Below, in pieces: positions 1-46,726 of a DNA stretch of 46,726 nt. The stretch is from Actinomycetes bacterium (GTDB taxonomy: Bacteria > Actinomycetota > Thermoleophilia > UBA2241). The DNA lies in contig JBAXRL010000001.1 of assembly GCA_037131205.1 (NCBI GenBank), forward strand, positions 1-46,726. The letters are read 5' to 3'. Below the pieces are notes generated by a model that worked only from the letters and a program-made list of their open reading frames with translations, ran no database searches and was not told the DNA's origin. How positions within the stretch are numbered: position 1 is the first letter of the stretch; each line of letters starts with the position of its first letter. Made by a program: the position numbers and the translations under genes.

Positions 1-38
1 CAGGCCGCCCAGAACAGCGACGGACGGCGGCCGCGCAT
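1..38 (-). CDS. possible 5' end of the next gene in the wtpA operon (a permease would be expected); only about 12 codons lie in the window
   Basis: ATG at 38..36 reads MRGRRPSLFWAA and runs off the window edge, 68 nt downstream of the wtpA-like stop. Too short to identify. Confidence 0.2.
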   Translation of the reverse strand, partial: MRGRRPSLFWAA

Positions 39-105
39 CACGGCCGGCGAGGCGGGCGTGCGGGGGGCCCTGGATCAGCCGGGTGCCTGTATTCCCAGAG
101 GACGC

Positions 106-1209
106 TCACCTTGACCCCCCGCACGCCCGCCTCACCTCCTCCGGCGCGGCGGACGCATTGTCGAGCCTTGGCGGCGTGAGCACCGGCTGGTGGTCCTCTT
201 CGAGGATCCGGCGCCCGTCGTCACCCAGCAGGAAGGCGGCGAGCTCGCCGGCCAGCCCCGGCTCCGGCGCGTTGGCCGGGATCGTGAACGCATAGCGGAT
301 GACGTCGCCGCGGAACACGGGCTTCACGCTGGCGAAACGGCGGAAGTCGAGCTTCACCTCGACGCGCCGGTAGTCGGCGCGACGGCCGGCCTCACCGAGA
401 TCGATCGAGGACGGCAGCCGCACGTACTCCAGGCCGTGCTGCCGCGCGACGCTCTCGTACTCGAAGGCGCAGTCCAGATCGCCCGACTCGAGCAGGGCGA
501 CCAGCTGGATGCTCGCGCCGCGAAGGACGAGGTTGCCGCCCGATTGCGTCTCAAGGATCTCGGGGACCTCGATGACGTCGACGCCTCCGGCGTTGCGCGT
601 GACGGTGACCGGCGTCGTGAAGCGACCCATCATCATGTCCTCGAAGAGGTACGGGTCGTCGTACTCGCGTTCCGCGAGCTGCAGCAGCATGAGGGCGCGG
701 TAGCCGGCGGCGTCGAAACGCGGGTCGGCCAGCCCGAAGCGGACGTCCGGCTGCGTGAGACGTCGGTACCACGTGCGCGCGTCGAGCTCCCCGGCCAGCG
801 GGCTCTTCGGCGAGATCGCCAGCACCATGCGATTGGTGGCGAAGGTGCAATACCAGGACGCGTACGGCTCTCCAGTCTCGTGGTCCACGCGGTCGTACAT
901 GAGCGGCGGGATGAGCTGCTCGTCGGCGCTGACCGCCAGATCGAAGCGGTCGCCGAGCTCGGTGACGTGGCGCAGCACCTGGATGCTGCCGTGGCTCTCG
1001 GTGAGCACGTCCACGTCCGGATGACTGCGCTCGAACTCCGCCGCCAACTGCTCGAACGGCACGATGAGGCTGCCGGCGTACATGAGCTTGACCTGGCGCT
1101 TGTCGCTGCCGCAGCCGACGATGACAAGGCCCAGCGCCACGAGAAGTACGGCCGCGGCCAGGGCCGCGGCCGTACTGGGCCTCGCACGCGTGTGGATGCT
1201 GCTCAGCAC
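106..1209 (-). CDS. wtpA: WtpA-like tungstate/molybdate ABC transporter substrate-binding lipoprotein
   Basis: 367 aa with GTG start. Lipobox LVIVGCGS. The stretch KLMYAGSLIVPFEQLAAEFERSHPDVDV..GSIQVLRHVTELGDRFDLAVSAD..DPRFDAAGYRALMLLQLAE matches my recollection of archaeal/bacterial WtpA (type I PBP oxyanion binders). It is the last visible gene of the riboswitch-led operon. Confidence 0.75.
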   Translation of the reverse strand: MLSSIHTRARPSTAAALAAAVLLVALGLVIVGCGSDKRQVKLMYAGSLIVPFEQLAAEFERSHPDVDVLTESHGSIQVLRHVTELGDRFDLAVSADEQLIPPLMYDRVDHETGEPYASWYCTFATNRMVLAISPKSPLAGELDARTWYRRLTQPDVRFGLADPRFDAAGYRALMLLQLAEREYDDPYLFEDMMMGRFTTPVTVTRNAGGVDVIEVPEILETQSGGNLVLRGASIQLVALLESGDLDCAFEYESVARQHGLEYVRLPSSIDLGEAGRRADYRRVEVKLDFRRFASVKPVFRGDVIRYAFTIPANAPEPGLAGELAAFLLGDDGRRILEEDHQPVLTPPRLDNASAAPEEVRRACGGSR

Positions 1210-1220
1210 AATCGCGTGGC

Positions 1221-2249
1221 CTACTTCACGCGCACTACGATGCGCGCGATGCCGCCCGGCATCTGCGCTTCACTCAGGCCCGGGCCCGCGAGGCGCAGCG
1301 GAAAGAGCTCCTCCGGGAGCTCGCCACCGTCGAGCTTGCCCGCGAGGACGACGTCCTGCTTGCCGGCGATGTCGCGCGAGTCGATGGTCACGACCTCGCC
1401 GGTCGCGGTCTCGATGACGATGTCGTAGCCCTTGCGAGCGAGCGCCGCGTCGTAGGCTCCGGCACCGTGGCGTTTCTTGTCGTCGATCATCCCGGCCACG
1501 AGATACAGCGGGATGCCCTCCCAGCGCTTGCCGGCGGCGTCGACCCAGCCGGAGCCGTGACACCCCGGCGAGGCGCAGTTCACGTAGGTCGGCTTGTCGA
1601 GCTTGCCGGGTACAGCGCCCTCGAGCTGGACCTTCCACTCAGCCGAAGCCTTGGTCACGGAGATGCGCTCGACCCACTTGACCGACCAGTGCCCGTCCAC
1701 GACCTGCCCTCCCGGCGCGGGAGTGCCGACCATCAATCGCAGGGGACCCTCATCCTCACCGAGAGGCTTGCCCTCGCGGGCGTAGGCGATGATCACGGTG
1801 AGGTCCTTCGACGGCGTCTGCTCGCCGCCGGTCGCCGGATCGTAGGCGGTGAACGAGTGGTCGACGATCTGAGCGTAGGAGAAGGTCATGCCGTAGCCGT
1901 CCTTGGCCACGAGAGTGACACCGTTGGCCCTGGTGATGCCGCCGACCAGGTCCGTGAGGTCGCTGAGGCGCACGCCGGTGTACTCGGCGGGCAGCGTGAT
2001 GACGCCGGTGCTGCTCTTGATGCCGGCGTAGCCGGTGTACGCCGGCAGAGCCTTGAGCTGGTTCAGGGTGAACTGCTTCTCGCCCTCTTCGCCGACGAGG
2101 GTGAGGACGACCGACCCGGAGGGGCTGACGGCCGGGGAGGCCTGGTCTGTTGCCTGTGAGCCCGACGAACCTCCGCACGCTGCTAGAAGCGCGACCAGGC
2201 CCACGACCATCACGACGCCGGCCAGCGCCAGCGCGGCGATGCGGTTCAC
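1221..2249 (-). CDS. lipoprotein with two tandem SUOX-fold (Oxidored_molyb-like) domains
   Basis: 342 aa. SD GAGGAGG lies upstream of the ATG. Lipobox LLAACGG. N-domain signature: GKPLGEDEGPLRLMVGTP...HWSVKWVERISV. C-domain signatures: WKVQLEG, CASPGCHGSGW...WEGIPLYL, FPLRLAGPG. Paralog of 2281..3327. Confidence 0.8.
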   Translation of the reverse strand: MNRIAALALAGVVMVVGLVALLAACGGSSGSQATDQASPAVSPSGSVVLTLVGEEGEKQFTLNQLKALPAYTGYAGIKSSTGVITLPAEYTGVRLSDLTDLVGGITRANGVTLVAKDGYGMTFSYAQIVDHSFTAYDPATGGEQTPSKDLTVIIAYAREGKPLGEDEGPLRLMVGTPAPGGQVVDGHWSVKWVERISVTKASAEWKVQLEGAVPGKLDKPTYVNCASPGCHGSGWVDAAGKRWEGIPLYLVAGMIDDKKRHGAGAYDAALARKGYDIVIETATGEVVTIDSRDIAGKQDVVLAGKLDGGELPEELFPLRLAGPGLSEAQMPGGIARIVVRVK

Positions 2250-2280
2250 GCGCCGCCTCCTCGCGCTGTCGTCGCCGGCC

Positions 2281-3327
2281 TCATTTCGGCAGCATCTGGA
2301 TCTTGACGATCTGCCCGACGAAGCTCTTGCCGCCGATCTTGGGACCGACCAGCCGCAGGGGGTAGTAGTCCGCCGTCAGCTCGGACCCCTGCAGCTTGTT
2401 GGCCAGGATGATCTGTTCCTGGTTGCGGATGGTGCGCGAGCCGATGATGGCGGTGGCGCCGGTGGCGGACGTCAGCTTGATGCGGTAGCCCTTGAGCGCC
2501 AGTGCCTCGTTGTAGGCGCCATAGCCGCCGTGACCTTTGCCGCCGTCGATCTTGCCGATGCAGAGGAAGAGCGGGACTCCGGACCACGTCTTCTCCGTCG
2601 CAGTGTCGGTCCACGCCGACCCGTGACATCCGGGCGTGGCACACGAGTCGTACGAGAGGCGGTCGAGCGTGTAGGTCTGGCGCTTGCCCTTCTTGTCCTT
2701 GAGGCCGTACATCTTGACGGTCCACGGGACGACGGCGTTGCGCAGGCTGACGCGATCCACCCACTTGACGAAGAGGTGCCCGGCCGCCACCTGGTTCTCA
2801 TCGGTAGGCTGACAGACGGCGAGACGCAGCGGCCCGTCGCCGGTCGGGCCGGGCGCGATCGCCGCGCCGTGCTCTTCGTAGAGGAGGACGACCGACACCG
2901 GGGCCTTGGCGACTTCCTCCTGCTTGGTGGTGGCGTTGTACATGGGGATGTTGCCGTTGACGACCTCGTCGTAGGTGAGCGTCATCCCGTAGTCGTCGCT
3001 GGCCGTGATGTCCGTCGACTGGAACTCGGGGACGCCCCCGACCTCCTCGAGGAGAGCGGTGAGCTTCACGCCTTTGACGGCGACCGGCGGCGTGACGGTG
3101 CCGGCGCTGTTGATGATGCCGGAATAGCCGGAGTAGGCGGGCAGTGCCTGGAGCTCGGCCATGGTGAACGTCTTCGTGGCACCGTTGCCGACGATGGTCA
3201 GCACGACCGGGTCGGCGGCAGCCGCCTGCGGCGTGCCGCCGGGTACGACGGACCCGGCCAGCACGACGGCGCCCAGCGCCACGAGCACGACGACCACGGC
3301 TCCAATCCAGATCCTTCGCACGTTCAT
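2281..3327 (-). CDS. secreted protein with two tandem SUOX-fold (Oxidored_molyb-like) domains, paralog of 1221..2249
   Basis: The track ORF 2281..3381 was trimmed to the ATG at 3327 (MNVRRIWIGAVVVVLVALG...), which is preceded by SD GAGGGAG. Shares GDGPLRLAV...LFVKWVDRVSL, WTVKMYG, CATPGCHGSAW...WSGVPLFL and YPLRLVGPK with its neighbour. Confidence 0.8.
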   Translation of the reverse strand: MNVRRIWIGAVVVVLVALGAVVLAGSVVPGGTPQAAAADPVVLTIVGNGATKTFTMAELQALPAYSGYSGIINSAGTVTPPVAVKGVKLTALLEEVGGVPEFQSTDITASDDYGMTLTYDEVVNGNIPMYNATTKQEEVAKAPVSVVLLYEEHGAAIAPGPTGDGPLRLAVCQPTDENQVAAGHLFVKWVDRVSLRNAVVPWTVKMYGLKDKKGKRQTYTLDRLSYDSCATPGCHGSAWTDTATEKTWSGVPLFLCIGKIDGGKGHGGYGAYNEALALKGYRIKLTSATGATAIIGSRTIRNQEQIILANKLQGSELTADYYPLRLVGPKIGGKSFVGQIVKIQMLPK

Positions 3328-3456
3328 GGATGCTCCCTCGTGTGAGTGTCTGCGGCGGCCGGCCCGAGCCGGCCGCCGCATTCCGGTCCCGGCGGCGGCG
3401 CAGCGGGGAGAATGGGCGAGAAACCCCCGCCACGCGCGCGCCAGGCCTTGGACGGC

Positions 3457-3912
3457 TCAGAAGATGAGCCGAATCCTGGTTACTCCGCGGGCCGACAGCT
3501 TGTTGTTGAACGGCTGCGTGATCGGAGGGCCGCCGACCAAGCGGAACGGCGCTTCCTCGCCCTCCAGCAGCTTGCCGTCCTTGATCTTGGCGACGATCCA
3601 CCGCTTCTTGCCGATGATCCACTTGCTCGGCAGCTTGGGCTTGTAGCCGTCGCGGCAGAAGAACTGGATCCGGTACCCCTTCTTGGCCAGCGCAACGTTG
3701 AACGAGCTGGGATCCTTGTCGTCCACCAACCCGACCAGCTTGTACAGTGTCTGACCCTTGTAGACGTAGCGCAGCGTCGGGTTGATGTTGCCGGCCTTGT
3801 TGCCGTACCAGGCCACGGTCGCCGGAACCTTACCGATGGGCAGCACCTTCTTGCGCTTGCCCTGTAGCGTCAGCGTCCAGCCTCTCCTGCTCGCGGCACG
3901 GGTCTGGTCAAA
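3457..3912 (-). CDS. third SUOX-like repeat domain lying in the +1 frame relative to 3908..5032 (frameshifted or recoded continuation, or a pseudogene fragment)
   Basis: The frame is open from 3939 down to 3457. The domain begins GWTLTLQGKRKK upstream of the only in-frame start (GTG 3846). That start has no SD and no signal peptide. The +1 frame joins at the C5T4 run and the TTT TGA C site (3913..3907). Confidence 0.55.
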   Translation of the reverse strand, partial: FDQTRAASRRGWTLTLQGKRKKVLPIGKVPATVAWYGNKAGNINPTLRYVYKGQTLYKLVGLVDDKDPSSFNVALAKKGYRIQFFCRDGYKPKLPSKWIIGKKRWIVAKIKDGKLLEGEEAPFRLVGGPPITQPFNNKLSARGVTRIRLIF

Positions 3913-5032
3913 AGGGGGCCGCGCCCGCCGGCGACGACTTCACGATACCGATGCGCACGATCCCTCGAGTCTGAGTGTCTGGGGCGACGGCGGGGACGTT
4001 GCTGACCACCCTGAGCGGCCAATCCGGCACCCACTGCGGCACTCCGCTGCTGTCGACGAACGGCTTGGGCACGGGGAGCGGCTGGCCGTTGCCCAGGCTT
4101 GCGACGATCATCTGCTTGCCGAGCTGAGCGATGTCGGCACTCGCGAACGTCTCGTAAAAGCCGTCCATGCCGAGGATGGTGACGAAGTAGCCCTTCTTGG
4201 CCAGCTTCGCATTGAACGTGCTGCGGTTCTTGTCGTCGAAGTAGCCGACGATCGTCTTGAGGGAAACGCCCGAGTAGGTCACCGTGGACGTGGGGACGGT
4301 GCTGTCGGTGATCGTCACCGTCCTGTTCGCCTTGGCGGCCCAGGCGGCCCACTGCGACGACGTCATGTCGGCGCCGTACTTGGTCGTCACGGTGTTGCGC
4401 AGCTGCAGGTCCCAGCCGTAGGGCTCGGCGGCGGCGGCCGGCGCCACGGCCGGCACGATGCTGAGGCGCACGATTCCGCCGGGCTTCATCTTGCCGGTGA
4501 CGCTGGGGTCGAGGCTGACGATCTTGAGCGGCCAGCTTGGCTTCCAGATGGGCAGGCCGTTCTTGTCGAGCGAGGCCTTGGGAACGGTGAGCGCCTGACC
4601 GCCCGCGAGGTTCGCGACGATGACCTTGTCGCCGAGGCTCGCGACGTCGGCGCTGGCGAACGTCGCGGCGAACCCGTCCATGCCGAGAACGACGACCTTG
4701 TAGCCGCCCGCGGCCAGTTCATCGTTAAACGTGCTGGGGTCGTTGTCGTCGAAGTAGCCGACCAGGGTCTTGAGGGCGACGCCCTTGTAGATCACCGTGT
4801 CGGTGGGAACGCTGCTGTCCGTGATGGTCACCTGGCGGTCCGCCTTCGCGACCCAGGCGGCGAAGGCCTTGTAGGTCAAATCGGCGCCGTACTTGGTCGT
4901 CACGGTGTTGCGCAGCTGCAGGTTCCAGCCGTAGGGCTCGGCGGCGGCGCCTCGCATCGCCAAAGCCGGCGCCGCCAGCGCGAGCATGAGGACCGCCACT
5001 GCCGCAGCGGTCAAGGTCAGCTTCCTGATCAT
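3908..5032 (-). CDS. secreted protein with two tandem cysteine-less SUOX-like repeat domains (171-aa period)
   Basis: The track ORF 3908..5233 was trimmed to the ATG at 5032 (MIRKLTLTAAAVAVLMLALAAPALA, a signal peptide) with SD GGAGGAG 7 nt upstream. Each repeat runs PYGW(N/D)LQLRNTVTTKYGAD...Y.GV.LKT.VGYFDD...WPL(K/R)(I/V)VS. Confidence 0.8.
   Translation of the reverse strand: MIRKLTLTAAAVAVLMLALAAPALAMRGAAAEPYGWNLQLRNTVTTKYGADLTYKAFAAWVAKADRQVTITDSSVPTDTVIYKGVALKTLVGYFDDNDPSTFNDELAAGGYKVVVLGMDGFAATFASADVASLGDKVIVANLAGGQALTVPKASLDKNGLPIWKPSWPLKIVSLDPSVTGKMKPGGIVRLSIVPAVAPAAAAEPYGWDLQLRNTVTTKYGADMTSSQWAAWAAKANRTVTITDSTVPTSTVTYSGVSLKTIVGYFDDKNRSTFNAKLAKKGYFVTILGMDGFYETFASADIAQLGKQMIVASLGNGQPLPVPKPFVDSSGVPQWVPDWPLRVVSNVPAVAPDTQTRGIVRIGIVKSSPAGAAPF
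4368..4948 (-). repeat. intragenic tandem duplication with a 513-nt period
   Basis: The 68-nt segments 4368..4435 and 4881..4948 differ at a single base (tcggcgccgtacttggtcgtcacggtgttgcgcagctgcagg[t/c]cccagccgtagggctcggcggcggc). The offset is exactly 513 nt, i.e. 171 codons. Confidence 0.9.
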
Positions 5033-5164
5033 GGTCCCACTCCTCCCCGGGGTTACTGTACGTGCAGCTCCGAGGGAGGGTAGGAGAGAGCCGTGTCCGC
5101 GGGCGGCGAGGCGCAATCGAGGCGCCGAAGGAGCCTCGTCACGCCGACACCGCGTGGGAGGCCA

Positions 5165-5315
5165 CGAAAAGGGGCCCATCCGCACGCGGAAAGGCCCGGC
5201 AAGGCGCGCTCTCCTTTCCGCACTGGGAGACACGGCGGTTTCCCGCTGTACCCTTCCGGCTTCGGCTCCGTAGGCTCCACACGCCCTTAGGAATCCGAGA
5301 CTCGGAGAAGCCGCC
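5165..5315 (-). promoter_or_regulatory. Moco (molybdenum/tungsten cofactor) riboswitch-like leader with a possible terminator/antiterminator platform
   Basis: Minus-strand RNA is CUUCUCCGAGUCUCGG..GUGGAGCCUACGGAGCC..ACAGCGGGAAACCGCCGUGUCUCCCAGUGCGGAAAGGAGAG. It contains the CUCCGAG, GGAGC, GAAA-capped stem, GUCUCCC and GAAAGGAG blocks I associate with the Moco RNA motif. The P1 candidate is UCUCC/GGAGA. Downstream, CGGAAAGG can alternatively pair with CCUUUCCG. A GC hairpin plus CUUUUC lies at 5165..5200. Confidence 0.65.
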
Positions 5316-5565
5316 GCAGTCTATACGCGCGCGCCCCGCGGCACAAGGTCGCCGCGTCCGACCTGAGGCCGCGCCGTCTGGACATGTTGGCCTGTGCCGT
5401 CGTGTTCCAGCATGGAGCGCATGCTCTTGAGCTGTGCATCGCAGCCTGGGCGAGGAGATGCAGACGCGCCCTCAGGGGTGCGCGCCGGCCGCGCGTCGCC
5501 ATCCAACACCCTGTGTGCCCCCGCCCCGGCATCTGATGTGGCGCATGGGTGGATCCTGGCGCCGC

Positions 5566-5595
5566 TTGACCCGCCCCAGAAGCTTCGGCTACTGT
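5566..5595 (+). promoter_or_regulatory. sigma70-like promoter for the tupA leader
   Basis: TTGACC (5566..5571), an 18-nt spacer, then TACTGT (5590..5595). This places the predicted start about 6 nt before the 5' arm of the riboswitch-like element. Confidence 0.45.
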
Positions 5596-5597
5596 AT

Positions 5598-5712
5598 CGG
5601 CTCTCTTCGAGCGCTGGAGTCCTGCCGGCAGGCGCCCTGCCTATGGAGCTTGCGCCGGCAGGGGACAGCGCGAAACCGCCGTGTCTCTCATGGTGGCCAG
5701 AAGAGATGCTCG
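5598..5712 (+). promoter_or_regulatory. second, diverged Moco-like riboswitch candidate
   Basis: RNA is GGCUCUCUUCGAGCGCUGGAG..CCUAUGGAGCUUGCGCC..ACAGCGCGAAACCGCCGUGUCUCUCAUGG..CCAGAAGAGA. It has a perfect 7-bp closing stem, UCUCUUC/GAAGAGA. A 26-nt core at 5665..5690 differs at only 2 bases from the minus-strand element (plus-strand coordinates 5225..5250). Confidence 0.55.
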
Positions 5713-5837
5713 AGCGAGCTTCGTGCGCTTGTGGAGGGCTCGCTTGTCCGACCCGGCGCGACCCGCGCCTCCCGCCACCGGTATCCGGCTTCCGACGCAC
5801 TCGAAGCAGGTCCGTGAAGCGACATCAGGGAGGTACG

Positions 5838-6785
5838 ATGTTCGGCAGTACGACTGAGATGCTCGTGAGACGCAGCCTGCTCGTGCTCGCCCTCGTGGCG
5901 CTCGCCGTCGCCGCGCTGGTCGGGGCCGGCTTCGCCGGCGGCAGCGGCCACGCCGCCGGGAAGTCCGCGCCCAACAACGCCAGGCTCGTCGTCTACTGCG
6001 CGACCAGCGTGCACGACTCCGGCCTCATGCAGGACGTCGTGCTGCCCGCCTACAACACCGCCCACCCCGGCATCACCGTGAACCCCACCTACGTGGGCTC
6101 CGGTGAGGCCATCCAGGCGGCCCGCGACGGGCTCGCCGACGTCATCATCGTGTGCTCGCCCCCCGACGAGAAGCAGCTTCTGACCGACGGCGTCGCCACC
6201 CTGCGCCTCCCGTTCGCCTACAACTACTTCACCATCGTCGGACCCAAGGGCGACCCGGCCAAGGTCGCCAGGGCCAGGTCGGCCGCCGACGCCTTCAAGC
6301 GCATCGCCGCCTACGGCGCCAGGTTGGCCGCCGGGAAGGTCGCCTTCGTGTCTCGCGGCGATGCCTCCGGCACCAACAAGAAGGAGCTGCAGCTCTGGTA
6401 CGCAGCCGACGTGACCACGTCCGCCGCCACGGCGCCGACCGGGGCCTGGTACATCACAGCCGCCGGCGGCCAGCTGCCTTGTCTTCAGGTCACGGCCGAG
6501 AAAGGCGCCTACACGCTCACCGACACCGCCACCTGGCTGAAGAACCAGAGCACCCTCGCGCCGCTCGTCAAGACCCTGACCAGGAAGGAAGACCTCATGA
6601 ATCAGTACTCCGTGCTGCTCCTGAACCAGATCATGCACGACCAGGTCGCCGCCACCGGCGCCGAGTGGCTGGCCGCCTGGCTCGTGAGCTACGAGGGCCA
6701 GCGGGCCATCGGCGCCTACGGCAGGTCCACGTACGGCCAGCCGCTCTTCGTCCCCAACGCGTCCACCATCTCGGCCCAGCTCTGA
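5838..6785 (+). CDS. tupA: TupA-like tungstate-binding periplasmic protein (orphan substrate-binding protein)
   Basis: The track ORF 5394..6785 was trimmed to the ATG at 5838, preceded by SD GGGAGG. It has a signal peptide. The motifs VYCATSVHDSGL, VGSGEAIQAARDG.ADV, YNYFTIVGPKGDPA and FVSRGDASGTNKKELQLW match the TupA/PBP_like_2 pattern. Confidence 0.7.
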   Translation: MFGSTTEMLVRRSLLVLALVALAVAALVGAGFAGGSGHAAGKSAPNNARLVVYCATSVHDSGLMQDVVLPAYNTAHPGITVNPTYVGSGEAIQAARDGLADVIIVCSPPDEKQLLTDGVATLRLPFAYNYFTIVGPKGDPAKVARARSAADAFKRIAAYGARLAAGKVAFVSRGDASGTNKKELQLWYAADVTTSAATAPTGAWYITAAGGQLPCLQVTAEKGAYTLTDTATWLKNQSTLAPLVKTLTRKEDLMNQYSVLLLNQIMHDQVAATGAEWLAAWLVSYEGQRAIGAYGRSTYGQPLFVPNASTISAQL

Positions 6786-6814
6786 GATCCTGGGCCTCGG
6801 CGCCGTACGCAAGA

Positions 6815-6844
6815 GGGGCGGCGGGCCAGGTGGCCCGCCGCCCC
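6815..6844 (+). terminator. GC-rich hairpin after tupA
   Basis: ggggcggcgggcc-aggt-ggcccgccgcccc forms a perfect 13-bp stem. There is no clear U-tract. Confidence 0.5.
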
Positions 6845-7016
6845 GGACTATGGTGCGGCGCGCAGTCGCGACCGCATGCGGGGCGTCTAGCGCGCCGCAC
6901 CTCGTAAGTCAGTCAATGTCGCGTGCCTCCTTTCCTCGTCGCTCCCGACCGTCTCACACCGGGCTGGCTTAGTCACCGGCGCTCCCGGTCGCCTGCCCGT
7001 CCGAGCCCCGCGGCCC

Positions 7017-8528
7017 TCATGGGCCAAGCGGCTCGCGCAGGCAGGCGTCGGTGGGCGGTCCTCCGGTCTGCCAATCCATCTCGCGGATGGCGACCATCTT
7101 CAACTCAGTCATCTCCCGTATCGCGTATTTCAATCCTTCCCGGCCGATGCCGGAACCCTTGATCCCGCCGTACGGCATATGATCGACGCGGAACGTGGGC
7201 ACCTCGTTGATCATCACGCCGCCGACCTCGAGGCGCTTGGCGGCGTACAAGGCCTTGTTCAAGTCGTTCGTGAAGACTCCTGCCTGCAGCCCCATCGTGC
7301 TGTCGTTGCTGATCGCGATGGCCTCGCACAGATCGCGCGCCTTGAGGATGCTGAGGACGGGGCCGAACACCTCGTTGGCGCACACCTTCATCTCGCGGGT
7401 GACGTCCGTGAGGACGGTGGGCAGCAGGCGGCCGTCGTCGCGGACGCCGCCGGTCGCAAGGGTCGCGCCCTGCTCGAGCGCTTCCTCGATCCAGCCCTTC
7501 ACGCGCGCGACCTCGCCGTCGTTGATCAGCGTCGCCACGTCGGTGGCCTCGTCGAGGGGATCGCCGACCTTGAGCGCCGCGACCCGCGGCACGAGCATGG
7601 CGAGGAACTCGTCGTAGACGGCCGCGTGCACCACGACGCGCTGCACCGAGATGCAGATCTGGCCGGAGTTGGCGAACCCGCCGGCCACGATGCGCTGCAC
7701 CGCGAGGTCGAGATTGGCGTCGTTCTCGACGATGGTCGCCGAGTTGTTGCCCAGCTCGAGCGTGACCATCTTCATGCCCGCGTCGCCGGCGATCCGCCGG
7801 CCCACCGGCGGGCTCCCGGTGAAACTGACCATGTTGGTGCGCTCGTCCATCACCAGCTTGGCGCCGATCGTGGCGCCGGAGCCGACCACGACCTGGAGGA
7901 CGCCGTCGGGCAGACCCGCCTCCGCCAGGAGCTCCGCCAGGCGCAGCGCGGTGAGCGGGGTGTTGGAGGCCGGCTTCAGCACGACGGCGTTGCCGCCGGC
8001 CAGCGCCGGCGCCACCTTGTGCGCCACCAGGTTGAGCGGGAAGTTGAACGGCGAGATCGCGGCGATCACGCCGCGCGGCTCGCGGATCGTCCAGCCGAAG
8101 CGGTTCTCGCCGCTGGGGTCGGCGTCCATCTCGATGAGCTCGCCGGCGGTGCGCTTGGCCTCTTCGCTCGCCCAGCGGAAGGTGGAGGCGCCGCGCGCGG
8201 CCTCGCCGCGCGCGTCCTTGAGCGGCTTGCCACCCTCGGCCGCGATGAGCCGCGCGATCTGCTCGGCGTGGTCCACGATCAGGTGCGAGGCGCGCTCCAG
8301 GATCGCGGCGCGCTTCCAGGCCGGGAACCAGCGGTACGCCTCGGCGGCCGCGCGAGCGCGGTCGAGGACCACGTCGATGTCCGCGAGCGTGGCCGTCGGG
8401 ATCCGTGCCAGCTCGGCGCCGTCCCACGGCGCGCGGAGCACCATCGGCGCCCCGCTGCCGTACGGTCCGCGAATGGTCAGGCCCGGCTGGATGAGGTCGC
8501 TGACCAGCACCTCGGCGTTCGGCTTCAT
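7017..8528 (-). CDS. aldehyde dehydrogenase family protein
   Basis: Trimmed to the ATG at 8528 (MKPNAEV) with SD GGGAGG. ALDH hallmarks are present: FNFPLNL, KPASNTPLT, LELGNNSA (catalytic Glu region), SGQICISVQR (catalytic Cys) and EVFGPV. Confidence 0.85.
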   Translation of the reverse strand: MKPNAEVLVSDLIQPGLTIRGPYGSGAPMVLRAPWDGAELARIPTATLADIDVVLDRARAAAEAYRWFPAWKRAAILERASHLIVDHAEQIARLIAAEGGKPLKDARGEAARGASTFRWASEEAKRTAGELIEMDADPSGENRFGWTIREPRGVIAAISPFNFPLNLVAHKVAPALAGGNAVVLKPASNTPLTALRLAELLAEAGLPDGVLQVVVGSGATIGAKLVMDERTNMVSFTGSPPVGRRIAGDAGMKMVTLELGNNSATIVENDANLDLAVQRIVAGGFANSGQICISVQRVVVHAAVYDEFLAMLVPRVAALKVGDPLDEATDVATLINDGEVARVKGWIEEALEQGATLATGGVRDDGRLLPTVLTDVTREMKVCANEVFGPVLSILKARDLCEAIAISNDSTMGLQAGVFTNDLNKALYAAKRLEVGGVMINEVPTFRVDHMPYGGIKGSGIGREGLKYAIREMTELKMVAIREMDWQTGGPPTDACLREPLGP

Positions 8529-8676
8529 CGTGCGTACCTCCCGGCTGCGATGGATGCGCGCCCTGCGGCGCGGCCGCGCTTGTGAGGGCTCCATACCCGG
8601 CGCGGGGCGCGCCCGAACGGCGGCTGCGCTTCGCGAGTCGGGCGGGCGGGTGCGGAGACAGCCCCGCGGCGCCCCG

Positions 8677-8832
8677 TCACGCAGCGGGCGGGAAGAGGGC
8701 CTCGCCGACGCCGGTGCGGAGCTCGCGGACCTCCAGGGGGCCGCGCGCCTTGAGCAAGGCCGGCATGCGCTCCACGAGCGCCTCGGGCGCAGAGGCTCCC
8801 GCGGTCAGGTCGAGGACGCGGACTGCCTTCGC
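8677..8832 (-). pseudogene. ispH: remnant of the ispH (lytB) C-terminus
   Basis: Hand translation of the minus frame ending at TGA 8679..8677 gives AKAVRVLDLTAGASAPEALVERMPALLKARGPLEVRELRTGVGEALFPPAA. TAGASAP..LV matches the conserved IspH C-terminal block. There is no usable start. The upstream part of the open frame has no IspH-like sequence and overlaps the shc 3' end. Confidence 0.5.
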
Positions 8833-8902
8833 GCCGGCGGCGCGCCCCCTGCCCGTGACGACGACTCGGCGGGCGCCGACGGCGCGCCGCGGCGCCGGGG
8901 TT

Positions 8903-10978
8903 TCACGACGATCCCCCGACCCACCGACCGAGGGCCATCAGGGGGAAGACCATGCGGTACAGGTGGTAGTTGATGTACAGGTCGCCGGGGAAACCGGTGG
9001 CGGTGAAGGAGGGCTCGTCCCAGGCGCCGTCGGCGCGCTGGGTCTCGACCAGGAAGCGGATCCCGCGCGCGGCGGCCTCCCCCCGGTCTCCGGCGGCCAC
9101 GAACGCGAGCAAGGCCCAGGCCGTCTGCGACGGCGTCGACTCGCCGCGACCTCGCCAGCTGGCGTCCCGGTACGAGCGCGGATCCTCACCCCAGCCGCCG
9201 TCGGCGTTCTGGTGGTCGGCGAGCCAGGCGAGCGCCCTCACGATCGGGGGCGCCTGCGGCGGCACGCCCGCTTTCACGAGCGCGGGCACGACGGCGCCCG
9301 TGCCGTACACGTGGTTCGCTCCCCAGCGTCCGTACCAGGAGCCGTCGTCCTCCTGCGCGCGCAGCAGCCATTGCAGCCCCCGGTTCATCACCTCGCGGTG
9401 CGCGCAGGGGGCCTCGGCGAGCATCTCCACGACGTGCGCGGTCACGTCGGCGCTGGGGGGGTCGATGACCGCCCCGAAGTCGCAGAAGGGCAGCGCCGTG
9501 CACAGCTTGCGCGTGTTGTCGGCGTCGAAAGCCGCCCAGCCACCGTCGCGGCTGCGCATGCCCACCACCCACTCCACGCCTCTGCGGACCGCCGCCTGCA
9601 CGCGCTCGAGGTCAGGGCCGACCGGCCCCTGTTCGGCGCCCGCGCCGGCCGCCGTACCGCCGCTGTCCGGCCCGACCAGGCGGCGCAGGGACATCGCCAC
9701 GATGGCGGTGTCGTCGATGTCGGGGTAGATGTCGTTGGCGAACTCAAAGGCCCAGCCGCCCGGACGCAGGTGCGGTCGGCGGACCGCCCAGTCGCCTGTG
9801 GTCGTGATCTCTTCCCGCAGGATCCACCGCCCAGCCCGCACGAGCGCGGGGTGGTCGGCGGCGAGCCCCGTGTCGGTCAGCGCCAGGATGCTGAGAGCCG
9901 TGTCCCACACCGGGGATTGGCAGGCCTCCAGCCAACGCATCCCGTCCTTCTCGACCATAAAGCCGTCGAGGCCGCGGATGCCGGCCGCCATGACCGGATG
10001 GTCGTTCGCGTAGCCCTCCAGGTGCAGGGCCAGGAGGGAGTACACCCAGGGAGGCTGGATACCGCCCCAGCAACCGTCGGCCTCCTGGCGCGCGAGCACC
10101 CACAGGACCGCGCGGTCCAGGGCGAGGCGCCGGAGCGGCTTCAGGGGAAGCTTCTCCAGGCGCCGCAGCGTCGCGTCGAGGAGGGTGAGGCAACCGGAGG
10201 CGGAGCGGAGGCGGAGCGGGGGCTTCACCGGGCGCTGCGTGCGCAGCTCGTCGATCCCGAACGATACGCCGCGCACGGGGCGATGGTGCGCCACGATCGA
10301 CAGGGCCACGATGGTCGGGCGCGCCCAGGAGGCGAAGTCGTACGGGTTGAGAGGGAACCAGGATGGGAGCAGGTTGATCTCGGCGGGGATCGCCGGAGTC
10401 CTGTCCCAAGGCCAGAGGCCGACGAGGGCCAGCCAGATGTGGGTGAAGACCCGGGCCTTCTCGACGCCGCCCGAGCCGCGGACCAGCGCGGCGGCGCGGA
10501 GCATGTGCTCTGCCGTGGAGGGGTCGCCCGCGAGGCGCAGAGCGACGTACGCCTCGACGCTCGTCGAAAGGTCGGGGGGGCCTTCGAAGTAAGTGGCCCA
10601 GCTGCCGTCCTCGCGCTGCTTCGAGCGGATCCAGGCGGCCGAGCGCGCGGTCTCGTCGTCGCGGCGGATACCGATGAATTCCCGGAAGAGCAGGTCCTCG
10701 GCGTCCATGGTGACGTTGGTCTCGAGATCGCCTTTCCACCAGCCGGCGGGGTCCTGGAGCGCCAGCAGCGCGTCGCGGCCGCGGGCGGCGGCCTGGCGCG
10801 CCTGGTCACGGAGCTCGGCGGCGGCCGGCCCGGTGGCGCCGGTGGAGGGCGGTTCGCCCCCGCTGGGGGATGACGGCCTAGTCACGCCGCCCCACAAACC
10901 TCGCCAGATCCGCCAGAGCGTCGCGCGCCGGGTCGACGAGCGCCCGCGGCCGTTCGAGGATCGGGGGTGGCCCCTCAT
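8903..10978 (-). CDS. shc: squalene-hopene cyclase
   Basis: 691-aa ORF with GWWKGDLETNVTMDAEDLLFREF, the DxDDTA motif (PDIDDTAIVAM) and repeated QW-type motifs (DGGW/DGSW). The start is uncertain: the ATG at 10978 gives an Arg-rich N-terminus, and the GTG at 10885 is an alternative. Confidence 0.9.
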   Translation of the reverse strand: MRGHPRSSNGRGRSSTRRATLWRIWRGLWGGVTRPSSPSGGEPPSTGATGPAAAELRDQARQAAARGRDALLALQDPAGWWKGDLETNVTMDAEDLLFREFIGIRRDDETARSAAWIRSKQREDGSWATYFEGPPDLSTSVEAYVALRLAGDPSTAEHMLRAAALVRGSGGVEKARVFTHIWLALVGLWPWDRTPAIPAEINLLPSWFPLNPYDFASWARPTIVALSIVAHHRPVRGVSFGIDELRTQRPVKPPLRLRSASGCLTLLDATLRRLEKLPLKPLRRLALDRAVLWVLARQEADGCWGGIQPPWVYSLLALHLEGYANDHPVMAAGIRGLDGFMVEKDGMRWLEACQSPVWDTALSILALTDTGLAADHPALVRAGRWILREEITTTGDWAVRRPHLRPGGWAFEFANDIYPDIDDTAIVAMSLRRLVGPDSGGTAAGAGAEQGPVGPDLERVQAAVRRGVEWVVGMRSRDGGWAAFDADNTRKLCTALPFCDFGAVIDPPSADVTAHVVEMLAEAPCAHREVMNRGLQWLLRAQEDDGSWYGRWGANHVYGTGAVVPALVKAGVPPQAPPIVRALAWLADHQNADGGWGEDPRSYRDASWRGRGESTPSQTAWALLAFVAAGDRGEAAARGIRFLVETQRADGAWDEPSFTATGFPGDLYINYHLYRMVFPLMALGRWVGGSS

Positions 10979-11016
10979 GCCGGTTCATGGTCGCCTCCAG
11001 GGGCGTCGCCCTTGTG

Positions 11017-12351
11017 TCATTCCGTCAGCGCCTCCGCCGCCGCTCCGCCGCTGCGGACAGCGCTCTCCATTGTGGCGGGCCAACCCGTGTCTGTCCACGC
11101 CCCGGCGAGGAAGACCCCGGGGATGGGCGATCGGCTCCCCACCCGGTGAGCGTCGCTGCCGGGCGCCGCGCGGAACGTGGCCCGGGGGCTGCGCGTGACA
11201 TGGGCCTCGAGGAGCTCCGCTTCCCTCGCCGCCGGGAACAGCCGTTGCAGGTCGCGCGCGACCCGGGCCACCAGCGGCGCGCTCGCGAGGCGCACGCAGT
11301 CGTCGGCCGCCGACAGCGACACCACGAGATACCGGCCCGGCTCCGACCCCACCATGGCCGAACGGTCGAACACCCACTGCGCCGTCGTTCCCAGACAGGC
11401 GGCCACGGCGAAGGGCATGGCCGGACGGTCGTAGTACAGGTGCAGGTTCACGATCGGCGAGACGCCAAGGTGGCGCAGGCTGTCGGCGAGCTCCTCCGGG
11501 GCGGCCGGCAACAATCCGGCGAGCCGATAGTGGGGCACGGCGAGAATCGCGGCGCCGGCCTCGAGTGCGGCGCCGTCCTCGAGCAGCAGGCGGACCGGAC
11601 CGCCACTCCGCCCGTCGACCGCCGCCACGCCGCTCCGCGGCCGGACGACGACCCCCGCGGCGGCCAGCGCCTGGCCGGCCAGGTCGTTGTGCAGGCGCGA
11701 CAAGGGGACGGTCGCCCAGCCTATGTCCGCGGCCGCCGCATCGTGCAGCAGGCCCATCTGCAAGGTGCGAGCCGCCGCGAGCAACGAGGCCTCGGTGGCT
11801 CGAACGTTGAGCGTGGGGAGAGAGACGAGGTCCCAGAGGCGTTCGATGGCCTGGTCCGACTGCCGCTGCTCGCGCAGCCACGAGGCAAAGGTCCTCTCGT
11901 CCAGCGAGCGGTCGTCGCCGTCGAGGCGGCGCAAGGCCCACGCGGCCGCGCCCACGCGCAGCCGCTCAACGGCGGACAGGCGCCCGTAGCGGGCGACCGC
12001 CGCCGCCAGGTGCAGGGGGGCGGGCCAGGAGCCGCGCCGGATCCATGCCGGGGCCAGGCCCGGCCGCACGACCGGAATCTCGAGGCGTTCCTGCAGGTAA
12101 AGGCACTGCTGCCCTCCGATCCGTTCGACCAGCGAGCGATAGGCCGTGCAGCAGCGCAAGAAGACGTGCTGGCCGTTGTCCTGCCAGCGGCCCCGCCGCA
12201 GGACCGACGCTGCCGCTCCCCCCAGATGGGGCCGTTTCTCGAGGAGCACCACCCGGGCGCCGGCGGCGGCGGCGGACAGGGCCGCGGCGATGCCCGCGAG
12301 CCCGCCCCCGACGACCACCACATCGGGCGCCGCGGCGTCGGGCGCCCTCAT
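11017..12351 (-). CDS. hpnE: hydroxysqualene dehydroxylase (FAD-dependent amine-oxidase family)
   Basis: Start chosen at the ATG at 12351 (SD GGGGAG 6 nt upstream); the track start is 12414. Carries DVVVVGGGLAGIAAAL...LLEKRPHLGG...NGQHVFLRCCTAY. Positioned between hpnD and shc. Confidence 0.8.
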   Translation of the reverse strand: MRAPDAAAPDVVVVGGGLAGIAAALSAAAAGARVVLLEKRPHLGGAAASVLRRGRWQDNGQHVFLRCCTAYRSLVERIGGQQCLYLQERLEIPVVRPGLAPAWIRRGSWPAPLHLAAAVARYGRLSAVERLRVGAAAWALRRLDGDDRSLDERTFASWLREQRQSDQAIERLWDLVSLPTLNVRATEASLLAAARTLQMGLLHDAAAADIGWATVPLSRLHNDLAGQALAAAGVVVRPRSGVAAVDGRSGGPVRLLLEDGAALEAGAAILAVPHYRLAGLLPAAPEELADSLRHLGVSPIVNLHLYYDRPAMPFAVAACLGTTAQWVFDRSAMVGSEPGRYLVVSLSAADDCVRLASAPLVARVARDLQRLFPAAREAELLEAHVTRSPRATFRAAPGSDAHRVGSRSPIPGVFLAGAWTDTGWPATMESAVRSGGAAAEALTE

Positions 12352-12394
12352 GCGCGACTCCCCGGATCGCCGCGCCTGGGCTGCCGCCCGGCGA

Positions 12395-13255
12395 TCACGT
12401 GGGCAGGCCGACAAGCGCTCGAGACGCGAGCCGGGTCTTCTCCCATGCGGAGAGCGAGACGCGGCCCACGAGCGGCAGCTCGGGCTCGACCTCTATGCGC
12501 TCGAGCAAGCGGCGGTAGATGCCCGCCATGGTGGCGACGCACGCTCGGCTGCGGTAGTCGAGGAGGGGGAGCAGGGTGAGCCCCTGGTCGTACCAGGAGC
12601 GCGCGCGGCGCGCCTCGTACGACACCAGGAGGGCCAGCCTGTCGCGGTCGCCGGTCAGATCGTCGCGGCACCCGAAGCCCACGATGTCCTCGCGGGGGAT
12701 GTAGACCCGACCCATCTCCTCGCGGTCTTCCACGACGTCCCGCAGGATGTTGGTGATCTGCAGGGCGATCCCCAGGGCGTCGGCGAGCGGCGCCGCGACC
12801 GCCATGTCCCGCACCCCGAATATCGAAACCGACAGCCTGCCGATGCTGCCGGCGACGAGCCGGCAGTACCGCACGAGCTCGTCGCAAGTCTGGATGGTCG
12901 TGCGCGTGCAGTCCAGCTCGCAGCCGTCGATGAGCTCCTCGAAGGCGCCGAGCGGCAGCGGGTAGCGCGCGGCGACCGCGCGCAGAGCGCACAGCACCGG
13001 GTCGGGACGCGAAGCGCCGCCGCCGGTCGGTACGGACAGCGTCCTGACCTGCGCGCGGATGCGTTCCAGCTCCGCGAGCTTGGCCTGCGCAAGGAGCGCG
13101 CCGTCTCCGACGTCGTCGATCCGCCGGGCAAGGGCGTAGACGGCCGAGAGCGCCTGACGCTTCGGCCTCGACAGAAGGCGGATGCCGTAAGCGAAGTTCC
13201 TGGCCTGCCCCCGGGTGATCAGTTCGCAGTGCCTGAACGCTTCCTCGGTGTTCAT
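12395..13255 (-). CDS. hpnD: presqualene diphosphate synthase (squalene/phytoene synthase family)
   Basis: 286 aa from the ATG at 13255 (MNTEEAFRHCELITRGQARNFAYGIRLL...YALARRIDDVGD...NILRDVVEDREEMGRVYIP). The 635-aa track ORF is read-through into out-of-frame hpnC sequence. Confidence 0.85.
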   Translation of the reverse strand: MNTEEAFRHCELITRGQARNFAYGIRLLSRPKRQALSAVYALARRIDDVGDGALLAQAKLAELERIRAQVRTLSVPTGGGASRPDPVLCALRAVAARYPLPLGAFEELIDGCELDCTRTTIQTCDELVRYCRLVAGSIGRLSVSIFGVRDMAVAAPLADALGIALQITNILRDVVEDREEMGRVYIPREDIVGFGCRDDLTGDRDRLALLVSYEARRARSWYDQGLTLLPLLDYRSRACVATMAGIYRRLLERIEVEPELPLVGRVSLSAWEKTRLASRALVGLPT

Positions 13256-14157
13256 CCGGTCGCTCCCCCGGCTCTTTGTCCGCGTGCCTCCGCCACGATG
13301 CCGAGGGACCGCATGAGGATGTGGCGCCTGCTCGGCCGGGTCGGGTGTCGCGCCACATCGTAGCCCGCCGCCGCGATGGCGTCCAGAGCGGCCGATCCGC
13401 CGCCCGCGAACCCGGCGATGGCCAGCCTGAGCCGCCCCCGCAGCGACCCCGCCAGCGGCGCCCCGGCGGCCAGCAGGCCTCGCGCTCGTCCGACCTCGAA
13501 GGTCATGAGGCGCACGAAGCCCGGCGTGGTCGCGCCCCTCAAGATCTGCGCCTCCTCGACGCCGAAGCGGGCGAGATCCTCCCCGGGCAGGTAGATGCGG
13601 CCCCGCGCGGCGTCCTCCGCGACGTCCTGCCAGTGCTCCGCCAGCTGGAGCCCCGTGCACACGTCGTCGGACCACGCCGCCCTCGCGGGGGTGAACGTCC
13701 CCGTCGCCATGAGGACCAGGCGCCCCACCGGCTCCGCGGACAGGCGGCAGTACGCCCGCAGGTCGGCGAACGTGGCGTAGCGCTTGACGCGCTGGTCCAT
13801 GCGGTTGGCGGCGATGAGCGCCAGGAAGGGCTCCGCGGGCAGCCGGCATTCGCGGATCGTCGCGGAGAGCTCCGCGAGAATGGGATGGCGGGCGGCGCCG
13901 GCGAACGCCTGCTCCAGCTCCGACTGGAGCCGGTCGAGGTGCCGCGAGCGGTCCCCGGCGGCCTCGTCGCCGAGGTCGTCGGCGAGGCGCGCGAAGCCGT
14001 AGATCGCCAGAAGATGGCGGCGCGTCGCGCGGGGCAGGAACCACGACGCCACCGGGAAGTTCTCCCGCGCGGCCTTGCCCATGACGTCGGCGACGCTGAG
14101 TCCCCCAAGGGACGCATCGACCGCCGACTCTGAACCCGCGGAGTGTATCTGAGACAC
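13252..14157 (-). CDS. hpnC: hydroxysqualene synthase (squalene/phytoene synthase family)
   Basis: 301 aa with ENFPVASWFLPR...YGFARLADDLGDE...LQLAEHWQDVAEDAARGRIYLP. It has a 4-nt ATGA overlap with the hpnD start. Confidence 0.85.
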   Translation of the reverse strand: MSQIHSAGSESAVDASLGGLSVADVMGKAARENFPVASWFLPRATRRHLLAIYGFARLADDLGDEAAGDRSRHLDRLQSELEQAFAGAARHPILAELSATIRECRLPAEPFLALIAANRMDQRVKRYATFADLRAYCRLSAEPVGRLVLMATGTFTPARAAWSDDVCTGLQLAEHWQDVAEDAARGRIYLPGEDLARFGVEEAQILRGATTPGFVRLMTFEVGRARGLLAAGAPLAGSLRGRLRLAIAGFAGGGSAALDAIAAAGYDVARHPTRPSRRHILMRSLGIVAEARGQRAGGATG

Positions 14158-14280
14158 CGCGCCACCCTCCTCCGAACGCCTCCACGTGTCGCGCAGACGC
14201 CACTCTACCGCGAAAGGCGCGCGGCTCTCTCGAGGGGCCGGGCCACCACGTGTGCGACGGCCCTGTGGGGCGGAGTGGAC

Positions 14281-14466
14281 CTAGAAGCAGCCGAGCTGGC
14301 ACTGCATCATCTTGATGCCCAGCTCGTCGCAGGTGCGGCCGACTTCGGCCAGGGGCACGTCGAGGTCGCGGGCGATCTTGAAAGCCTCGGCGCAGGCGAG
14401 GCGCTTCTCGTCGCCGGCCTGCGCCTTGAGGGTCTCGATGAGACGGGGGATGTTACCTGTGGTCAT
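14281..14466 (-). CDS. small conserved-looking hypothetical protein with four cysteines (C-terminal CQLGCF)
   Basis: 61 aa, MTTGNIPRLIETLKAQAGDEKRLACAEAFKIARDLDVPLAEVGRTCDELGIKMMQCQLGCF. The composition is helix-turn-helix-like. Cysteines are at positions 25, 46, 56 and 60. The codon usage looks coding. Confidence 0.55.
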   Translation of the reverse strand: MTTGNIPRLIETLKAQAGDEKRLACAEAFKIARDLDVPLAEVGRTCDELGIKMMQCQLGCF

Positions 14467-14589
14467 GCCGGCGAGTGTAGCACCGCGGCAGCCGCGAGCA
14501 ACCCCCCGGCGCCGGCGCTCACCAGCGCCGGGGCAACCCGCCGGCGGCCGGCGCTCACCGGCCCCGGGACGCTCACCGGCGATCAGAGC

Positions 14590-15318
14590 TCATCGGCGGC
14601 CGGCGTCCGCGCCCGGCTTGGCGAGCTTCGCGAAGATGTACACCGCCGCGTAGATGAACAGGAAGAGCAGAGCGAACAGCAGCGTGAAGCCGAGCAGCCG
14701 GGGCTGCGAGGCGGGGTCGGTGACCTTGCCGTAGAGCTCCCCGGCCAGCGGCATCGGCCGGCGCAGCAGATCCCAGCTGTTCCAGCGCAGAAAGCGGCCG
14801 AGGTAGATGCCGAAGCTGCCGAGGAAGGCGGCGGCGATCACGAAGGCCCACCCGGCCGCGCCGCCGAAGGCGCGCGCGACGATGTCCTGCATCAGGTAGA
14901 GCGAGACGACGCCCAGCAGAAGGCCCGTCCAGGCGAACCAGAACAGCATCAGTACGTCGTACCAGCCGGGGACGATGTCGCCCATGCTCCCGAGGTGCAG
15001 GAAGTCGGTGAGGATGTACGGGGCGTTGGGGAAGAACACCAGCCAGACCAGCGCCGCGACGACGATGAGGGCGTAGAGCACCGCGCGGCGCGCCGAGGCG
15101 AGGGTATAGGCCACGCCGGCGAACACGAACGGTACCCAGGCGAGCGCCAGGTTCCACACGAGGAACCAGTAGTTCACGGTGTGCGAATAGACCATGCGCG
15201 CCGCCACAAGCCCGACGCAGACGACGGACGCGCCGAGGAGCAGGCCGACGATGGCCGCCGCGAAGCGGCGCCGCGGCGGCGGTTTCACCCCCTCGCGTAA
15301 GATAGCAGGAGGGTCCAT
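14590..15318 (-). CDS. DUF1361-family integral membrane protein
   Basis: Trimmed to the ATG at 15318 (MDPPAIL). Carries FLVWNLALAWVPF, FFPNAPYILTDFLHL, WYDVLML and LGSFGIYLGRFLRWNSWD, which match my recollection of DUF1361. Confidence 0.7.
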   Translation of the reverse strand: MDPPAILREGVKPPPRRRFAAAIVGLLLGASVVCVGLVAARMVYSHTVNYWFLVWNLALAWVPFVFAGVAYTLASARRAVLYALIVVAALVWLVFFPNAPYILTDFLHLGSMGDIVPGWYDVLMLFWFAWTGLLLGVVSLYLMQDIVARAFGGAAGWAFVIAAAFLGSFGIYLGRFLRWNSWDLLRRPMPLAGELYGKVTDPASQPRLLGFTLLFALLFLFIYAAVYIFAKLAKPGADAGRR

Positions 15319-15331
15319 CGTGACCGCCGTG

Positions 15332-15580
15332 TCACCCTCCCCCGAGGGGCGGGAACAGCGAGATCTCGTCGCCGGGCGCGAGCATCTGGTCGGCGCCGGC
15401 GTGCACACCGTTGACGAGGATGATCCCCGTGGCGCCGGGTTTGAGGCCGAGACGCGCGACGACCGCGCCCACGGTAGGGGTCTCGGTCAGCGGCAAGGCC
15501 TGCTGCGTGCGGCGTGCGGCGGTCTGCGTCTCGAGGCCGGCGAACAGCCGCGCGGTGATCGTGTCAGTCGGGGTCGTCAT
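15332..15580 (-). CDS. MoaD/ThiS-family ubiquitin-like sulfur-carrier protein
   Basis: 82 aa from the ATG at 15580, ending ...GDEISLFPPLGGG (a diglycine C-terminus). It overlaps the gcvPB 3' end by 17 nt. Confidence 0.7.
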   Translation of the reverse strand: MTTPTDTITARLFAGLETQTAARRTQQALPLTETPTVGAVVARLGLKPGATGIILVNGVHAGADQMLAPGDEISLFPPLGGG

Positions 15581-17270
15581 GCCCGGACTGTACCACCCAT
15601 CGCGACTCGCGCAGCCCGGCCTGTGGCGAGCGCTCGTCGGGCTCGTCCCCGCGTCCGCCGCCGCCGTGCTTTCTCCGGTAGGCGCGCCACGTGACCGCCC
15701 ACTCCCCGGGCTCCACGAACCTCTCCCACGTGCGGATCCGGCCGCACGCCTGATTGTGAGGCGCCGACGCCAGCAGCTCGGGCCTGTCGTAGGCGTCATC
15801 CACCGAGCGCTTCAGCGCCGCCGCCCAGTAGTCGAGATCCTCCTTCGAGTAGGTCTCGCAGGGCTCCGGCGTGAACGGCTCGGGGACGATCCAGGGGCGA
15901 TGGCTCGTGAACCAGGTCTGCACACCGAAGTCACAGAACCTCGCCTTCATGTCCTCGGTGCCGAAGCCGGTGTCCTCTTTGAGGGCTTCGAAGCTGTAGC
16001 GGATCTGGTCCCAGCGCCGCCGGCCTTCGGCGTATGGATAGCTGACGCCGCGGATCTCGCGGAGCTGGGCTTCAAGGTAGCTGTTGTTGATGATGCTCAC
16101 TTCGGCGACCTCTCTGAGGCCGCGGGCGCCGAGGGACATCGTCCACGCGTAGGCGCGCACGACCACGGCCAGGTTGCCGAGAAACGCGCGCAGCTTGCCG
16201 ATCGCGTGAGGTCGCCGCGAATCGAGGTGGTAGCGGATCCCGTGCTCCGCGGATCCGTCCGCGACGGCGACGATGTGTGGCGCGGGCAGATAAGGTGCGA
16301 GCGCGGCCGTCACCCCGAGGGCGCCGGCGCCGGGCCCCTTGCAGCCGTGAGGGCTACCGAACGTCTTATGAAGATTGAAGTGGCAGGCGTCGAACCCCGC
16401 CTCGCGAGCGCGGCTGACGCCCAGGAGCCCGTTCAGGTTGGCCTGATCGCAGTAGCACAGTGCGCCCGCGTCGTGGGCGGCCTGCGTGTACTCACGGATC
16501 GCGGGGTTGAAGATCCCTGTATCCTCCGGATTTGTGATCATGATGGCCGCGGTGCGCTCGCTCAGCGCCGCCCTCAGCGCCTCCAGATCGGGGTAGCCGT
16601 CGTCGGCGGGCATCAGCGTGATGATCTTGTAGCCTGCAGTGGCAGGGCAGGCGCTGTCGCAGGGATGCGAGAAGATGGTGGTGATCACCTCGTCGCGCCG
16701 GTCCTCGCCCCTCTCGTGGAAGTATTTGCGCGCCATCGCGGCGAAACCGAAGGCCGCCGCGGAGCCCCCACCGGGCTGAAACGAGAAGTCGTCCATGCCG
16801 GAGATCTCGCAGAGCATCCCGGCCATACGGTGGCAGATCTCGAGGATGCCCTGCAGTGAGCCCTCCGGCTGCTCGGGATGCAGTTCCAACACCTTGTGCG
16901 ACCGCACGAGCTGTTCGTTGACCTTGGGGCTGTACTTCATCGTGCACGTGCCTTCGCCGATATCGATGGTCACGTCGATGCCCAGCGTCATCTGCGACAG
17001 ACGCGTGAAGTGACGCAGCACCTGCGGCTGACTGACCTCGGGAAGCGCCGGCGGCGACCTGCGCACAAGAGCCGCGGGGAGCAGATCCTCCGCGGGGGCG
17101 ACGTCCGCCGCCACATCGGTCGCCTGAGGAGGGATGACGCCGCGCTCGCCGGGGCGCCCCATCTCCATGATCAGAGGCTCGTCCCAGCGCATGGCATGAA
17201 AGTCGCGCAGCAGCCCGCCGTCGCGACGCAGAAGCGCATTCCTCGCGAGCTTCTCTTGTGCGTGATTCAT
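15564..17270 (-). CDS. gcvPB: glycine dehydrogenase (aminomethyl-transferring) subunit 2
   Basis: 568 aa with LPEVSQPQVLRHFTRLSQ, GTCTMKYSPK and FNLHKTFGSPHG (PLP-Lys region). It has an ATGA overlap with the gcvPA stop. The C-terminus is about 60 aa longer than usual. Confidence 0.85.
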   Translation of the reverse strand: MNHAQEKLARNALLRRDGGLLRDFHAMRWDEPLIMEMGRPGERGVIPPQATDVAADVAPAEDLLPAALVRRSPPALPEVSQPQVLRHFTRLSQMTLGIDVTIDIGEGTCTMKYSPKVNEQLVRSHKVLELHPEQPEGSLQGILEICHRMAGMLCEISGMDDFSFQPGGGSAAAFGFAAMARKYFHERGEDRRDEVITTIFSHPCDSACPATAGYKIITLMPADDGYPDLEALRAALSERTAAIMITNPEDTGIFNPAIREYTQAAHDAGALCYCDQANLNGLLGVSRAREAGFDACHFNLHKTFGSPHGCKGPGAGALGVTAALAPYLPAPHIVAVADGSAEHGIRYHLDSRRPHAIGKLRAFLGNLAVVVRAYAWTMSLGARGLREVAEVSIINNSYLEAQLREIRGVSYPYAEGRRRWDQIRYSFEALKEDTGFGTEDMKARFCDFGVQTWFTSHRPWIVPEPFTPEPCETYSKEDLDYWAAALKRSVDDAYDRPELLASAPHNQACGRIRTWERFVEPGEWAVTWRAYRRKHGGGGRGDEPDERSPQAGLRESRWVVQSGHDDPD

Positions 17271-18700
17271 GTCAGCACCTCGACCAGTGCCGCGATCAAG
17301 CGATCGATGTCGGCGCGGGTGTGGACCTCGGTGAAACAGTAGAGCGCGCTCTGCCCGAGCCCCGGGTAGTCTCCGGACAGATCGCGACCGCCGAACAGGC
17401 CGCGCCCGAAAAGAGCCTTGTTCACGTCTTTGACGGTCTGACCGGAGTCATCGAAGCAGACCGGGAGCTCCTTGAAGAAGGCGTCGCCCATCGGCAGCGT
17501 CACGCCCGGGATGCGCGCGAGCGCGCGGGCCCCATAGTGAGCGCGTCGGATGATCGTGTCTCCGACCTCGCGCATTCCCTGCGGCCCCATCGTCGCGAGG
17601 TAGACGCCGGCACAGATGGCCCATAGCCCTGTCTGGGTACCGACCCAGTCGGGAGCCTTCTCGCGCTGACCGTAGGATGTACGGCCGCTGAGCAGCTCGC
17701 CGAAGGTGTGCTGGCCCGGCGCCTCGGTCTCGACGATCGTGTAGATGGCGAACGGGCACTCCGTGACGAAGCGGTCGTCGTCGCGAAACGCCATGAAACC
17801 GGAGAGCCCCGTACCGCAGCTCATGTGAATGCCGAGAGGCTGCAGATCGCCGACGGCGATGTCGGCGCCGTAGCTGCCCGGGGACGAGACGATGCCCAAA
17901 GAGATGGGGTCGACCCCGGCGATCGACACGGCGCCGGCGGCGCGCGCGAGGTCGCAGATCTCGGCGGCCGCCGGTTCGAGCTGCCCCAGATAGCCCGGGT
18001 TCTCGAAGTAGACGGCCGCGGTGTCCGCGGACAGACGCCTCCTCAGGTCGTCGAGCAGCATCCGCCCGCTCAGCGGGTCGCAGGCCACCAGGTGGACAGG
18101 CAGATGCCTCTCCATGTACTCGGGCTCGCAGAGCTCGCGGATGATGGACAGGCGCTCCCGGCCGAGGTTCTCGGGGACGAGAACCTCCCGGCGGCCGCTG
18201 ATCCGCGCGGCCATCCGCGCGGCGAAGCCGGCCGCTGAGCCCCAGTCGTACGTGGGCTCGACGACGACCTCGTAGTCGAGCAGCTCGGCCATCAGGCTGT
18301 TGTACTCGAAACGCGCCTGGTGCTTGCCCAGATCCGAGTAGCTGCCGCCGCTGTAAGCGGTCAGGAGCTCGCCACGGCCGACGATCTCGTCGCAGACCGC
18401 GGGCACAAAGTGATTCCAGCAGCCCCCGCCAAGGAAGCTCAGATACTCGGCGCACGATGTGTTGCGCGCGAGGATCCCCTCGACATGCCGCTTGAGATCG
18501 AGCTCCGACGTCAGTGGCTCGGGCAGGTCCAGAAGACGGTCGAGACGGAGGTCGCGGGGGATCTCCTTGAGGATCTCCTCGACGTCGGTGAGCCCTATGT
18601 CGGCGAGCATCTCGCGCTTGACCTCCGGGACCGAGTTGGGGATGTAGGGATGGACGAACGGTCCCATCGCGTCGTGCACCACCGCACCAGCCTTTCGCAT
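17267..18700 (-). CDS. gcvPA: glycine dehydrogenase (aminomethyl-transferring) subunit 1
   Basis: 477 aa with HPYIPNS..REML, FLGGGCWNHFVPAV and the typical GcvPA layout. The ATG at 18667 (MGPFVHPYIPNS) is an alternative start. Confidence 0.85.
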   Translation of the reverse strand: MRKAGAVVHDAMGPFVHPYIPNSVPEVKREMLADIGLTDVEEILKEIPRDLRLDRLLDLPEPLTSELDLKRHVEGILARNTSCAEYLSFLGGGCWNHFVPAVCDEIVGRGELLTAYSGGSYSDLGKHQARFEYNSLMAELLDYEVVVEPTYDWGSAAGFAARMAARISGRREVLVPENLGRERLSIIRELCEPEYMERHLPVHLVACDPLSGRMLLDDLRRRLSADTAAVYFENPGYLGQLEPAAAEICDLARAAGAVSIAGVDPISLGIVSSPGSYGADIAVGDLQPLGIHMSCGTGLSGFMAFRDDDRFVTECPFAIYTIVETEAPGQHTFGELLSGRTSYGQREKAPDWVGTQTGLWAICAGVYLATMGPQGMREVGDTIIRRAHYGARALARIPGVTLPMGDAFFKELPVCFDDSGQTVKDVNKALFGRGLFGGRDLSGDYPGLGQSALYCFTEVHTRADIDRLIAALVEVLT

Positions 18701-18707
18701 CGAGGGG

Positions 18708-18883
18708 GGGTAGCCGGTCAGCTCCTCCTCTGTGTCCGCTCCCGTCGCAGGCGCACGTCATATCGGCCGCGGTGAGCGGCCCGACGACCGCGCCGTGGTG
18801 GGCGCCCCGGAGACCGGCGCCTGACTCCCGCCCTCGCCGGTCCCCGCAGGCAGGGTATCGCAGCGGGAGCTGACCGGCTACCC
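18708..18883 (-). promoter_or_regulatory. perfect 18-bp long-range inverted repeat enclosing a GC-rich ~140-nt segment in the gcvPA leader / divergent promoter region
   Basis: gggtagccggtcagctcc (18708..18725) is the exact reverse complement of ggagctgaccggctaccc (18866..18883). The proximal arm abuts GAGGAGGAG on the gcvPA-sense strand. Confidence 0.6.
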
Positions 18884-18933
18884 TCATCCTGCCGATAGAG
18901 CAGCCGCCCACGCGGCGCGCGGAGAGGAGAGGG

Positions 18934-19896
18934 ATGCCGGCGGACGACGACGTCGAGGCGGCGGAAGCCCACGCGAGGATCAGGGGCGCGGACGGCGCGC
19001 CGCAGGGCGTCGCGGCCGTGGGCCGCGACGCCGCCCTGCGCGCCGTGCAGGTCGCGCTCATCAAGGAGATCGACGAGGCGATCGGCAGGCTCGAGCGCGC
19101 CCACCTCGGCGAGGCGACGCGCGAGCACCTCGAGATCCTGCGCAGCCTGCTCAAGGCGCAGGTGAGCGCCTACCTCGAGCACTTCGTCGCGCGGCGCGCC
19201 ACGCTCTTCTCGCACACCTCGGTGATGTACGCCGGCGAGGCCGGCGAGGCCGGCGTCCTCTCCACGACCTTCCGTGGTCTCCTCGAAGGAGGCGCCTTCA
19301 CCAGCGGTCAGGGAGCACGGCTGGTGCAGCTCATCGGCGACCGCCGCACGCTGGTGGTCTTCGGCGAGCGCGCCACCGGCAAGTCCACGCTGCTCAACTC
19401 CCTCTTCGAGCTCGTCTCTGTGGACGACCGTTTCGTGGCCATCGAGCGCGGCCCTTCCCTGCCCGCTCTGAAGGAGCGCTCGTTCTGCGTGCGACTCGGC
19501 GTGGACGCCGACAGCGACGCTTCCTCCCTGTTCGCCAAGGCCCGGCGCATGGATCCCGGACGACTCGTCGTCGGCGAGATCCACGGCGCGGAGATCCGCG
19601 AATTCTTCACGCTGCTCGCCGAAGACCCCCGCATCGGCGGCATGGCCACCCTTCGCGCCGACAGCGTGAGCCGGGCCGTCGAGGCGATCGTCGCGGCGTT
19701 CGGCGGCGACGACGCCTACGCCCGCGAGGTCGTCGCGCACGTGAAGCCCGCCTTCGTGCACCTGCGCGCGGACGAGACCGGCCGGCCGCGCCTGGCCGCC
19801 ATCTGGAGCATCGCCGGTCTGGTCGACGGCGAGCTCGCCGTGGAGGAGCTGGACACCGGCGCCTCGGCCGCCAGCCTGCTCGTGGCTGAGGCCTGA
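18934..19896 (+). CDS. orphan CpaF/VirB11-family (T2SS/T4SS E-type) ATPase-like protein
   Basis: 320 aa with Walker A GERATGKSTLLNSL, an IERGPSL segment and Walker B-like RLVVGEIHGAE. The His-box region is diverged (GGMATLRADS). No pilus or secretion genes are nearby. Confidence 0.6.
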   Translation: MPADDDVEAAEAHARIRGADGAPQGVAAVGRDAALRAVQVALIKEIDEAIGRLERAHLGEATREHLEILRSLLKAQVSAYLEHFVARRATLFSHTSVMYAGEAGEAGVLSTTFRGLLEGGAFTSGQGARLVQLIGDRRTLVVFGERATGKSTLLNSLFELVSVDDRFVAIERGPSLPALKERSFCVRLGVDADSDASSLFAKARRMDPGRLVVGEIHGAEIREFFTLLAEDPRIGGMATLRADSVSRAVEAIVAAFGGDDAYAREVVAHVKPAFVHLRADETGRPRLAAIWSIAGLVDGELAVEELDTGASAASLLVAEA

Positions 19897-20026
19897 GCGC
19901 CGGCGGCGCCCTCGCGCCGGCCTCGCCGCTCGCGCCTGAGCGGTCAATGTCACCGTCCCGACGCGACAAATGTCACCGCGCGCGGCCATCGTCACCCTTC
20001 ACACCGCGCGCCCCGCGCGGTACGGT

Positions 20027-20056
20027 TTGCCTGTACCCGCCGAGGGCTGGTAGAGT
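20027..20056 (+). promoter_or_regulatory. candidate sigma70-like promoter of the rpsF operon
   Basis: TTGCCT (20027..20032), an 18-nt spacer, then TAGAGT (20051..20056), about 80 nt upstream of rpsF. Confidence 0.4.
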
Positions 20057-20133
20057 GCCCGTTCACGTTGCCGCAAGGCAGCTTGTCACCCCTGCTCCAG
20101 CTTCCGATGCTGGGGCCGCGAAGACCACAGGAG

Positions 20134-20430
20134 GTGATCGCGATCAACAAGTATGAGCTCATGCTCATCGTGAACCCGAACGCGGACGAGGAGCGCCAGA
20201 AGGAGATCGTCGAGCGGCTGCGCGCCACCGTCGAGAAAGGCGCCGGCAACGTCGCCGGCGTCGATGAGTGGGGCAAGAAGAAGCTCGCCTACGAGATCAA
20301 GAAAGAACCCGAAGGCGTCTACACCGTCATCACGTTCACGGCCACTCCCGCCACCCTCGCCGAGGTCGAACGCGTCCTGGGCATCACCGACGAGGTCCTG
20401 CGCTTCATGACCACGCGGCAGAAGTCCTGA
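20134..20430 (+). CDS. rpsF: 30S ribosomal protein S6
   Basis: NKYELMLIVNPNADEERQKEIVERL...KKKLAYEIKKEPEGVY. The start is ambiguous between GTG 20134 and ATG 20107 or 20068 in the same frame. Confidence 0.85.
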   Translation: MIAINKYELMLIVNPNADEERQKEIVERLRATVEKGAGNVAGVDEWGKKKLAYEIKKEPEGVYTVITFTATPATLAEVERVLGITDEVLRFMTTRQKS

Positions 20431-20458
20431 CGACCTTTTCGAGCGAAGGGAATACACC

Positions 20459-20941
20459 GTGCCCAGTTCAGTCAACGTCGTCGTCCTCATCGGCAATCTC
20501 ACGCGCGATCCCGAGCTCCGCGCCACGGCCGGCGGCACGAGCGTGTGCAAGCTCGGCCTGGCCGTGAACGAACGCGCCAAGGATCCCGCCACCGGCGAGT
20601 GGGGCGAGCGGCCGAACTACTTCGATATCGACGTGTTCGGCGCGCAAGGCGAGAGCTGCGCCCAGTACCTCACCAAGGGTCGTCAGGTCGCCGTTGAAGG
20701 CCGCCTGCGCTGGCGGTCCTGGGAGACGCAAGAGGGCCAGAAGCGCTCGGCCGTGAGCGTCGTCGCCAACACCGTCCAGTTCATCGGCCCTCGCGACAGC
20801 GGCGGCCAGGGCGGCGGCGGCTCCTGGAGCGCGGGCGGCCAGTCCGCCGGCGGCCCGGGCGGGCCCGGCTTCAGCAAACCCGGCCCCGACCCCGCCAAGG
20901 ACGACTTCGTCGAGTCGGGCGACGACGACATCCCGTTCTAA
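20459..20941 (+). CDS. ssb: single-stranded DNA-binding protein
   Basis: 160 aa with an OB-fold N-terminus (VNVVVLIGNLTRDPELR), a Gly-rich linker and an acidic tail DDDIPF. Confidence 0.95.
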   Translation: MPSSVNVVVLIGNLTRDPELRATAGGTSVCKLGLAVNERAKDPATGEWGERPNYFDIDVFGAQGESCAQYLTKGRQVAVEGRLRWRSWETQEGQKRSAVSVVANTVQFIGPRDSGGQGGGGSWSAGGQSAGGPGGPGFSKPGPDPAKDDFVESGDDDIPF

Positions 20942-20988
20942 GCTGTAGGTGACGGCGCTCAGCGGAGCGCCACGAGGAGAGCACACGC

Positions 20989-21258
20989 ATGCCCAGTTCC
21001 AGACCAACGCCGCGGCGCGAGAAGAAAGGCAAGGCCGGCGTCGCCGACCCGTCTCGCCGCCGTTCCTGCACTTTCTGCAAGGAGAAGACCGACGAGGTCG
21101 ACTTCAAGGACTTCCCGGCGCTTCGCCGCCTGACGTCCGAGAAGGGCAAGATCCGCTCGCGCCGCATCACCGGCGCCTGCCCGCGCCACCAGAACCAGGT
21201 CGCCGTGGCGGTCAAACGCGCCCGTGAGATGGCGCTCCTGCCCAACGCCGGCCGCTGA
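20989..21258 (+). CDS. rpsR: 30S ribosomal protein S18
   Basis: 89 aa with CTFCKEK..VDFKD...[37 protein letters not shown]. Confidence 0.9.
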
Positions 21259-21268
21259 GGAGGGCTGC

Positions 21269-21715
21269 ATGGAGGTCATCCTGCTCCAGGACGTCGAGAA
21301 CCTCGGCGAAAAAGGTTCACTATCCAACGTGGCCCGGGGCTACGCACGCAACTATCTGATTCCGCGCAAGCTGGCCGAGCCGGCCACCCCCGGCAAGATC
21401 GCCGAGTTCCGGCGCCGCGAAGAAGAGCGCAAGTCGCGCGATGCCCGCATGTCGGTCCAGGCCGAGGAGTACACGGCGACGCTCAACAAGACCGTGCTCA
21501 CGCTGACCGCCAAGGCCGGCGAGGGCGACCGCCTGTTCGGCTCCGTCACGGGCGCCGACGTGGCCGACGCCATCAAGGACGCGCGCGGCTTCACCATCGA
21601 CAAGCGCAAGGTGCTGCTCGAGGAGCCCATCAAGGAGCTCGGTACCTTCATGGTCGACGTCGAGGTGGCAGAGGGTTTCGTCGCCTCGGTCAAGATCATC
21701 GTCACGGCCGAATAG
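21269..21715 (+). CDS. rplI: 50S ribosomal protein L9
   Basis: Trimmed to the ATG at 21269 (SD GAGGAGGG). The protein reads MEVILLQDVENLGEKGSLSNVARGYARNYLIPRKLA. Confidence 0.9.
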   Translation: MEVILLQDVENLGEKGSLSNVARGYARNYLIPRKLAEPATPGKIAEFRRREEERKSRDARMSVQAEEYTATLNKTVLTLTAKAGEGDRLFGSVTGADVADAIKDARGFTIDKRKVLLEEPIKELGTFMVDVEVAEGFVASVKIIVTAE

Positions 21716-21740
21716 CGGCCTGACAGACCAACGTTCTTCC

Positions 21741-21779
21741 GCGACGGGCGGGGGCGGCACAGCCGCCCCCGCCCGTCGC
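21741..21779 (+). terminator. hairpin terminator after rplI
   Basis: gcgacgggcgggggcggc-aca-gccgcccccgcccgtcgc forms a perfect 18-bp stem. Confidence 0.6.
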
Positions 21780-21880
21780 TCGTACGCCGCCTCTCTTCCG
21801 TCACCGGCGGGCGCTATCATGACGGCGCCACGTCGCATAGACTGCGGGTTCCAGACCACCCGCCCGCCCCCGGAGACCAC

Positions 21881-23236
21881 ATGGCCGCCACGCGCCTCGA
21901 GACCGTACCAAGCCATCTCCCACCGCACGACCTCGAGGCCGAGCAGTCGGTGCTCGGCGCCATGCTCGTCAACCCGAACGCCATCACCGCCGTCGCGGAG
22001 TCGCTCTCGGCCGACGACTTCTACCGCGACACGCACCGGCTCATCTACCGCGCGGCGCTCACCCTGTACGACAGGGGCGAGGAGGTCGATGTGGTCACCC
22101 TCAGCGCCCAGCTCGAGCGCGAGGGCGTGCTCGAGCGCGCCGGGGGGCGCGAGCTCGTGCACACGCTGGCCGAGCTCGTGCCGGCGGCGGCCAACGCCGC
22201 CCACTACGCCGGCATCGTCCGCGAGCAGAGCGTGCTGCGCGCCCTCATCCGCGTCGGCAACGAGATCGCGGAGCTCGGCTACCAGCACCCCGGCAACACC
22301 CACGAGCTCCTCGACCGCTGCGAGCAGAAGGTCTTCGCCATCCAGCAGCAGCGGCGCGTCGCCGAGTTCCAGCACATCAAGCAGGTCCTTGTCGCCAACT
22401 TCGAACGCCTCGACCAGATGCAGCAGGGTCGTGGGGTGAGCGGCGTCGCCAGCGGCTTCGAGGGCATCGACAGGCTCACCGGCGGCTTCCAGAAGGCCAA
22501 TCTCATCGTCCTGGCGGCGCGGCCGGGCGTGGGCAAGACCTCTCTGGCCCTCAATATCGCCCAGACCGTGGCCGTCGAGGGCAAGGCGTCGGTGGCCGTC
22601 TTCAGCCTCGAGATGAGCGCCCAGGAGCTCGGCGAGCGCATGATGTGCTCCTCGGCCCGCGTCAGCTCGCACAAGGTGCGCACCGGCAGCCTGTCGGGCG
22701 ACGACTACGCCAAGCTCGTGCAGGCGGCCGGCGAGCTCGAGAAGGCCGATATCTTCATCGACGACACCGCCGGCCTCAACATGTTCGAGCTGCGCGCCAA
22801 GGCGCGCCGCCTGCAAGCCAAGCACGCCCTGTCGCTGGTCATCGTCGACTACCTGCAGCTCATGTCCGGCGACAGCCGCGCCGAGAACCGCCAGCAGGAG
22901 GTCTCCAACATCTCCCGCTCCATGAAGCAACTGGCCCGCGAGCTCGACGTGCCGGTGATCGCCGTCTCGCAGCTCAACCGCTCCCCCGAGGCGCGCGCCG
23001 ACCGCGAGCCGCAGCTCGCCGACCTGCGCGAATCGGGGGCCATCGAGCAGGACGCCGACATGGTCATGTTCCTCTACGAAGACCCCAGCGACCCGGCCTC
23101 CAAGGGCGTCGTCAAGCTCAAGATCGCGAAGCACCGCAACGGCCCGACCGGCTTGGTACGCCTGGGCTTCGTGAGGGACTACACCAAGTTCCGCACGCTC
23201 AGCCAGGCCGAGGACTTCGAGTACGACGGGCAGTAG
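21881..23236 (+). CDS. dnaB: replicative DNA helicase
   Basis: 451 aa with PPHDLEAEQSVLGAML, Walker A AARPGVGKTS, IVDYLQLM and SQLNRSPE. No intein insertion is present. Confidence 0.95.
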   Translation: MAATRLETVPSHLPPHDLEAEQSVLGAMLVNPNAITAVAESLSADDFYRDTHRLIYRAALTLYDRGEEVDVVTLSAQLEREGVLERAGGRELVHTLAELVPAAANAAHYAGIVREQSVLRALIRVGNEIAELGYQHPGNTHELLDRCEQKVFAIQQQRRVAEFQHIKQVLVANFERLDQMQQGRGVSGVASGFEGIDRLTGGFQKANLIVLAARPGVGKTSLALNIAQTVAVEGKASVAVFSLEMSAQELGERMMCSSARVSSHKVRTGSLSGDDYAKLVQAAGELEKADIFIDDTAGLNMFELRAKARRLQAKHALSLVIVDYLQLMSGDSRAENRQQEVSNISRSMKQLARELDVPVIAVSQLNRSPEARADREPQLADLRESGAIEQDADMVMFLYEDPSDPASKGVVKLKIAKHRNGPTGLVRLGFVRDYTKFRTLSQAEDFEYDGQ

Positions 23237-23269
23237 CGCGCGCCGCGTCCGCCGCCGCCGACCACGAGC

Positions 23270-24781
23270 ATGAGCCCTCACCTCACCGCCTTTCAGGTCC
23301 CGTCGCTCGACCCTGTCGCGCTGTTGCGCGAGCTGGGCCTCGAAGGGCGCGCGCCGGTGGCGCTGCTCGATTCGGCCGGCGGGTCGGCGCAGCTGGCCCG
23401 CCGGCACTACCTCGCCTGGAACCCGGTGTTTCGCCTCAGGGTGCGCGGCGGCGTGGTGCGCGTCACCACGGCGCCCGGCGCGGACTGGGACGCGGCGGCG
23501 CGCGAAGTGGCGCGGCAGGCGCGCGCCCTCGAAGCGCTCGAACCCTTCGCGGCGGTCCGCGCCGCCACGCGGCTGGCCGCGCTGCCCGGGGCGCCGCGGC
23601 CGGCCGGGCAGGCGGACCCTCCGCCGGCCGACCCCCCACCCACCCCGGGCGCCGCCATCGACTTCCCCGAGGCGGAGGCCCTCTTCGGCCTGTTCGCCTA
23701 CGACGCCGTGCGCTACCTCGAGCGCCTGCCCGACACCACGCGCGACGATCTGGGCCTGCCGGACATCGACGTCTTCCTGCCCGGCAGGCTGCTGCGCTAC
23801 GACCTGGCCGGCGGCGAAGCGCTGCTGGTCGACCGGCTCTCGGGTGACGCGGCCCGGGCGGGGGAGGCAGGCGCGCGCGTGGGCACAGCCCTCGCCGGCG
23901 CGCGCAACTACGCCCCCGCCGCCCTGCACGGCAACGACCTCTCTGTGTTCCGCTCCAACTTCACGCGCCCCGAGTACGAGGCCGTGGTCGCCCGTACCCG
24001 CGAGTACGTGTACGCCGGCGACATCTTCCAGGCCAACCTGTCGCAGCGCCTCGACGGCATCTACGCGCTGCCGAGCCTGCACCTCTACCAGACGCTGCGC
24101 ACCGTCAACCCCTCGCCCTTCGCCGGGTATCTGCACTTCGGCGACTACGAGCTCATCTCGTCGTCGCCGGAGCGCCTCGTCTCGCTGGACCGGGACGGCT
24201 GGGCAGAGACGCGACCCATCGCCGGCACGCGCCCGCGCGGCGACCGGCGCCCCGAAGACGACGCGCTCGCCGAGGAGCTCAACCTCGACCCCAAGGACCG
24301 CGCCGAGCACATCATGCTCGTCGATCTCGAGCGCAACGACCTCGGCAAGGTCTGCGAGTACGGCACGGTCCGCGTGTCCGAGCTCATGGTCAACGAGTAC
24401 TACTCGCACGTGATCCACATCGTGAGCAACGTGCGCGGGCATCTGCACCCGAGCCGCGACGCCGTCGACCTCACCAAGGCGATGTTCCCCGGCGGCACCA
24501 TCACCGGCTGCCCCAAGGTGCGCTGCATGGAGATCATCGACGAGCTCGAGACCGTGCGCCGCGGGCCCTACACGGGCTCGTTCGGCTGGATCGCCGCGCA
24601 CACCCTCGACCTCAACATCGTGATCCGCACGCTGGTGCGCGTCGGCGACCGGCTGTTTCTGCAGGTCGGCGGGGGCATCGTCGCCGACTCGCTGCCCGAG
24701 CGCGAGCGCAGAGAGACCCTGCACAAAGCGGCCGGTATGCTCCGCGCCGTCAGCGCGGGCATCGCCGAGCAGGCGGGCTGA
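23270..24781 (+). CDS. pabB: aminodeoxychorismate synthase component I (chorismate-binding enzyme family)
   Basis: 503 aa with SSSPERLV, RPIAGTRPRG, AEHIMLVDLERNDLGKV, FPGGTITGCPK and GPYTGSFGW. The assignment as PabB rather than TrpE rests on the adjacent class IV lyase gene. Confidence 0.7.
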   Translation: MSPHLTAFQVPSLDPVALLRELGLEGRAPVALLDSAGGSAQLARRHYLAWNPVFRLRVRGGVVRVTTAPGADWDAAAREVARQARALEALEPFAAVRAATRLAALPGAPRPAGQADPPPADPPPTPGAAIDFPEAEALFGLFAYDAVRYLERLPDTTRDDLGLPDIDVFLPGRLLRYDLAGGEALLVDRLSGDAARAGEAGARVGTALAGARNYAPAALHGNDLSVFRSNFTRPEYEAVVARTREYVYAGDIFQANLSQRLDGIYALPSLHLYQTLRTVNPSPFAGYLHFGDYELISSSPERLVSLDRDGWAETRPIAGTRPRGDRRPEDDALAEELNLDPKDRAEHIMLVDLERNDLGKVCEYGTVRVSELMVNEYYSHVIHIVSNVRGHLHPSRDAVDLTKAMFPGGTITGCPKVRCMEIIDELETVRRGPYTGSFGWIAAHTLDLNIVIRTLVRVGDRLFLQVGGGIVADSLPERERRETLHKAAGMLRAVSAGIAEQAG

Positions 24782-24885
24782 GCCGCGCGCGGTGGCCGCG
24801 GACGGCCGGCGCTCGCCGCGCGCCTCAGGCGACGGCCGCGAGCGCCGGCTGAGCGGCAGCCCGGCCGACGCGATACACTTCCTTC

Positions 24886-25710
24886 ATGACCGTGCTCATG
24901 CTCAACGGCGAGCTGCTCGCCCCCGAGAAGGCCACCCTGCCCGCCACCGACCGCGCCCTGACCCACGGGCTCGGCCTCTACGAGACGCTCAAGCTTGTGG
25001 ACGGCGTCCCCGTGTTCTTCGAGGAGCACGTTGCGCGCCTCGACCTCGGCCTCGACGAGCTCGGCCTCGAGCGCCCCTGCTCCCGCGCCGAGATGGCCGC
25101 GCAGATCCGCCGGCTGTCCGCGGCCGGCGACGTGCCGGACGGCGCCTGCCGCGTGCTGGTCACGGCCGGGCCGCCGCAAGGCACGCCCGGCCTGCTCATC
25201 CAGACCGACCGGCGGCGCTTCCCGGCGCGGCCGCTGCGCGTGATCAGCTACCTCGGCGTGCGCGTGCGCGCGCAGCTCAAGGCGATGACCGTGATGCAGT
25301 CGTACCTCGCCCAGCGCGCGGCCACGGCCGCGGGCGCCGACGACGCCATCCTCGTCGATGAAGAGGGTCGCATGTTCGAGGGCGCCACCTCCAACATGTT
25401 CCTCGTCCGCGGCGGCGGCCTCGTGACGCCGCCGGCCGAGGGCGCCATCCTGCCGGGCGTGCTGCGCGCCAAGGTCGAAGAGCTGGCGAGCGCGCACGGC
25501 ATCCCGGTGGTCGAGGCGTTCGCGCGGGTCGCCGACCTGCGCCCCGACGACGGCATGCTGCTCACCAGCAGCGTGCGCGGCATCGTGCCGGTGGGCAGCG
25601 TCGATGGTCACGACCTGCGCGTCGACGAGGCGCTCCTCGGGCGTCTGCGCGCGCTTGTCGGCGCCGCCGAAGAGGCGAGCACGGCCGCCTTCCGCGCCGC
25701 GTACCTCTGA
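24886..25710 (+). CDS. pabC: aminodeoxychorismate lyase / class IV aminotransferase-fold protein
   Basis: 274 aa with YETLKLVDG.PVFFEEHVARL, LKAMTV (Lys), EGATSNMFLV and LPGVLR. It lies adjacent to pabB. Confidence 0.65.
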   Translation: MTVLMLNGELLAPEKATLPATDRALTHGLGLYETLKLVDGVPVFFEEHVARLDLGLDELGLERPCSRAEMAAQIRRLSAAGDVPDGACRVLVTAGPPQGTPGLLIQTDRRRFPARPLRVISYLGVRVRAQLKAMTVMQSYLAQRAATAAGADDAILVDEEGRMFEGATSNMFLVRGGGLVTPPAEGAILPGVLRAKVEELASAHGIPVVEAFARVADLRPDDGMLLTSSVRGIVPVGSVDGHDLRVDEALLGRLRALVGAAEEASTAAFRAAYL

Positions 25711-25755
25711 GCCGCCGGGCTCCATCGACCCGACCCGCACAGGAAGGCAGGGGGC

Positions 25756-26772
25756 GTGCGCAAGCGCAGCGGCAGATCCACCCTTGAGAGCGTGGTCACC
25801 GTCAACGCTGTGGTCATTCTGTTCGGCGCGGTCCTGGACACACTCCTCGTGAGGCGTTTCCCGCAGGTCAACGCCGGCATCATCGTGGGCGTCTACTTCC
25901 TGATCATGGTGAGCGTCATGGCGGCCGCCAACTTTCTGGTCTTGCGCAGCGCCTTTCGCCCCCTGCTCGAGCTCAGCCACACGATGGCGGGCATCAGCCG
26001 CCCCGCCCTGGACCAGCCGATCCCGGCCGAGCAGATGCCCGATCCCGACTTCCGCACCGTGGTGGAGTCGTTCTCGGCGATGCTCGATCGCATGGCCCTG
26101 GAGTCGCGCGCCTACTCGGCCAAGGTCTTCGAGAGCATCGAGGACGAGCGCCGGCGCATCGGCCGCGAGCTGCACGACGACACCAGCCAGTCGCTGGCCG
26201 CGGCGCTGCTCAACCTCGACATCGCCGAGAAGACGATGGCTCCCGACTCGGCGTCGTTCGAGCAGGTCGCCGCGGCCCGCGACATCCTGCACCATTGCCT
26301 CGGGCAGCTGCGCCTGCTGGTCTACGACCTGCGGCCGTCGATGCTCGACGACTTCGGCCTCGCCCCGGCGGTGCACTGGTACGTCGACACGCACCTGCAG
26401 GCAGCGGGCCTGCGCGTCGTCACCGACATCGACAGCGTCGAAGGGCGTCTCCCGCCGGCGCTCGAGACCGCCGTGTACCGCATCGCGCAGGAGTCGCTGT
26501 CCAACGTCGTGCGCCACGCCCACGCCACGCGCGCGATACTCCACATCAACACGACGCCCGAGCACGTGTCGCTGTCGGTCAGCGACAACGGCATCGGCTT
26601 CGACCCCGCTGCCCTGGCCCGCGCGAGCGATGGGCGCTCCGGCGTGGGCCTGCTGTCGATCCGCGAGCGCGTCGAGGCGCTCGACGGCAGCGTGACGGTA
26701 TACTCGGTGCTCGACCGGGGCACGCAGGTCCAGGTGCTCATCCCCCTACCCGCGGAGGCCAGGAGTGCCTGA
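25756..26772 (+). CDS. sensor histidine kinase (HisKA_3 / NarX-DesK type)
   Basis: 338 aa with two N-terminal TM segments, an H-box ERRRIGRELHDDTSQSL, and an HATPase region (VSDNGIGF..GVGLLSIRERV). Confidence 0.85.
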   Translation: MRKRSGRSTLESVVTVNAVVILFGAVLDTLLVRRFPQVNAGIIVGVYFLIMVSVMAAANFLVLRSAFRPLLELSHTMAGISRPALDQPIPAEQMPDPDFRTVVESFSAMLDRMALESRAYSAKVFESIEDERRRIGRELHDDTSQSLAAALLNLDIAEKTMAPDSASFEQVAAARDILHHCLGQLRLLVYDLRPSMLDDFGLAPAVHWYVDTHLQAAGLRVVTDIDSVEGRLPPALETAVYRIAQESLSNVVRHAHATRAILHINTTPEHVSLSVSDNGIGFDPAALARASDGRSGVGLLSIRERVEALDGSVTVYSVLDRGTQVQVLIPLPAEARSA

Positions 26773-27442
26773 CGTCGGCGCCGGCGCGCGGCCCGTCCGC
26801 GTCCTCCTTGTCGACGATCACCGCATCCTGCGGGAGGGCGTGCGCGCGCTGCTCGCCGGCGAGCCGGGGATCACGGTGGTCGGTGAGGCCGAGGACGGTG
26901 AGAGCGCCGTTCTTCAGGTGGACAGCCTCAAGCCCGACGTGGTCCTCATGGACATGGTGATGCCGCGCCTCGGCGGGATCGAGGCGACGGCGCGCATCAA
27001 GGAGCGCCATCCGGAGGTCGTGGTGCTCATCATGAGCATGCACAACAACGACGAGTACGTGCAGCAGGTGATCAAGGCGGGAGCGTCGGGCTATGTGCTC
27101 AAAGGGGTCGCCGGCGGCGATCTCGTGCAGGCGATCATGGCGGTGCACGGAGGAGCTTCGTTCGTCGACCCGGCGATCGCCGCGAAGCTGGTCGAGGACT
27201 ACGTGCGTCGGGTGCGCGGCGATCTCCCCAGCGACCCCAAAGAGCTCCTGACGCCGCGAGAGCAGGAGATCCTCGTGCTCGTGGCGGAAGGCCACAGCAA
27301 CCACGAGATCGCCGCGCGGCTGTTTCTCAGCAAGAAGACCGTGGAGACTCATCGCGCGAACATCATGCGCAAGCTCGACCTGCACGACGTCACCGGGCTC
27401 GTCAAGTACGCGCTGCGGCGCGGCATCATCCATCTGGACTGA
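26765..27442 (+). CDS. NarL/LuxR-family response regulator
   Basis: 225 aa with a receiver domain (VLLVDDH...DVVLMDMVMP) and a LuxR HTH (LTPREQEILVLVAEGHSNHEIAARLFLSKKTVETHR). It overlaps the kinase gene by 8 nt. Confidence 0.9.
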   Translation: MPDVGAGARPVRVLLVDDHRILREGVRALLAGEPGITVVGEAEDGESAVLQVDSLKPDVVLMDMVMPRLGGIEATARIKERHPEVVVLIMSMHNNDEYVQQVIKAGASGYVLKGVAGGDLVQAIMAVHGGASFVDPAIAAKLVEDYVRRVRGDLPSDPKELLTPREQEILVLVAEGHSNHEIAARLFLSKKTVETHRANIMRKLDLHDVTGLVKYALRRGIIHLD

Positions 27443-27864
27443 GGCCGCCAAACCGCCGGCGGCGTTCCTGCGGCTCAGGGTCTTCCTGTAGTCCGCCTAC
27501 CGCCTTACCCGCGCCGGCGCTACCGGCGCTCCCTTGCGAAGAAGCCGTCAGATCCACGACTCACCCTGACCCGCACTTCTGCCACACTCCGATGCGGACG
27601 GAGGACGGCCGGCCTATTGTCCTTCGTGCAAGAGCCAGCCGGGAGCCGTGACGGTCGTCCTTGACAAGAGGCCGAAGCAGGCCGAGCAAGCTCCCGGATG
27701 TCGGCTCTCTTCATGCCGCGGTCCACACGACCTCTGGCCGGCCCTCCATGTGCCTGGTCCCCGGCTGCCGTCTCGAGCACGTATCCCCCGTGCGCGCCTT
27801 CCATCACGGGGTCGTGGCCAGAGCAGCGGCGCATGGGGCGCCACAACGACCGACAGGGGGAGTC

Positions 27865-29103
27865 ATGAAACATCGCTCGTCAATCTGGGTAGTGGCGCTC
27901 ATCGCCATGCTCGCCATCTCCGTAGCCGCCGGGGTGACCGCCTGCGGCAGCAGCGGCGACAGCGGCGGCGGCGGCGGAGCCTCCGAGGTCAAGATCGGCA
28001 CGCTGTACCCGGTCAGCGGCGACCTCGCCAAGCTCGGCGACCAGTGCCTGAGCGGCGTCAAGCTCGCCGTCGAAGAGATCAACGCCGCCGGCGGCATCAA
28101 GTCCATGGGCGGCGCCAAGATCACGCTCGTCGAGGCAGACAGCCAGGGCAAGCCGGACGTCGCCATCAGCGAGGTCGAGCGCCTTGTTCAGCAGGACAAT
28201 GTGGCGGCCATCCTCGGCACCTATCAGTCGAGCGTGGCCCTGCCGGCGACTCAGGCCGCCGAGCGCCAGCAGACGCCGATGCTGATCACCACGGCGGTCG
28301 CCGACGCCATCACCGACAAGGGCTACAAGTACATCTTCCGCATCTGCCCGAAGGCCTCGTGGTACGCCAAGGACCAGATCACCTTCGCGCAGGCGATGCC
28401 TGACATGGGTGGCCCCACGATCAAGACGGTGGCTCTGCTTCACGAGGACACCGACTTCGGTCAGTCCACCTCCGCGGGCCAGCTCAAGTACGCCGCGGAG
28501 GCCGGCATCGAGGTCGTCGCCAACGTCGCCTACCCGGCTTCATCCGCCGACCTCACCACGCAGGTCAGCAAGATCAAGGCCGCCAACCCGGACCTCGTGC
28601 TCACCACCACGTACCTGAACGACTCCATCCTCATCGCCCAGGCCCGCGAGACGCTCGGCATGAAGCAGATCTTCTTCGACGCCGCCGGTGGTACCGTGGA
28701 TCCGCAGTTCATCAAGACCCTGGGAACCGCCGCCGAAGGATGGCTCACCGAGATCGAGTTCTCGGTCGACGCTTCGCCCCTCAGCGAGGAGCTCAACGCG
28801 GCCTACAAGGCCAAGTACGGCGACGACATGACCGGCAACGGCATGGACGGCTACCAGGGCGTCTACGTGCTCGCCAAGGCCCTCGAGGATGCCGGCTCGG
28901 CCGACAGGGCCAAGCTGCGCGACGCCATCGCCAACGTGAAGATGGTCGCCGGCACCGACAGGGTGGTCATCCCCACCGACGAGATCACCTTCACGCCCGA
29001 CGGCGAGATCACCAGCGCTCCGCTCTACGTGGTCCAGATTCAGAAGGGCGTGTTCCAGACGCTCTTCCCGCTGCCCGCGCCAGGCAAGCTGATCGTGCCC
29101 TGA
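27865..29103 (+). CDS. ABC transporter substrate-binding lipoprotein (Leu/Ile/Val-binding protein family)
   Basis: Trimmed to the ATG at 27865 (SD GGGGGAG). Lipobox GVTACGS. The periplasmic binding protein type I pattern is present (KIGTLYPVSGDLA..G....GVKLAVEEINAAGGI). Confidence 0.85.
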   Translation: MKHRSSIWVVALIAMLAISVAAGVTACGSSGDSGGGGGASEVKIGTLYPVSGDLAKLGDQCLSGVKLAVEEINAAGGIKSMGGAKITLVEADSQGKPDVAISEVERLVQQDNVAAILGTYQSSVALPATQAAERQQTPMLITTAVADAITDKGYKYIFRICPKASWYAKDQITFAQAMPDMGGPTIKTVALLHEDTDFGQSTSAGQLKYAAEAGIEVVANVAYPASSADLTTQVSKIKAANPDLVLTTTYLNDSILIAQARETLGMKQIFFDAAGGTVDPQFIKTLGTAAEGWLTEIEFSVDASPLSEELNAAYKAKYGDDMTGNGMDGYQGVYVLAKALEDAGSADRAKLRDAIANVKMVAGTDRVVIPTDEITFTPDGEITSAPLYVVQIQKGVFQTLFPLPAPGKLIVP

Positions 29104-29249
29104 CGATCGCCGATCGGGGGCGGCGGAGTCAGCACCCCTCCGCCCCGCACAGCGACCGCGACCCCGGCGACCGTCTCGCAGGCCGGGGTCGCGGTCCCCT
29201 CCGACTCCGCGCTCGCAACGACAGTCTCGCTCGAAATGGGAGCTGCTAG

Positions 29250-30134
29250 ATGGACTTGAACTTTTCCGGCGCCGTGATCAGCCAGGCGATCGCCAGCGGC
29301 ATCATGCTCGGCGGTCTGTTCGCCCTGATCTCGATCGGACTGACGCTCATCTGGGGCGTCATGAAGATCATCAACTTCGCGCAAGGCGAGTTCCTGATGG
29401 TGGGGCTCTACCTTGCCTACTTCTTAGTCGCCTGGGGCCACATCGACCCCTACATCACCATCCTCGTCACTGTGCCCTTCATGTTCTTCTTCGGGATCGG
29501 GATCTTCCGCGTCACCATCAGCCCGATCCTCAAAGACCCCGTCATGAACCAGATCATGCTCACGCTGGGGGTCTCGCTGATCCTGCAGAACCTCGCGCTC
29601 GTGATCTTCAGCGCCGACGTGATGTCGGTGCGCACGCGCTACTCGACCTGGAACTTCGATATCGGGCCGGTCGTGATCAGCGTCCCGCAGCTGATCGCCC
29701 TCTTCGGCTCGGTGATCTGCACCGTCGCGGTGTGGTACTACCTCAAGACCACCGACTCGGGCCGCGCCATCCGCGCCTCGGCGCAGAATCCCACGGCCGC
29801 GACGCTCATGGGCATCGACGTGCCGCGCACGTACCTGCTGGCCTTCGGGCTCGGCTCCGCCACCCTCGGCCTCGCCGGCTCGCTGATGATCCCCTTCTAC
29901 TACACGTCGCCGACCGTCGGCCTCTTCCTGGGCCTGATCATGTTCATCGTGGTCGTGCTCGGCGGTATGGGCAACCTCATGGGCTGCTTCGTCGGCGGGC
30001 TCGTCATCGGGCTCGCCGAGACGGTCGGCGCCGCGGTGTTCCCCGGTTCGCTGGCGCGCGTGTTCACGTTCGCGATCTTCATCATCTTCCTGCTCTTCCG
30101 CCCGCAGGGGATCCTCTCGCGGAGGCAGACATGA
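29250..30134 (+). CDS. livH: branched-chain amino acid ABC transporter permease
   Basis: 294 aa, a polytopic LivH-type permease (INFAQGEFLMVG...). Confidence 0.85.
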   Translation: MDLNFSGAVISQAIASGIMLGGLFALISIGLTLIWGVMKIINFAQGEFLMVGLYLAYFLVAWGHIDPYITILVTVPFMFFFGIGIFRVTISPILKDPVMNQIMLTLGVSLILQNLALVIFSADVMSVRTRYSTWNFDIGPVVISVPQLIALFGSVICTVAVWYYLKTTDSGRAIRASAQNPTAATLMGIDVPRTYLLAFGLGSATLGLAGSLMIPFYYTSPTVGLFLGLIMFIVVVLGGMGNLMGCFVGGLVIGLAETVGAAVFPGSLARVFTFAIFIIFLLFRPQGILSRRQT

Positions 30135-31138
30135 ACGCCAGGATGCCGTACATCGGCATCCTCGTGGTCGGCGCCCTCATGTGCCTGCTGCCGCTCGTCC
30201 TCAGCACCTACTACCTGCACATCGCCATCCTGGTGCTGATCTGGGCGTTCCTCGCCTGCGCCTGGAACATCCTCGGCGGCTACGCCGGGCAGCACTCGCT
30301 GGGCAACGGCCTGTACATGGGGATCGGCGCCTACACCGTGGCCTACCTCACCAATCGCTTCGACCTCACGCCCTGGCTGGGGCTGCTCGTGGCGATCGTC
30401 CTCTCGGCGGCGGCGGCGGCGTTCATCGGCTGGATCGTGTTCCGCTACGCCCTGAAGGGCGCCTACTTCGCCCTCGTGACGATCGCCCTCGCCGAGGCCG
30501 CCGTCTACGTCGTCAGCAACATCCCCGCGCTCGGCGGCGCCGGGGGCATACAGCTGGAGTATCGTGGCAACAGTCTCGCCTACATGCAGTTCGCCGGCAA
30601 GAACGGCTACTTCTTCATGGGCGTGATCATGCTCGTCTTCATCCTGCTGCTCACGCAGTGGTACAGGGGCAAGCGCTTCTTCTACCAGCTCATCGCCGTC
30701 CGCGAGAACGAAGACGCCGCCGAGGCGCTCGGCGTCGACACCGTCAAGGCCAAGATCAAGGCCAACGTGATGAGCGGTGTGCTGTGCGCCGTGGGCGGCG
30801 TGTTTTACGTCCAGTACTTCCTGTACGTCGGGCCGCGCAGCGTGTTCGGCGAGATCGTCTCCGTGCAGATCCTCATCTACGCCATCGTCGGCGGCCTGGG
30901 CACCACATGGGGCCCGGTGGTGGGAGCCGTGCTGCTCGTGCCTCTCTCCGAGATCGCCCGCGCCCAGCTCGGCAACTCCTTCCAGGGAGCGCATCTGCTG
31001 CTCTACGGCGCCGTGATGGTGTTGACCATGCTGTTCATGCCCTTCGGCATCGTCGGCGCGTTCCAAAGGTTGCGTCAGCGCTGGCAGCACCGCAGCGCTA
31101 CGCCGCTGGTCGACAGCCAGGGTGGTGAGGCCTCGTGA
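30131..31138 (+). CDS. livM: branched-chain amino acid ABC transporter permease
   Basis: The ATG at 30131 overlaps the livH stop (ATGA). The 335-aa protein carries NILGGYAGQHSLGNG. Confidence 0.85.
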   Translation: MNARMPYIGILVVGALMCLLPLVLSTYYLHIAILVLIWAFLACAWNILGGYAGQHSLGNGLYMGIGAYTVAYLTNRFDLTPWLGLLVAIVLSAAAAAFIGWIVFRYALKGAYFALVTIALAEAAVYVVSNIPALGGAGGIQLEYRGNSLAYMQFAGKNGYFFMGVIMLVFILLLTQWYRGKRFFYQLIAVRENEDAAEALGVDTVKAKIKANVMSGVLCAVGGVFYVQYFLYVGPRSVFGEIVSVQILIYAIVGGLGTTWGPVVGAVLLVPLSEIARAQLGNSFQGAHLLLYGAVMVLTMLFMPFGIVGAFQRLRQRWQHRSATPLVDSQGGEAS

Positions 31139-31863
31139 CCGCCATGCTCGAAGTCCGCGGGCTCACGCGCCGCTTCGGCGGCCTCGTGGCCGTCAACGAC
31201 CTGAGCTTCGAGCTGAACGAGGGTGAGATCGTCGGGCTGATCGGACCGAACGGTTCGGGCAAGACCACCACGTTCAGCATGCTGTCGGGGGCACTGCGGC
31301 CGTCGGCCGGCTCTATCACCTTCAACGGCGAGCGCATCGACGGCCTCAAGGCCAACCGCGTGTGCCACAAGGGGCTCGCCCGCACCTTTCAGGTGGTGCA
31401 GCCCTTCCCCGACATCACCGCCTGCGAGAACGTCATGATCGGGGCGTTCGCGAACACGGGCTCGGGCCGCGCGGCCGAGAAGGTGGCGCGCGAGAAGCTC
31501 GCGCAGGTGGGTCTGAGCCCCAAGGCCGACACGCTGGCCAAGGAGCTCACTCTCCTGCAGCTCAAGCGCCTGGAGATCGCCAAGGCGCTGGCCACCGACC
31601 CCAAGCTGCTCCTGCTCGACGAGGTCGCGGCCGGTCTCACCCCGACCGAGGTCGACGTGGTGCTCGACCTCGTCAACCAGCTTCACGCGGAGGGCATCAC
31701 GTTCATCATCGTCGAGCACGTCATGCGCTTCGTCATGAACCTCTCGCACCGTTGCATCGTGATCGACTTCGGCTCTCTGATCGCCGAAGGCACACCCGAG
31801 GAGGTCCTCAACAACCCGGCCGTCCACGCGGCCTATCTCGGTGAGGAGGCCTCCATTGCTTAG
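31135..31863 (+). CDS. livG: ABC transporter ATP-binding protein (LivG type)
   Basis: 242 aa with Walker A GPNGSGKTT and Walker B LLLLDEVAAGL. Confidence 0.9.
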   Translation: MTAMLEVRGLTRRFGGLVAVNDLSFELNEGEIVGLIGPNGSGKTTTFSMLSGALRPSAGSITFNGERIDGLKANRVCHKGLARTFQVVQPFPDITACENVMIGAFANTGSGRAAEKVAREKLAQVGLSPKADTLAKELTLLQLKRLEIAKALATDPKLLLLDEVAAGLTPTEVDVVLDLVNQLHAEGITFIIVEHVMRFVMNLSHRCIVIDFGSLIAEGTPEEVLNNPAVHAAYLGEEASIA

Positions 31864-32587
31864 CGCCCAGAACCTCGTGGTCAAGTACGGGATGTTCAGC
31901 GCCCTCAACGACGTGTCCATCAAGGTCGAAAAGGGACAGATCGTGGGCATCGTCGGCGCCAACGGCGCCGGCAAGTCGACCCTCCTGAACGCCATCTCCG
32001 GCATCAACAAGGCCACGTCCGGCAGCCTCATGTTCGAAGACATGGACCTCACCAGGATGAGCGCCCATGCCATCGTGCGCGCCGGCGTGGTGCAGGTGCC
32101 CGAGGGTCGCCGCCTGTTCCCCGAGATGACGGTCTACGAAAACCTGCTGGTGGGCTCGGCGCACAAGCGCGCGCGGGCAGACCGCAGTGAGAACTTCGAC
32201 AAGGCATTCTCGCTCTTCCCGCGCCTCAAGGAGCGCGAGAGCCAGATCGCCCGCACGCTCTCGGGCGGCGAGCAGCAGATGGTCGCCGTGGCCCGGGCGC
32301 TGATGTCGAGCCCGCGCATCCTCATGATGGACGAGCCGTCCCTCGGCCTCGCCCCGATCGTCATCCAGGAGATCTTCAAGGTCGTGACCAAGCTGCGCGA
32401 GCTCGGCCTGACCATCCTGCTGGTCGAGCAGAACGTACACCACTGCCTGCTGATCTCCGACTACGCCTACGTTCTCGAGACCGGACAGCTCGTGCTCGAG
32501 GGCACGGGTCAGGACGTGCTCGACAACCCCATGACCAAGGCCGCCTATCTGGGGATGGCGGTGAAGGAGGAGGCCGCGGTCGATTGA
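31856..32587 (+). CDS. livF: ABC transporter ATP-binding protein (LivF type)
   Basis: TTG at 31856 follows SD GAGGAGG by 7 nt (the track start is GTG 31841). Carries Walker A GANGAGKST, signature LSGGEQQM and Walker B ILMMDEPS. Confidence 0.85.
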   Translation: MLSAQNLVVKYGMFSALNDVSIKVEKGQIVGIVGANGAGKSTLLNAISGINKATSGSLMFEDMDLTRMSAHAIVRAGVVQVPEGRRLFPEMTVYENLLVGSAHKRARADRSENFDKAFSLFPRLKERESQIARTLSGGEQQMVAVARALMSSPRILMMDEPSLGLAPIVIQEIFKVVTKLRELGLTILLVEQNVHHCLLISDYAYVLETGQLVLEGTGQDVLDNPMTKAAYLGMAVKEEAAVD

Positions 32588-32608
32588 CCCCCTGACCGCT
32601 GCCCCCCG

Positions 32609-32645
32609 ACGGGGCCGTCCCGCGTTCTCTGCGGGGCGGCCCCGT
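32609..32645 (+). terminator. hairpin terminator after livF
   Basis: acggggccgtcccgc-gttctct-gcggggcggccccgt forms a 15-bp stem with one mismatch, followed by tt. Confidence 0.55.
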
Positions 32646-32764
32646 TTCCCGCTTTGGGTGGCGGCGCCGGGCAGCCGCAGGTGCTTCGGTCAGCTTTCCC
32701 GTCGACAGACCTGTGGACCCGTGCTACACTGGTCCCGTGGAGCAGAGCGAGCGGGAGGCGACCA

Positions 32765-33004
32765 GTGGCCAATCTCACCATAGCCATCGAGGACGACGTA
32801 CTGAAGAAGGCGCGCCTGCACGCCCTTGAGCAGGGCACATCGGTGAACGCAGTCGTGCGTGAGTTCCTGCGCGAGTACACGGGCAAGGCGTCGCGGCAAG
32901 CCGAGGCCGGCCGGCGGCTCATCGAGCTGGCGCACCACAACGCGACCGTCGTCGGACCCATCGCGTGGACTCGAGAGGAACTGTACGACAGGCCCAGGCG
33001 ATGA
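32765..33004 (+). CDS. vapB: ribbon-helix-helix type antitoxin (VapB-like)
   Basis: GTG at 32765 follows SD GGGAGG. The 79-aa protein begins ANLTIAIEDDVLKKARLHALEQGTSVNAVVREFL. It has an ATGA overlap with the PIN gene. Confidence 0.7.
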   Translation: MANLTIAIEDDVLKKARLHALEQGTSVNAVVREFLREYTGKASRQAEAGRRLIELAHHNATVVGPIAWTREELYDRPRR

Positions 33005-33432
33005 CGCGTCCGGACGCCGTGTTCTTCGATACCAACGTCCTGCTCTACCTCTTCAGTCGCGATGACCCCGACAAACAGCGCGTCGCCGAATCTCTCTTCG
33101 CCGAGGCGACTCGCGCGGGGTCGGCCACGGTGAGCACCCAGGTGCTGCAGGAGTTCTACGCCGTCGCTACCCGAAAGCTCGCGGAACCCCTCGTCCACGC
33201 AACGGCCCGTCTGGCCGCCCAAGGGTTCTCGGAGCAGAACGTGGTGCGGCTCGAATCGTCCATGCTCCTCAAAGCGATGGATCGATCCGTCGCCGACACG
33301 CTGTCGTTCTGGGACGCCGTAATCGTCGAGGCAGCGCTCGCGGGAGGCTGCCGGACTCTGTACAGCGAGGACTTTCAGCACGGGCGCGCCTTCGGACCAT
33401 TGCGCGTCGTCGACCCGTTCCGCAGAGACTGA
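33001..33432 (+). CDS. vapC: PIN-domain toxin (VapC-like)
   Basis: 143 aa with VFFDTNVLLY (first acidic residue), ...LQEF..., FWDAVIVEAAL and LYSEDFQ. Confidence 0.8.
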   Translation: MTRPDAVFFDTNVLLYLFSRDDPDKQRVAESLFAEATRAGSATVSTQVLQEFYAVATRKLAEPLVHATARLAAQGFSEQNVVRLESSMLLKAMDRSVADTLSFWDAVIVEAALAGGCRTLYSEDFQHGRAFGPLRVVDPFRRD

Positions 33433-33469
33433 CCCGTCGGCAGGGCGGCGGCAGGCCGTCGGGCGGCGC

Positions 33470-34342
33470 TCACCCCTGCGTCAGGCGACGCCAAGCCTCC
33501 AGGTACTTCTCGGCGGTCTTCGCCGCCACCTCGGGCGGCAGCTCGGGGCCCGGCGCGGTCTTGTCCCAGGCCAGCGTCTCGAGGTAGTCGCGCACGAACT
33601 GCTTGTCGTAGCTCGGCTGGCTCTGGCCGGCCACGTAGCCGTCTGCCGGCCAGAAGCGCGACGAATCGGGGGTCATCACCTCGTCGATGAGGATCAGCTC
33701 ACCGTCGAGGATGCCGAGCTCGAACTTGGTGTCGGCGATGATGATGCCGCGTTCCAGGGCGTAGGCGGCGCCGAACGCGTACAGCTCCAGCGAGACGTCG
33801 CGGACCTTCTCTGCCAGCTCCTTTCCAACCAGGTCGACCGTGCGCTCGAACGAGATGTTCTCGTCGTGGTCGCCGAGCGCCGCCTTGGTCGACGGCGTGA
33901 AGAGCGGCTCCGGCAGCCGACTCGCCTCGACGAGGCCCTGCGGCAGCGCGATGCCGCACACGCCGCCGGTCCTTTCGTAGTCCTTGCGCCCCGAGCCCGT
34001 GAGATAGCCGCGCACGATGGCCTCGACCGGCAGGGCCTCGGCCCTGTGGACGACGATGGAGCGGCCTGCGAGGTGCTTGTGCTCCGCGTCGGTGCTGAAC
34101 GGCTCGGGATCGACGATGTGGTTGGGGACGATGGCGCTGGTCTTGTCGAACCAGAAGTTGGCGATCTGCGTGAGCACGACGCCCTTGTCGGGAATCGGCG
34201 TGGGCAAGATGACGTCAAAGGCCGACAGCCGGTCGGTGGTGACGATGAGCATCTCGTTGGGGGCGTACTCGTAGACGTCACGCACCTTGCCGCGGCTGAT
34301 GAGCCGCCAGGCGGTCTCGTGGGATTCGTACAGCGTCGCCAC
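33470..34342 (-). CDS. purC: phosphoribosylaminoimidazole-succinocarboxamide synthase
   Basis: GKVRDVY...[22 protein letters not shown] and ADTKFELG are present. GTG at 34342 (SD AAGGAG 10 nt upstream) lies 5 nt after the upstream gene's stop. The track start is 34378. Confidence 0.9.
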
Positions 34343-34347
34343 TGGCG

Positions 34348-36156
34348 TCACGCTCCTTCTGATTCGGTTGGCGCACACAGAGCGCCGGACAGGGCGGCCG
34401 GCTGAGCCCCTCCGCCGGCGATGAGCTCGAGCAAAGCTTCGGCCGCCGCGCGGGGGCCGGCGCTCTCGGCGCCGGGCAGCCCCAGCTGCGTGCGTAGCTG
34501 CCCGACGTACACGCCGGCCGCGTAGGCGGCGGCGAACGTCTTGCGCGCCAGGGCTTCGTGCTGCTCCGGGCGCTGCGCCGGCCCAAACGGGTTGGCGAAG
34601 TAGCTGTGCGTGAGCCCTGTCGACGTCGTGGTGCCTTTGGACATGGCGGCGCCGCCCGAGAAGACGGCCAGCGCCCCCTCTTGCTCGGGCAGCCGTTCGA
34701 GCACGGGATGCTCTTCGTCGACCGCCTCGTAGTTGTTGGCGTACAGCAGATAGTCCACCGGGTAGCCGCGCAGCACGTCTTCGAGCGACGTCACCGGCAG
34801 CACCACCCGCGCGTTCACGCGGTTGGGGCTCATGATGATGGCGCGGTCCATCTGCCCGAAGGCGTAGCCTTGCTGCAGGTCGTCGAGCCGCACGAACGCG
34901 CCGATCTCGGTGCCGTAGCCCAGCACGCGGCCGTCGGCGGCGACCTCGAGCGAACCCATGTCGTCGGCGATCACGCGCACCTCACGGATGCGCTCGTCGC
35001 CGACGATGCGCAGCGCCTCCAGGGTCTCCGACTTGCCGGTGGCCGTATCGCCGATGATGAGCACGCCGGCGGCGGCGCCGTCGGCCAGCACCAGCCGCGT
35101 GTAGGCGCCGTGGAACGGCATCAAGCCGCGGTCCATGGCGGCCACGTTGTGCAGCGTGAGCACCATCTTCTTGAGATAACCGAAGTAGCCGAAGCGGTCT
35201 TCGAGGGGGACGGCCGCGACGAGCAGACGACTCGCCCGGTCGTCGTGGAAGACGGTGGGCAGCTCGCCAAAACGGGCGAGCGCAGCCGGCGGGACGCCGT
35301 ACAGATACACGGCGTCGGGCCCGGCGGCGATTTCTTCGTCCGACGCCACCTCGAAGAGATTCGCGAGGCTCAGGCCCAGGCCGGCGAACCGCTGATGGAA
35401 GTAGACGAAGACGACGAGCCGGCCGACCAGCGCCGGGTAACAGAGCCACCGCTCGCGCTCGAGGCTGAGGCCGCCGAGCGGGTTGTCGGCGACCTCCGTG
35501 AACTGGCCGCTGCGCGTGTTGGTTGGCGGATCAAGCAGCAGGGGCGGGTACATGAGCAGGTTGCGCACGAACGGGATGCCGGCCAGCAGCTCGCGGTAGC
35601 GAGCCGGGGCCGGCCACTTCTGCGGCACGACGTAGACGCCCACCTCGGCGCCGGCCGCGACCTGGCGGTAGACGCGCGGCCGCCCACCGGTGACGTTCTC
35701 GGCGACATCGCGATAGAGGTCGCGGACCAGCCGCGCGAGAGTCTCCACGGTCTGGCTGAAGGCGCGCAGCGGCTGCTTGTCACCCGGCTGCGCCGCAGCG
35801 TCGGCGCGCACCACGAGGAAGCGGTCCCAGCGGCGCCAGAAGTCGTAGAGGCCCTCCACGAGCTCGTGCAGGCGCTCGCGTCCGGCGAGCAGGTCGCCGG
35901 GCCCGGCCCACGTGCGCGCCACGAGCTCGAGCGGGTTGTTGGCGAGCAGGCGGATGAGATCGAGGACCGCGGCTCTCTCGGGCAGCCCCAGCTCCGTGAG
36001 CGCCGCCGGGTTGTGGCGCTCGAGGTGGTCGACGCAGAGGTCGAGGACGCGCGCAAAGCCGGCGCTCTCCACGAGCTCCTGCGTGCTCGTGCACACGGCG
36101 CCCTCGGTGTGCATCACGACCTGGCGGTCGTCGATGTCGAGTCGCAGCAGGGACAT
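34348..36156 (-). CDS. uncharacterised 602-aa protein with an HprK/PEPCK-like P-loop domain in the C-terminal half
   Basis: ATG at 36156 with SD GGAGGA; the 770-aa track ORF carries a spurious N-terminal extension. The segment [29 protein letters not shown]...[22 protein letters not shown] resembles the HPr-kinase C-domain pattern. Confidence 0.65.
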
Positions 36157-36319
36157 AAATCCTCCGGAAACGTTCGCGGGCTCGCCGTCAGTCACGCCGG
36201 CGAGCCCGCAGACTACCACAGGCCGGTGCGCCTGTGACCCTGCTTGCGGATACCATGGTACCTCGGCCGTCCGCCGCGCCCCCACCGTGACGGAACCCGA
36301 CGAAAGGGCATATCCCACC

Positions 36320-37501
36320 ATGGACAAGAGGCAACGCAGGAGACTGCGGGACCTGCTCGCCAGGCTCGATACCGGCGAGCGCACCAGGCTCACAAAGCGC
36401 GCCGCCAAGCTGCGCCAGGCGGCGCTGCGCACGATGACCGGCGACGCGCGCCGCCCGGAGCTGGAGGACTTCCTTCTGAGGCTGCTGGACGAGCAGGAGA
36501 AAGCGGCCGCCGGCTTCGCGGCGGCCCCGAGCGCCGCCGCCGCCCCGCCGGCCGGGCTCGACGGCAGCCGCCGCGGCACCGTGATCGTGGTGACCGCCGG
36601 CGCCTGCGTCGTGCAGGCCGGCGACGACGTGCTTGACGCGGTGCTGCCCGCCGACCTCACGCGCCGTCAGCAGAGCGGCCTGGCGGTCGGCGACGAAGCG
36701 CTGCTGGAGCCGTTCGGCAAGGGTCACCGCGTGACCGCGGTGTTGCCCCGCCGCAGCCTGCTCACGCGCGCCGACCCGCACGATGCGCGACGCTCACGCG
36801 CGATCGCCGCCAACGTGGACATCGTTGTCGTCGTGGTGGCCGCGAAGGCGCCACCGCTGCACCCGCGGCTCATCGACCGCTACCTCGTGGCGGTCGAGCG
36901 CTCGGGCGCCCGGGCAACGCTCGCGATCAACAAGGTCGACCTGCTCGACGGCGACGAGCGGCGCGACGTGCTCGCACTTCTGCAGCCGTATCGGGAGCTC
37001 GGCTTTCCGGTGCTCGCCTGCAGCGCCGCCGACGGCGAGGGCATCGAGGAGCTGCGCAGCGTGCTCTCCGGCGCGACCTGCGTCTTCGTCGGCCAGAGCG
37101 GCGTGGGCAAGTCGTCGCTGCTCAACGCCCTGCACGCGACGGCCGCGGCAAAGACCGGCGCGGTCCGCGCCGGCGACGGCCGCGGCCGCCACACCACCTC
37201 GTCGTCGAGCCTGTACGAACTGCCCGGCGGCGTGCGCGTGATCGATACGCCGGGCATCCGCCGCTTCAGCGTCGACGACGCCGACGCGGTCACGCTCGCC
37301 GACGGTTTCACCGAGTTCGCGCCATACGCGGCGCGCTGCAGGTACCGCGACTGCGCACACACGCACGAACCCGGCTGCGCGGTCAAGGCCGCCGTCGATG
37401 ACGGCGCCATCGCGCGCCGCCGATACACGAGCTACCTCAAGCTGCTCGGCGGCGACGGCGACGACCCGCGACGCGGCGACGGCGCTCAGATCAGCGTTTG
37501 A
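36320..37501 (+). CDS. rsgA: ribosome small-subunit-dependent GTPase A with an N-terminal extension
   Basis: ATG at 36320, 393 aa. Circularly permuted GTPase motifs are present (LAINKVDLL; GQSGVGKSSLLNAL; DTPGIR). The C-terminal zinc site is CRYRDCAHTHEPGC. The first ~100 aa are Arg/Ala-rich. Confidence 0.85.
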   Translation: MDKRQRRRLRDLLARLDTGERTRLTKRAAKLRQAALRTMTGDARRPELEDFLLRLLDEQEKAAAGFAAAPSAAAAPPAGLDGSRRGTVIVVTAGACVVQAGDDVLDAVLPADLTRRQQSGLAVGDEALLEPFGKGHRVTAVLPRRSLLTRADPHDARRSRAIAANVDIVVVVVAAKAPPLHPRLIDRYLVAVERSGARATLAINKVDLLDGDERRDVLALLQPYRELGFPVLACSAADGEGIEELRSVLSGATCVFVGQSGVGKSSLLNALHATAAAKTGAVRAGDGRGRHTTSSSSLYELPGGVRVIDTPGIRRFSVDDADAVTLADGFTEFAPYAARCRYRDCAHTHEPGCAVKAAVDDGAIARRRYTSYLKLLGGDGDDPRRGDGAQISV

Positions 37502-37522
37502 GGCCGCGTGCCGCCGTATGTG

Positions 37523-37558
37523 GCCGGGGCCGGCGGGCTTGCGCCCGCCGGCCCCGGC
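37523..37558. terminator. bidirectional hairpin between convergent rsgA and sod
   Basis: gccggggccggcgggc-ttgc-gcccgccggccccggc forms a perfect 16-bp stem. Confidence 0.55.
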
Positions 37559-37609
37559 GCTGCGGCCTGCCGCACCGAGCCCCGGCGCGACGAGCCCACT
37601 GCCCGCCCT

Positions 37610-38212
37610 TTACGTCGCGTTCGCCAGATTCGCCGCCGCGAAGTCCCAGTTGACGAGCTTGTCGAAGAACGTCTGCGTGTACACGGGGCGCAGGTTCTGG
37701 AAGTCGAGATAGTAGGCGTGTTCCCACACGTCCACCACCAGCAGCGGTGTGACGCCCTGCGCCGCCGGCATCTCGGCGTTGGGCGTGCTCACGATCTTGA
37801 GCTCGCCGTTGTCGGCCACCAGCCACGCCCAGCCGCTGCCGAAGCGACCCACGGCGGCCGCCTTGAAGTCCTCGACGAACTTCTCGTAGCTCCCGAAGGT
37901 CGCGACGAGCTTGTCGCCGAGCTCGCCGCCTGGAGCGCCTCCGCCGCCCGGCTTCATGCCCTTCCAGAAGAAGGTGTGGTTCCACACCTGCGCGGCGTTG
38001 TTGAACACGGGCTGCTTGTCGGGTTTGCCGGCCACGGCCATGATCACATCCTCGAGGGACTTGCCCTCGAGGTCGGTGCCGGCCACGAGCTTGTTGAGCG
38101 TGTCGACGTAGGTCTTGTGGTGCTTGCCGTAGTGGAAGCTGATCGTCCTCGCCGAGTAGGCCGGCTCAAGAGCGTCTTCCGCGTACGGGAGCGGCGGCAG
38201 TTCGAACGCCAT
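37610..38212 (-). CDS. sodB: Fe/Mn-family superoxide dismutase (Fe-type signature)
   Basis: 200 aa with FELPPLPY, HYGKHH, AAQVWNHTFFW (Fe-type Gln position) and DVWEHAYYLDFQN. SD AAGGAGGA is present. Confidence 0.9.
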   Translation of the reverse strand: MAFELPPLPYAEDALEPAYSARTISFHYGKHHKTYVDTLNKLVAGTDLEGKSLEDVIMAVAGKPDKQPVFNNAAQVWNHTFFWKGMKPGGGGAPGGELGDKLVATFGSYEKFVEDFKAAAVGRFGSGWAWLVADNGELKIVSTPNAEMPAAQGVTPLLVVDVWEHAYYLDFQNLRPVYTQTFFDKLVNWDFAAANLANAT

Positions 38213-38231
38213 CGGTCCTCCTTGTCGTGGG

Positions 38232-38621
38232 TCAGATGTCGACTTCTACGGCGCCGTCGGTGACGCGCGCCGGGTACGTGTGCAGGTCGTGCACACGGGT
38301 CTTCCATTGCAGCCTCTTCTCGAGCTTGAAGTACCGCTGGACGGGCTCCGGGATGGCGGCTTCGTCGCCCATATCGTGATCGATGGGCCAGCTCAGGTTC
38401 TTGCCGCTGCGGATGTCGAACTGGCCGTCGTGCAGCGGGCAGGTGAGGATCCAGCCCTCCAGCGACCCCTGGTCCAGCGGCGCGTTCTGGTGCCCGCAGC
38501 GCCGGCTCACCGCGTAGATGTCGCCGTTGTACTCGCACAGGCAGATCTCGCGGTCCTCGGCGCGCACGTACTTCATGCCGCCGGGGGCGATGTCGTCGAG
38601 CTTCGCTACTTCGTGCCACAT
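38232..38621 (-). CDS. Rieske [2Fe-2S] ferredoxin-like protein
   Basis: 129 aa. The motifs CGHQNAPL (CxH) and CPLHDGQF (CxxH) are spaced as in Rieske ferredoxins. Confidence 0.85.
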   Translation of the reverse strand: MWHEVAKLDDIAPGGMKYVRAEDREICLCEYNGDIYAVSRRCGHQNAPLDQGSLEGWILTCPLHDGQFDIRSGKNLSWPIDHDMGDEAAIPEPVQRYFKLEKRLQWKTRVHDLHTYPARVTDGAVEVDI

Positions 38622-38628
38622 CTCGGCC

Positions 38629-38955
38629 TCACCCCTCGTCCGGTGGGAACTGCAGCAGGCTGTCCGGATCGCTGACGTCCTTGTGGACGAAGAGCCCGCA
38701 CCAGCAGCGTTTCATCGTGTCGAAATGCTCGCGGTGGAAGGGGATGCAGGGGCACACGATGAGCATATCTTCGGCGCGCACGCGGCTGCGCCCCTGGCAG
38801 GGGCAGAACGGCGCCCCATGATCCTGTTCCAGCTTGACCTCCTGCTCCAGCAGGAAGTCCGCGAGCTCCGCGTCGGGGGTGAACTTGTAGCCGAGCGGGT
38901 CGACGACGCGCGTGAACAGGTAGTGCAGCGATTCCTTGCGTGCGGCGCTGCCCAC
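38629..38955 (-). CDS. ferredoxin:thioredoxin reductase catalytic-subunit-like protein (FTRc/FDR family)
   Basis: 108 aa with GTG start. It carries CPC-x14-CPC-x13-CWCGLF, the FTR catalytic-subunit cysteine pattern with W in place of the plant/cyanobacterial H. Confidence 0.8.
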   Translation of the reverse strand: MGSAARKESLHYLFTRVVDPLGYKFTPDAELADFLLEQEVKLEQDHGAPFCPCQGRSRVRAEDMLIVCPCIPFHREHFDTMKRCWCGLFVHKDVSDPDSLLQFPPDEG

Positions 38956-38958
38956 GGC

Positions 38959-39219
38959 TCAGCCCCCCCAACCTTTGAGATGCTCGAGGAACTTGCCGGG
39001 GTTGTGACCCACGATCACCTCGCCGTTGATGACCACCACGGGAAAGCGGCGGCCGCCGCTGAGCTTGTAGGCCTTCTCGGCGGCCTCGTCCTGCTGGTCG
39101 CCGGGCAGCGTGTCGACCTCGACGGACTCGAAGGCGATCCTGCTGTCGGTGAACCACTGCCTGGTCTTGCGGCACCAGGGGCACGTACTCAGCGCGTAGA
39201 CCACCACCTCGTCGGTCAT
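38959..39219 (-). CDS. glutaredoxin-like protein (CPWC active site)
   Basis: 86 aa from the ATG at 39219 (SD GAAGGGAG 7 nt upstream); GTG 39225 is an alternative start. Carries VVVYALSTCPWCRKTRQWF...FPVVVINGEVIVG. Confidence 0.8.
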   Translation of the reverse strand: MTDEVVVYALSTCPWCRKTRQWFTDSRIAFESVEVDTLPGDQQDEAAEKAYKLSGGRRFPVVVINGEVIVGHNPGKFLEHLKGWGG

Positions 39220-39221
39220 CG

Positions 39222-39560
39222 TCACGCTCCCTTCAGCTCAACGAGGACCTTGCCGTCCTCGATCCTGGTCGCGAAGGTCTCGATGCTGAGCTCGGGTGCG
39301 TCCAGCAACTGACCCGTGCGCACGTCAAAGCGCCAGTCATGGCAGGGACAGGTGAGCACGGCGCCCTCGAGGCTGCCGCCCTCCAGCGGGCACGCCATGT
39401 GGGCGCACTTGTTCGCCACGGCGTGAAGAGCGCCGCCCACACGCACCAGCAGGATGCCGAGGCCTTTGGGGTAGACGGGCACGTAGGCGCCGTCACGAAC
39501 CTTGCTGTCGTCGATGGTGGGGACCCATTGAGGTCCGGACACTGCACACCCCTTCCGCAT
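39222..39560 (-). CDS. Rieske [2Fe-2S] ferredoxin-like protein
   Basis: CAHMACPL (CxH) and CPCHDWRF (CxxH) are present. The start is either ATG 39560 or GTG 39542 (SD AAGGGG 6 nt upstream). The stop overlaps the GTG 39225 of the grx-like gene. Confidence 0.8.
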   Translation of the reverse strand: MRKGCAVSGPQWVPTIDDSKVRDGAYVPVYPKGLGILLVRVGGALHAVANKCAHMACPLEGGSLEGAVLTCPCHDWRFDVRTGQLLDAPELSIETFATRIEDGKVLVELKGA

Positions 39561-39737
39561 GGCTTGCTCTCGGCTCGAGGACCCGTGGGGCGGAGCCTGT
39601 CTCTCCGGCGCCGGGCCGGAGGGCGGCGCCCGCCGCGTCACGGGTCGCTAGCGGAAATACCCCGGCTCGCGACGCGGCAAACTGTCGGCCGCGCGGCGGC
39701 GGCGGGGGCGGCTGCGCCGGCCCGCCCACCCCGGCCG

Positions 39738-40241
39738 TCACCAGCGGTCGTAGTGGACGCGCTCCGGGTCGTAGCGCTCGGAGGGCGCCTTCTGCTCGGC
39801 CGGCCAGCCGACCGGGACCAGGGCGAAGGGCGTGATGTGCCTGGGGATGCCGAGCAGGGCGCGCACGCCATCGACGCGCTCCTCCAGCGGATGCACGCCC
39901 AGCCACACGGCCCCGAGGCCGAGCTGCGCCGCCGCGATCAGCAGGTTCTCCGTGGCGGCGGCGCAGTCCTGTTCCCAATACTGCGGCCAGCGCTCCAGGT
40001 GGCGGTCGCCGCAGACGAGGATCGCGAGCGCCGCCTTCGGCGCCATCGTCGCGTAGGGGTGTACCTCGGGGATGGCCTCCAGCAGGGAGCGCTCACGGAT
40101 GACGACGAACCGCCACGGCTGCTGGTTGCCGGCGGACGGCGCCGCCATGGCCGCGCGCAGCAGACGCTCCACGTGCTCGTCGGGCACCGGCTCGGCCGTG
40201 TACTTGCGGATGCTGCGCCGCCCCAGGACGGGGTCGTCCAT
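39738..40241 (-). CDS. nitroreductase-family protein
   Basis: 167 aa with RRSIRKYT..PV, APSAGNQQPWRFVV and the typical length. SD GAGGTGA is present. Confidence 0.85.
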   Translation of the reverse strand: MDDPVLGRRSIRKYTAEPVPDEHVERLLRAAMAAPSAGNQQPWRFVVIRERSLLEAIPEVHPYATMAPKAALAILVCGDRHLERWPQYWEQDCAAATENLLIAAAQLGLGAVWLGVHPLEERVDGVRALLGIPRHITPFALVPVGWPAEQKAPSERYDPERVHYDRW

Positions 40242-40354
40242 CGATCACCTCACGAGTCGCTGCCGCGGCCAGCGTACCCGTCAGCGGCGGCGCTTGCCAC
40301 CGGACGCGGGCGGCGGGCGGCTCTTCCGGCCGCCCGCCGCCCGCCCCGCGTCTT

Positions 40355-40807
40355 CTACCGGGCAGCGATCGTCAGCGAAAAGTCGGAGGCGCTCTTGCCG
40401 TCCGCCTCCCACGGCCGCACGTAGAGGCCGGTCAGCGTGAGCGTCCCGGCCGCGTCCGCCCTGTAGACCCACGAGTGCGTCCCGCCGGCGCCTTCCAGCG
40501 GGGACGGTGACGGGCTCGGCCCGGTGAACTGGTCGCTCACCAGCGTCAGGCCGGGACCGGCCTTCATGTCCCACTGGTAGCCGGTGGTCGGGTTCTCATC
40601 GAGGGTGACGGTGAACCGCTCGCCGACGCGCGCCGCGACCGTGGCCCCGTCGTCGGCCGCCGTGTACACCGCGGGCGGCGACGGCGCCGGCGGATCCCCC
40701 GCCGAACCGCCGCAGGCCGCGAGAGCGGCGGCGGAAGCCAGAGCCATCGCAACGCTCACGATCACGGCGCCCCGGCGCAGCCGGCTCGCATACGATGAGT
40801 GCATCAC
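40355..40807 (-). CDS. chagasin-family (I42) peptidase-inhibitor lipoprotein
   Basis: 150 aa with lipobox LAACGG and the NPTTGYQW motif characteristic of Inhibitor_I42. Confidence 0.75.
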   Translation of the reverse strand: MMHSSYASRLRRGAVIVSVAMALASAAALAACGGSAGDPPAPSPPAVYTAADDGATVAARVGERFTVTLDENPTTGYQWDMKAGPGLTLVSDQFTGPSPSPSPLEGAGGTHSWVYRADAAGTLTLTGLYVRPWEADGKSASDFSLTIAAR

Positions 40808-40844
40808 GTCACCGCCGACAGGTCGGCGCGCCGGGCATCCACGG

Positions 40845-41309
40845 CTACTTCCCCTGTACGGTCATGGAGAAGTCGGGCTGCGCGCCCGGCGACGGCGAGT
40901 TCCACTGCTGCTGGTACGTGCCCGTCAGGTCAGACGCGCCGGCTTTGGTCACTTTCAGGGTGACGACCTGCGTGCCGCCCGACCCGGCCACATTCGACGG
41001 GCTGGGGTCGGGGACGTACTCGCTGCTCTCGATGGTGAAGGTGTCGCCGGCGGTGAATTCCCACGAGTAGCCGGTCGTCGCGTTGGCGTCCAGGCTCACG
41101 ACGATGGTGTCGCCGACCGCGGCGTCCACTGTAGTCCCGGTCTGCGCCACGGGCGTGATCTCGATGGTCTTCGGGGCGGCCGGGCTCCCGCCGTCTCCGC
41201 TGCCCCCGCTGCTGCCGCAGGCGGCCAGCGAGGCCGCCGCGAGCAGCGCGGCCACGGTCAAAGCGCCCACGCACAGCAGGCCGATCCTTGAGTTTGCGCG
41301 AATCCGCAT
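40845..41309 (-). CDS. chagasin-family (I42) peptidase-inhibitor lipoprotein, tandem paralog
   Basis: 154 aa with lipobox LAACGS and the motif variant NATTGYSW. Confidence 0.7.
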   Translation of the reverse strand: MRIRANSRIGLLCVGALTVAALLAAASLAACGSSGGSGDGGSPAAPKTIEITPVAQTGTTVDAAVGDTIVVSLDANATTGYSWEFTAGDTFTIESSEYVPDPSPSNVAGSGGTQVVTLKVTKAGASDLTGTYQQQWNSPSPGAQPDFSMTVQGK

Positions 41310-41448
41310 GTCTCCCTCCAGAGCTCGATAACCTATCGTCCGTCAGTCTTCGAGACGCGCCACGTTTGTCTTGCGTTCGCAGTGCGGGTATCATCCCGCA
41401 AAGGGAACTACCTTCCGCCCTTGTGTCGACCTCCCCCACCTTTCTGTC

Positions 41449-44149
<2,701 letters not shown>

Positions 44150-44427
44150 AGGCGGCTCAGCCGCCGCCGCACGGCCGGGCCGCGCGGCAAGCCCCGCCGC
44201 CGCACCCCTTTGACCGCGGCGGCGCGAAGCCTCAGACTGAGGGCTACATCCTCGCTCCCGCCCGCGGCAGGCTGGGCCGGGCGGCAGCGGGCGCCGCGGG
44301 CAGGCTGAGGGCGGCCGCCGCGGCGGGCACGACCCGGCCGCTTGAGGAGGTGACGGCAGCACATCCCACGTCCGGCCGCGGAGCCTGACCTCCGCGCGCT
44401 ACCCCTTCGTGGACCTCAGGAGGCCCC

Positions 44428-46524
44428 ATGGATCGTCGTCGCAGCGTTCTCCTTGTCGCTCTGGCCGTGCTGGCCCTGGCTCTGATCCTGCCGGCGGCCG
44501 CTGCCGCCGGCGGCATGCTCACCTACGACCAGGCCATCGACTATCTGTACGCCAAGGGCTACCCCAACAACATCGAGACCTACCTGGACAACCTCGGCAC
44601 GTCGCCGCTGGGCTACCGTCTTGCCGGCACACCGGCCGACAACGAAGCGGCGTACTACCTTGCCGACAAGCTCTCGGCGATGGGCCTCAGAGTCACCATG
44701 GAGCGGGTGCCGGTGGACGTCTGGGACGTGCGCGGGGCCGGCGTCACCGTGGGCGCCAACGTGTTCGAGTGCTCGCAGTTCGCCGGCGTGCCGGGCACCG
44801 TGGAAGACGGCATCACCGCCGACGTGGCCTACGTGGGCAGCGGCCTGGCCGCCGACTACGAGGGCCTCGACGTGAAGGGCAAGATCGTCGTCGTCGACTC
44901 CTCCATGGACAACTTCTGGTTCAACATGCAGGGCGACGAAGCCACGAGGCACGGCGCCAAGGCCGTGATCCTCACGAGCAACGCCAGCGACCCCAACGCC
45001 GCGTATCCCTCGGCGCCCTGGTACATCGTCGCTCCCGACGCGCTCGGCGCCAACGACGGCGAGTACGACATGAAGTTCGTGCCGCTGATCTACATGTCGC
45101 AGAAGGACGGCGACTGGCTGAAGGCCGAGATCGCCGCCGGCGCCGCGAAGCACTCCAGCGTCCGCGCCACCTTCAGGAGCGACGTCGTCATCACCATGGC
45201 CGCCGACGACGGCTACGGCTGGAACGTGCTGGCCAAGCTGCCCGGCACGGCCCGCAACGGGCAGAAGGTCATCATCAACGCGCACCACGACGCGTACTTC
45301 CGCGCCGGCCTCGACGACACCGGCGCCGTCGCCGAGACCATGGCGATGGCCAGGGCCATGATCATGAGCGGCTACCAGCCGAAGCGCGACATCGTCTTCC
45401 TCTTCGACACCGCCGAGGAGTTCGGCTTCACCAACTCCTGGTACGACTGGAGCATCGGCGCCTGGACCTTCATCACCCAGGAGCATCCCGGGTGGGTGGG
45501 CAAGATCGCCGCCTTCTGGAGCGTCGAGCTGATGGCCGCCAAGGACGCGACCCTCGACTTCAACACGGCGCCCGAGCTGGCGGCGTGGCTCGATAAGAAC
45601 GCCGCCGCCGGAGAGGCGGCCGGCTTCCTCCCCAACGGCTACACCCTCGAGACGCCGCAGAGCACGTGGCAGAACGGCTGGAGCCTGCAGGCGTCCGGCG
45701 TACCCAGCTTCGAGGTCTCGGCCGGCGGCCCCGACTTCGGCACCCTGTACCACACTACCTACGAGGTGCAGGATCTGCTGGACTGGGACTACATGGCGGG
45801 CATCAACAAGTTCTTCTTCCGCCTGTTCAAGAGCATGGACGGCGCCGTGCTGCCGTATGACTTCGCGGCCCGCGGCGCGGATCTCGAGAGCACCATCGAT
45901 GTCGCCGCGCTCACCGCCGCGGGCGTCAGCGCCGCCGATGCCCAGTCGATGGCCCGCGTGGCCGCGGCCGTCACGACCAAGGGCGCGGCCTGGAACAAGA
46001 GCAAAGGCATGGTCAGCAGGGCGAACCGCGGCAACGCCGACTACACGCTGTTGCAGGCCGCGGACATCTCCCTCGAGAGCTACACGGCTCTTGACGCCTG
46101 GGACGTCAACATCTACCCGCATCAGCAGACGCTGTGGGACATCCAGAACATGGATGCTGCGCTGGCGGCCCTGCGGTCCACGCCGGCCGACCCGGATGCG
46201 GCCACCGAGGCACTGGCCGCGGTGGGCAGCAACTGGCTGGCCACCCTGTTCAGCCCCAGCGTGTACCTCTACGACCTCACGCGCCGCGATCCCGAGTACT
46301 ACCGCGTCACCTGGGGCGCTCTGGGCAAGCAGGTCGACCAGTTCGACATGACGCCGGCGTGGGCGCTCATCTCCAGCGGCGACTACAACGCCGCCGCCGC
46401 CAAGGTGCAGAAGATGCGCGATGCCGACGCTCTCAGCCTGCGCATGCGTGTCAAGCGCATGGTCGAGGCGGGCGCGCTACTCGGCCAGGAGCTCAGCTAC
46501 CTGAACTGGCTGACGAAGCAGTAG
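44428..46524 (+). CDS. secreted M28-family metallopeptidase with a PA domain
   Basis: 698 aa with SD AGGAGG and a signal peptide. Carries a PA-like insert (KGKIVVVD) and M28 metal-ligand blocks (INAHHDAYF..GLDDTG; DTAEEFG). Confidence 0.75.
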   Translation: MDRRRSVLLVALAVLALALILPAAAAAGGMLTYDQAIDYLYAKGYPNNIETYLDNLGTSPLGYRLAGTPADNEAAYYLADKLSAMGLRVTMERVPVDVWDVRGAGVTVGANVFECSQFAGVPGTVEDGITADVAYVGSGLAADYEGLDVKGKIVVVDSSMDNFWFNMQGDEATRHGAKAVILTSNASDPNAAYPSAPWYIVAPDALGANDGEYDMKFVPLIYMSQKDGDWLKAEIAAGAAKHSSVRATFRSDVVITMAADDGYGWNVLAKLPGTARNGQKVIINAHHDAYFRAGLDDTGAVAETMAMARAMIMSGYQPKRDIVFLFDTAEEFGFTNSWYDWSIGAWTFITQEHPGWVGKIAAFWSVELMAAKDATLDFNTAPELAAWLDKNAAAGEAAGFLPNGYTLETPQSTWQNGWSLQASGVPSFEVSAGGPDFGTLYHTTYEVQDLLDWDYMAGINKFFFRLFKSMDGAVLPYDFAARGADLESTIDVAALTAAGVSAADAQSMARVAAAVTTKGAAWNKSKGMVSRANRGNADYTLLQAADISLESYTALDAWDVNIYPHQQTLWDIQNMDAALAALRSTPADPDAATEALAAVGSNWLATLFSPSVYLYDLTRRDPEYYRVTWGALGKQVDQFDMTPAWALISSGDYNAAAAKVQKMRDADALSLRMRVKRMVEAGALLGQELSYLNWLTKQ

Positions 46525-46558
46525 GGCCGCGCGAGTGACTCGCGTGGCGCCGCAATCA

Positions 46559-46590
46559 CGAAGGGGCCGGCCCGCAAGGGCCGGCCCCTT
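46559..46590 (+). terminator. hairpin terminator after the M28 peptidase gene
   Basis: gaaggggccggccc-gcaa-gggccggccccttc forms a perfect 14-bp stem. Confidence 0.55.
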
Positions 46591-46686
46591 CCACAAGCAG
46601 CGCCCGCACGAGTAGACTTGCGGGCGTCAGGCCGGGCCGGCGCAGCGCCGCCCGGCGCTATCCCATCCGTTCTTCGGGAGGCCTCA

Positions 46687-46726
46687 TGCGGGTGCTCGTG
46701 GTCGGCGGCGGCGGCAGGGAACATGC
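46687..46726 (+). CDS. purD: phosphoribosylamine-glycine ligase, first 13 codons only
   Basis: SD GGGAGG is followed by an ATG and MRVLVVGGGGREH, the characteristic PurD N-terminus. The gene is truncated by the window edge. Confidence 0.65.

Follow-up and report, generated by a model that had tools for sequence, protein, structure and literature searches.

Comparative analysis of a secreted repeat protein gene showed that its third domain, d3, lies one frame away from the first two domains, that this arrangement is conserved, that both d3 and a 9-nt element at the junction are under selection, and that d3 has no independent start. These data are best read as a +1 ribosomal shift programmed at a shifty stop. 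We hold this reading, clearly ahead of its rivals, with moderate confidence only, as it is inferred from sequence alone and no read, transcript or peptide evidence supports it. In this view, one secreted protein is encoded in two reading frames.

RESULTS

A third repeat domain is encoded in the +1 frame behind ORF1

The gene lies on the minus strand of the window, the whole 46,726-nt stretch of DNA that was analysed, in a genome of 4.45 Mb with 69.6% GC. The zero-frame part, ORF1 (3908..5032, minus strand; 374 aa by translation), runs from ATG 5032 to TGA 3910..3908, and its 3′ end reads GCG GCC CCC TTT TGA CCA GAC. ORF1 encodes a Sec-type signal peptide (MIRKLTLTAAAVAVLMLALAAPALA, called by eye) and the repeat domains d1 and d2, and terminates in ...AAPF; its homologues are about 375 aa long and 60–99% identical. 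The operon is headed by a Moco/Tuco riboswitch aptamer (5195..5319, minus strand; Rfam RF01055, 53.7 bits with a gathering threshold of 36, E 3.5e-10). The next gene of the operon, P0002 (2281..3327, minus strand), encodes a secreted Oxidored_molyb-domain protein (Pfam PF00174, E 1.8e-7), and the gene order including P0002 is kept in the related loci L007, L009 and L010.

The +1 frame has TGA 3942..3940 as its upstream limit and stays open from 3939 until the stop 3459..3457, reading DQTRAASRRGWTLTLQGKRKK...IRLIF from 3909. This stretch of 150 codons plus stop (3457..3909, minus strand) is d3, which was defined by translation, intactness, pN/pS and a fold model. As a repeat copy it has diverged, matching d1 and d2 at 36–39% identity (E about 1e-8), and it has a higher lysine content (12.7% vs. 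5.8–7.6% in d1/d2) and a lower GC content (0.624 vs. 0.657–0.673). The original prediction had placed the ORF1 stop in the context GCC CCC TTT TGA CCA, had given these limits for the +1 frame, and had described a complete third repeat copy that is richer in lysine and lower in GC; all of these claims held.

The d3 reading frame was intact in 30 of 30 split loci examined. Absolute dN/dS values were not relied on, since GC3 above 90% compresses pS; frames and regions were compared instead. Across 19 split relatives, pN/pS of d3 was 0.31 in its own frame vs. 1.4–1.55 in the other frames. Identity to L010 was 89% for d3 vs. 65% for ORF1, and d3 is the most conserved part of the protein.

Searches of d3 against Pfam, NCBIfam and PDB profiles gave nothing significant, and only fold comparison was informative. 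The AF2 model of d3 (pLDDT 88.3) matched the PruR structures 7kom and 7kp2 at TM 0.68–0.72 in Foldseek, and SoxCD (2xts_A) was also matched. Over the PruR structures (7kom, 7kp2, 7kos, 7rkb) and the SUOX-fold Mo domain taken together, TM was 0.64–0.72 and E was 6e-6 to 5e-4. The profile PF00174 (Oxidored_molyb) did not match d3, with just two of 63 d3 sequences reaching E 0.08. The model predicts a PruR-like SUOX-fold domain; that it may bind pterin or molybdopterin is hinted at by context alone, without binding data. The Moco riboswitch heading the operon is one such pointer. Like PruR, d3 would be a small extracytoplasmic single domain (PMC11194511); unlike PruR, to which it is only 11–18% identical, it belongs to a set of tandem repeats behind a Moco riboswitch.

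The split arrangement is conserved in relatives

The same split was found at 32 distinct loci from many metagenomes and metagenome-assembled genomes (MAGs), with d3 intact and always in the +1 frame, never in the −1 frame. About 30 independent contigs, some of them long, are involved; they derive from JGI metagenomes and from the MAGs of several further projects. Given this recurrence at 32 distinct related loci, the split arrangement far exceeds chance. CCC TTT was present in all 32 distinct split loci and was followed by TGA in 31; the exception, L045, carries TGT in place of TGA, and a second frame break was seen in L027. The original prediction had asked whether orthologues keep the 0/+1 arrangement. 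They do, with CCC UUU UGA conserved, which favours recoding.

The base after UGA was C in 32, G in three and T in one of all 36 split rows. The excess of C at this position in split loci (32/36, vs. 3/18 in loci where d3 is fused in frame) was not significant after relatedness was taken into account, only four independent pairs being available. It was also observed that the fixed position of the stop follows trivially from a conserved Phe-Asp/Glu coded as TTT GAN and is not independent evidence.

In the fused loci, the corresponding sequence is C CCT TTT GA in 12 of 15 distinct loci. Fourteen fused loci read CCT, each with a C immediately before it, and one fused locus has lost the motif wholly (CCG TTC). 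Both codons are rare elsewhere: TTT accounts for 4/202 Phe codons and CCT for 37/509 Pro codons elsewhere in fused-locus genes, and for 2–7% and 5–7%, respectively, elsewhere in split and fused genes. The bases flanking the 9-nt element vary. Because the rare CCT TTT codons are kept in fused relatives, the 9-nt element is under selection in both the split and the fused configuration. Fused relatives encode PF[DE]Q in frame, which equals the junction predicted for the split genes, PF|DQ, and comparison of L029 with L032 placed the extra base inside the C/T run.

Mapping of the split or fused state on a d3 tree showed that the two states are interspersed among the long-linker relatives, with 11 changes on the best tree, at least five of which are forced by well-supported branches. 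The d3 of the window belongs to a well-supported clade (31 d3 sequences, of which 27 are split) whose members have diverged to a pS of about 0.3–0.45. No broken d3 occurs in this clade, and pN/pS was 0.26–0.31 along paths that are split throughout.

d3 lacks a start and an export signal of its own

The first conserved strand of d3, GWTLTLQG (3859..3882, minus strand), was delineated from codon pN/pS and the model, and it lies 5′ of any start codon. Codons 10–21 (GWTLTLQGKxKK) showed a pN/pS of 0.34 in the d3 frame vs. 2.25 and 0.90 off-frame. The strand corresponds to model residues 3–7 (AF2, pLDDT 96–97), and the model predicts that it belongs to the d3 fold. The +1 frame offers no possible start before GTG 3844..3846 (minus strand; codon 22, the Val of KKVLP), which is unlikely to be a real start: the sequence 5′ of it, GGGCAAGCGCAAG, is not a Shine-Dalgarno (SD) sequence, no signal peptide follows it, and it is absent in L009, L014, L041 and L074. 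The original prediction that GWTLTLQG precedes GTG 3846 and that this GTG has neither SD nor signal peptide therefore held, with the addition of a second +1-frame GTG at codon 32. In L055 there is no start codon within the first 60 d3 codons, and no ATG, SD or conserved start before d3 was found in any split locus examined. Because the selected codons 10–21 precede the first candidate start, translation must enter upstream of any start.

In its other architectures, d3 follows secreted domains in an in-frame fusion or stands alone with its own signal peptide, which directly precedes GGWTLTLQG. The stand-alone genes (L033, L034, L063 and others) belong to more distant relatives. The original prediction was to be refuted if orthologues encoded the third domain as an independent gene with its own signal peptide; these distant relatives meet that description in form only. 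d3 is thus extracytoplasmic in every other architecture, from which it is inferred, again from sequence alone, that it needs export and that the d3 of the window could not obtain it on its own.

The junction carries a perfect re-pairing site and no firmly established stimulator

The codons of split and in-frame loci place the putative shift site at CCC UUU UGA (3908..3916, minus strand), with UGA as the zero-frame stop. Within it, the heptamer CCCUUUU allows tRNA-Pro and tRNA-Phe to pair as CCC UUU or as CCU UUU. The claim that tRNA-Phe can re-pair perfectly on U-UUU held: P-site UUU_U re-pairing is UUU to UUU, and it is possible in all 32 distinct split loci. The run is C5T4 in the window and varies from C3 to C5, followed by T4, across the split loci. 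Because the +1 frame opens only behind TGA 3942..3940, which closes its upstream side, the frame change is confined to the overlap 3911..3939 (minus strand). In this overlap the ORF1 frame encodes the conserved linker KSSPAGAAPF, and the +1 frame reads as an Arg-rich, off-frame SRRRRARP. A scan of both strands showed that CCCTTTTGA occurs only once in the whole genome. Two further TTTTGA sites with long open reading frames in both frames were seen in the genome, possibly by chance at 70% GC.

Complementarity to the anti-SD upstream of the site was enriched (mean −6.2 vs. −3.75 kcal/mol); its spacing ranged over 4–20 nt without a conserved motif, and no SD-like stimulator at the fixed 3-nt spacing was found. 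This enrichment may be due to the Gly/Ala-rich composition of the linker. Downstream, pairing suggests a possible weak hairpin (3890..3902, minus strand) 7 nt 3′ of the U-run, with the pattern CCCGY NCC GCGRG in relatives and a mismatch in the window. Among short-linker relatives, 75% of cells in this hairpin were paired vs. 27–56% when slid, with 34 of 500 shuffles equalling the observed value, and one compensatory change from a C-G to a U-A pair was present; in long-linker relatives the consensus hairpin amounted to only −2.1 kcal/mol and had almost no support. A GC hairpin abuts the U-run in several loci (among them the window, L007, L011, L017 and L036); such adjacent upstream hairpins were not enriched (32% of 44 sites vs. 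21% of 826 control CCC positions; Fisher p = 0.13). A terminator scan of the region called no terminator-like site. These signals are weak and variable, and no stimulator has been firmly established.

DISCUSSION

A putative programmed +1 shift

Under the reading that we prefer, most ribosomes would stop at UGA 3910..3908 and release a two-domain protein (signal peptide, d1 and d2) ending in ...AAPF. Some ribosomes, with peptidyl-tRNA-Phe on UUU in the P site and a poorly terminated UGA-C in the A site, would shift by +1: tRNA-Phe would re-pair with the overlapping UUU one base further along in the U4 run, a matching step from CCC to CCU would be open to tRNA-Pro, and the ribosome would then read GAC (Asp) and continue through d3. 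The outcome would be a three-domain protein of 524 aa, joined at ...AAPF-DQTRAAS... and giving the predicted tryptic junction peptide SSPAGAAPFDQTR; no other form would present d3 downstream of a signal peptide. It is inferred that the shift is made by the ribosome and not by RNA polymerase and that two products arise; their ratio is likewise inferred, and expression of d3 in the split state is inferred from selection and intactness. Because Actinobacteria terminate efficiently at UGA, the ratio probably favours the short form. The programmed +1 shift at UUU UGA C that had originally been proposed is supported by the conserved split and by the selection on d3.

Three published observations count against this reading. 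UUU_U gives far less shifting than CUU_U in Escherichia coli (PMC5009743), the prfB frameshift is absent in all 2658 Actinobacteriota surveyed, and only about 6.6% shifting occurs at a prfB motif in Mycolicibacterium smegmatis (both bioRxiv 10.1101/2024.09.24.614795). The prfB gene of the window genome is itself unshifted. The want of a firmly established stimulator and the TGT of L045 weigh against the reading as well.

Comparison with known recoding systems

The proposed site resembles that of prfB (CUU_UGA_C) in having NUU followed by U in the P site, a zero-frame UGA that is usually followed by C, GAC as the codon decoded next, and a +1 frame that encodes a part essential to the protein. 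Some prfB genes, a minority, themselves use UUU_U, and C after UGA matters in prfB (PMC5009743). Unlike prfB, the window gene encodes an unrelated, secreted SUOX-fold repeat protein, lacks an SD-like element at 3-nt spacing and has no obvious autoregulatory link to RF2; its shift would occur near the end of a long reading frame, so that zero-frame translation alone yields both domains in full, whereas prfB shifts at codon 26. Furthermore, the candidate sits in Actinomycetota, the phylum from which the prfB shift is absent. The analogy to prfB that had been drawn at the outset therefore held only in part.

Tail and capsid genes of the Listeria phages PSA, A118 and A500 and E. coli pheL likewise shift by +1 on the final sense codon ahead of UGA, and the Listeria phage shifts append a C-terminal domain, as would that of the window. 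In different relatives the phage extensions are made by +1, by −1 or in frame (PMC5009743), which mirrors the split and fused states of d3. In the phage genes and the pheL leader peptide, however, CCC directly precedes the stop, whereas in the window UUU lies between CCC and UGA. In dnaX and copA, a −1 shift into an immediate stop yields a truncated isoform. The in-frame relatives carry the X_XXY_YYZ heptamer C_CCU_UUU, and their −1 frame reads CCC UUU UGA; hypothetically, a dnaX/copA-like shift could thus give the same two-domain protein ending in ...PF. Unlike in dnaX and copA, no stimulatory structure or SD has been established in the in-frame relatives, and the window needs a +1 rather than a −1 shift. 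The Roseiflexus IS630 element (T5C5, stem-loop-dependent) also has adjacent short C and U blocks, and a message one base shorter would restore the frame; in the window the blocks are reversed and shorter, and the required adjacent hairpin is not enriched.

Alternative explanations

Transcriptional slippage, in which the polymerase would realign on C3–5U4 and some mRNAs, one base short, would be translated normally into the three-domain protein, would account equally well for selection on the homopolymer runs. The loss of one base is the kind of change made in the Roseiflexus system (PMC5009743), and a GC hairpin ends at the U-run in the window and the four loci named above. We nevertheless consider slippage unlikely: that hairpin is not enriched, short runs (U4, with C3 in many loci) stand in the order opposite to T5C5, the forward shift would produce an rC:dA mismatch of a kind not tolerated in the Roseiflexus work (PMC5009743), and no terminator-like site was called in the region. 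About as improbable is a contingency switch or tolerated loss, in which the split is a d3 OFF state produced by homopolymer indels and d3 is saved by frequent reversion. The interspersed states on the d3 tree, with their 11 changes and at least five forced, and the placement of the indel in the C/T run (L029/L032) speak for it. Against it stand the clade of 31 d3 sequences with 27 split, none broken and low pN/pS on all-split paths, and it does not account for the retention of the rare CCT TTT codons in fused forms. Known phase-variable tracts are far longer than runs of 3–5 bases.

That d3 is a separate gene, translated alone once ORF1 has terminated, through reinitiation or at a non-canonical start, is less likely still. 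Gene callers do annotate a 119–138-aa reading frame downstream of ORF1, and stop-restart coupling is common in bacterial operons. However, the called starts vary by locus (4190, 4235 and 4163 in locus coordinates), no ATG, conserved GTG/TTG or SD is present, L055 is startless over its first 60 codons, the candidate starts come only after the selected first strand, and the product would have no signal peptide, in contrast to the exported d3 of every other form. An error of sequencing or assembly in C5T4, the gene really being one open reading frame, is all but excluded. Homopolymers are error-prone, L027 shows a second frame break, and several long-linker split loci come from MAGs presumed, as a guess from contig sizes and names, to be long-read assemblies; the identical split is nevertheless seen in about 30 contigs from many independent metagenomes and MAGs, with differing flanks and runs of C3 to C5. 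The two alternatives that the original prediction had left standing, frameshift mutation (decay) and assembly error, are both rejected by the comparative data, because the split recurs in these contigs and d3 has kept an unbroken reading frame on which purifying selection acts.

A bolder reading, which we regard as no more than possible, is that CCCUUUUGA acts as a two-way recoding switch. In split genes the 9-nt element would promote the +1 shift that adds d3 to the two-domain protein, and in the in-frame relatives C_CCU_UUU_GA would promote a −1 shift into UGA that yields the same two-domain protein. Both gene forms would then yield both isoforms, and a one-base indel would merely invert their ratio, which would explain at least five flips without loss of d3 or of the rare codons.

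Significance of a +1 shift outside prfB

Very few conserved +1 frameshifts are known in bacterial chromosomal genes, with prfB the textbook case, and the other known +1 examples are mostly from phages or mobile elements. If the programmed shift is true, the gene described here would add a rare case of conserved +1 frameshifting in a chromosomal bacterial gene other than that of release factor 2. Its operon, in uncultured Thermoleophilia of the phylum Actinomycetota, is an ordinary one that encodes secreted pterin-binding-like proteins and is led by a molybdenum/tungsten-cofactor riboswitch, and the most conserved domain of its protein is currently annotated by gene callers as an orphan reading frame of 119–138 aa. 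If confirmed, the gene would report naturally on +1 shifting at UGA in high-GC bacteria, and the presence of the same slippery heptamer in split and in-frame orthologues would offer a test of how a domain moves between the in-frame and the recoded state.

Gene layout at the ORF1 stop

ORF1 (minus strand, ATG 5032 to TGA 3910..3908) specifies a Sec-type signal peptide along with the repeat domains d1 and d2, its 3′ end reading ...GCG GCC CCC TTT TGA CCA. Translation showed that the +1 frame is closed by a TGA at 3942..3940 and open thereafter to 3457, and that from 3909 this frame (DQTRAASRRGWTLTLQGKRKK...) runs through a complete third repeat domain (d3), which shares 36-39% identity with d1 and d2. 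The earliest possible start in the d3 frame, GTG 3846 (codon 22), has no SD sequence upstream and no signal peptide downstream, and d3 has a higher Lys content and a lower GC content than d1 and d2. The sequence features claimed in the original prediction, made from sequence alone, all held. The sequence CCCTTTTGA occurs only once in the whole genome (4.45 Mb, 69.6% GC). A Moco/Tuco riboswitch (RF01055, 53.7 bits; 5195..5319, minus strand) lies upstream of ORF1 and heads the operon, which places the frameshifted gene first in a cofactor-sensing operon.

The split arrangement recurs among relatives

When the read-through product was used as query, many homologues of about 375 aa covering ORF1 only (60-99% identity) were matched, as were homologues of 546-594 aa with all three domains in frame. 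Three contigs with close ORF1 homologues (86%, 70% and 65% identity) were also split, with ORF1 ending in CCC TTT TGA C and d3 in the +1 frame. Genome and metagenome collections scanned with d3 yielded 26 and 43 further loci, and all but one of the titled records name Thermoleophilia, Actinomycetota or Actinomycetes MAGs. Three architectures were found. The split form (32 distinct loci) has d3 in the +1 frame in every case, with CCC TTT in 32/32 followed by TGA in 31/32; the fused form (15 distinct loci) carries PF[DE]Q at the corresponding point; and stand-alone d3 genes have their own signal peptide immediately before GGWTLTLQG, cleavage falling just before this motif in loci L033, L034, L063, L064, L066-L068, L070-L073 and L075-L079. 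Comparison of orthologues, proposed with the original prediction, has thus shown that the 0/+1 arrangement with CCC TTT TGA recurs and that fused and stand-alone forms also exist. Among 401 sampled class genomes d3 was present in 37 (the window's own counted), all belonging to one family.

Some individual loci showed peculiarities. In L045:533-955 (JGI contig Ga0209262_10138731), the sole split locus with CCC TTT TGT rather than TGA, the ORF1 frame continues about 100 codons past the site; the variant may be genuine, with shifting in the absence of a stop, or may reflect a base error, the contig being short. L027 (MAG CAVQXS010000013) has a second frame break at ~2288-2431, about 60 nt upstream of its CCC TTT TGA G site, where one base is missing in CGCAAGCCG-CCGGCG relative to its relatives, probably through assembly error. 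In the fused proteins P0028, P0032, P0036 and P0038, d1 and d2 are near-identical within each protein over about 170 residues yet differ between species, and are therefore likely to undergo concerted evolution or gene conversion in which d3 does not participate.

d3 is under selection but has no start of its own

The d3 ORF was intact in 30/30 split loci examined. Across 19 split relatives, the d3 frame had a pN/pS of 0.31, and the two alternative frames 1.4-1.55. The final 165 codons of ORF1 in the split relatives (window 3911..4429, essentially d2) gave 0.83 compared with 0.31 for d3 (3460..3909), making d3 the part of the protein under the strongest constraint: the conserved core lies behind the frameshift, and the N-terminal repeats are what varies. 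GC3 >90% compresses pS, and frame and region contrasts were used rather than absolute values. A decaying pseudogene is excluded by the intact d3 ORFs and the frame-specific constraint, and an assembly error is all but excluded, as many independent assemblies share the split. The alternatives raised in the original prediction, a mutation or assembly error in the C5T4 run, therefore failed.

In the window's short-linker relatives, the d3 frame contained no ATG from its upstream stop as far as codon 60. Its first GTG encodes Val in the conserved KKVLP and is absent in four loci; L055 has no start codon whatsoever in the d3 frame over the same stretch, and no SD sequence was found at candidate d3 starts. 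Codons 10-21 (GWTLTLQGKxKK), upstream of the GTG, showed a pN/pS of 0.34 compared with 2.25 and 0.90 off-frame, a frame-specific constraint like that of the rest of d3; the original prediction likewise placed the GWTLTLQG strand upstream of the GTG. In the structure model, which is of high confidence (mean pLDDT 88.3; first strands 96-97), codons 10-21 supply the first strand. Before the site, the d3 frame gives Arg-rich off-frame sequence and is closed 10-80 codons back, and the ORF1 frame encodes a conserved linker. The lack of a start, the constraint upstream of the GTG and the closed d3 frame together imply that translation must pass from ORF1 into d3 inside a short overlap. In the window, this overlap is 3939..3911 (minus strand), where the d3 frame is open behind its TGA. 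Its sole conserved element is CCC UUU UGA, and the predicted junction PF|DQ equals the in-frame PF[DE]Q of fused relatives.

Selection on the nucleotides of the slippery element

Elsewhere in these genes, TTT makes up 2-7% of Phe codons and CCT 5-7% of Pro codons. Given this rarity, the presence of CCC TTT T in all split loci and of C CCT TTT GA in 12/15 fused loci indicates selection on the element at the nucleotide level. Three fused loci are off motif, two with CCT TCT and one with CCG TTC; the latter are the commonest codons, the expected drift outcome for unconstrained codons. The base preceding CCT is C in 14/14 fused loci reading CCT, whereas the base preceding CCC varies freely in split loci, so the invariant unit is CCCUUUU(GA). 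On CCCUUUU, tRNA-Pro and tRNA-Phe can pair in both frames, as CCC UUU or CCU UUU. Comparison of loci L029 and L032 located the extra base within the C/T run. In the d3 tree (69 rows), split and fused forms are interspersed, the split requiring 11 changes, and well-supported branches force at least five of these; of the 31 rows in the clade around the window, itself well supported, 27 are split.

Proposed mechanism and rival explanations

A +1 ribosomal shift at a shifty stop is the simplest interpretation: with peptidyl-tRNA-Phe on UUU and UGA-C in the A site, tRNA-Phe would re-pair on the next UUU and GAC would then be read. The logic is that of the prfB site CUU_UGA_C. UUU_U is found in a minority of prfB genes and shifts less efficiently than CUU_U in E. 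coli, and the C following UGA matters in prfB (PMC5009743). According to a preprint, the prfB shift occurs in 0 of 2658 Actinobacteriota genomes, and M. smegmatis shifts ~6.6% at the prfB motif (bioRxiv 10.1101/2024.09.24.614795). In agreement with this reported absence, prfB of the window's genome (G000:C166, L080 1465..2580, minus strand) is a single uninterrupted 371-aa ORF without internal UGA. For these reasons the fusion is likely a minor product, the product ratio being inferred. Regarding a stimulator, upstream anti-SD complementarity was enriched with variable spacing and a hairpin 7 nt downstream of the U-run had weak support; neither is established as a stimulator, and no consistent one was found in the long-linker relatives. 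Two more TTTTGA sites in the genome, G000:C3:18275 (+) and G000:C103:4151 (+), combine a zero-frame ORF that ends there with a +1 ORF that reads on, each ORF having at least 100 codons; at a genome GC of 70% this may be chance.

Stem-loop-mediated transcriptional slippage of the kind seen at the Roseiflexus IS630 T5C5 site would yield an identical protein; however, it is unlikely, as the required adjacent hairpin was not enriched (32% versus 21%, p = 0.13), the runs are short and the block order is reversed relative to T5C5. A phase-variable OFF state for d3 matches the interspersed split and fused forms on part of the tree, but is at odds with the long-lived split clade with constrained d3 and with the rare codons retained in fused forms, and is also improbable. 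Independent initiation of d3 is less credible still, since a start codon is lacking and d3 would be left without a signal peptide. On balance we lean towards the +1 ribosomal shift at CCC UUU UGA, although the choice of ribosome over polymerase is inferred without reads, transcripts or peptides. The prfB-like UUU UGA C recoding of the original prediction is supported comparatively only.

Predicted fold and significance

Sequence profile searches with d3 gave no significant match. The d3 model matched the PruR periplasmic pterin-binding proteins 7kom, 7kp2, 7kos and 7rkb (TM 0.64-0.72) and also the SoxCD Mo domain. A secreted, pterin-linked or Mo/W-linked function is suggested by the riboswitch and remains a possibility, without binding data. 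Pending reads, transcripts or peptides, the site is a well-supported candidate for conserved +1 recoding in a new gene family, with the new twist that in-frame orthologues also keep the same slippery heptamer.

Follow-up and report, generated by a model that had tools for sequence, protein, structure and literature searches.

A P3-lacking Moco-family riboswitch aptamer ahead of a wtpA operon encoding SUOX/PruR-fold proteins in a Thermoleophilia actinobacterium

How does a Thermoleophilia actinobacterium control an operon in which sulfite-oxidase (SUOX)-like repeat proteins stand together with a tungstate/molybdate transporter? The window—the whole 46,726-nucleotide stretch analysed here, from contig JBAXRL010000001.1—carries such an operon on its minus strand. 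A first-pass annotation had proposed that its leader contains a riboswitch-like element of the Moco RNA motif, followed by mutually exclusive helices. The leader, put there at about 280 nt, is 287 nt long when counted from the first nucleotide of the aptamer to the ATG of the 5032 gene. Judged by its sequence, the element is a genuine Moco-family member of the P3-lacking subtype, and thus a known kind of element, not a new one. We further propose, with a probability of roughly three in four, that it is a functional aptamer at the 5′ end of the mRNA (~5311), and that it serves as a cofactor-sensing OFF switch acting through transcription termination.

Family assignment and conservation of the aptamer

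The Rfam covariance-model search on the minus strand matched RF01055 (Moco RNA motif) with 53.7 bits and an E-value of 3.5e-10, against a gathering score of 36 bits, and the alignment is full length (model positions 1-135 of 135). The match lies where the first-pass annotation had placed it, while its exact span is 5195..5319 instead of the predicted 5209..5312 or so. The first ~8 nt of the match overlap the -10 box and are probably absent from the transcript. The blocks from which the motif had been recognised are all present on this strand: CUCCGAG (5307..5301), CCUACGGAGCC, GCGG-GAAA-CCGC, GUCUCCC, and GGAAAGGAGAG (about 5219..5209). The conserved core, comprising CUCCGAG, CCUAAG...UACGG, AGGG, GAAA, CUCCC, and GGAAAGGAG, is complete. 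The UCUCC/GGAGA closing helix corresponds to P1 (UUCUCC:GGAGAG), in which 5309..5304 pairs with 5214..5209. The internal loop of P2, CCUAAG...UACGG, is receptor-like, and a separate helix is capped by the GAAA tetraloop; a tetraloop/receptor correlation has been described for the Moco RNAs (Regulski et al. 2008, PMC2408646). Plain minimum-free-energy folding of the aptamer, alone or with the downstream platform, did not reproduce the Rfam fold, and therefore constrained folds were used below.

In 25 related Thermoleophilia or metagenome loci, the same aptamer lies on the strand of the orthologous gene and precedes it by 160-200 nt; two further copies are truncated by contig ends, and two orthologous genes (L006 and L010) have no upstream aptamer. 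Across 26 sequences, the aptamer helices are paired in 88.4% of cells, as compared to 39-50% in slid controls, and 12 pairs are changed on both sides, including 2 in P1 and 5 in P2. None of 500 shuffles reached the observed pairing score. The Rfam model, the orthologous leaders and the pair counts thus agree on the Moco assignment. The GAAA-capped helix is nearly invariant and hence uninformative for compensatory change, and the outer Rfam P1 pairs overlapping the -10 box are paired in just 46% of cells.

Could the resemblance be accidental, or the match be the remains of an element that no longer functions? The lineage does have decaying copies—one in the window itself (5595..5719), and others in L021, L022, and L038—but the window copy retains every invariant nucleotide, and its 133 bits under the lineage model R1 are the highest of all copies, a score owed partly to construction because the window copy was among the R1 training sequences. 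Moreover, the aptamer and the platform are conserved across proteins down to ~40% identity. Together with the Rfam E-value, this makes such an origin very improbable.

The decaying copy in the window reaches 25.3 bits with RF01055, below the gathering score, and precedes an orphan tupA-like gene. Its lesions hit otherwise invariant positions, and close relatives bear different lesions. The tupBC genes are missing here and are found where the aptamer is intact. In this orphan tupA with its degenerate aptamer, riboswitch and operon have decayed together.

Where does the transcript start? The orthologous leaders share CTTGYS-N17-TAsAMT at the same position, with TAGACT, TAGAAT, TACACT, or TACAAT as the -10 variant, and the implied transcription start in the window would be ~5312..5310, 1-3 nt ahead of the P1 5′ strand. 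A consensus promoter and terminator scan of 4800..5900, requiring at least 5 T for terminators and 9 of 12 matches for promoters, returned no sites. In a genome of 70% GC such thresholds are too stringent, and we therefore argue for both the promoter and the terminator from conservation.

Table 1. Coordinates of the leader elements, operon genes and sister locus in the window; roles of leader elements are predicted.
Feature	Coordinates	Strand	Remarks
-35-like hexamer TTGTGC	5341..5346	-	17 nt from -10; recurs in orthologous leaders
-10-like hexamer TAGACT	5318..5323	-	conserved directly upstream of every orthologous aptamer
Moco/tungsten-cofactor riboswitch aptamer, P3-lacking type	5195..5319	-	RF01055, pair counts, lineage model R1
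CGGAAAGG	5213..5220	-	aptamer 3′ core/P1 3′ strand (ligand-bound) or antiterminator 5′ arm (unbound)
CCUUUCCG	5187..5194	-	antiterminator 3′ arm, terminator 5′ arm
Intrinsic-terminator-like hairpin GGGCCU.UCCG-CGUG-CGGA.GGGCCC	5197..5172	-	followed by C and UUUU (5170..5167)
Third conserved helix, CCGCGUG (5189..5183) with CACGCGG (5156..5150)	5150..5189	-	encloses the U-run
SD-sequestering hairpin, anti-SD UCCUACCCUCCCU (5085..5073) with GGGGAGG-A-GUGGGA (5048..5035)	5035..5085	-	
SD, GGGGAGGAG	5048..5040	-	
Conserved pre-SD element CUCGGAG	5068..5074	-	exact reverse complement of aptamer 5′ CUCCGAG
Gene 1, secreted 374-aa protein	3908..5032	-	two SUOX/PruR-fold repeats, no cysteine
Gene 2, 129-aa protein	3457..3846	-	ORF; relatives have a conserved gene of 119-157 aa in the same place
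Gene 3, secreted 348-aa protein	2281..3327	-	two SUOX-fold domains flanking invariant C-x4-C-H-G; Pfam Oxidored_molyb, 31 bits
Gene 4, 342-aa lipoprotein-like paralog of gene 3	1221..2249	-	Pfam Oxidored_molyb, 49 bits
Gene 5, WtpA tungstate/molybdate ABC-transporter substrate-binding protein	106..1209	-	NCBIfam TIGR03730
Divergent, degenerate second Moco-type aptamer	5595..5719	+	RF01055, below gathering score
Orphan tupA-like gene	5838..6785	+	

Alternative helices of the leader

How could the aptamer govern the genes behind it? The 8-bp complementarity between CGGAAAGG and CCUUUCCG reported by the first-pass annotation is real and extends to 9 perfect bp; when the 65 nt downstream were shuffled 5000 times with dinucleotide composition kept, 172 of the shuffles contained a complement of at least 8 nt. 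The GC-rich hairpin that was said to compete with it also exists, with the U-rich stretch C-UUUU-CG behind it, and folds with -18.5 kcal/mol (z = -3.2; 0 of 200 shuffles fold as well). The mutually exclusive terminator/antiterminator arrangement is anatomically correct; the antiterminator shares nucleotides with the closing region of the aptamer. Once the aptamer was enforced in constrained folding, the terminator hairpin formed spontaneously in the rest of the sequence. The aptamer-enforced and antiterminator-enforced states have energies of -64.6 and -67.0 kcal/mol, respectively; they are nearly iso-energetic, and thus ligand binding could tip the balance.

The antiterminator pairs are kept in 98.6% of cells across 19 leaders (28-72% in slid controls) and the terminator pairs in 96.3%, which is support by conservation and not by covariation, since both helices are invariant in these leaders, and constraints other than RNA structure could conserve the sequence just as well. 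The antiterminator conformer was recovered by RNAalifold from 16 full-length leaders. In addition, a third conserved helix excludes the terminator and tolerates the antiterminator. It folds with -23.6 kcal/mol (z -3.5) and is paired in 90.8% of cells in the 19 leaders; one of its U-A pairs is replaced by C-G in 2 sequences and by U-G in 4 others.

Further downstream, the Shine-Dalgarno sequence (SD) is enclosed in a 13-bp hairpin of -28.2 kcal/mol (z -2.7), whose pairs are kept in 16 aligned leaders (columns 249-255 with 284-290). This hairpin is predicted in both aptamer states, and therefore control may be partly or wholly translational. Accordingly, we weighed the reading in which the aptamer is real and control is translational, by the anti-SD segment under modulation by the aptamer, and/or Rho-dependent, the hairpin at 5197..5172 being merely structural. 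The strong and conserved SD hairpin favours it, as do the ~135 nt of conserved leader past the terminator-like hairpin, which include the complement of the aptamer 5′ strand. So do the paralogous tupA-type leaders, which lack the U-run, and a third copy, in L002, which has its SD within the P1 3′ strand. The terminator scan also speaks for it, though it misses the hairpin because the U-run of the window has only 4 U. Against these points, most orthologs keep 4-6 U right after the hairpin although the flanks vary. Furthermore, the modelled SD accessibility shows no consistent difference between the closed aptamer and the antiterminator (~0.1 unpaired in both), which leaves the translational leg without thermodynamic support, in a model that cannot represent the proposed long-range helix described next, which would be a pseudoknot. 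On balance we regard this reading as unlikely and retain transcription termination.

The long-range helix would join the aptamer 5′ CUCCGAG to the pre-SD element CUCGGAG. Their complementarity includes one class-level compensatory change, and RNAalifold, run over the final 70 nt of the leaders, gave no convincing local partner for CUCGGAG (-0.9 kcal/mol). We do not claim the helix on energy: compared with 1500 random genomic windows, its duplex energy is marginal per sequence, since a fraction of 0.005-0.09 of this background equalled or exceeded its stability for most leaders, 0.087 for the leader in the window, and 0.19-0.78 for four leaders. A search for further tupA-type leaders that might add covariation turned up L047, which has an aptamer in a short leader lacking the element, as well as L048 and L049, which have no aptamer.

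The operon and the sensed ligand

Which proteins does the leader precede? The description of the downstream products as SUOX-like repeat proteins is backed by both Pfam and Foldseek: the Oxidored_molyb domain of genes 3 and 4 is PF00174, and the structural matches of genes 1 and 4 include sulfite oxidase, SoxC, and YedY, which places all three proteins within the SUOX Moco-domain fold. Gene 1, with a signal-peptide-like N-terminus and an AlphaFold2 pLDDT of 76, had nothing above the cut-off in Pfam, and matched sulfite oxidase (E 7e-6) and the pterin-binding PruR (7kos, TM 0.66) in Foldseek. Gene 4 matched PruR (7kom) with a TM of 0.75 and an rmsd of 2.9, as well as SoxC and sulfite oxidase. 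Gene 2 had no Pfam match; by eye, its sequence looks similar to the C-terminal portion of the repeat in gene 1. The identification of wtpA also holds, as gene 5 scores 260.1 bits with TIGR03730 (cut-off 242.75). The operon leaves the window after gene 5; in relatives wtpB and wtpC come next, and past them lie moaA, moaC and MoCF-biosynthesis genes, or tupABC. A Pfam search of the proteins behind sister aptamers (L002 703..1851, L047 7435..8478, and L046 571..1392) found nothing.

The Mo-coordinating cysteine of the SUOX family is absent in gene 1 and in the gene 4 family, whose only conserved cysteines are C25 (lipobox) and C225 and C230 in the inter-domain CX4CH motif. Therefore, classifying the proteins as SUOX enzymes would be unwarranted; their resemblance is to PruR, which binds pterin. 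PruR likewise is not known to carry the Moco-ligand cysteine. As read from the sequence, the operon encodes four secreted SUOX/PruR-fold proteins without the Moco-binding cysteine, followed by WtpA. The CX4CH motifs of two of these proteins may be haem-c-like. More than 600 gene 4 homologs pass the search threshold; most are annotated as "molybdopterin-dependent oxidoreductase" and yet have no Mo-ligand cysteine.

Among single-domain structures, PruR (7kos, 7kom, 7rkb; PMC11194511) matches the domains of genes 1 and 4 best (TM 0.66-0.75, rmsd 2.9-4.6 Å), and, like the window proteins, it is secreted and small. PruR, however, is a single-domain periplasmic pterin-binding protein of Proteobacteria that acts in signalling as the partner of a c-di-GMP enzyme. 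In the window, by contrast, the domains are repeated in a 2+1+2+2 pattern, two proteins carry the invariant CX4CH, and the genes are co-transcribed with wtpABC under the proposed cofactor riboswitch.

What does the aptamer sense? The first-pass annotation had pointed to P3 as the feature separating the proposed Moco and tungsten-cofactor classes. The P3 hairpin is absent: aligned to the Rfam model, the RNA has gaps in place of the P3 columns, and only GGA separates the end of P2 (GCC) from the AGGG opening the GAAA-capped helix. The RNA therefore belongs to the P3-lacking class. The sensed ligand is probably the tungsten form of a molybdopterin-type cofactor. To our knowledge, the link between P3 loss and tungsten, a correlation drawn in 2008, has never been biochemically confirmed. 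WtpA-type proteins bind both tungstate and molybdate. A competing assignment, to which we give somewhat less than an even chance, is that the ligand is Moco, both metal forms, or a shared molybdopterin species, and that the operon serves molybdate uptake as much as tungstate uptake. This agrees with the breadth of the Rfam family, which spans both forms, with the binding of both oxyanions by WtpA-type proteins, and with the moaA, moaC and MoCF-biosynthesis genes trailing the operon in relatives, which are common to both cofactors. Moreover, although wtpA and tupA-like genes are adjacent here, no tungsten enzyme was found among the window genes, the remainder of which are housekeeping genes. 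The E. coli RNA, for its part, kept its specificity when P3 was deleted (PMC2408646). On the other hand, all 30-odd aptamers collected in the lineage lack P3 and precede wtpA-type and tupA-type genes. This is the same context in which Regulski et al. found the P3-lacking RNAs, a class that they correlated with tungsten-cofactor metabolism (PMC2408646).

Proposed switch and its significance

The family membership, the conservation of the aptamer and both alternative helices, and the operon content are directly supported by the analyses above; from these we infer the ligand identity, the OFF polarity, and the actual termination at the hairpin. When the cofactor is abundant, the aptamer would fold and hold P1 and the conserved GGAAAGG core, so that CCUUUCCG would be freed to complete the GC-rich hairpin with its UUUU, and transcription would halt before reaching the genes. 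Under cofactor scarcity, CGGAAAGG would pair with CCUUUCCG as the antiterminator, and the polymerase would read through. In this state, the third helix would lock the terminator arm away, and the four secreted SUOX/PruR-fold proteins would be expressed together with WtpA and, past the window edge, WtpBC. Intrinsic terminators follow some Moco RNAs in the collection of Regulski et al. (2008, PMC2408646).

An extension of this scheme, which we offer tentatively and as less likely than not, is a two-stage leader switch, with the operon as an undescribed extracellular module acquiring W/Mo or a pterin-type cofactor. The 11 nt with which the mRNA begins, GCUUCUCCGAG (the P1 5′ strand with the conserved J1/2 GAG), would pair across ~230 nt with the conserved element CUCGGAGnnGC (5074..5064), which lies in the apical portion of the hairpin that sequesters the SD. 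Transcripts that read through might thereby be held aptamer-open, and/or translation might be tuned by the same ligand.

How does the window RNA compare with known members of the family? The E. coli moaA riboswitch shares the family, the OFF logic, and a GGAG-rich P1 3′ strand. That RNA contains P3 and controls translation, its P1 3′ strand including the ribosome-binding site, and genetically it responds to Moco and not to the tungsten form (PMC2408646), whereas the window RNA has no P3 and carries a terminator/antiterminator platform instead. The P3-lacking RNAs of Regulski et al. are closer: they fall under the same covariance model, have the same core, and are tied to tungstate/molybdate transporters, like the window RNA. 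In Syntrophomonas wolfei, P3-lacking RNAs precede putative sulfite-oxidase genes, and in Pelobacter carbinolicus—assigned tungsten-cofactor (Tuco) metabolism because of its wtpA homologue—one precedes a predicted molybdate transporter (Regulski et al. 2008, PMC2408646). Because of these precedents, the combination of a P3-lacking RNA with a sulfite-oxidase or transporter context is not new. The differences lie in the host, a Thermoleophilia actinobacterium; in the fixed seven-gene unit under the aptamer, with its four secreted cysteine-less SUOX/PruR-fold proteins; and in the long leader, whose extra conserved helix, SD hairpin and pre-SD complement are not described in the available part of that paper.

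None of these results overturns current understanding. They provide a firm regulatory annotation for a Thermoleophilia operon and, through guilt by association, tie the widespread, uncharacterised gene 4 family to tungsten/molybdenum-cofactor homeostasis. The ~30 P3-lacking aptamers, all linked to wtpA/tupA-type genes, are usable for testing the 2008 proposal that connects P3 loss with tungsten sensing.

The aptamer and its probable promoter

An Rfam scan of the whole window returned a single family at gathering thresholds, the Moco RNA motif RF01055, which matches the minus strand with 53.7 bits (gathering score 36, E 3.5e-10) over model positions 1-135. This confirms the aptamer far beyond chance. 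The first-pass annotation had read the leader as a Moco/Wco riboswitch-like element; all of the blocks that it named were found, on the minus strand upstream of the ATG at 5032, and its Moco-family reading is supported overall. The P3 stem, which it had taken as the mark separating the Moco class from the tungsten-cofactor class, is absent: the P3 hairpin columns are deleted in the alignment to RF01055, and only GGA lies between the end of P2 (…GAAGCC) and the AGGG opening the GAAA-capped helix.

We aligned 26 aptamers with MAFFT and transferred the Rfam consensus structure to this alignment, with the 3′ partners shifted by 1-3 columns as slid controls. Standard pairs occupy 88.4% of the pair cells, as compared to 39-50% in the controls, and both sides changed at 12 pairs, including two in P1 and five in P2. 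The covariation score was reached by 0 of 500 shuffles. The GAAA-capped helix is almost invariant among the 26 copies and is therefore uninformative for covariation.

Directly before every orthologous aptamer lies a conserved CTTGYS, followed after 17 nt by TAsAMT. The corresponding -35-like and -10-like elements of the window were assigned from this conservation; a strict consensus promoter scan found no site. This arrangement would place the transcription start at about 5312..5310, 1-3 nt before the 5′ strand of P1, and the match to RF01055 therefore probably begins with ~8 nt of promoter DNA that are not transcribed. The outermost three Rfam P1 pairs are formed in only 46% of the cells among the 26 aptamers, which fits the promoter position.

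Features of the riboswitch leader, its operon and the neighbouring region
Feature	Coordinates	Strand	Remarks
-35-like TTGTGC	5346..5341	-	conserved in orthologous leaders
-10-like TAGACT	5323..5318	-	conserved in orthologous leaders
RF01055 match	5319..5195	-
P1 5′ strand UUCUCC	5309..5304	-
Aptamer 5′ CUCCGAG	5307..5301	-	universally conserved
CGGAAAGG	5220..5213	-	conserved aptamer 3′ core, running into P1 3′ strand
Hairpin GGGCCU.UCCG-CGUG-CGGA.GGGCCC	5197..5172	-	followed by C-UUUU-CG
CCUUUCCG	5194..5187	-	complement of CGGAAAGG; also hairpin 5′ arm
Third helix CCGCGUG:CACGCGG	5189..5183 with 5156..5150	-	encloses the U-run
SD hairpin, 13 bp	5085..5073 with 5048..5035	-	UCCUACCCUCCCU with SD region GGGGAGG-A-GUGGGA; close to start codon
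Pre-SD heptamer CUCGGAG	5074..5068	-	within CCUCGGAG
Gene 1	5032..3908	-	374 aa
Gene 2	3846..3457	-	129 aa
Gene 3	3327..2281	-	Pfam Oxidored_molyb
Gene 4	2249..1221	-	Pfam Oxidored_molyb
Gene 5, wtpA	1209..106	-	NCBIfam TIGR03730, 260.1 (cut-off 242.75)
Sister Moco-type aptamer	5595..5719	+	RF01055 25.3 bits, below threshold
tupA-like gene	5838..6785	+	120 nt downstream of sister aptamer
Sister aptamer in L001	5321..5446	-
Sister aptamer in L003	2321..2446	-
Sister aptamer in L004	2321..2445	-
Hopanoid/squalene cluster	8903..14157	-	adjoins operon
770-aa ORF	34348..36660	-	GC3 0.90

The expression platform and the pre-SD element

How would the aptamer control its operon? The annotation had proposed an 8-bp helix competing with a GC hairpin followed by CUUUUC. 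The helix between CGGAAAGG and CCUUUCCG, the putative antiterminator, is real, and its perfect complement extends to 9 nt; a complement of at least 8 nt arises in 3.4% of dinucleotide shuffles. CCUUUCCG is common to this helix and to the GC hairpin, the putative terminator. The hairpin has an energy of -18.5 kcal/mol (z -3.2). In a fold with the aptamer pairs enforced (-64.6 kcal/mol), the remaining transcript adopts precisely this hairpin, and enforcing the antiterminator gives a total of -67.0 kcal/mol; in these models, the two states are close enough in energy for ligand binding to decide between them. Among 19 orthologous leaders, antiterminator pairs are formed in 98.6% and terminator pairs in 96.3% of the cells, as compared to 22-72% in slid controls, and most leaders retain 4-6 consecutive U. 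As these segments do not vary, they show no covariation, and conservation is their only support. From 16 full-length leaders, RNAalifold predicted the antiterminator conformer.

A third helix, which includes an inner GGGCC:GGCCU, is incompatible with the terminator (z -3.5; 90.8% of cells paired in the 19 leaders). One of its pairs changes from U-A to C-G in two leaders and to U-G in four. This helix may serve as a lock on the read-through conformer. The element is a P3-lacking Moco-family riboswitch, well conserved and with a terminator/antiterminator platform, and most likely switches the operon off at high cofactor.

Further downstream, a 13-bp hairpin takes in the SD region (-28.2 kcal/mol, z -2.7), with pairs kept in 16 leaders, and no other block of the distal leader is as conserved as CCUCGGAG, which lies within this hairpin. 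The heptamer CUCGGAG of this block is the exact reverse complement of the aptamer 5′ CUCCGAG; most leaders have a single exact complement within the 700 nt searched downstream, placed equally far from the aptamer. In a paralogous leader class preceding tupA-type genes, the aptamer carries CUUCGAG (P1 3′ strand GAAGAG), and the element takes the form CUCGAAG, UUCGAAG or GUCGAAG, 30 nt ahead of the ATG. We concatenated the 5′ and pre-SD segments of 29 leaders and aligned them by sequence only. The long-range 9-bp helix is formed in 90.8% of the cells, as compared to 32-50% in slid controls; at the key pair, 18 sequences have C-G and 8 have U-A. Further variants, read by eye, keep the pairing in L025 (CUCGGGG, U-G pair) and L052 (UUCGGAG, G-U pair). 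By the same reading, the tupA-type leader of L046 shifts register to an 8-bp GCGCUCGA:UCGAGCGC, L043 has a 10-bp helix moved towards P1, and L001, with its decayed tupA-type aptamer, bears the element lesion CUCCAAG. Several findings count against the helix. The main compensatory change (CUCCGAG/CUCGGAG to CUUCGAG/CUCGAAG) is one class-level event, the duplex energies of individual sequences have only a marginal edge over the genomic background, thermodynamic models keep the SD ~90% paired in both aptamer states, and the element is not present in L002, L042 and the short L047 leader. The long-range pairing is a reasonable but tentative proposal, with the odds somewhat against it.

Distribution and the sister aptamer

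Two genome bins of uncultured Thermoleophilia encode close relatives of the gene 1 protein (89% and 78% identity), and further relatives occur on many metagenome contigs. Among these, RF01055 was found 160-200 nt ahead of the orthologous start codon, in the same orientation, in the loci L001-L005, L012, L015-L017, L020, L025-L027, L031, L036, L037 and L041-L046. A lineage-specific covariance model (R1), trained on these sequences including the window copy, adds L051 and L052, as well as two copies cut by contig ends (L008, L011). No aptamer precedes the orthologs in L006 and L010, both with enough upstream sequence. P3 is absent from all of the collected copies.

Weak R1 matches (31-32 bits) precede single-domain gene 1 homologs in L021 (1464..1583), L022 (2811..2930) and L038 (553..640), the last without the entire aptamer 3′ half; they are probably riboswitch remnants as well, degenerate or truncated. 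Additional P3-lacking Moco RNAs occur in the same genomes: L002 582..704 (+), L047 8572..8690 (-), L046 264..388 (-) and L051 12545..12666 (+). One of them, with a GTG start 8 nt past the GGAGG of its P1 3′ strand, lies before the gene of a 382-aa protein and another before that of a 347-aa protein, neither protein having a Pfam match, and one precedes moaA and has a CCUUUCC antiterminator-like segment. The Moco RNA regulon includes several uncharacterised proteins, which appear to be secreted, as judged by eye from the N-termini.

On the plus strand of the window, the divergent sister aptamer has its own -35/-10, and positions that do not vary in other copies are altered in it (GGAAAG to GGCCAG, CUCCC to CUCUC). 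In the closest relatives, L001, L003 and L004, the lesions differ and affect other such positions. L002, L027 and L045 have an undamaged tupA-type aptamer, and there tupB and tupC follow tupA; both genes are absent in the window, L001, L003 and L004, all with lesioned aptamers. The pattern suggests that selection on the riboswitch relaxed once its transporter operon had been lost.

The operon proteins and the ligand

The operon extends past the window edge. In relatives, an ABC permease and an ATPase with TOBE domains come after these five genes, and beyond them either tupABC or a TOBE protein together with moaA, moaC and a gene for MoCF biosynthesis. Within the window, the operon adjoins a hopanoid/squalene cluster (squalene-hopene cyclase, amine-oxidase-type FAD enzyme, squalene/phytoene synthase), after which comes the rps6-ssb-rpl9-dnaB region; together with the 70% GC and the Thermoleophilia relatives, these mark the window as ordinary chromosome. 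Elsewhere, a 770-aa ORF has a strong coding signal and no Pfam match at E <= 1e-5.

The annotation had called the operon proteins SUOX-like repeats, which holds at the fold level. Gene 1 has no Pfam match, and its AlphaFold2 model (pLDDT 76) has matches to PruR, a pterin-binding protein, and to the Moco domain of sulfite oxidase. The gene 4 model matches PruR (TM 0.75, rmsd 2.9 Å), as well as SoxC, sulfite oxidase, nitrate reductase and YedY. The proteins lack, however, the defining Mo-ligand cysteine: the gene 1 sequence has no cysteine, and the only conserved cysteines of the gene 3/4 family are the lipobox Cys and those of C-x3-G-C-H-G. These SUOX-fold proteins are closer to PruR-type binding domains than to sulfite-oxidase enzymes; public annotation calls the gene 3/4-type proteins "molybdopterin-dependent oxidoreductase" or YedY-like. 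The invariant C-x3-G-C-H-G, between the two SUOX-fold domains of genes 3 and 4 (residues 225-232 in gene 4), is a haem-c-like motif, CX4CH. Its confidence in the gene 4 model is low, as expected for a cofactor-dependent loop. In several of L049-L052, ccmE and ccmF (cytochrome-c maturation) lie a few kb downstream of the operon.

The window element belongs to an already described kind of Moco RNA, the P3-lacking form. Regulski et al. 2008 (PMC2408646) describe the motif, divide it into P3-containing and P3-lacking forms (the latter 58 of 176), report a near-perfect match between tungsten-cofactor (Tuco) metabolism and P3 loss, and note intrinsic terminators after some copies. They place P3-lacking RNAs before putative sulfite-oxidase genes in S. 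wolfei and before a predicted molybdate transporter in Pelobacter carbinolicus, to which Tuco metabolism was assigned because of its wtpA homologue. The window RNA resembles these in its absent P3 and its sulfite-oxidase-fold and transporter gene context. In that study, the E. coli RNA lost its regulation when P3 was deleted, with no switch in specificity. As to the tungsten or molybdenum form of the ligand, the evidence here that points to tungsten is the wtpA/tupA context only, and the window contains no tungsten enzyme.

Any Rfam-based annotation would find this aptamer; the unusual gene set and the putative long-range helix are what merit experiment. At high cofactor supply, the riboswitch would most likely turn off both the tungstate/molybdate uptake operon and the secreted pterin-fold proteins encoded with it.

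Follow-up and report, generated by a model that had tools for sequence, protein, structure and literature searches.

The window analysed here is the whole stretch of 46,726 nucleotides, with a G+C content of about 70%; its closest relatives place it in a genome of the Thermoleophilia (Actinomycetota). Two leaders pointing away from each other lie in the intergenic region at 5033-5837. The plus-strand leader precedes a gene for a TupA-like tungstate-binding protein, with its ATG at 5838. On the minus strand it precedes an operon for two unknown, secreted-looking proteins, two Oxidored_molyb proteins and a tungstate-binding protein of WtpA type (260 bits with TIGR03730, which exceeds the cutoff). 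Each leader carries a copy of the Moco/Tuco (RF01055) RNA motif, the two copies lying about 280 nt apart. The features of the locus are listed below.

5566-5571, plus strand: -35 hexamer TTGACC, read directly
5590-5595, plus strand: -10 hexamer TACTGT (TAnnnT), 18-nt spacer from the -35 hexamer
5595-5719, plus strand: degenerate, P3-less Moco/Tuco-type aptamer, from the RF01055 alignment over model positions 1-135
5602-5608, plus strand: 5' strand of P1, UCUCUUC, in perfect 7-bp pairing with 5700-5706
5621-5626, plus strand: former 5' half of the tetraloop receptor, CCUGCC where the lineage alignment has CCUAAG/CCUACG
5661-5686, plus strand: P4 with its GAAA loop at 5672-5675, from the RF01055 alignment and the lineage comparison
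5685-5689, plus strand: core block CUCUC in place of CUCCC, the family consensus, through C-to-U at 5688
5695-5700, plus strand: core block GGCCAG in place of GGAAAG, the family consensus, through A-to-C at both 5697 and 5698
5700-5706, plus strand: 3' strand of P1, GAAGAGA
5711-5746, plus strand: platform hairpin, terminator-like but with no U tract, folding at -18.9 kcal/mol
5713-5719 and 5738-5744, plus strand: core arms of the platform hairpin, AGCGAGC and GCUCGCU
5768-5773, plus strand: CCUCCC, predicted anti-Shine-Dalgarno sequence
5828-5833, plus strand: Shine-Dalgarno (SD) sequence GGGAGG, read in the sequence, the leader alignment and the RNAalifold prediction
5838-6785, plus strand: TupA-like tungstate-binding protein gene, 315 aa (Pfam PBP_like_2, E 2.8e-28)
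5195-5319, minus strand: paralogous, intact P3-less Moco/Tuco riboswitch, used as internal control
5032-3908 and 3846-3457, minus strand: the two unknown, secreted-looking proteins of the minus operon

The best NCBIfam match of the TupA-like protein is TupA (118 bits, under the cutoff of 400), and its homologues carry the JGI label of tungstate transport substrate-binding protein, placing the plus-strand aptamer in the 5' leader of a molybdenum/tungsten transport gene. The gene had been described as an orphan tupA, and this description holds, as tupBC is absent downstream and the next gene is a convergent aldehyde dehydrogenase at 7017-8594. TupA homologues and their loci (numbered with the prefix L) were gathered from genomes and metagenomes. 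The sister lineages discussed below are L081, L082, L083, L087 and L138, with TupA identities to the window of 98%, 97%, 91%, 91% and 83%, respectively. The whole L081 leader, which comes from an independent assembly, is identical to that of the window, so the plus-strand element is not an assembly error.

The initial annotation gave the plus-strand element its own promoter, TTGACC-18-TACTGT, and both hexamers are present. In an alignment of 11 orthologous leaders (A3), five of them from relatives with a canonical aptamer, the aptamer is preceded in 11/11 by invariant TTGAC and by a TAnnnT hexamer with invariant T, A and final T. A generic sigma-70 pattern scan did not call the promoter in the window, L102 or L086, and the promoter call therefore rests on this invariance across species. 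Judged from the position of the -10 hexamer, the first bases of P1, at about 5601-5603, are the likely site of transcription start. The perfect 7-bp helix reported for the ends of the RNA (UCUCUUC/GAAGAGA) was found. For the proposed masking of the SD, the CCUCCC segment is present and RNAalifold predicts its pairing with the SD in five variant-clade leaders, but the pairing shows no covariation; the GGGAGG itself was placed at 5828-5833 instead of 5827-5832.

The element had been described as a diverged copy, the second in the region and lying on the opposite strand, of the Moco/Tuco RNA motif, and several lines of evidence bear this out. Searched with RF01055, the plus strand gave a full-length alignment (model 1-135) with a score of 25.3 bits (E 9e-4 in a 551-nt search), below the family's gathering score of 36 bits, so that the element is not reported at the gathering threshold. 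The identical L081 element obtained an E-value of about 0.07 in a 43-kb search, and taken alone the RF01055 score would be borderline. The minus-strand copy scored 53.7 bits. R1, a lineage-specific covariance model made from 17 canonical members of the lineage, gave 79.7 bits (E 7e-18) for the plus-strand element, compared to 102-127 bits for canonical relatives and 124 bits for the minus-strand copy. In six relatives at 75-82% TupA identity (L001, L002, L084, L085, L086 and L139) the same site upstream of tupA is occupied by a canonical RF01055 aptamer (53.7-62.2 bits). The 26-nt core ACAGCGCGAAACCGCCGUGUCUCUCA (5665-5690) differs from the minus-strand ACAGCGGGAAACCGCCGUGUCUCCCA at 2/26 positions, as had been stated. 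A block described as shared by the two copies differs between them by 1 nt, reading CUAUGGAGC on the plus strand and CUACGGAGC on the minus strand.

A P1 variant, CUCUUCGAG...AGAAGAG, is common to the tupA-side orthologues, and the swap of CUCC/GGAG for CUUC/GAAG within it covaries, with C-G at that pair in 11 sequences, U-A in six and no broken pair. A similarity of 26 nt arising by chance, with no common ancestry with the riboswitch, would fit the RF01055 score below the gathering threshold. It would not fit the full-length model alignment, the R1 E-value or the canonical aptamers at the same site of orthologous tupA genes, with promoter and P1 covariation in common. Since the orthologous loci carry canonical aptamers and R1 scores the element highly, chance similarity is excluded, and we consider its probability negligible. 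The comparative data make homology certain, and the plus-strand element is thus a genuine evolutionary copy of the Mo/W-cofactor riboswitch.

By alignment the architecture comprises P1, P2, P4 with a GAAA loop and P5, and no P3. In the RF01055 alignments of both the plus and the minus copy, the model positions of P3 are deleted. Absence of the P3 stem (Tuco) or its presence (Moco) is the only published discriminator between the two subclasses (Regulski et al. 2008, PMC2408646), and by this criterion both copies are of Tuco type and are not split between subclasses. A different cofactor specificity of the two copies, which had been suggested as Moco versus W-co, was rejected on this criterion. 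A 3D structure of a Moco riboswitch with its ligand, which would identify the ligand-contacting bases, did not turn up in literature searches.

The conserved unpaired core blocks of the family are CUCCGAG, CUCCC and GGAAAGGAG. Universal conservation was scored on 70 other aptamers from several phyla, and in the alignment of these three columns that are 96-100% conserved are changed in the window. At the column of 5688, C is found in 70/70 and U in none, and at the columns of 5697 and 5698, A is found in 67/70 and 69/70, respectively, and C in none; the window thus has CUCUC and GGCCAG where RF01055 has its conserved core. The tetraloop and its receptor are also affected. In this family a GNRA tetraloop on P4 docks into a receptor in the P2 bulge (PMC2408646). 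The GAAA loop is still there, but G-to-C at 5671 breaks the pair that closes it (5671-5676 is now C-C), and U-to-G at 5664 breaks a further P4 pair (5664-5683 is now G-G). The receptor half has changed to CCUGCC through A-to-G at 5624 and G-to-C at 5626 (A33G and G35C), both at columns at least 95% conserved, and the pair 5626-5642 is broken. With these changes 5621-5626 together with 5627-5629 has become perfectly complementary to GCCGGCAGG at 5655-5663. CGAG, GCC, AGGG and the GAAA loop are kept. Loss of the receptor alone would not be disabling, as a few natural Moco RNAs lack a tetraloop receptor (PMC2408646).

The initial annotation had read the differences between the two copies as compensatory. 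This is correct for P1, where the swap of CUCC/GGAG for CUUC/GAAG covaries as given above; the swap is shared by all tupA-linked orthologues and, as read from the alignment, is ancestral to all tupA-side copies and not special to the window copy. It does not apply to CUCCC to CUCUC, GGAAAG to GGCCAG, the closing pair of the GAAA loop and CCUAAG to CCUGCC, which lie in the unpaired core or break pairs, at near-invariant positions.

Of the 34 consensus pairs, 28 are still possible in the window copy, and 29-30 in the canonical tupA-side copies compared. The predicted fold is another matter: measured against the predicted minimum free energy (MFE) structure, the consensus Moco fold is less stable by 25.0 kcal/mol in the window copy, by 19.5 kcal/mol in L082, by 19.2 kcal/mol in L087 and by 9.3 kcal/mol in L083, against 1.8-11.1 kcal/mol in 20 canonical aptamers. 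Because nearest-neighbour energies ignore tertiary contacts, this argument is supportive and not decisive. The MFE structure of the window (-63.1 kcal/mol, z = -4.0) keeps P1, pairs GCGCUG (5612-5617) with CAGCGC (5667-5672), and pairs CCUGCCGGC (5621-5629) with GCCGGCAGG. The GCGCUG/CAGCGC helix is lengthened by C-to-G at 5616 and G-to-C at 5671, derived changes that L082, L087 and L138 have in common with the window. When the window's own MFE structure was projected on its relatives, 36-37 of its 40 pairs were satisfied in L082, L087 and L138, 31/40 in L083 and 28-32 in canonical relatives, a comparison biased in that the structure was derived from the window sequence. No double compensatory changes for this alternative fold were found among the compared relatives. 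Since about 75% of its pairs can be made by canonical relatives as well and no double compensations occur, the alternative fold was treated as drift into a latent competitor.

The platform hairpin follows P1 directly in all orthologous leaders, and its reading as a terminator was made by eye and by a fold. In L102 the equivalent hairpin has an 8-9-bp G+C-rich stem followed by UUUUUCGU. A terminator pattern scan called none in the window, L102 or L086. RNAalifold also predicts a small alternative hairpin (5705-5711/5716-5722) that overlaps both the 3' strand of P1 and the 5' arm of the larger hairpin, as an antiterminator would. Directly after the platform hairpin 30 nt are deleted in the window and L081 and kept in L082, L087 and L138. 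A separate 30-nt deletion in L087 removed the 5' arm and loop of the platform hairpin. Both deletions are flanked by short repeats, and they are independent events.

A comparison of the sister lineages shows how the plus-strand aptamer has evolved. The plus copies of the window/L081, L082, L083 and L087 score 25.3-27.4 bits with RF01055, whereas the minus copies of L081, L082, L083 and L087 score 52-57 bits; in the variant-type leader of L138 the aptamer was undetected by RF01055 at E<=1. The columns used to count lesions were those with a conservation of at least 95% in 20 canonical aptamers of the lineage. The window (six changes), L082, L083 and L087 have 6-7 each, compared to 0-3 in 19/20 canonical lineage aptamers, the exception being the divergent L088 with eight. 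These changes are mostly different in each sister lineage: L082 has CUUCC; in L087 there are CCCCG and, on a disrupted stem, a GCAA loop; L083 combines CGAA for CGAG and ACGG for AGGG with a 1-nt loop deletion; and L138, as read from alignment A7, has a 2-nt loop deletion, CUCUC and GGUCGAAUG. Over 94 aligned columns the plus aptamer shows 10-20 differences between clade members, against 0-2 in the minus aptamer of the same genome pairs. The ratio of aptamer divergence (K) to tupA dS is 1.2-8.5 within the clade and 0.04-0.42 in canonical relatives, and the divergence of the plus aptamer resembles that of the spacer and the distal leader. Promoter, P1, platform hairpin and SD are still conserved in most clade members. 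The clade pattern bears the signature of relaxed selection, whereas no newly conserved consensus is seen. Such a consensus would be predicted if the two copies had diverged towards a new specificity or set point, as had been proposed, but the lesions differ by sister lineage and the aptamer keeps pace with the spacer in its evolution; the reading of the plus-strand copy as a compensatory variant for a different ligand is not supported.

The gene itself shows no such relaxation. The dN/dS of tupA is 0.25-0.46 inside and outside the clade, with the exception of the window-L082 pair (1.14, about 15 differences), and a decay of tupA itself was ruled out by these values, the one low-count pair apart. 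As tupA is under purifying selection, the leader has not fallen out of use and may have kept a regulatory role of some kind.

Decay of the aptamer goes together with loss of tupBC. The five orphan-tupA loci (window, L081, L082, L083 and L087) have decayed aptamers, and tupA-tupB-tupC is found in every relative whose tupA-side aptamer is canonical and whose downstream sequence could be read. There are also tupABC loci without any aptamer (L003, L089-L091), and L138 has a decayed aptamer yet tupB downstream. Loss of tupBC was therefore rejected as the explanation of relaxed selection: it correlates with the decay, but L138 keeps tupB. A hint from a sliding-window comparison suggests that L138 may be mosaic.

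Taken together, we consider it likely that the plus-strand element is a decaying, probably ligand-blind relic of a Tuco-type riboswitch, and not a sensor of new specificity. It descends from a P3-less, Tuco-type riboswitch of the Moco family, which in related Thermoleophilia controls tupABC. The ancestral form was probably an OFF switch, in which binding of the cofactor would close P1 and allow the downstream hairpin to form, so that expression would fall by termination and/or masking of the SD. In the clade of the window the plus aptamer has been released from purifying selection and evolves at a neutral-like rate, lineage-specific substitutions have built up in the conserved core, the GNRA tetraloop and its receptor, and the window aptamer has drifted to a far more stable, non-native fold. 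Lost selection, lesions and misfolding together make the window copy most likely ligand-blind, although loss of binding is deduced from these features. The present leader would act as a fixed, cofactor-blind 5' UTR made up of the promoter, a long hairpin closed by P1, the platform hairpin without a U tract and the SD, and we infer that the window tupA is at present either constitutively ON or attenuated.

A first alternative to this reading is a Tuco/Moco riboswitch that still functions with weakened affinity, and thus at a different set point, tolerating the loss of the receptor contact and a few core changes. It would account for the full-length RF01055 alignment and the intact P1, for the 28/34 consensus pairs that can still form, for the conservation of promoter, platform hairpin and SD, and for the purifying selection on tupA, and receptor-less Moco RNAs do exist in nature (PMC2408646). 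What makes it unlikely is that the window carries unique substitutions at core columns 96-100% conserved while its sister lineages carry other lesions instead, that the aptamer is no more conserved than the spacer, and that its consensus fold is disfavoured by 25 kcal/mol; moreover, half of the platform hairpin is deleted in L087 and the L138 aptamer is undetectable by RF01055.

The other alternative is that the leader has been neofunctionalised, the scaffold now being a sensor of another ligand or a ligand-independent structured 5' UTR in which the stable alternative hairpin is selected. The derived changes at 5616 and 5671, which extend GCGCUG/CAGCGC in the window, L082, L087 and L138, the receptor changes that make CCUGCCGGC perfectly complementary to GCCGGCAGG, the MFE z-score of -4.0, and the retention of 36-37/40 pairs of the alternative fold in L082, L087 and L138 against 28-32 in canonical relatives would all be expected if it were true. 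However, the comparison is biased towards the window, from whose own sequence the alternative structure was taken, about 75% of that fold is already satisfied by canonical relatives, no double compensatory changes were found, and L083, with 31/40 pairs, does no better than canonical relatives. Lesions of the core vary from lineage to lineage, and the gene is still tupA, unlike the situation in validated altered-specificity variants (PMC6298564, PMC9295807). We therefore regard neofunctionalisation as quite unlikely. Its most specific form, in which the changes at 5616, 5671 and 5624-5626 would have converted the scaffold into a selected, P1-locking hairpin that sets tupA expression independently of the cofactor or by another signal, with the 30-nt deletions as secondary tuning, is a speculative possibility to which we give little credence.

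Read as a relic, the plus-strand element reveals no new ligand class or mechanism. The locus offers a natural case of loss of riboswitch function with a built-in control, the near-invariant intact paralogue, and the lesions provide a small natural mutational map of positions that a Moco/Tuco aptamer cannot lose. It also calls for caution in annotation, as a covariance-model match below the threshold may represent a genuine homologue that has ceased to sense anything.

Among known systems, the P3-lacking Tuco subtype of RF01055 (Regulski et al. 2008, PMC2408646) is the one to which the element is linked by architecture, by association with a tungstate-transporter gene and by direct orthology. 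The window copy differs from it in its sub-gathering score, the lost receptor half, the broken tetraloop-closing pair, the three unique substitutions in universal core blocks and the disfavoured consensus fold. With score threshold, receptor and core features failing, the element is best filed as a relic member of the family and not as a new variant class. Validated variants of altered specificity are on record for FMN (PMC6298564) and guanine-class (PMC9295807) riboswitches; according to these papers, their representatives have the deviant nucleotides in common and are associated with other genes than the parent class. Like these, the window copy deviates from its parent class at otherwise conserved nucleotides; unlike these, its deviations mostly differ by sister lineage and its gene is still tupA.

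The arrangement of two divergent copies had been considered unusual, but it is not unique to the window, since the same back-to-back layout, with both copies canonical, is found in L001, L085, L086 and L139-L142. In these related Thermoleophilia MAGs (e.g., L001, CAVQSP010000013.1) an unknown-protein/Oxidored_molyb/WtpA operon lies opposite tupABC, and the pair resembles that of the window in layout, promoter hexamers, U-A covariation in the tupA-side P1 and position of the platform hairpin. In contrast to the window, where tupBC is absent and the plus copy has decayed, both of their aptamers pass RF01055 (53.7-63.6 bits) and tupB and tupC follow tupA. Multiple and tandem Moco RNAs per genome have already been noted (PMC2408646), and tandem riboswitch arrangements (PMC9481103; PMC2408646) share with the window the proximity of two aptamers of the same class. 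The aptamers of the window, unlike those of tandem riboswitches, are encoded on opposite strands and belong to separate promoters and operons, and as they are not part of one mRNA, no cooperative or logic-gate function is implied.

No tupBC-like genes were found anywhere in the window. Its chromosomal context was described for the regions 8903-14157 and 15564-23236 and includes a hopanoid-type cluster (squalene-hopene cyclase, an amine-oxidase-type HpnE-like protein and SQS_PSY), two glycine-cleavage P-protein subunits and rpsF-ssb-rplI-dnaB. In the distant relatives L004 (2089-3573), L092-L094 and L106, an aldehyde dehydrogenase homologue precedes riboswitch-tupABC and shares its strand, whereas in the window's clade it is located downstream of tupA in convergent orientation. 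This difference in placement implies that a rearrangement accompanied the loss of tupBC.

Two independent 30-nt deletions were identified in the leader, each flanked by short direct repeats:

Window 5745-5749, compared with 1372-1405 of the relative L082: deletion of 30 nt in the window and in L081, UGU-type repeats at its edges
L087, at about 1370: deletion of 30 nt, GGCUCG repeats at its edges

At the contig end of L082 (3617-3694), mir-B6 was matched on both strands with 38 bits, below its gathering score of 89; most likely the assembly ends in a palindrome here or the match arose by chance. In L138 (1-1866), another relative with a decayed leader, the leader and the first ~350 nt of tupA share 82-96% identity with the window (mostly 84-93%), while the 3' part of tupA reaches only 75-85%, and tupB is present downstream of tupA. 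L138 is possibly a recombinant, in which a decayed leader has been joined to an intact tupAB(C).

The divergent operon, under the intact riboswitch, begins with the following features:

106-5319, minus strand: operon headed by the intact Tuco-type riboswitch
5032-3908, minus strand: first gene of the operon, 374 aa
3846-3457, minus strand: second gene of the operon, 129 aa

Neither of these two proteins matched any family in Pfam or NCBIfam. In the 374-aa protein, residues about 32-192 and about 203-363 are the two copies of an internal duplication, and the 129-aa protein is similar to a single copy. They are followed by two Oxidored_molyb proteins and a WtpA-type tungstate-binding protein, a layout also found in L001, L081 and L139.

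A third canonical P3-less Moco/Tuco aptamer follows tupABC at a distance of a few kb in L001 (8574-8696, minus strand) and L002 (8578-8700, minus strand); the ORFs of 449 and 385 aa downstream of it had no Pfam match. In the tupABC loci L003, L089, L090 and L091 (TupA identity 66-69%), no aptamer was detected by RF01055 or by R1, the covariance model built from 17 canonical lineage members. The leader riboswitch could have been lost entirely from these loci in a separate event, or it could be absent from that sub-lineage.

Finally, in L092 (1081-1110) the 3' strand of P1 (AAAGGAGAGC) appears, by eye, to be paired with a downstream GCUCCUUUCG, and this hairpin is followed by a U-rich tail. Since such a structure would occupy P1's own 3' strand, the expression platform of this lineage may follow a different logic.
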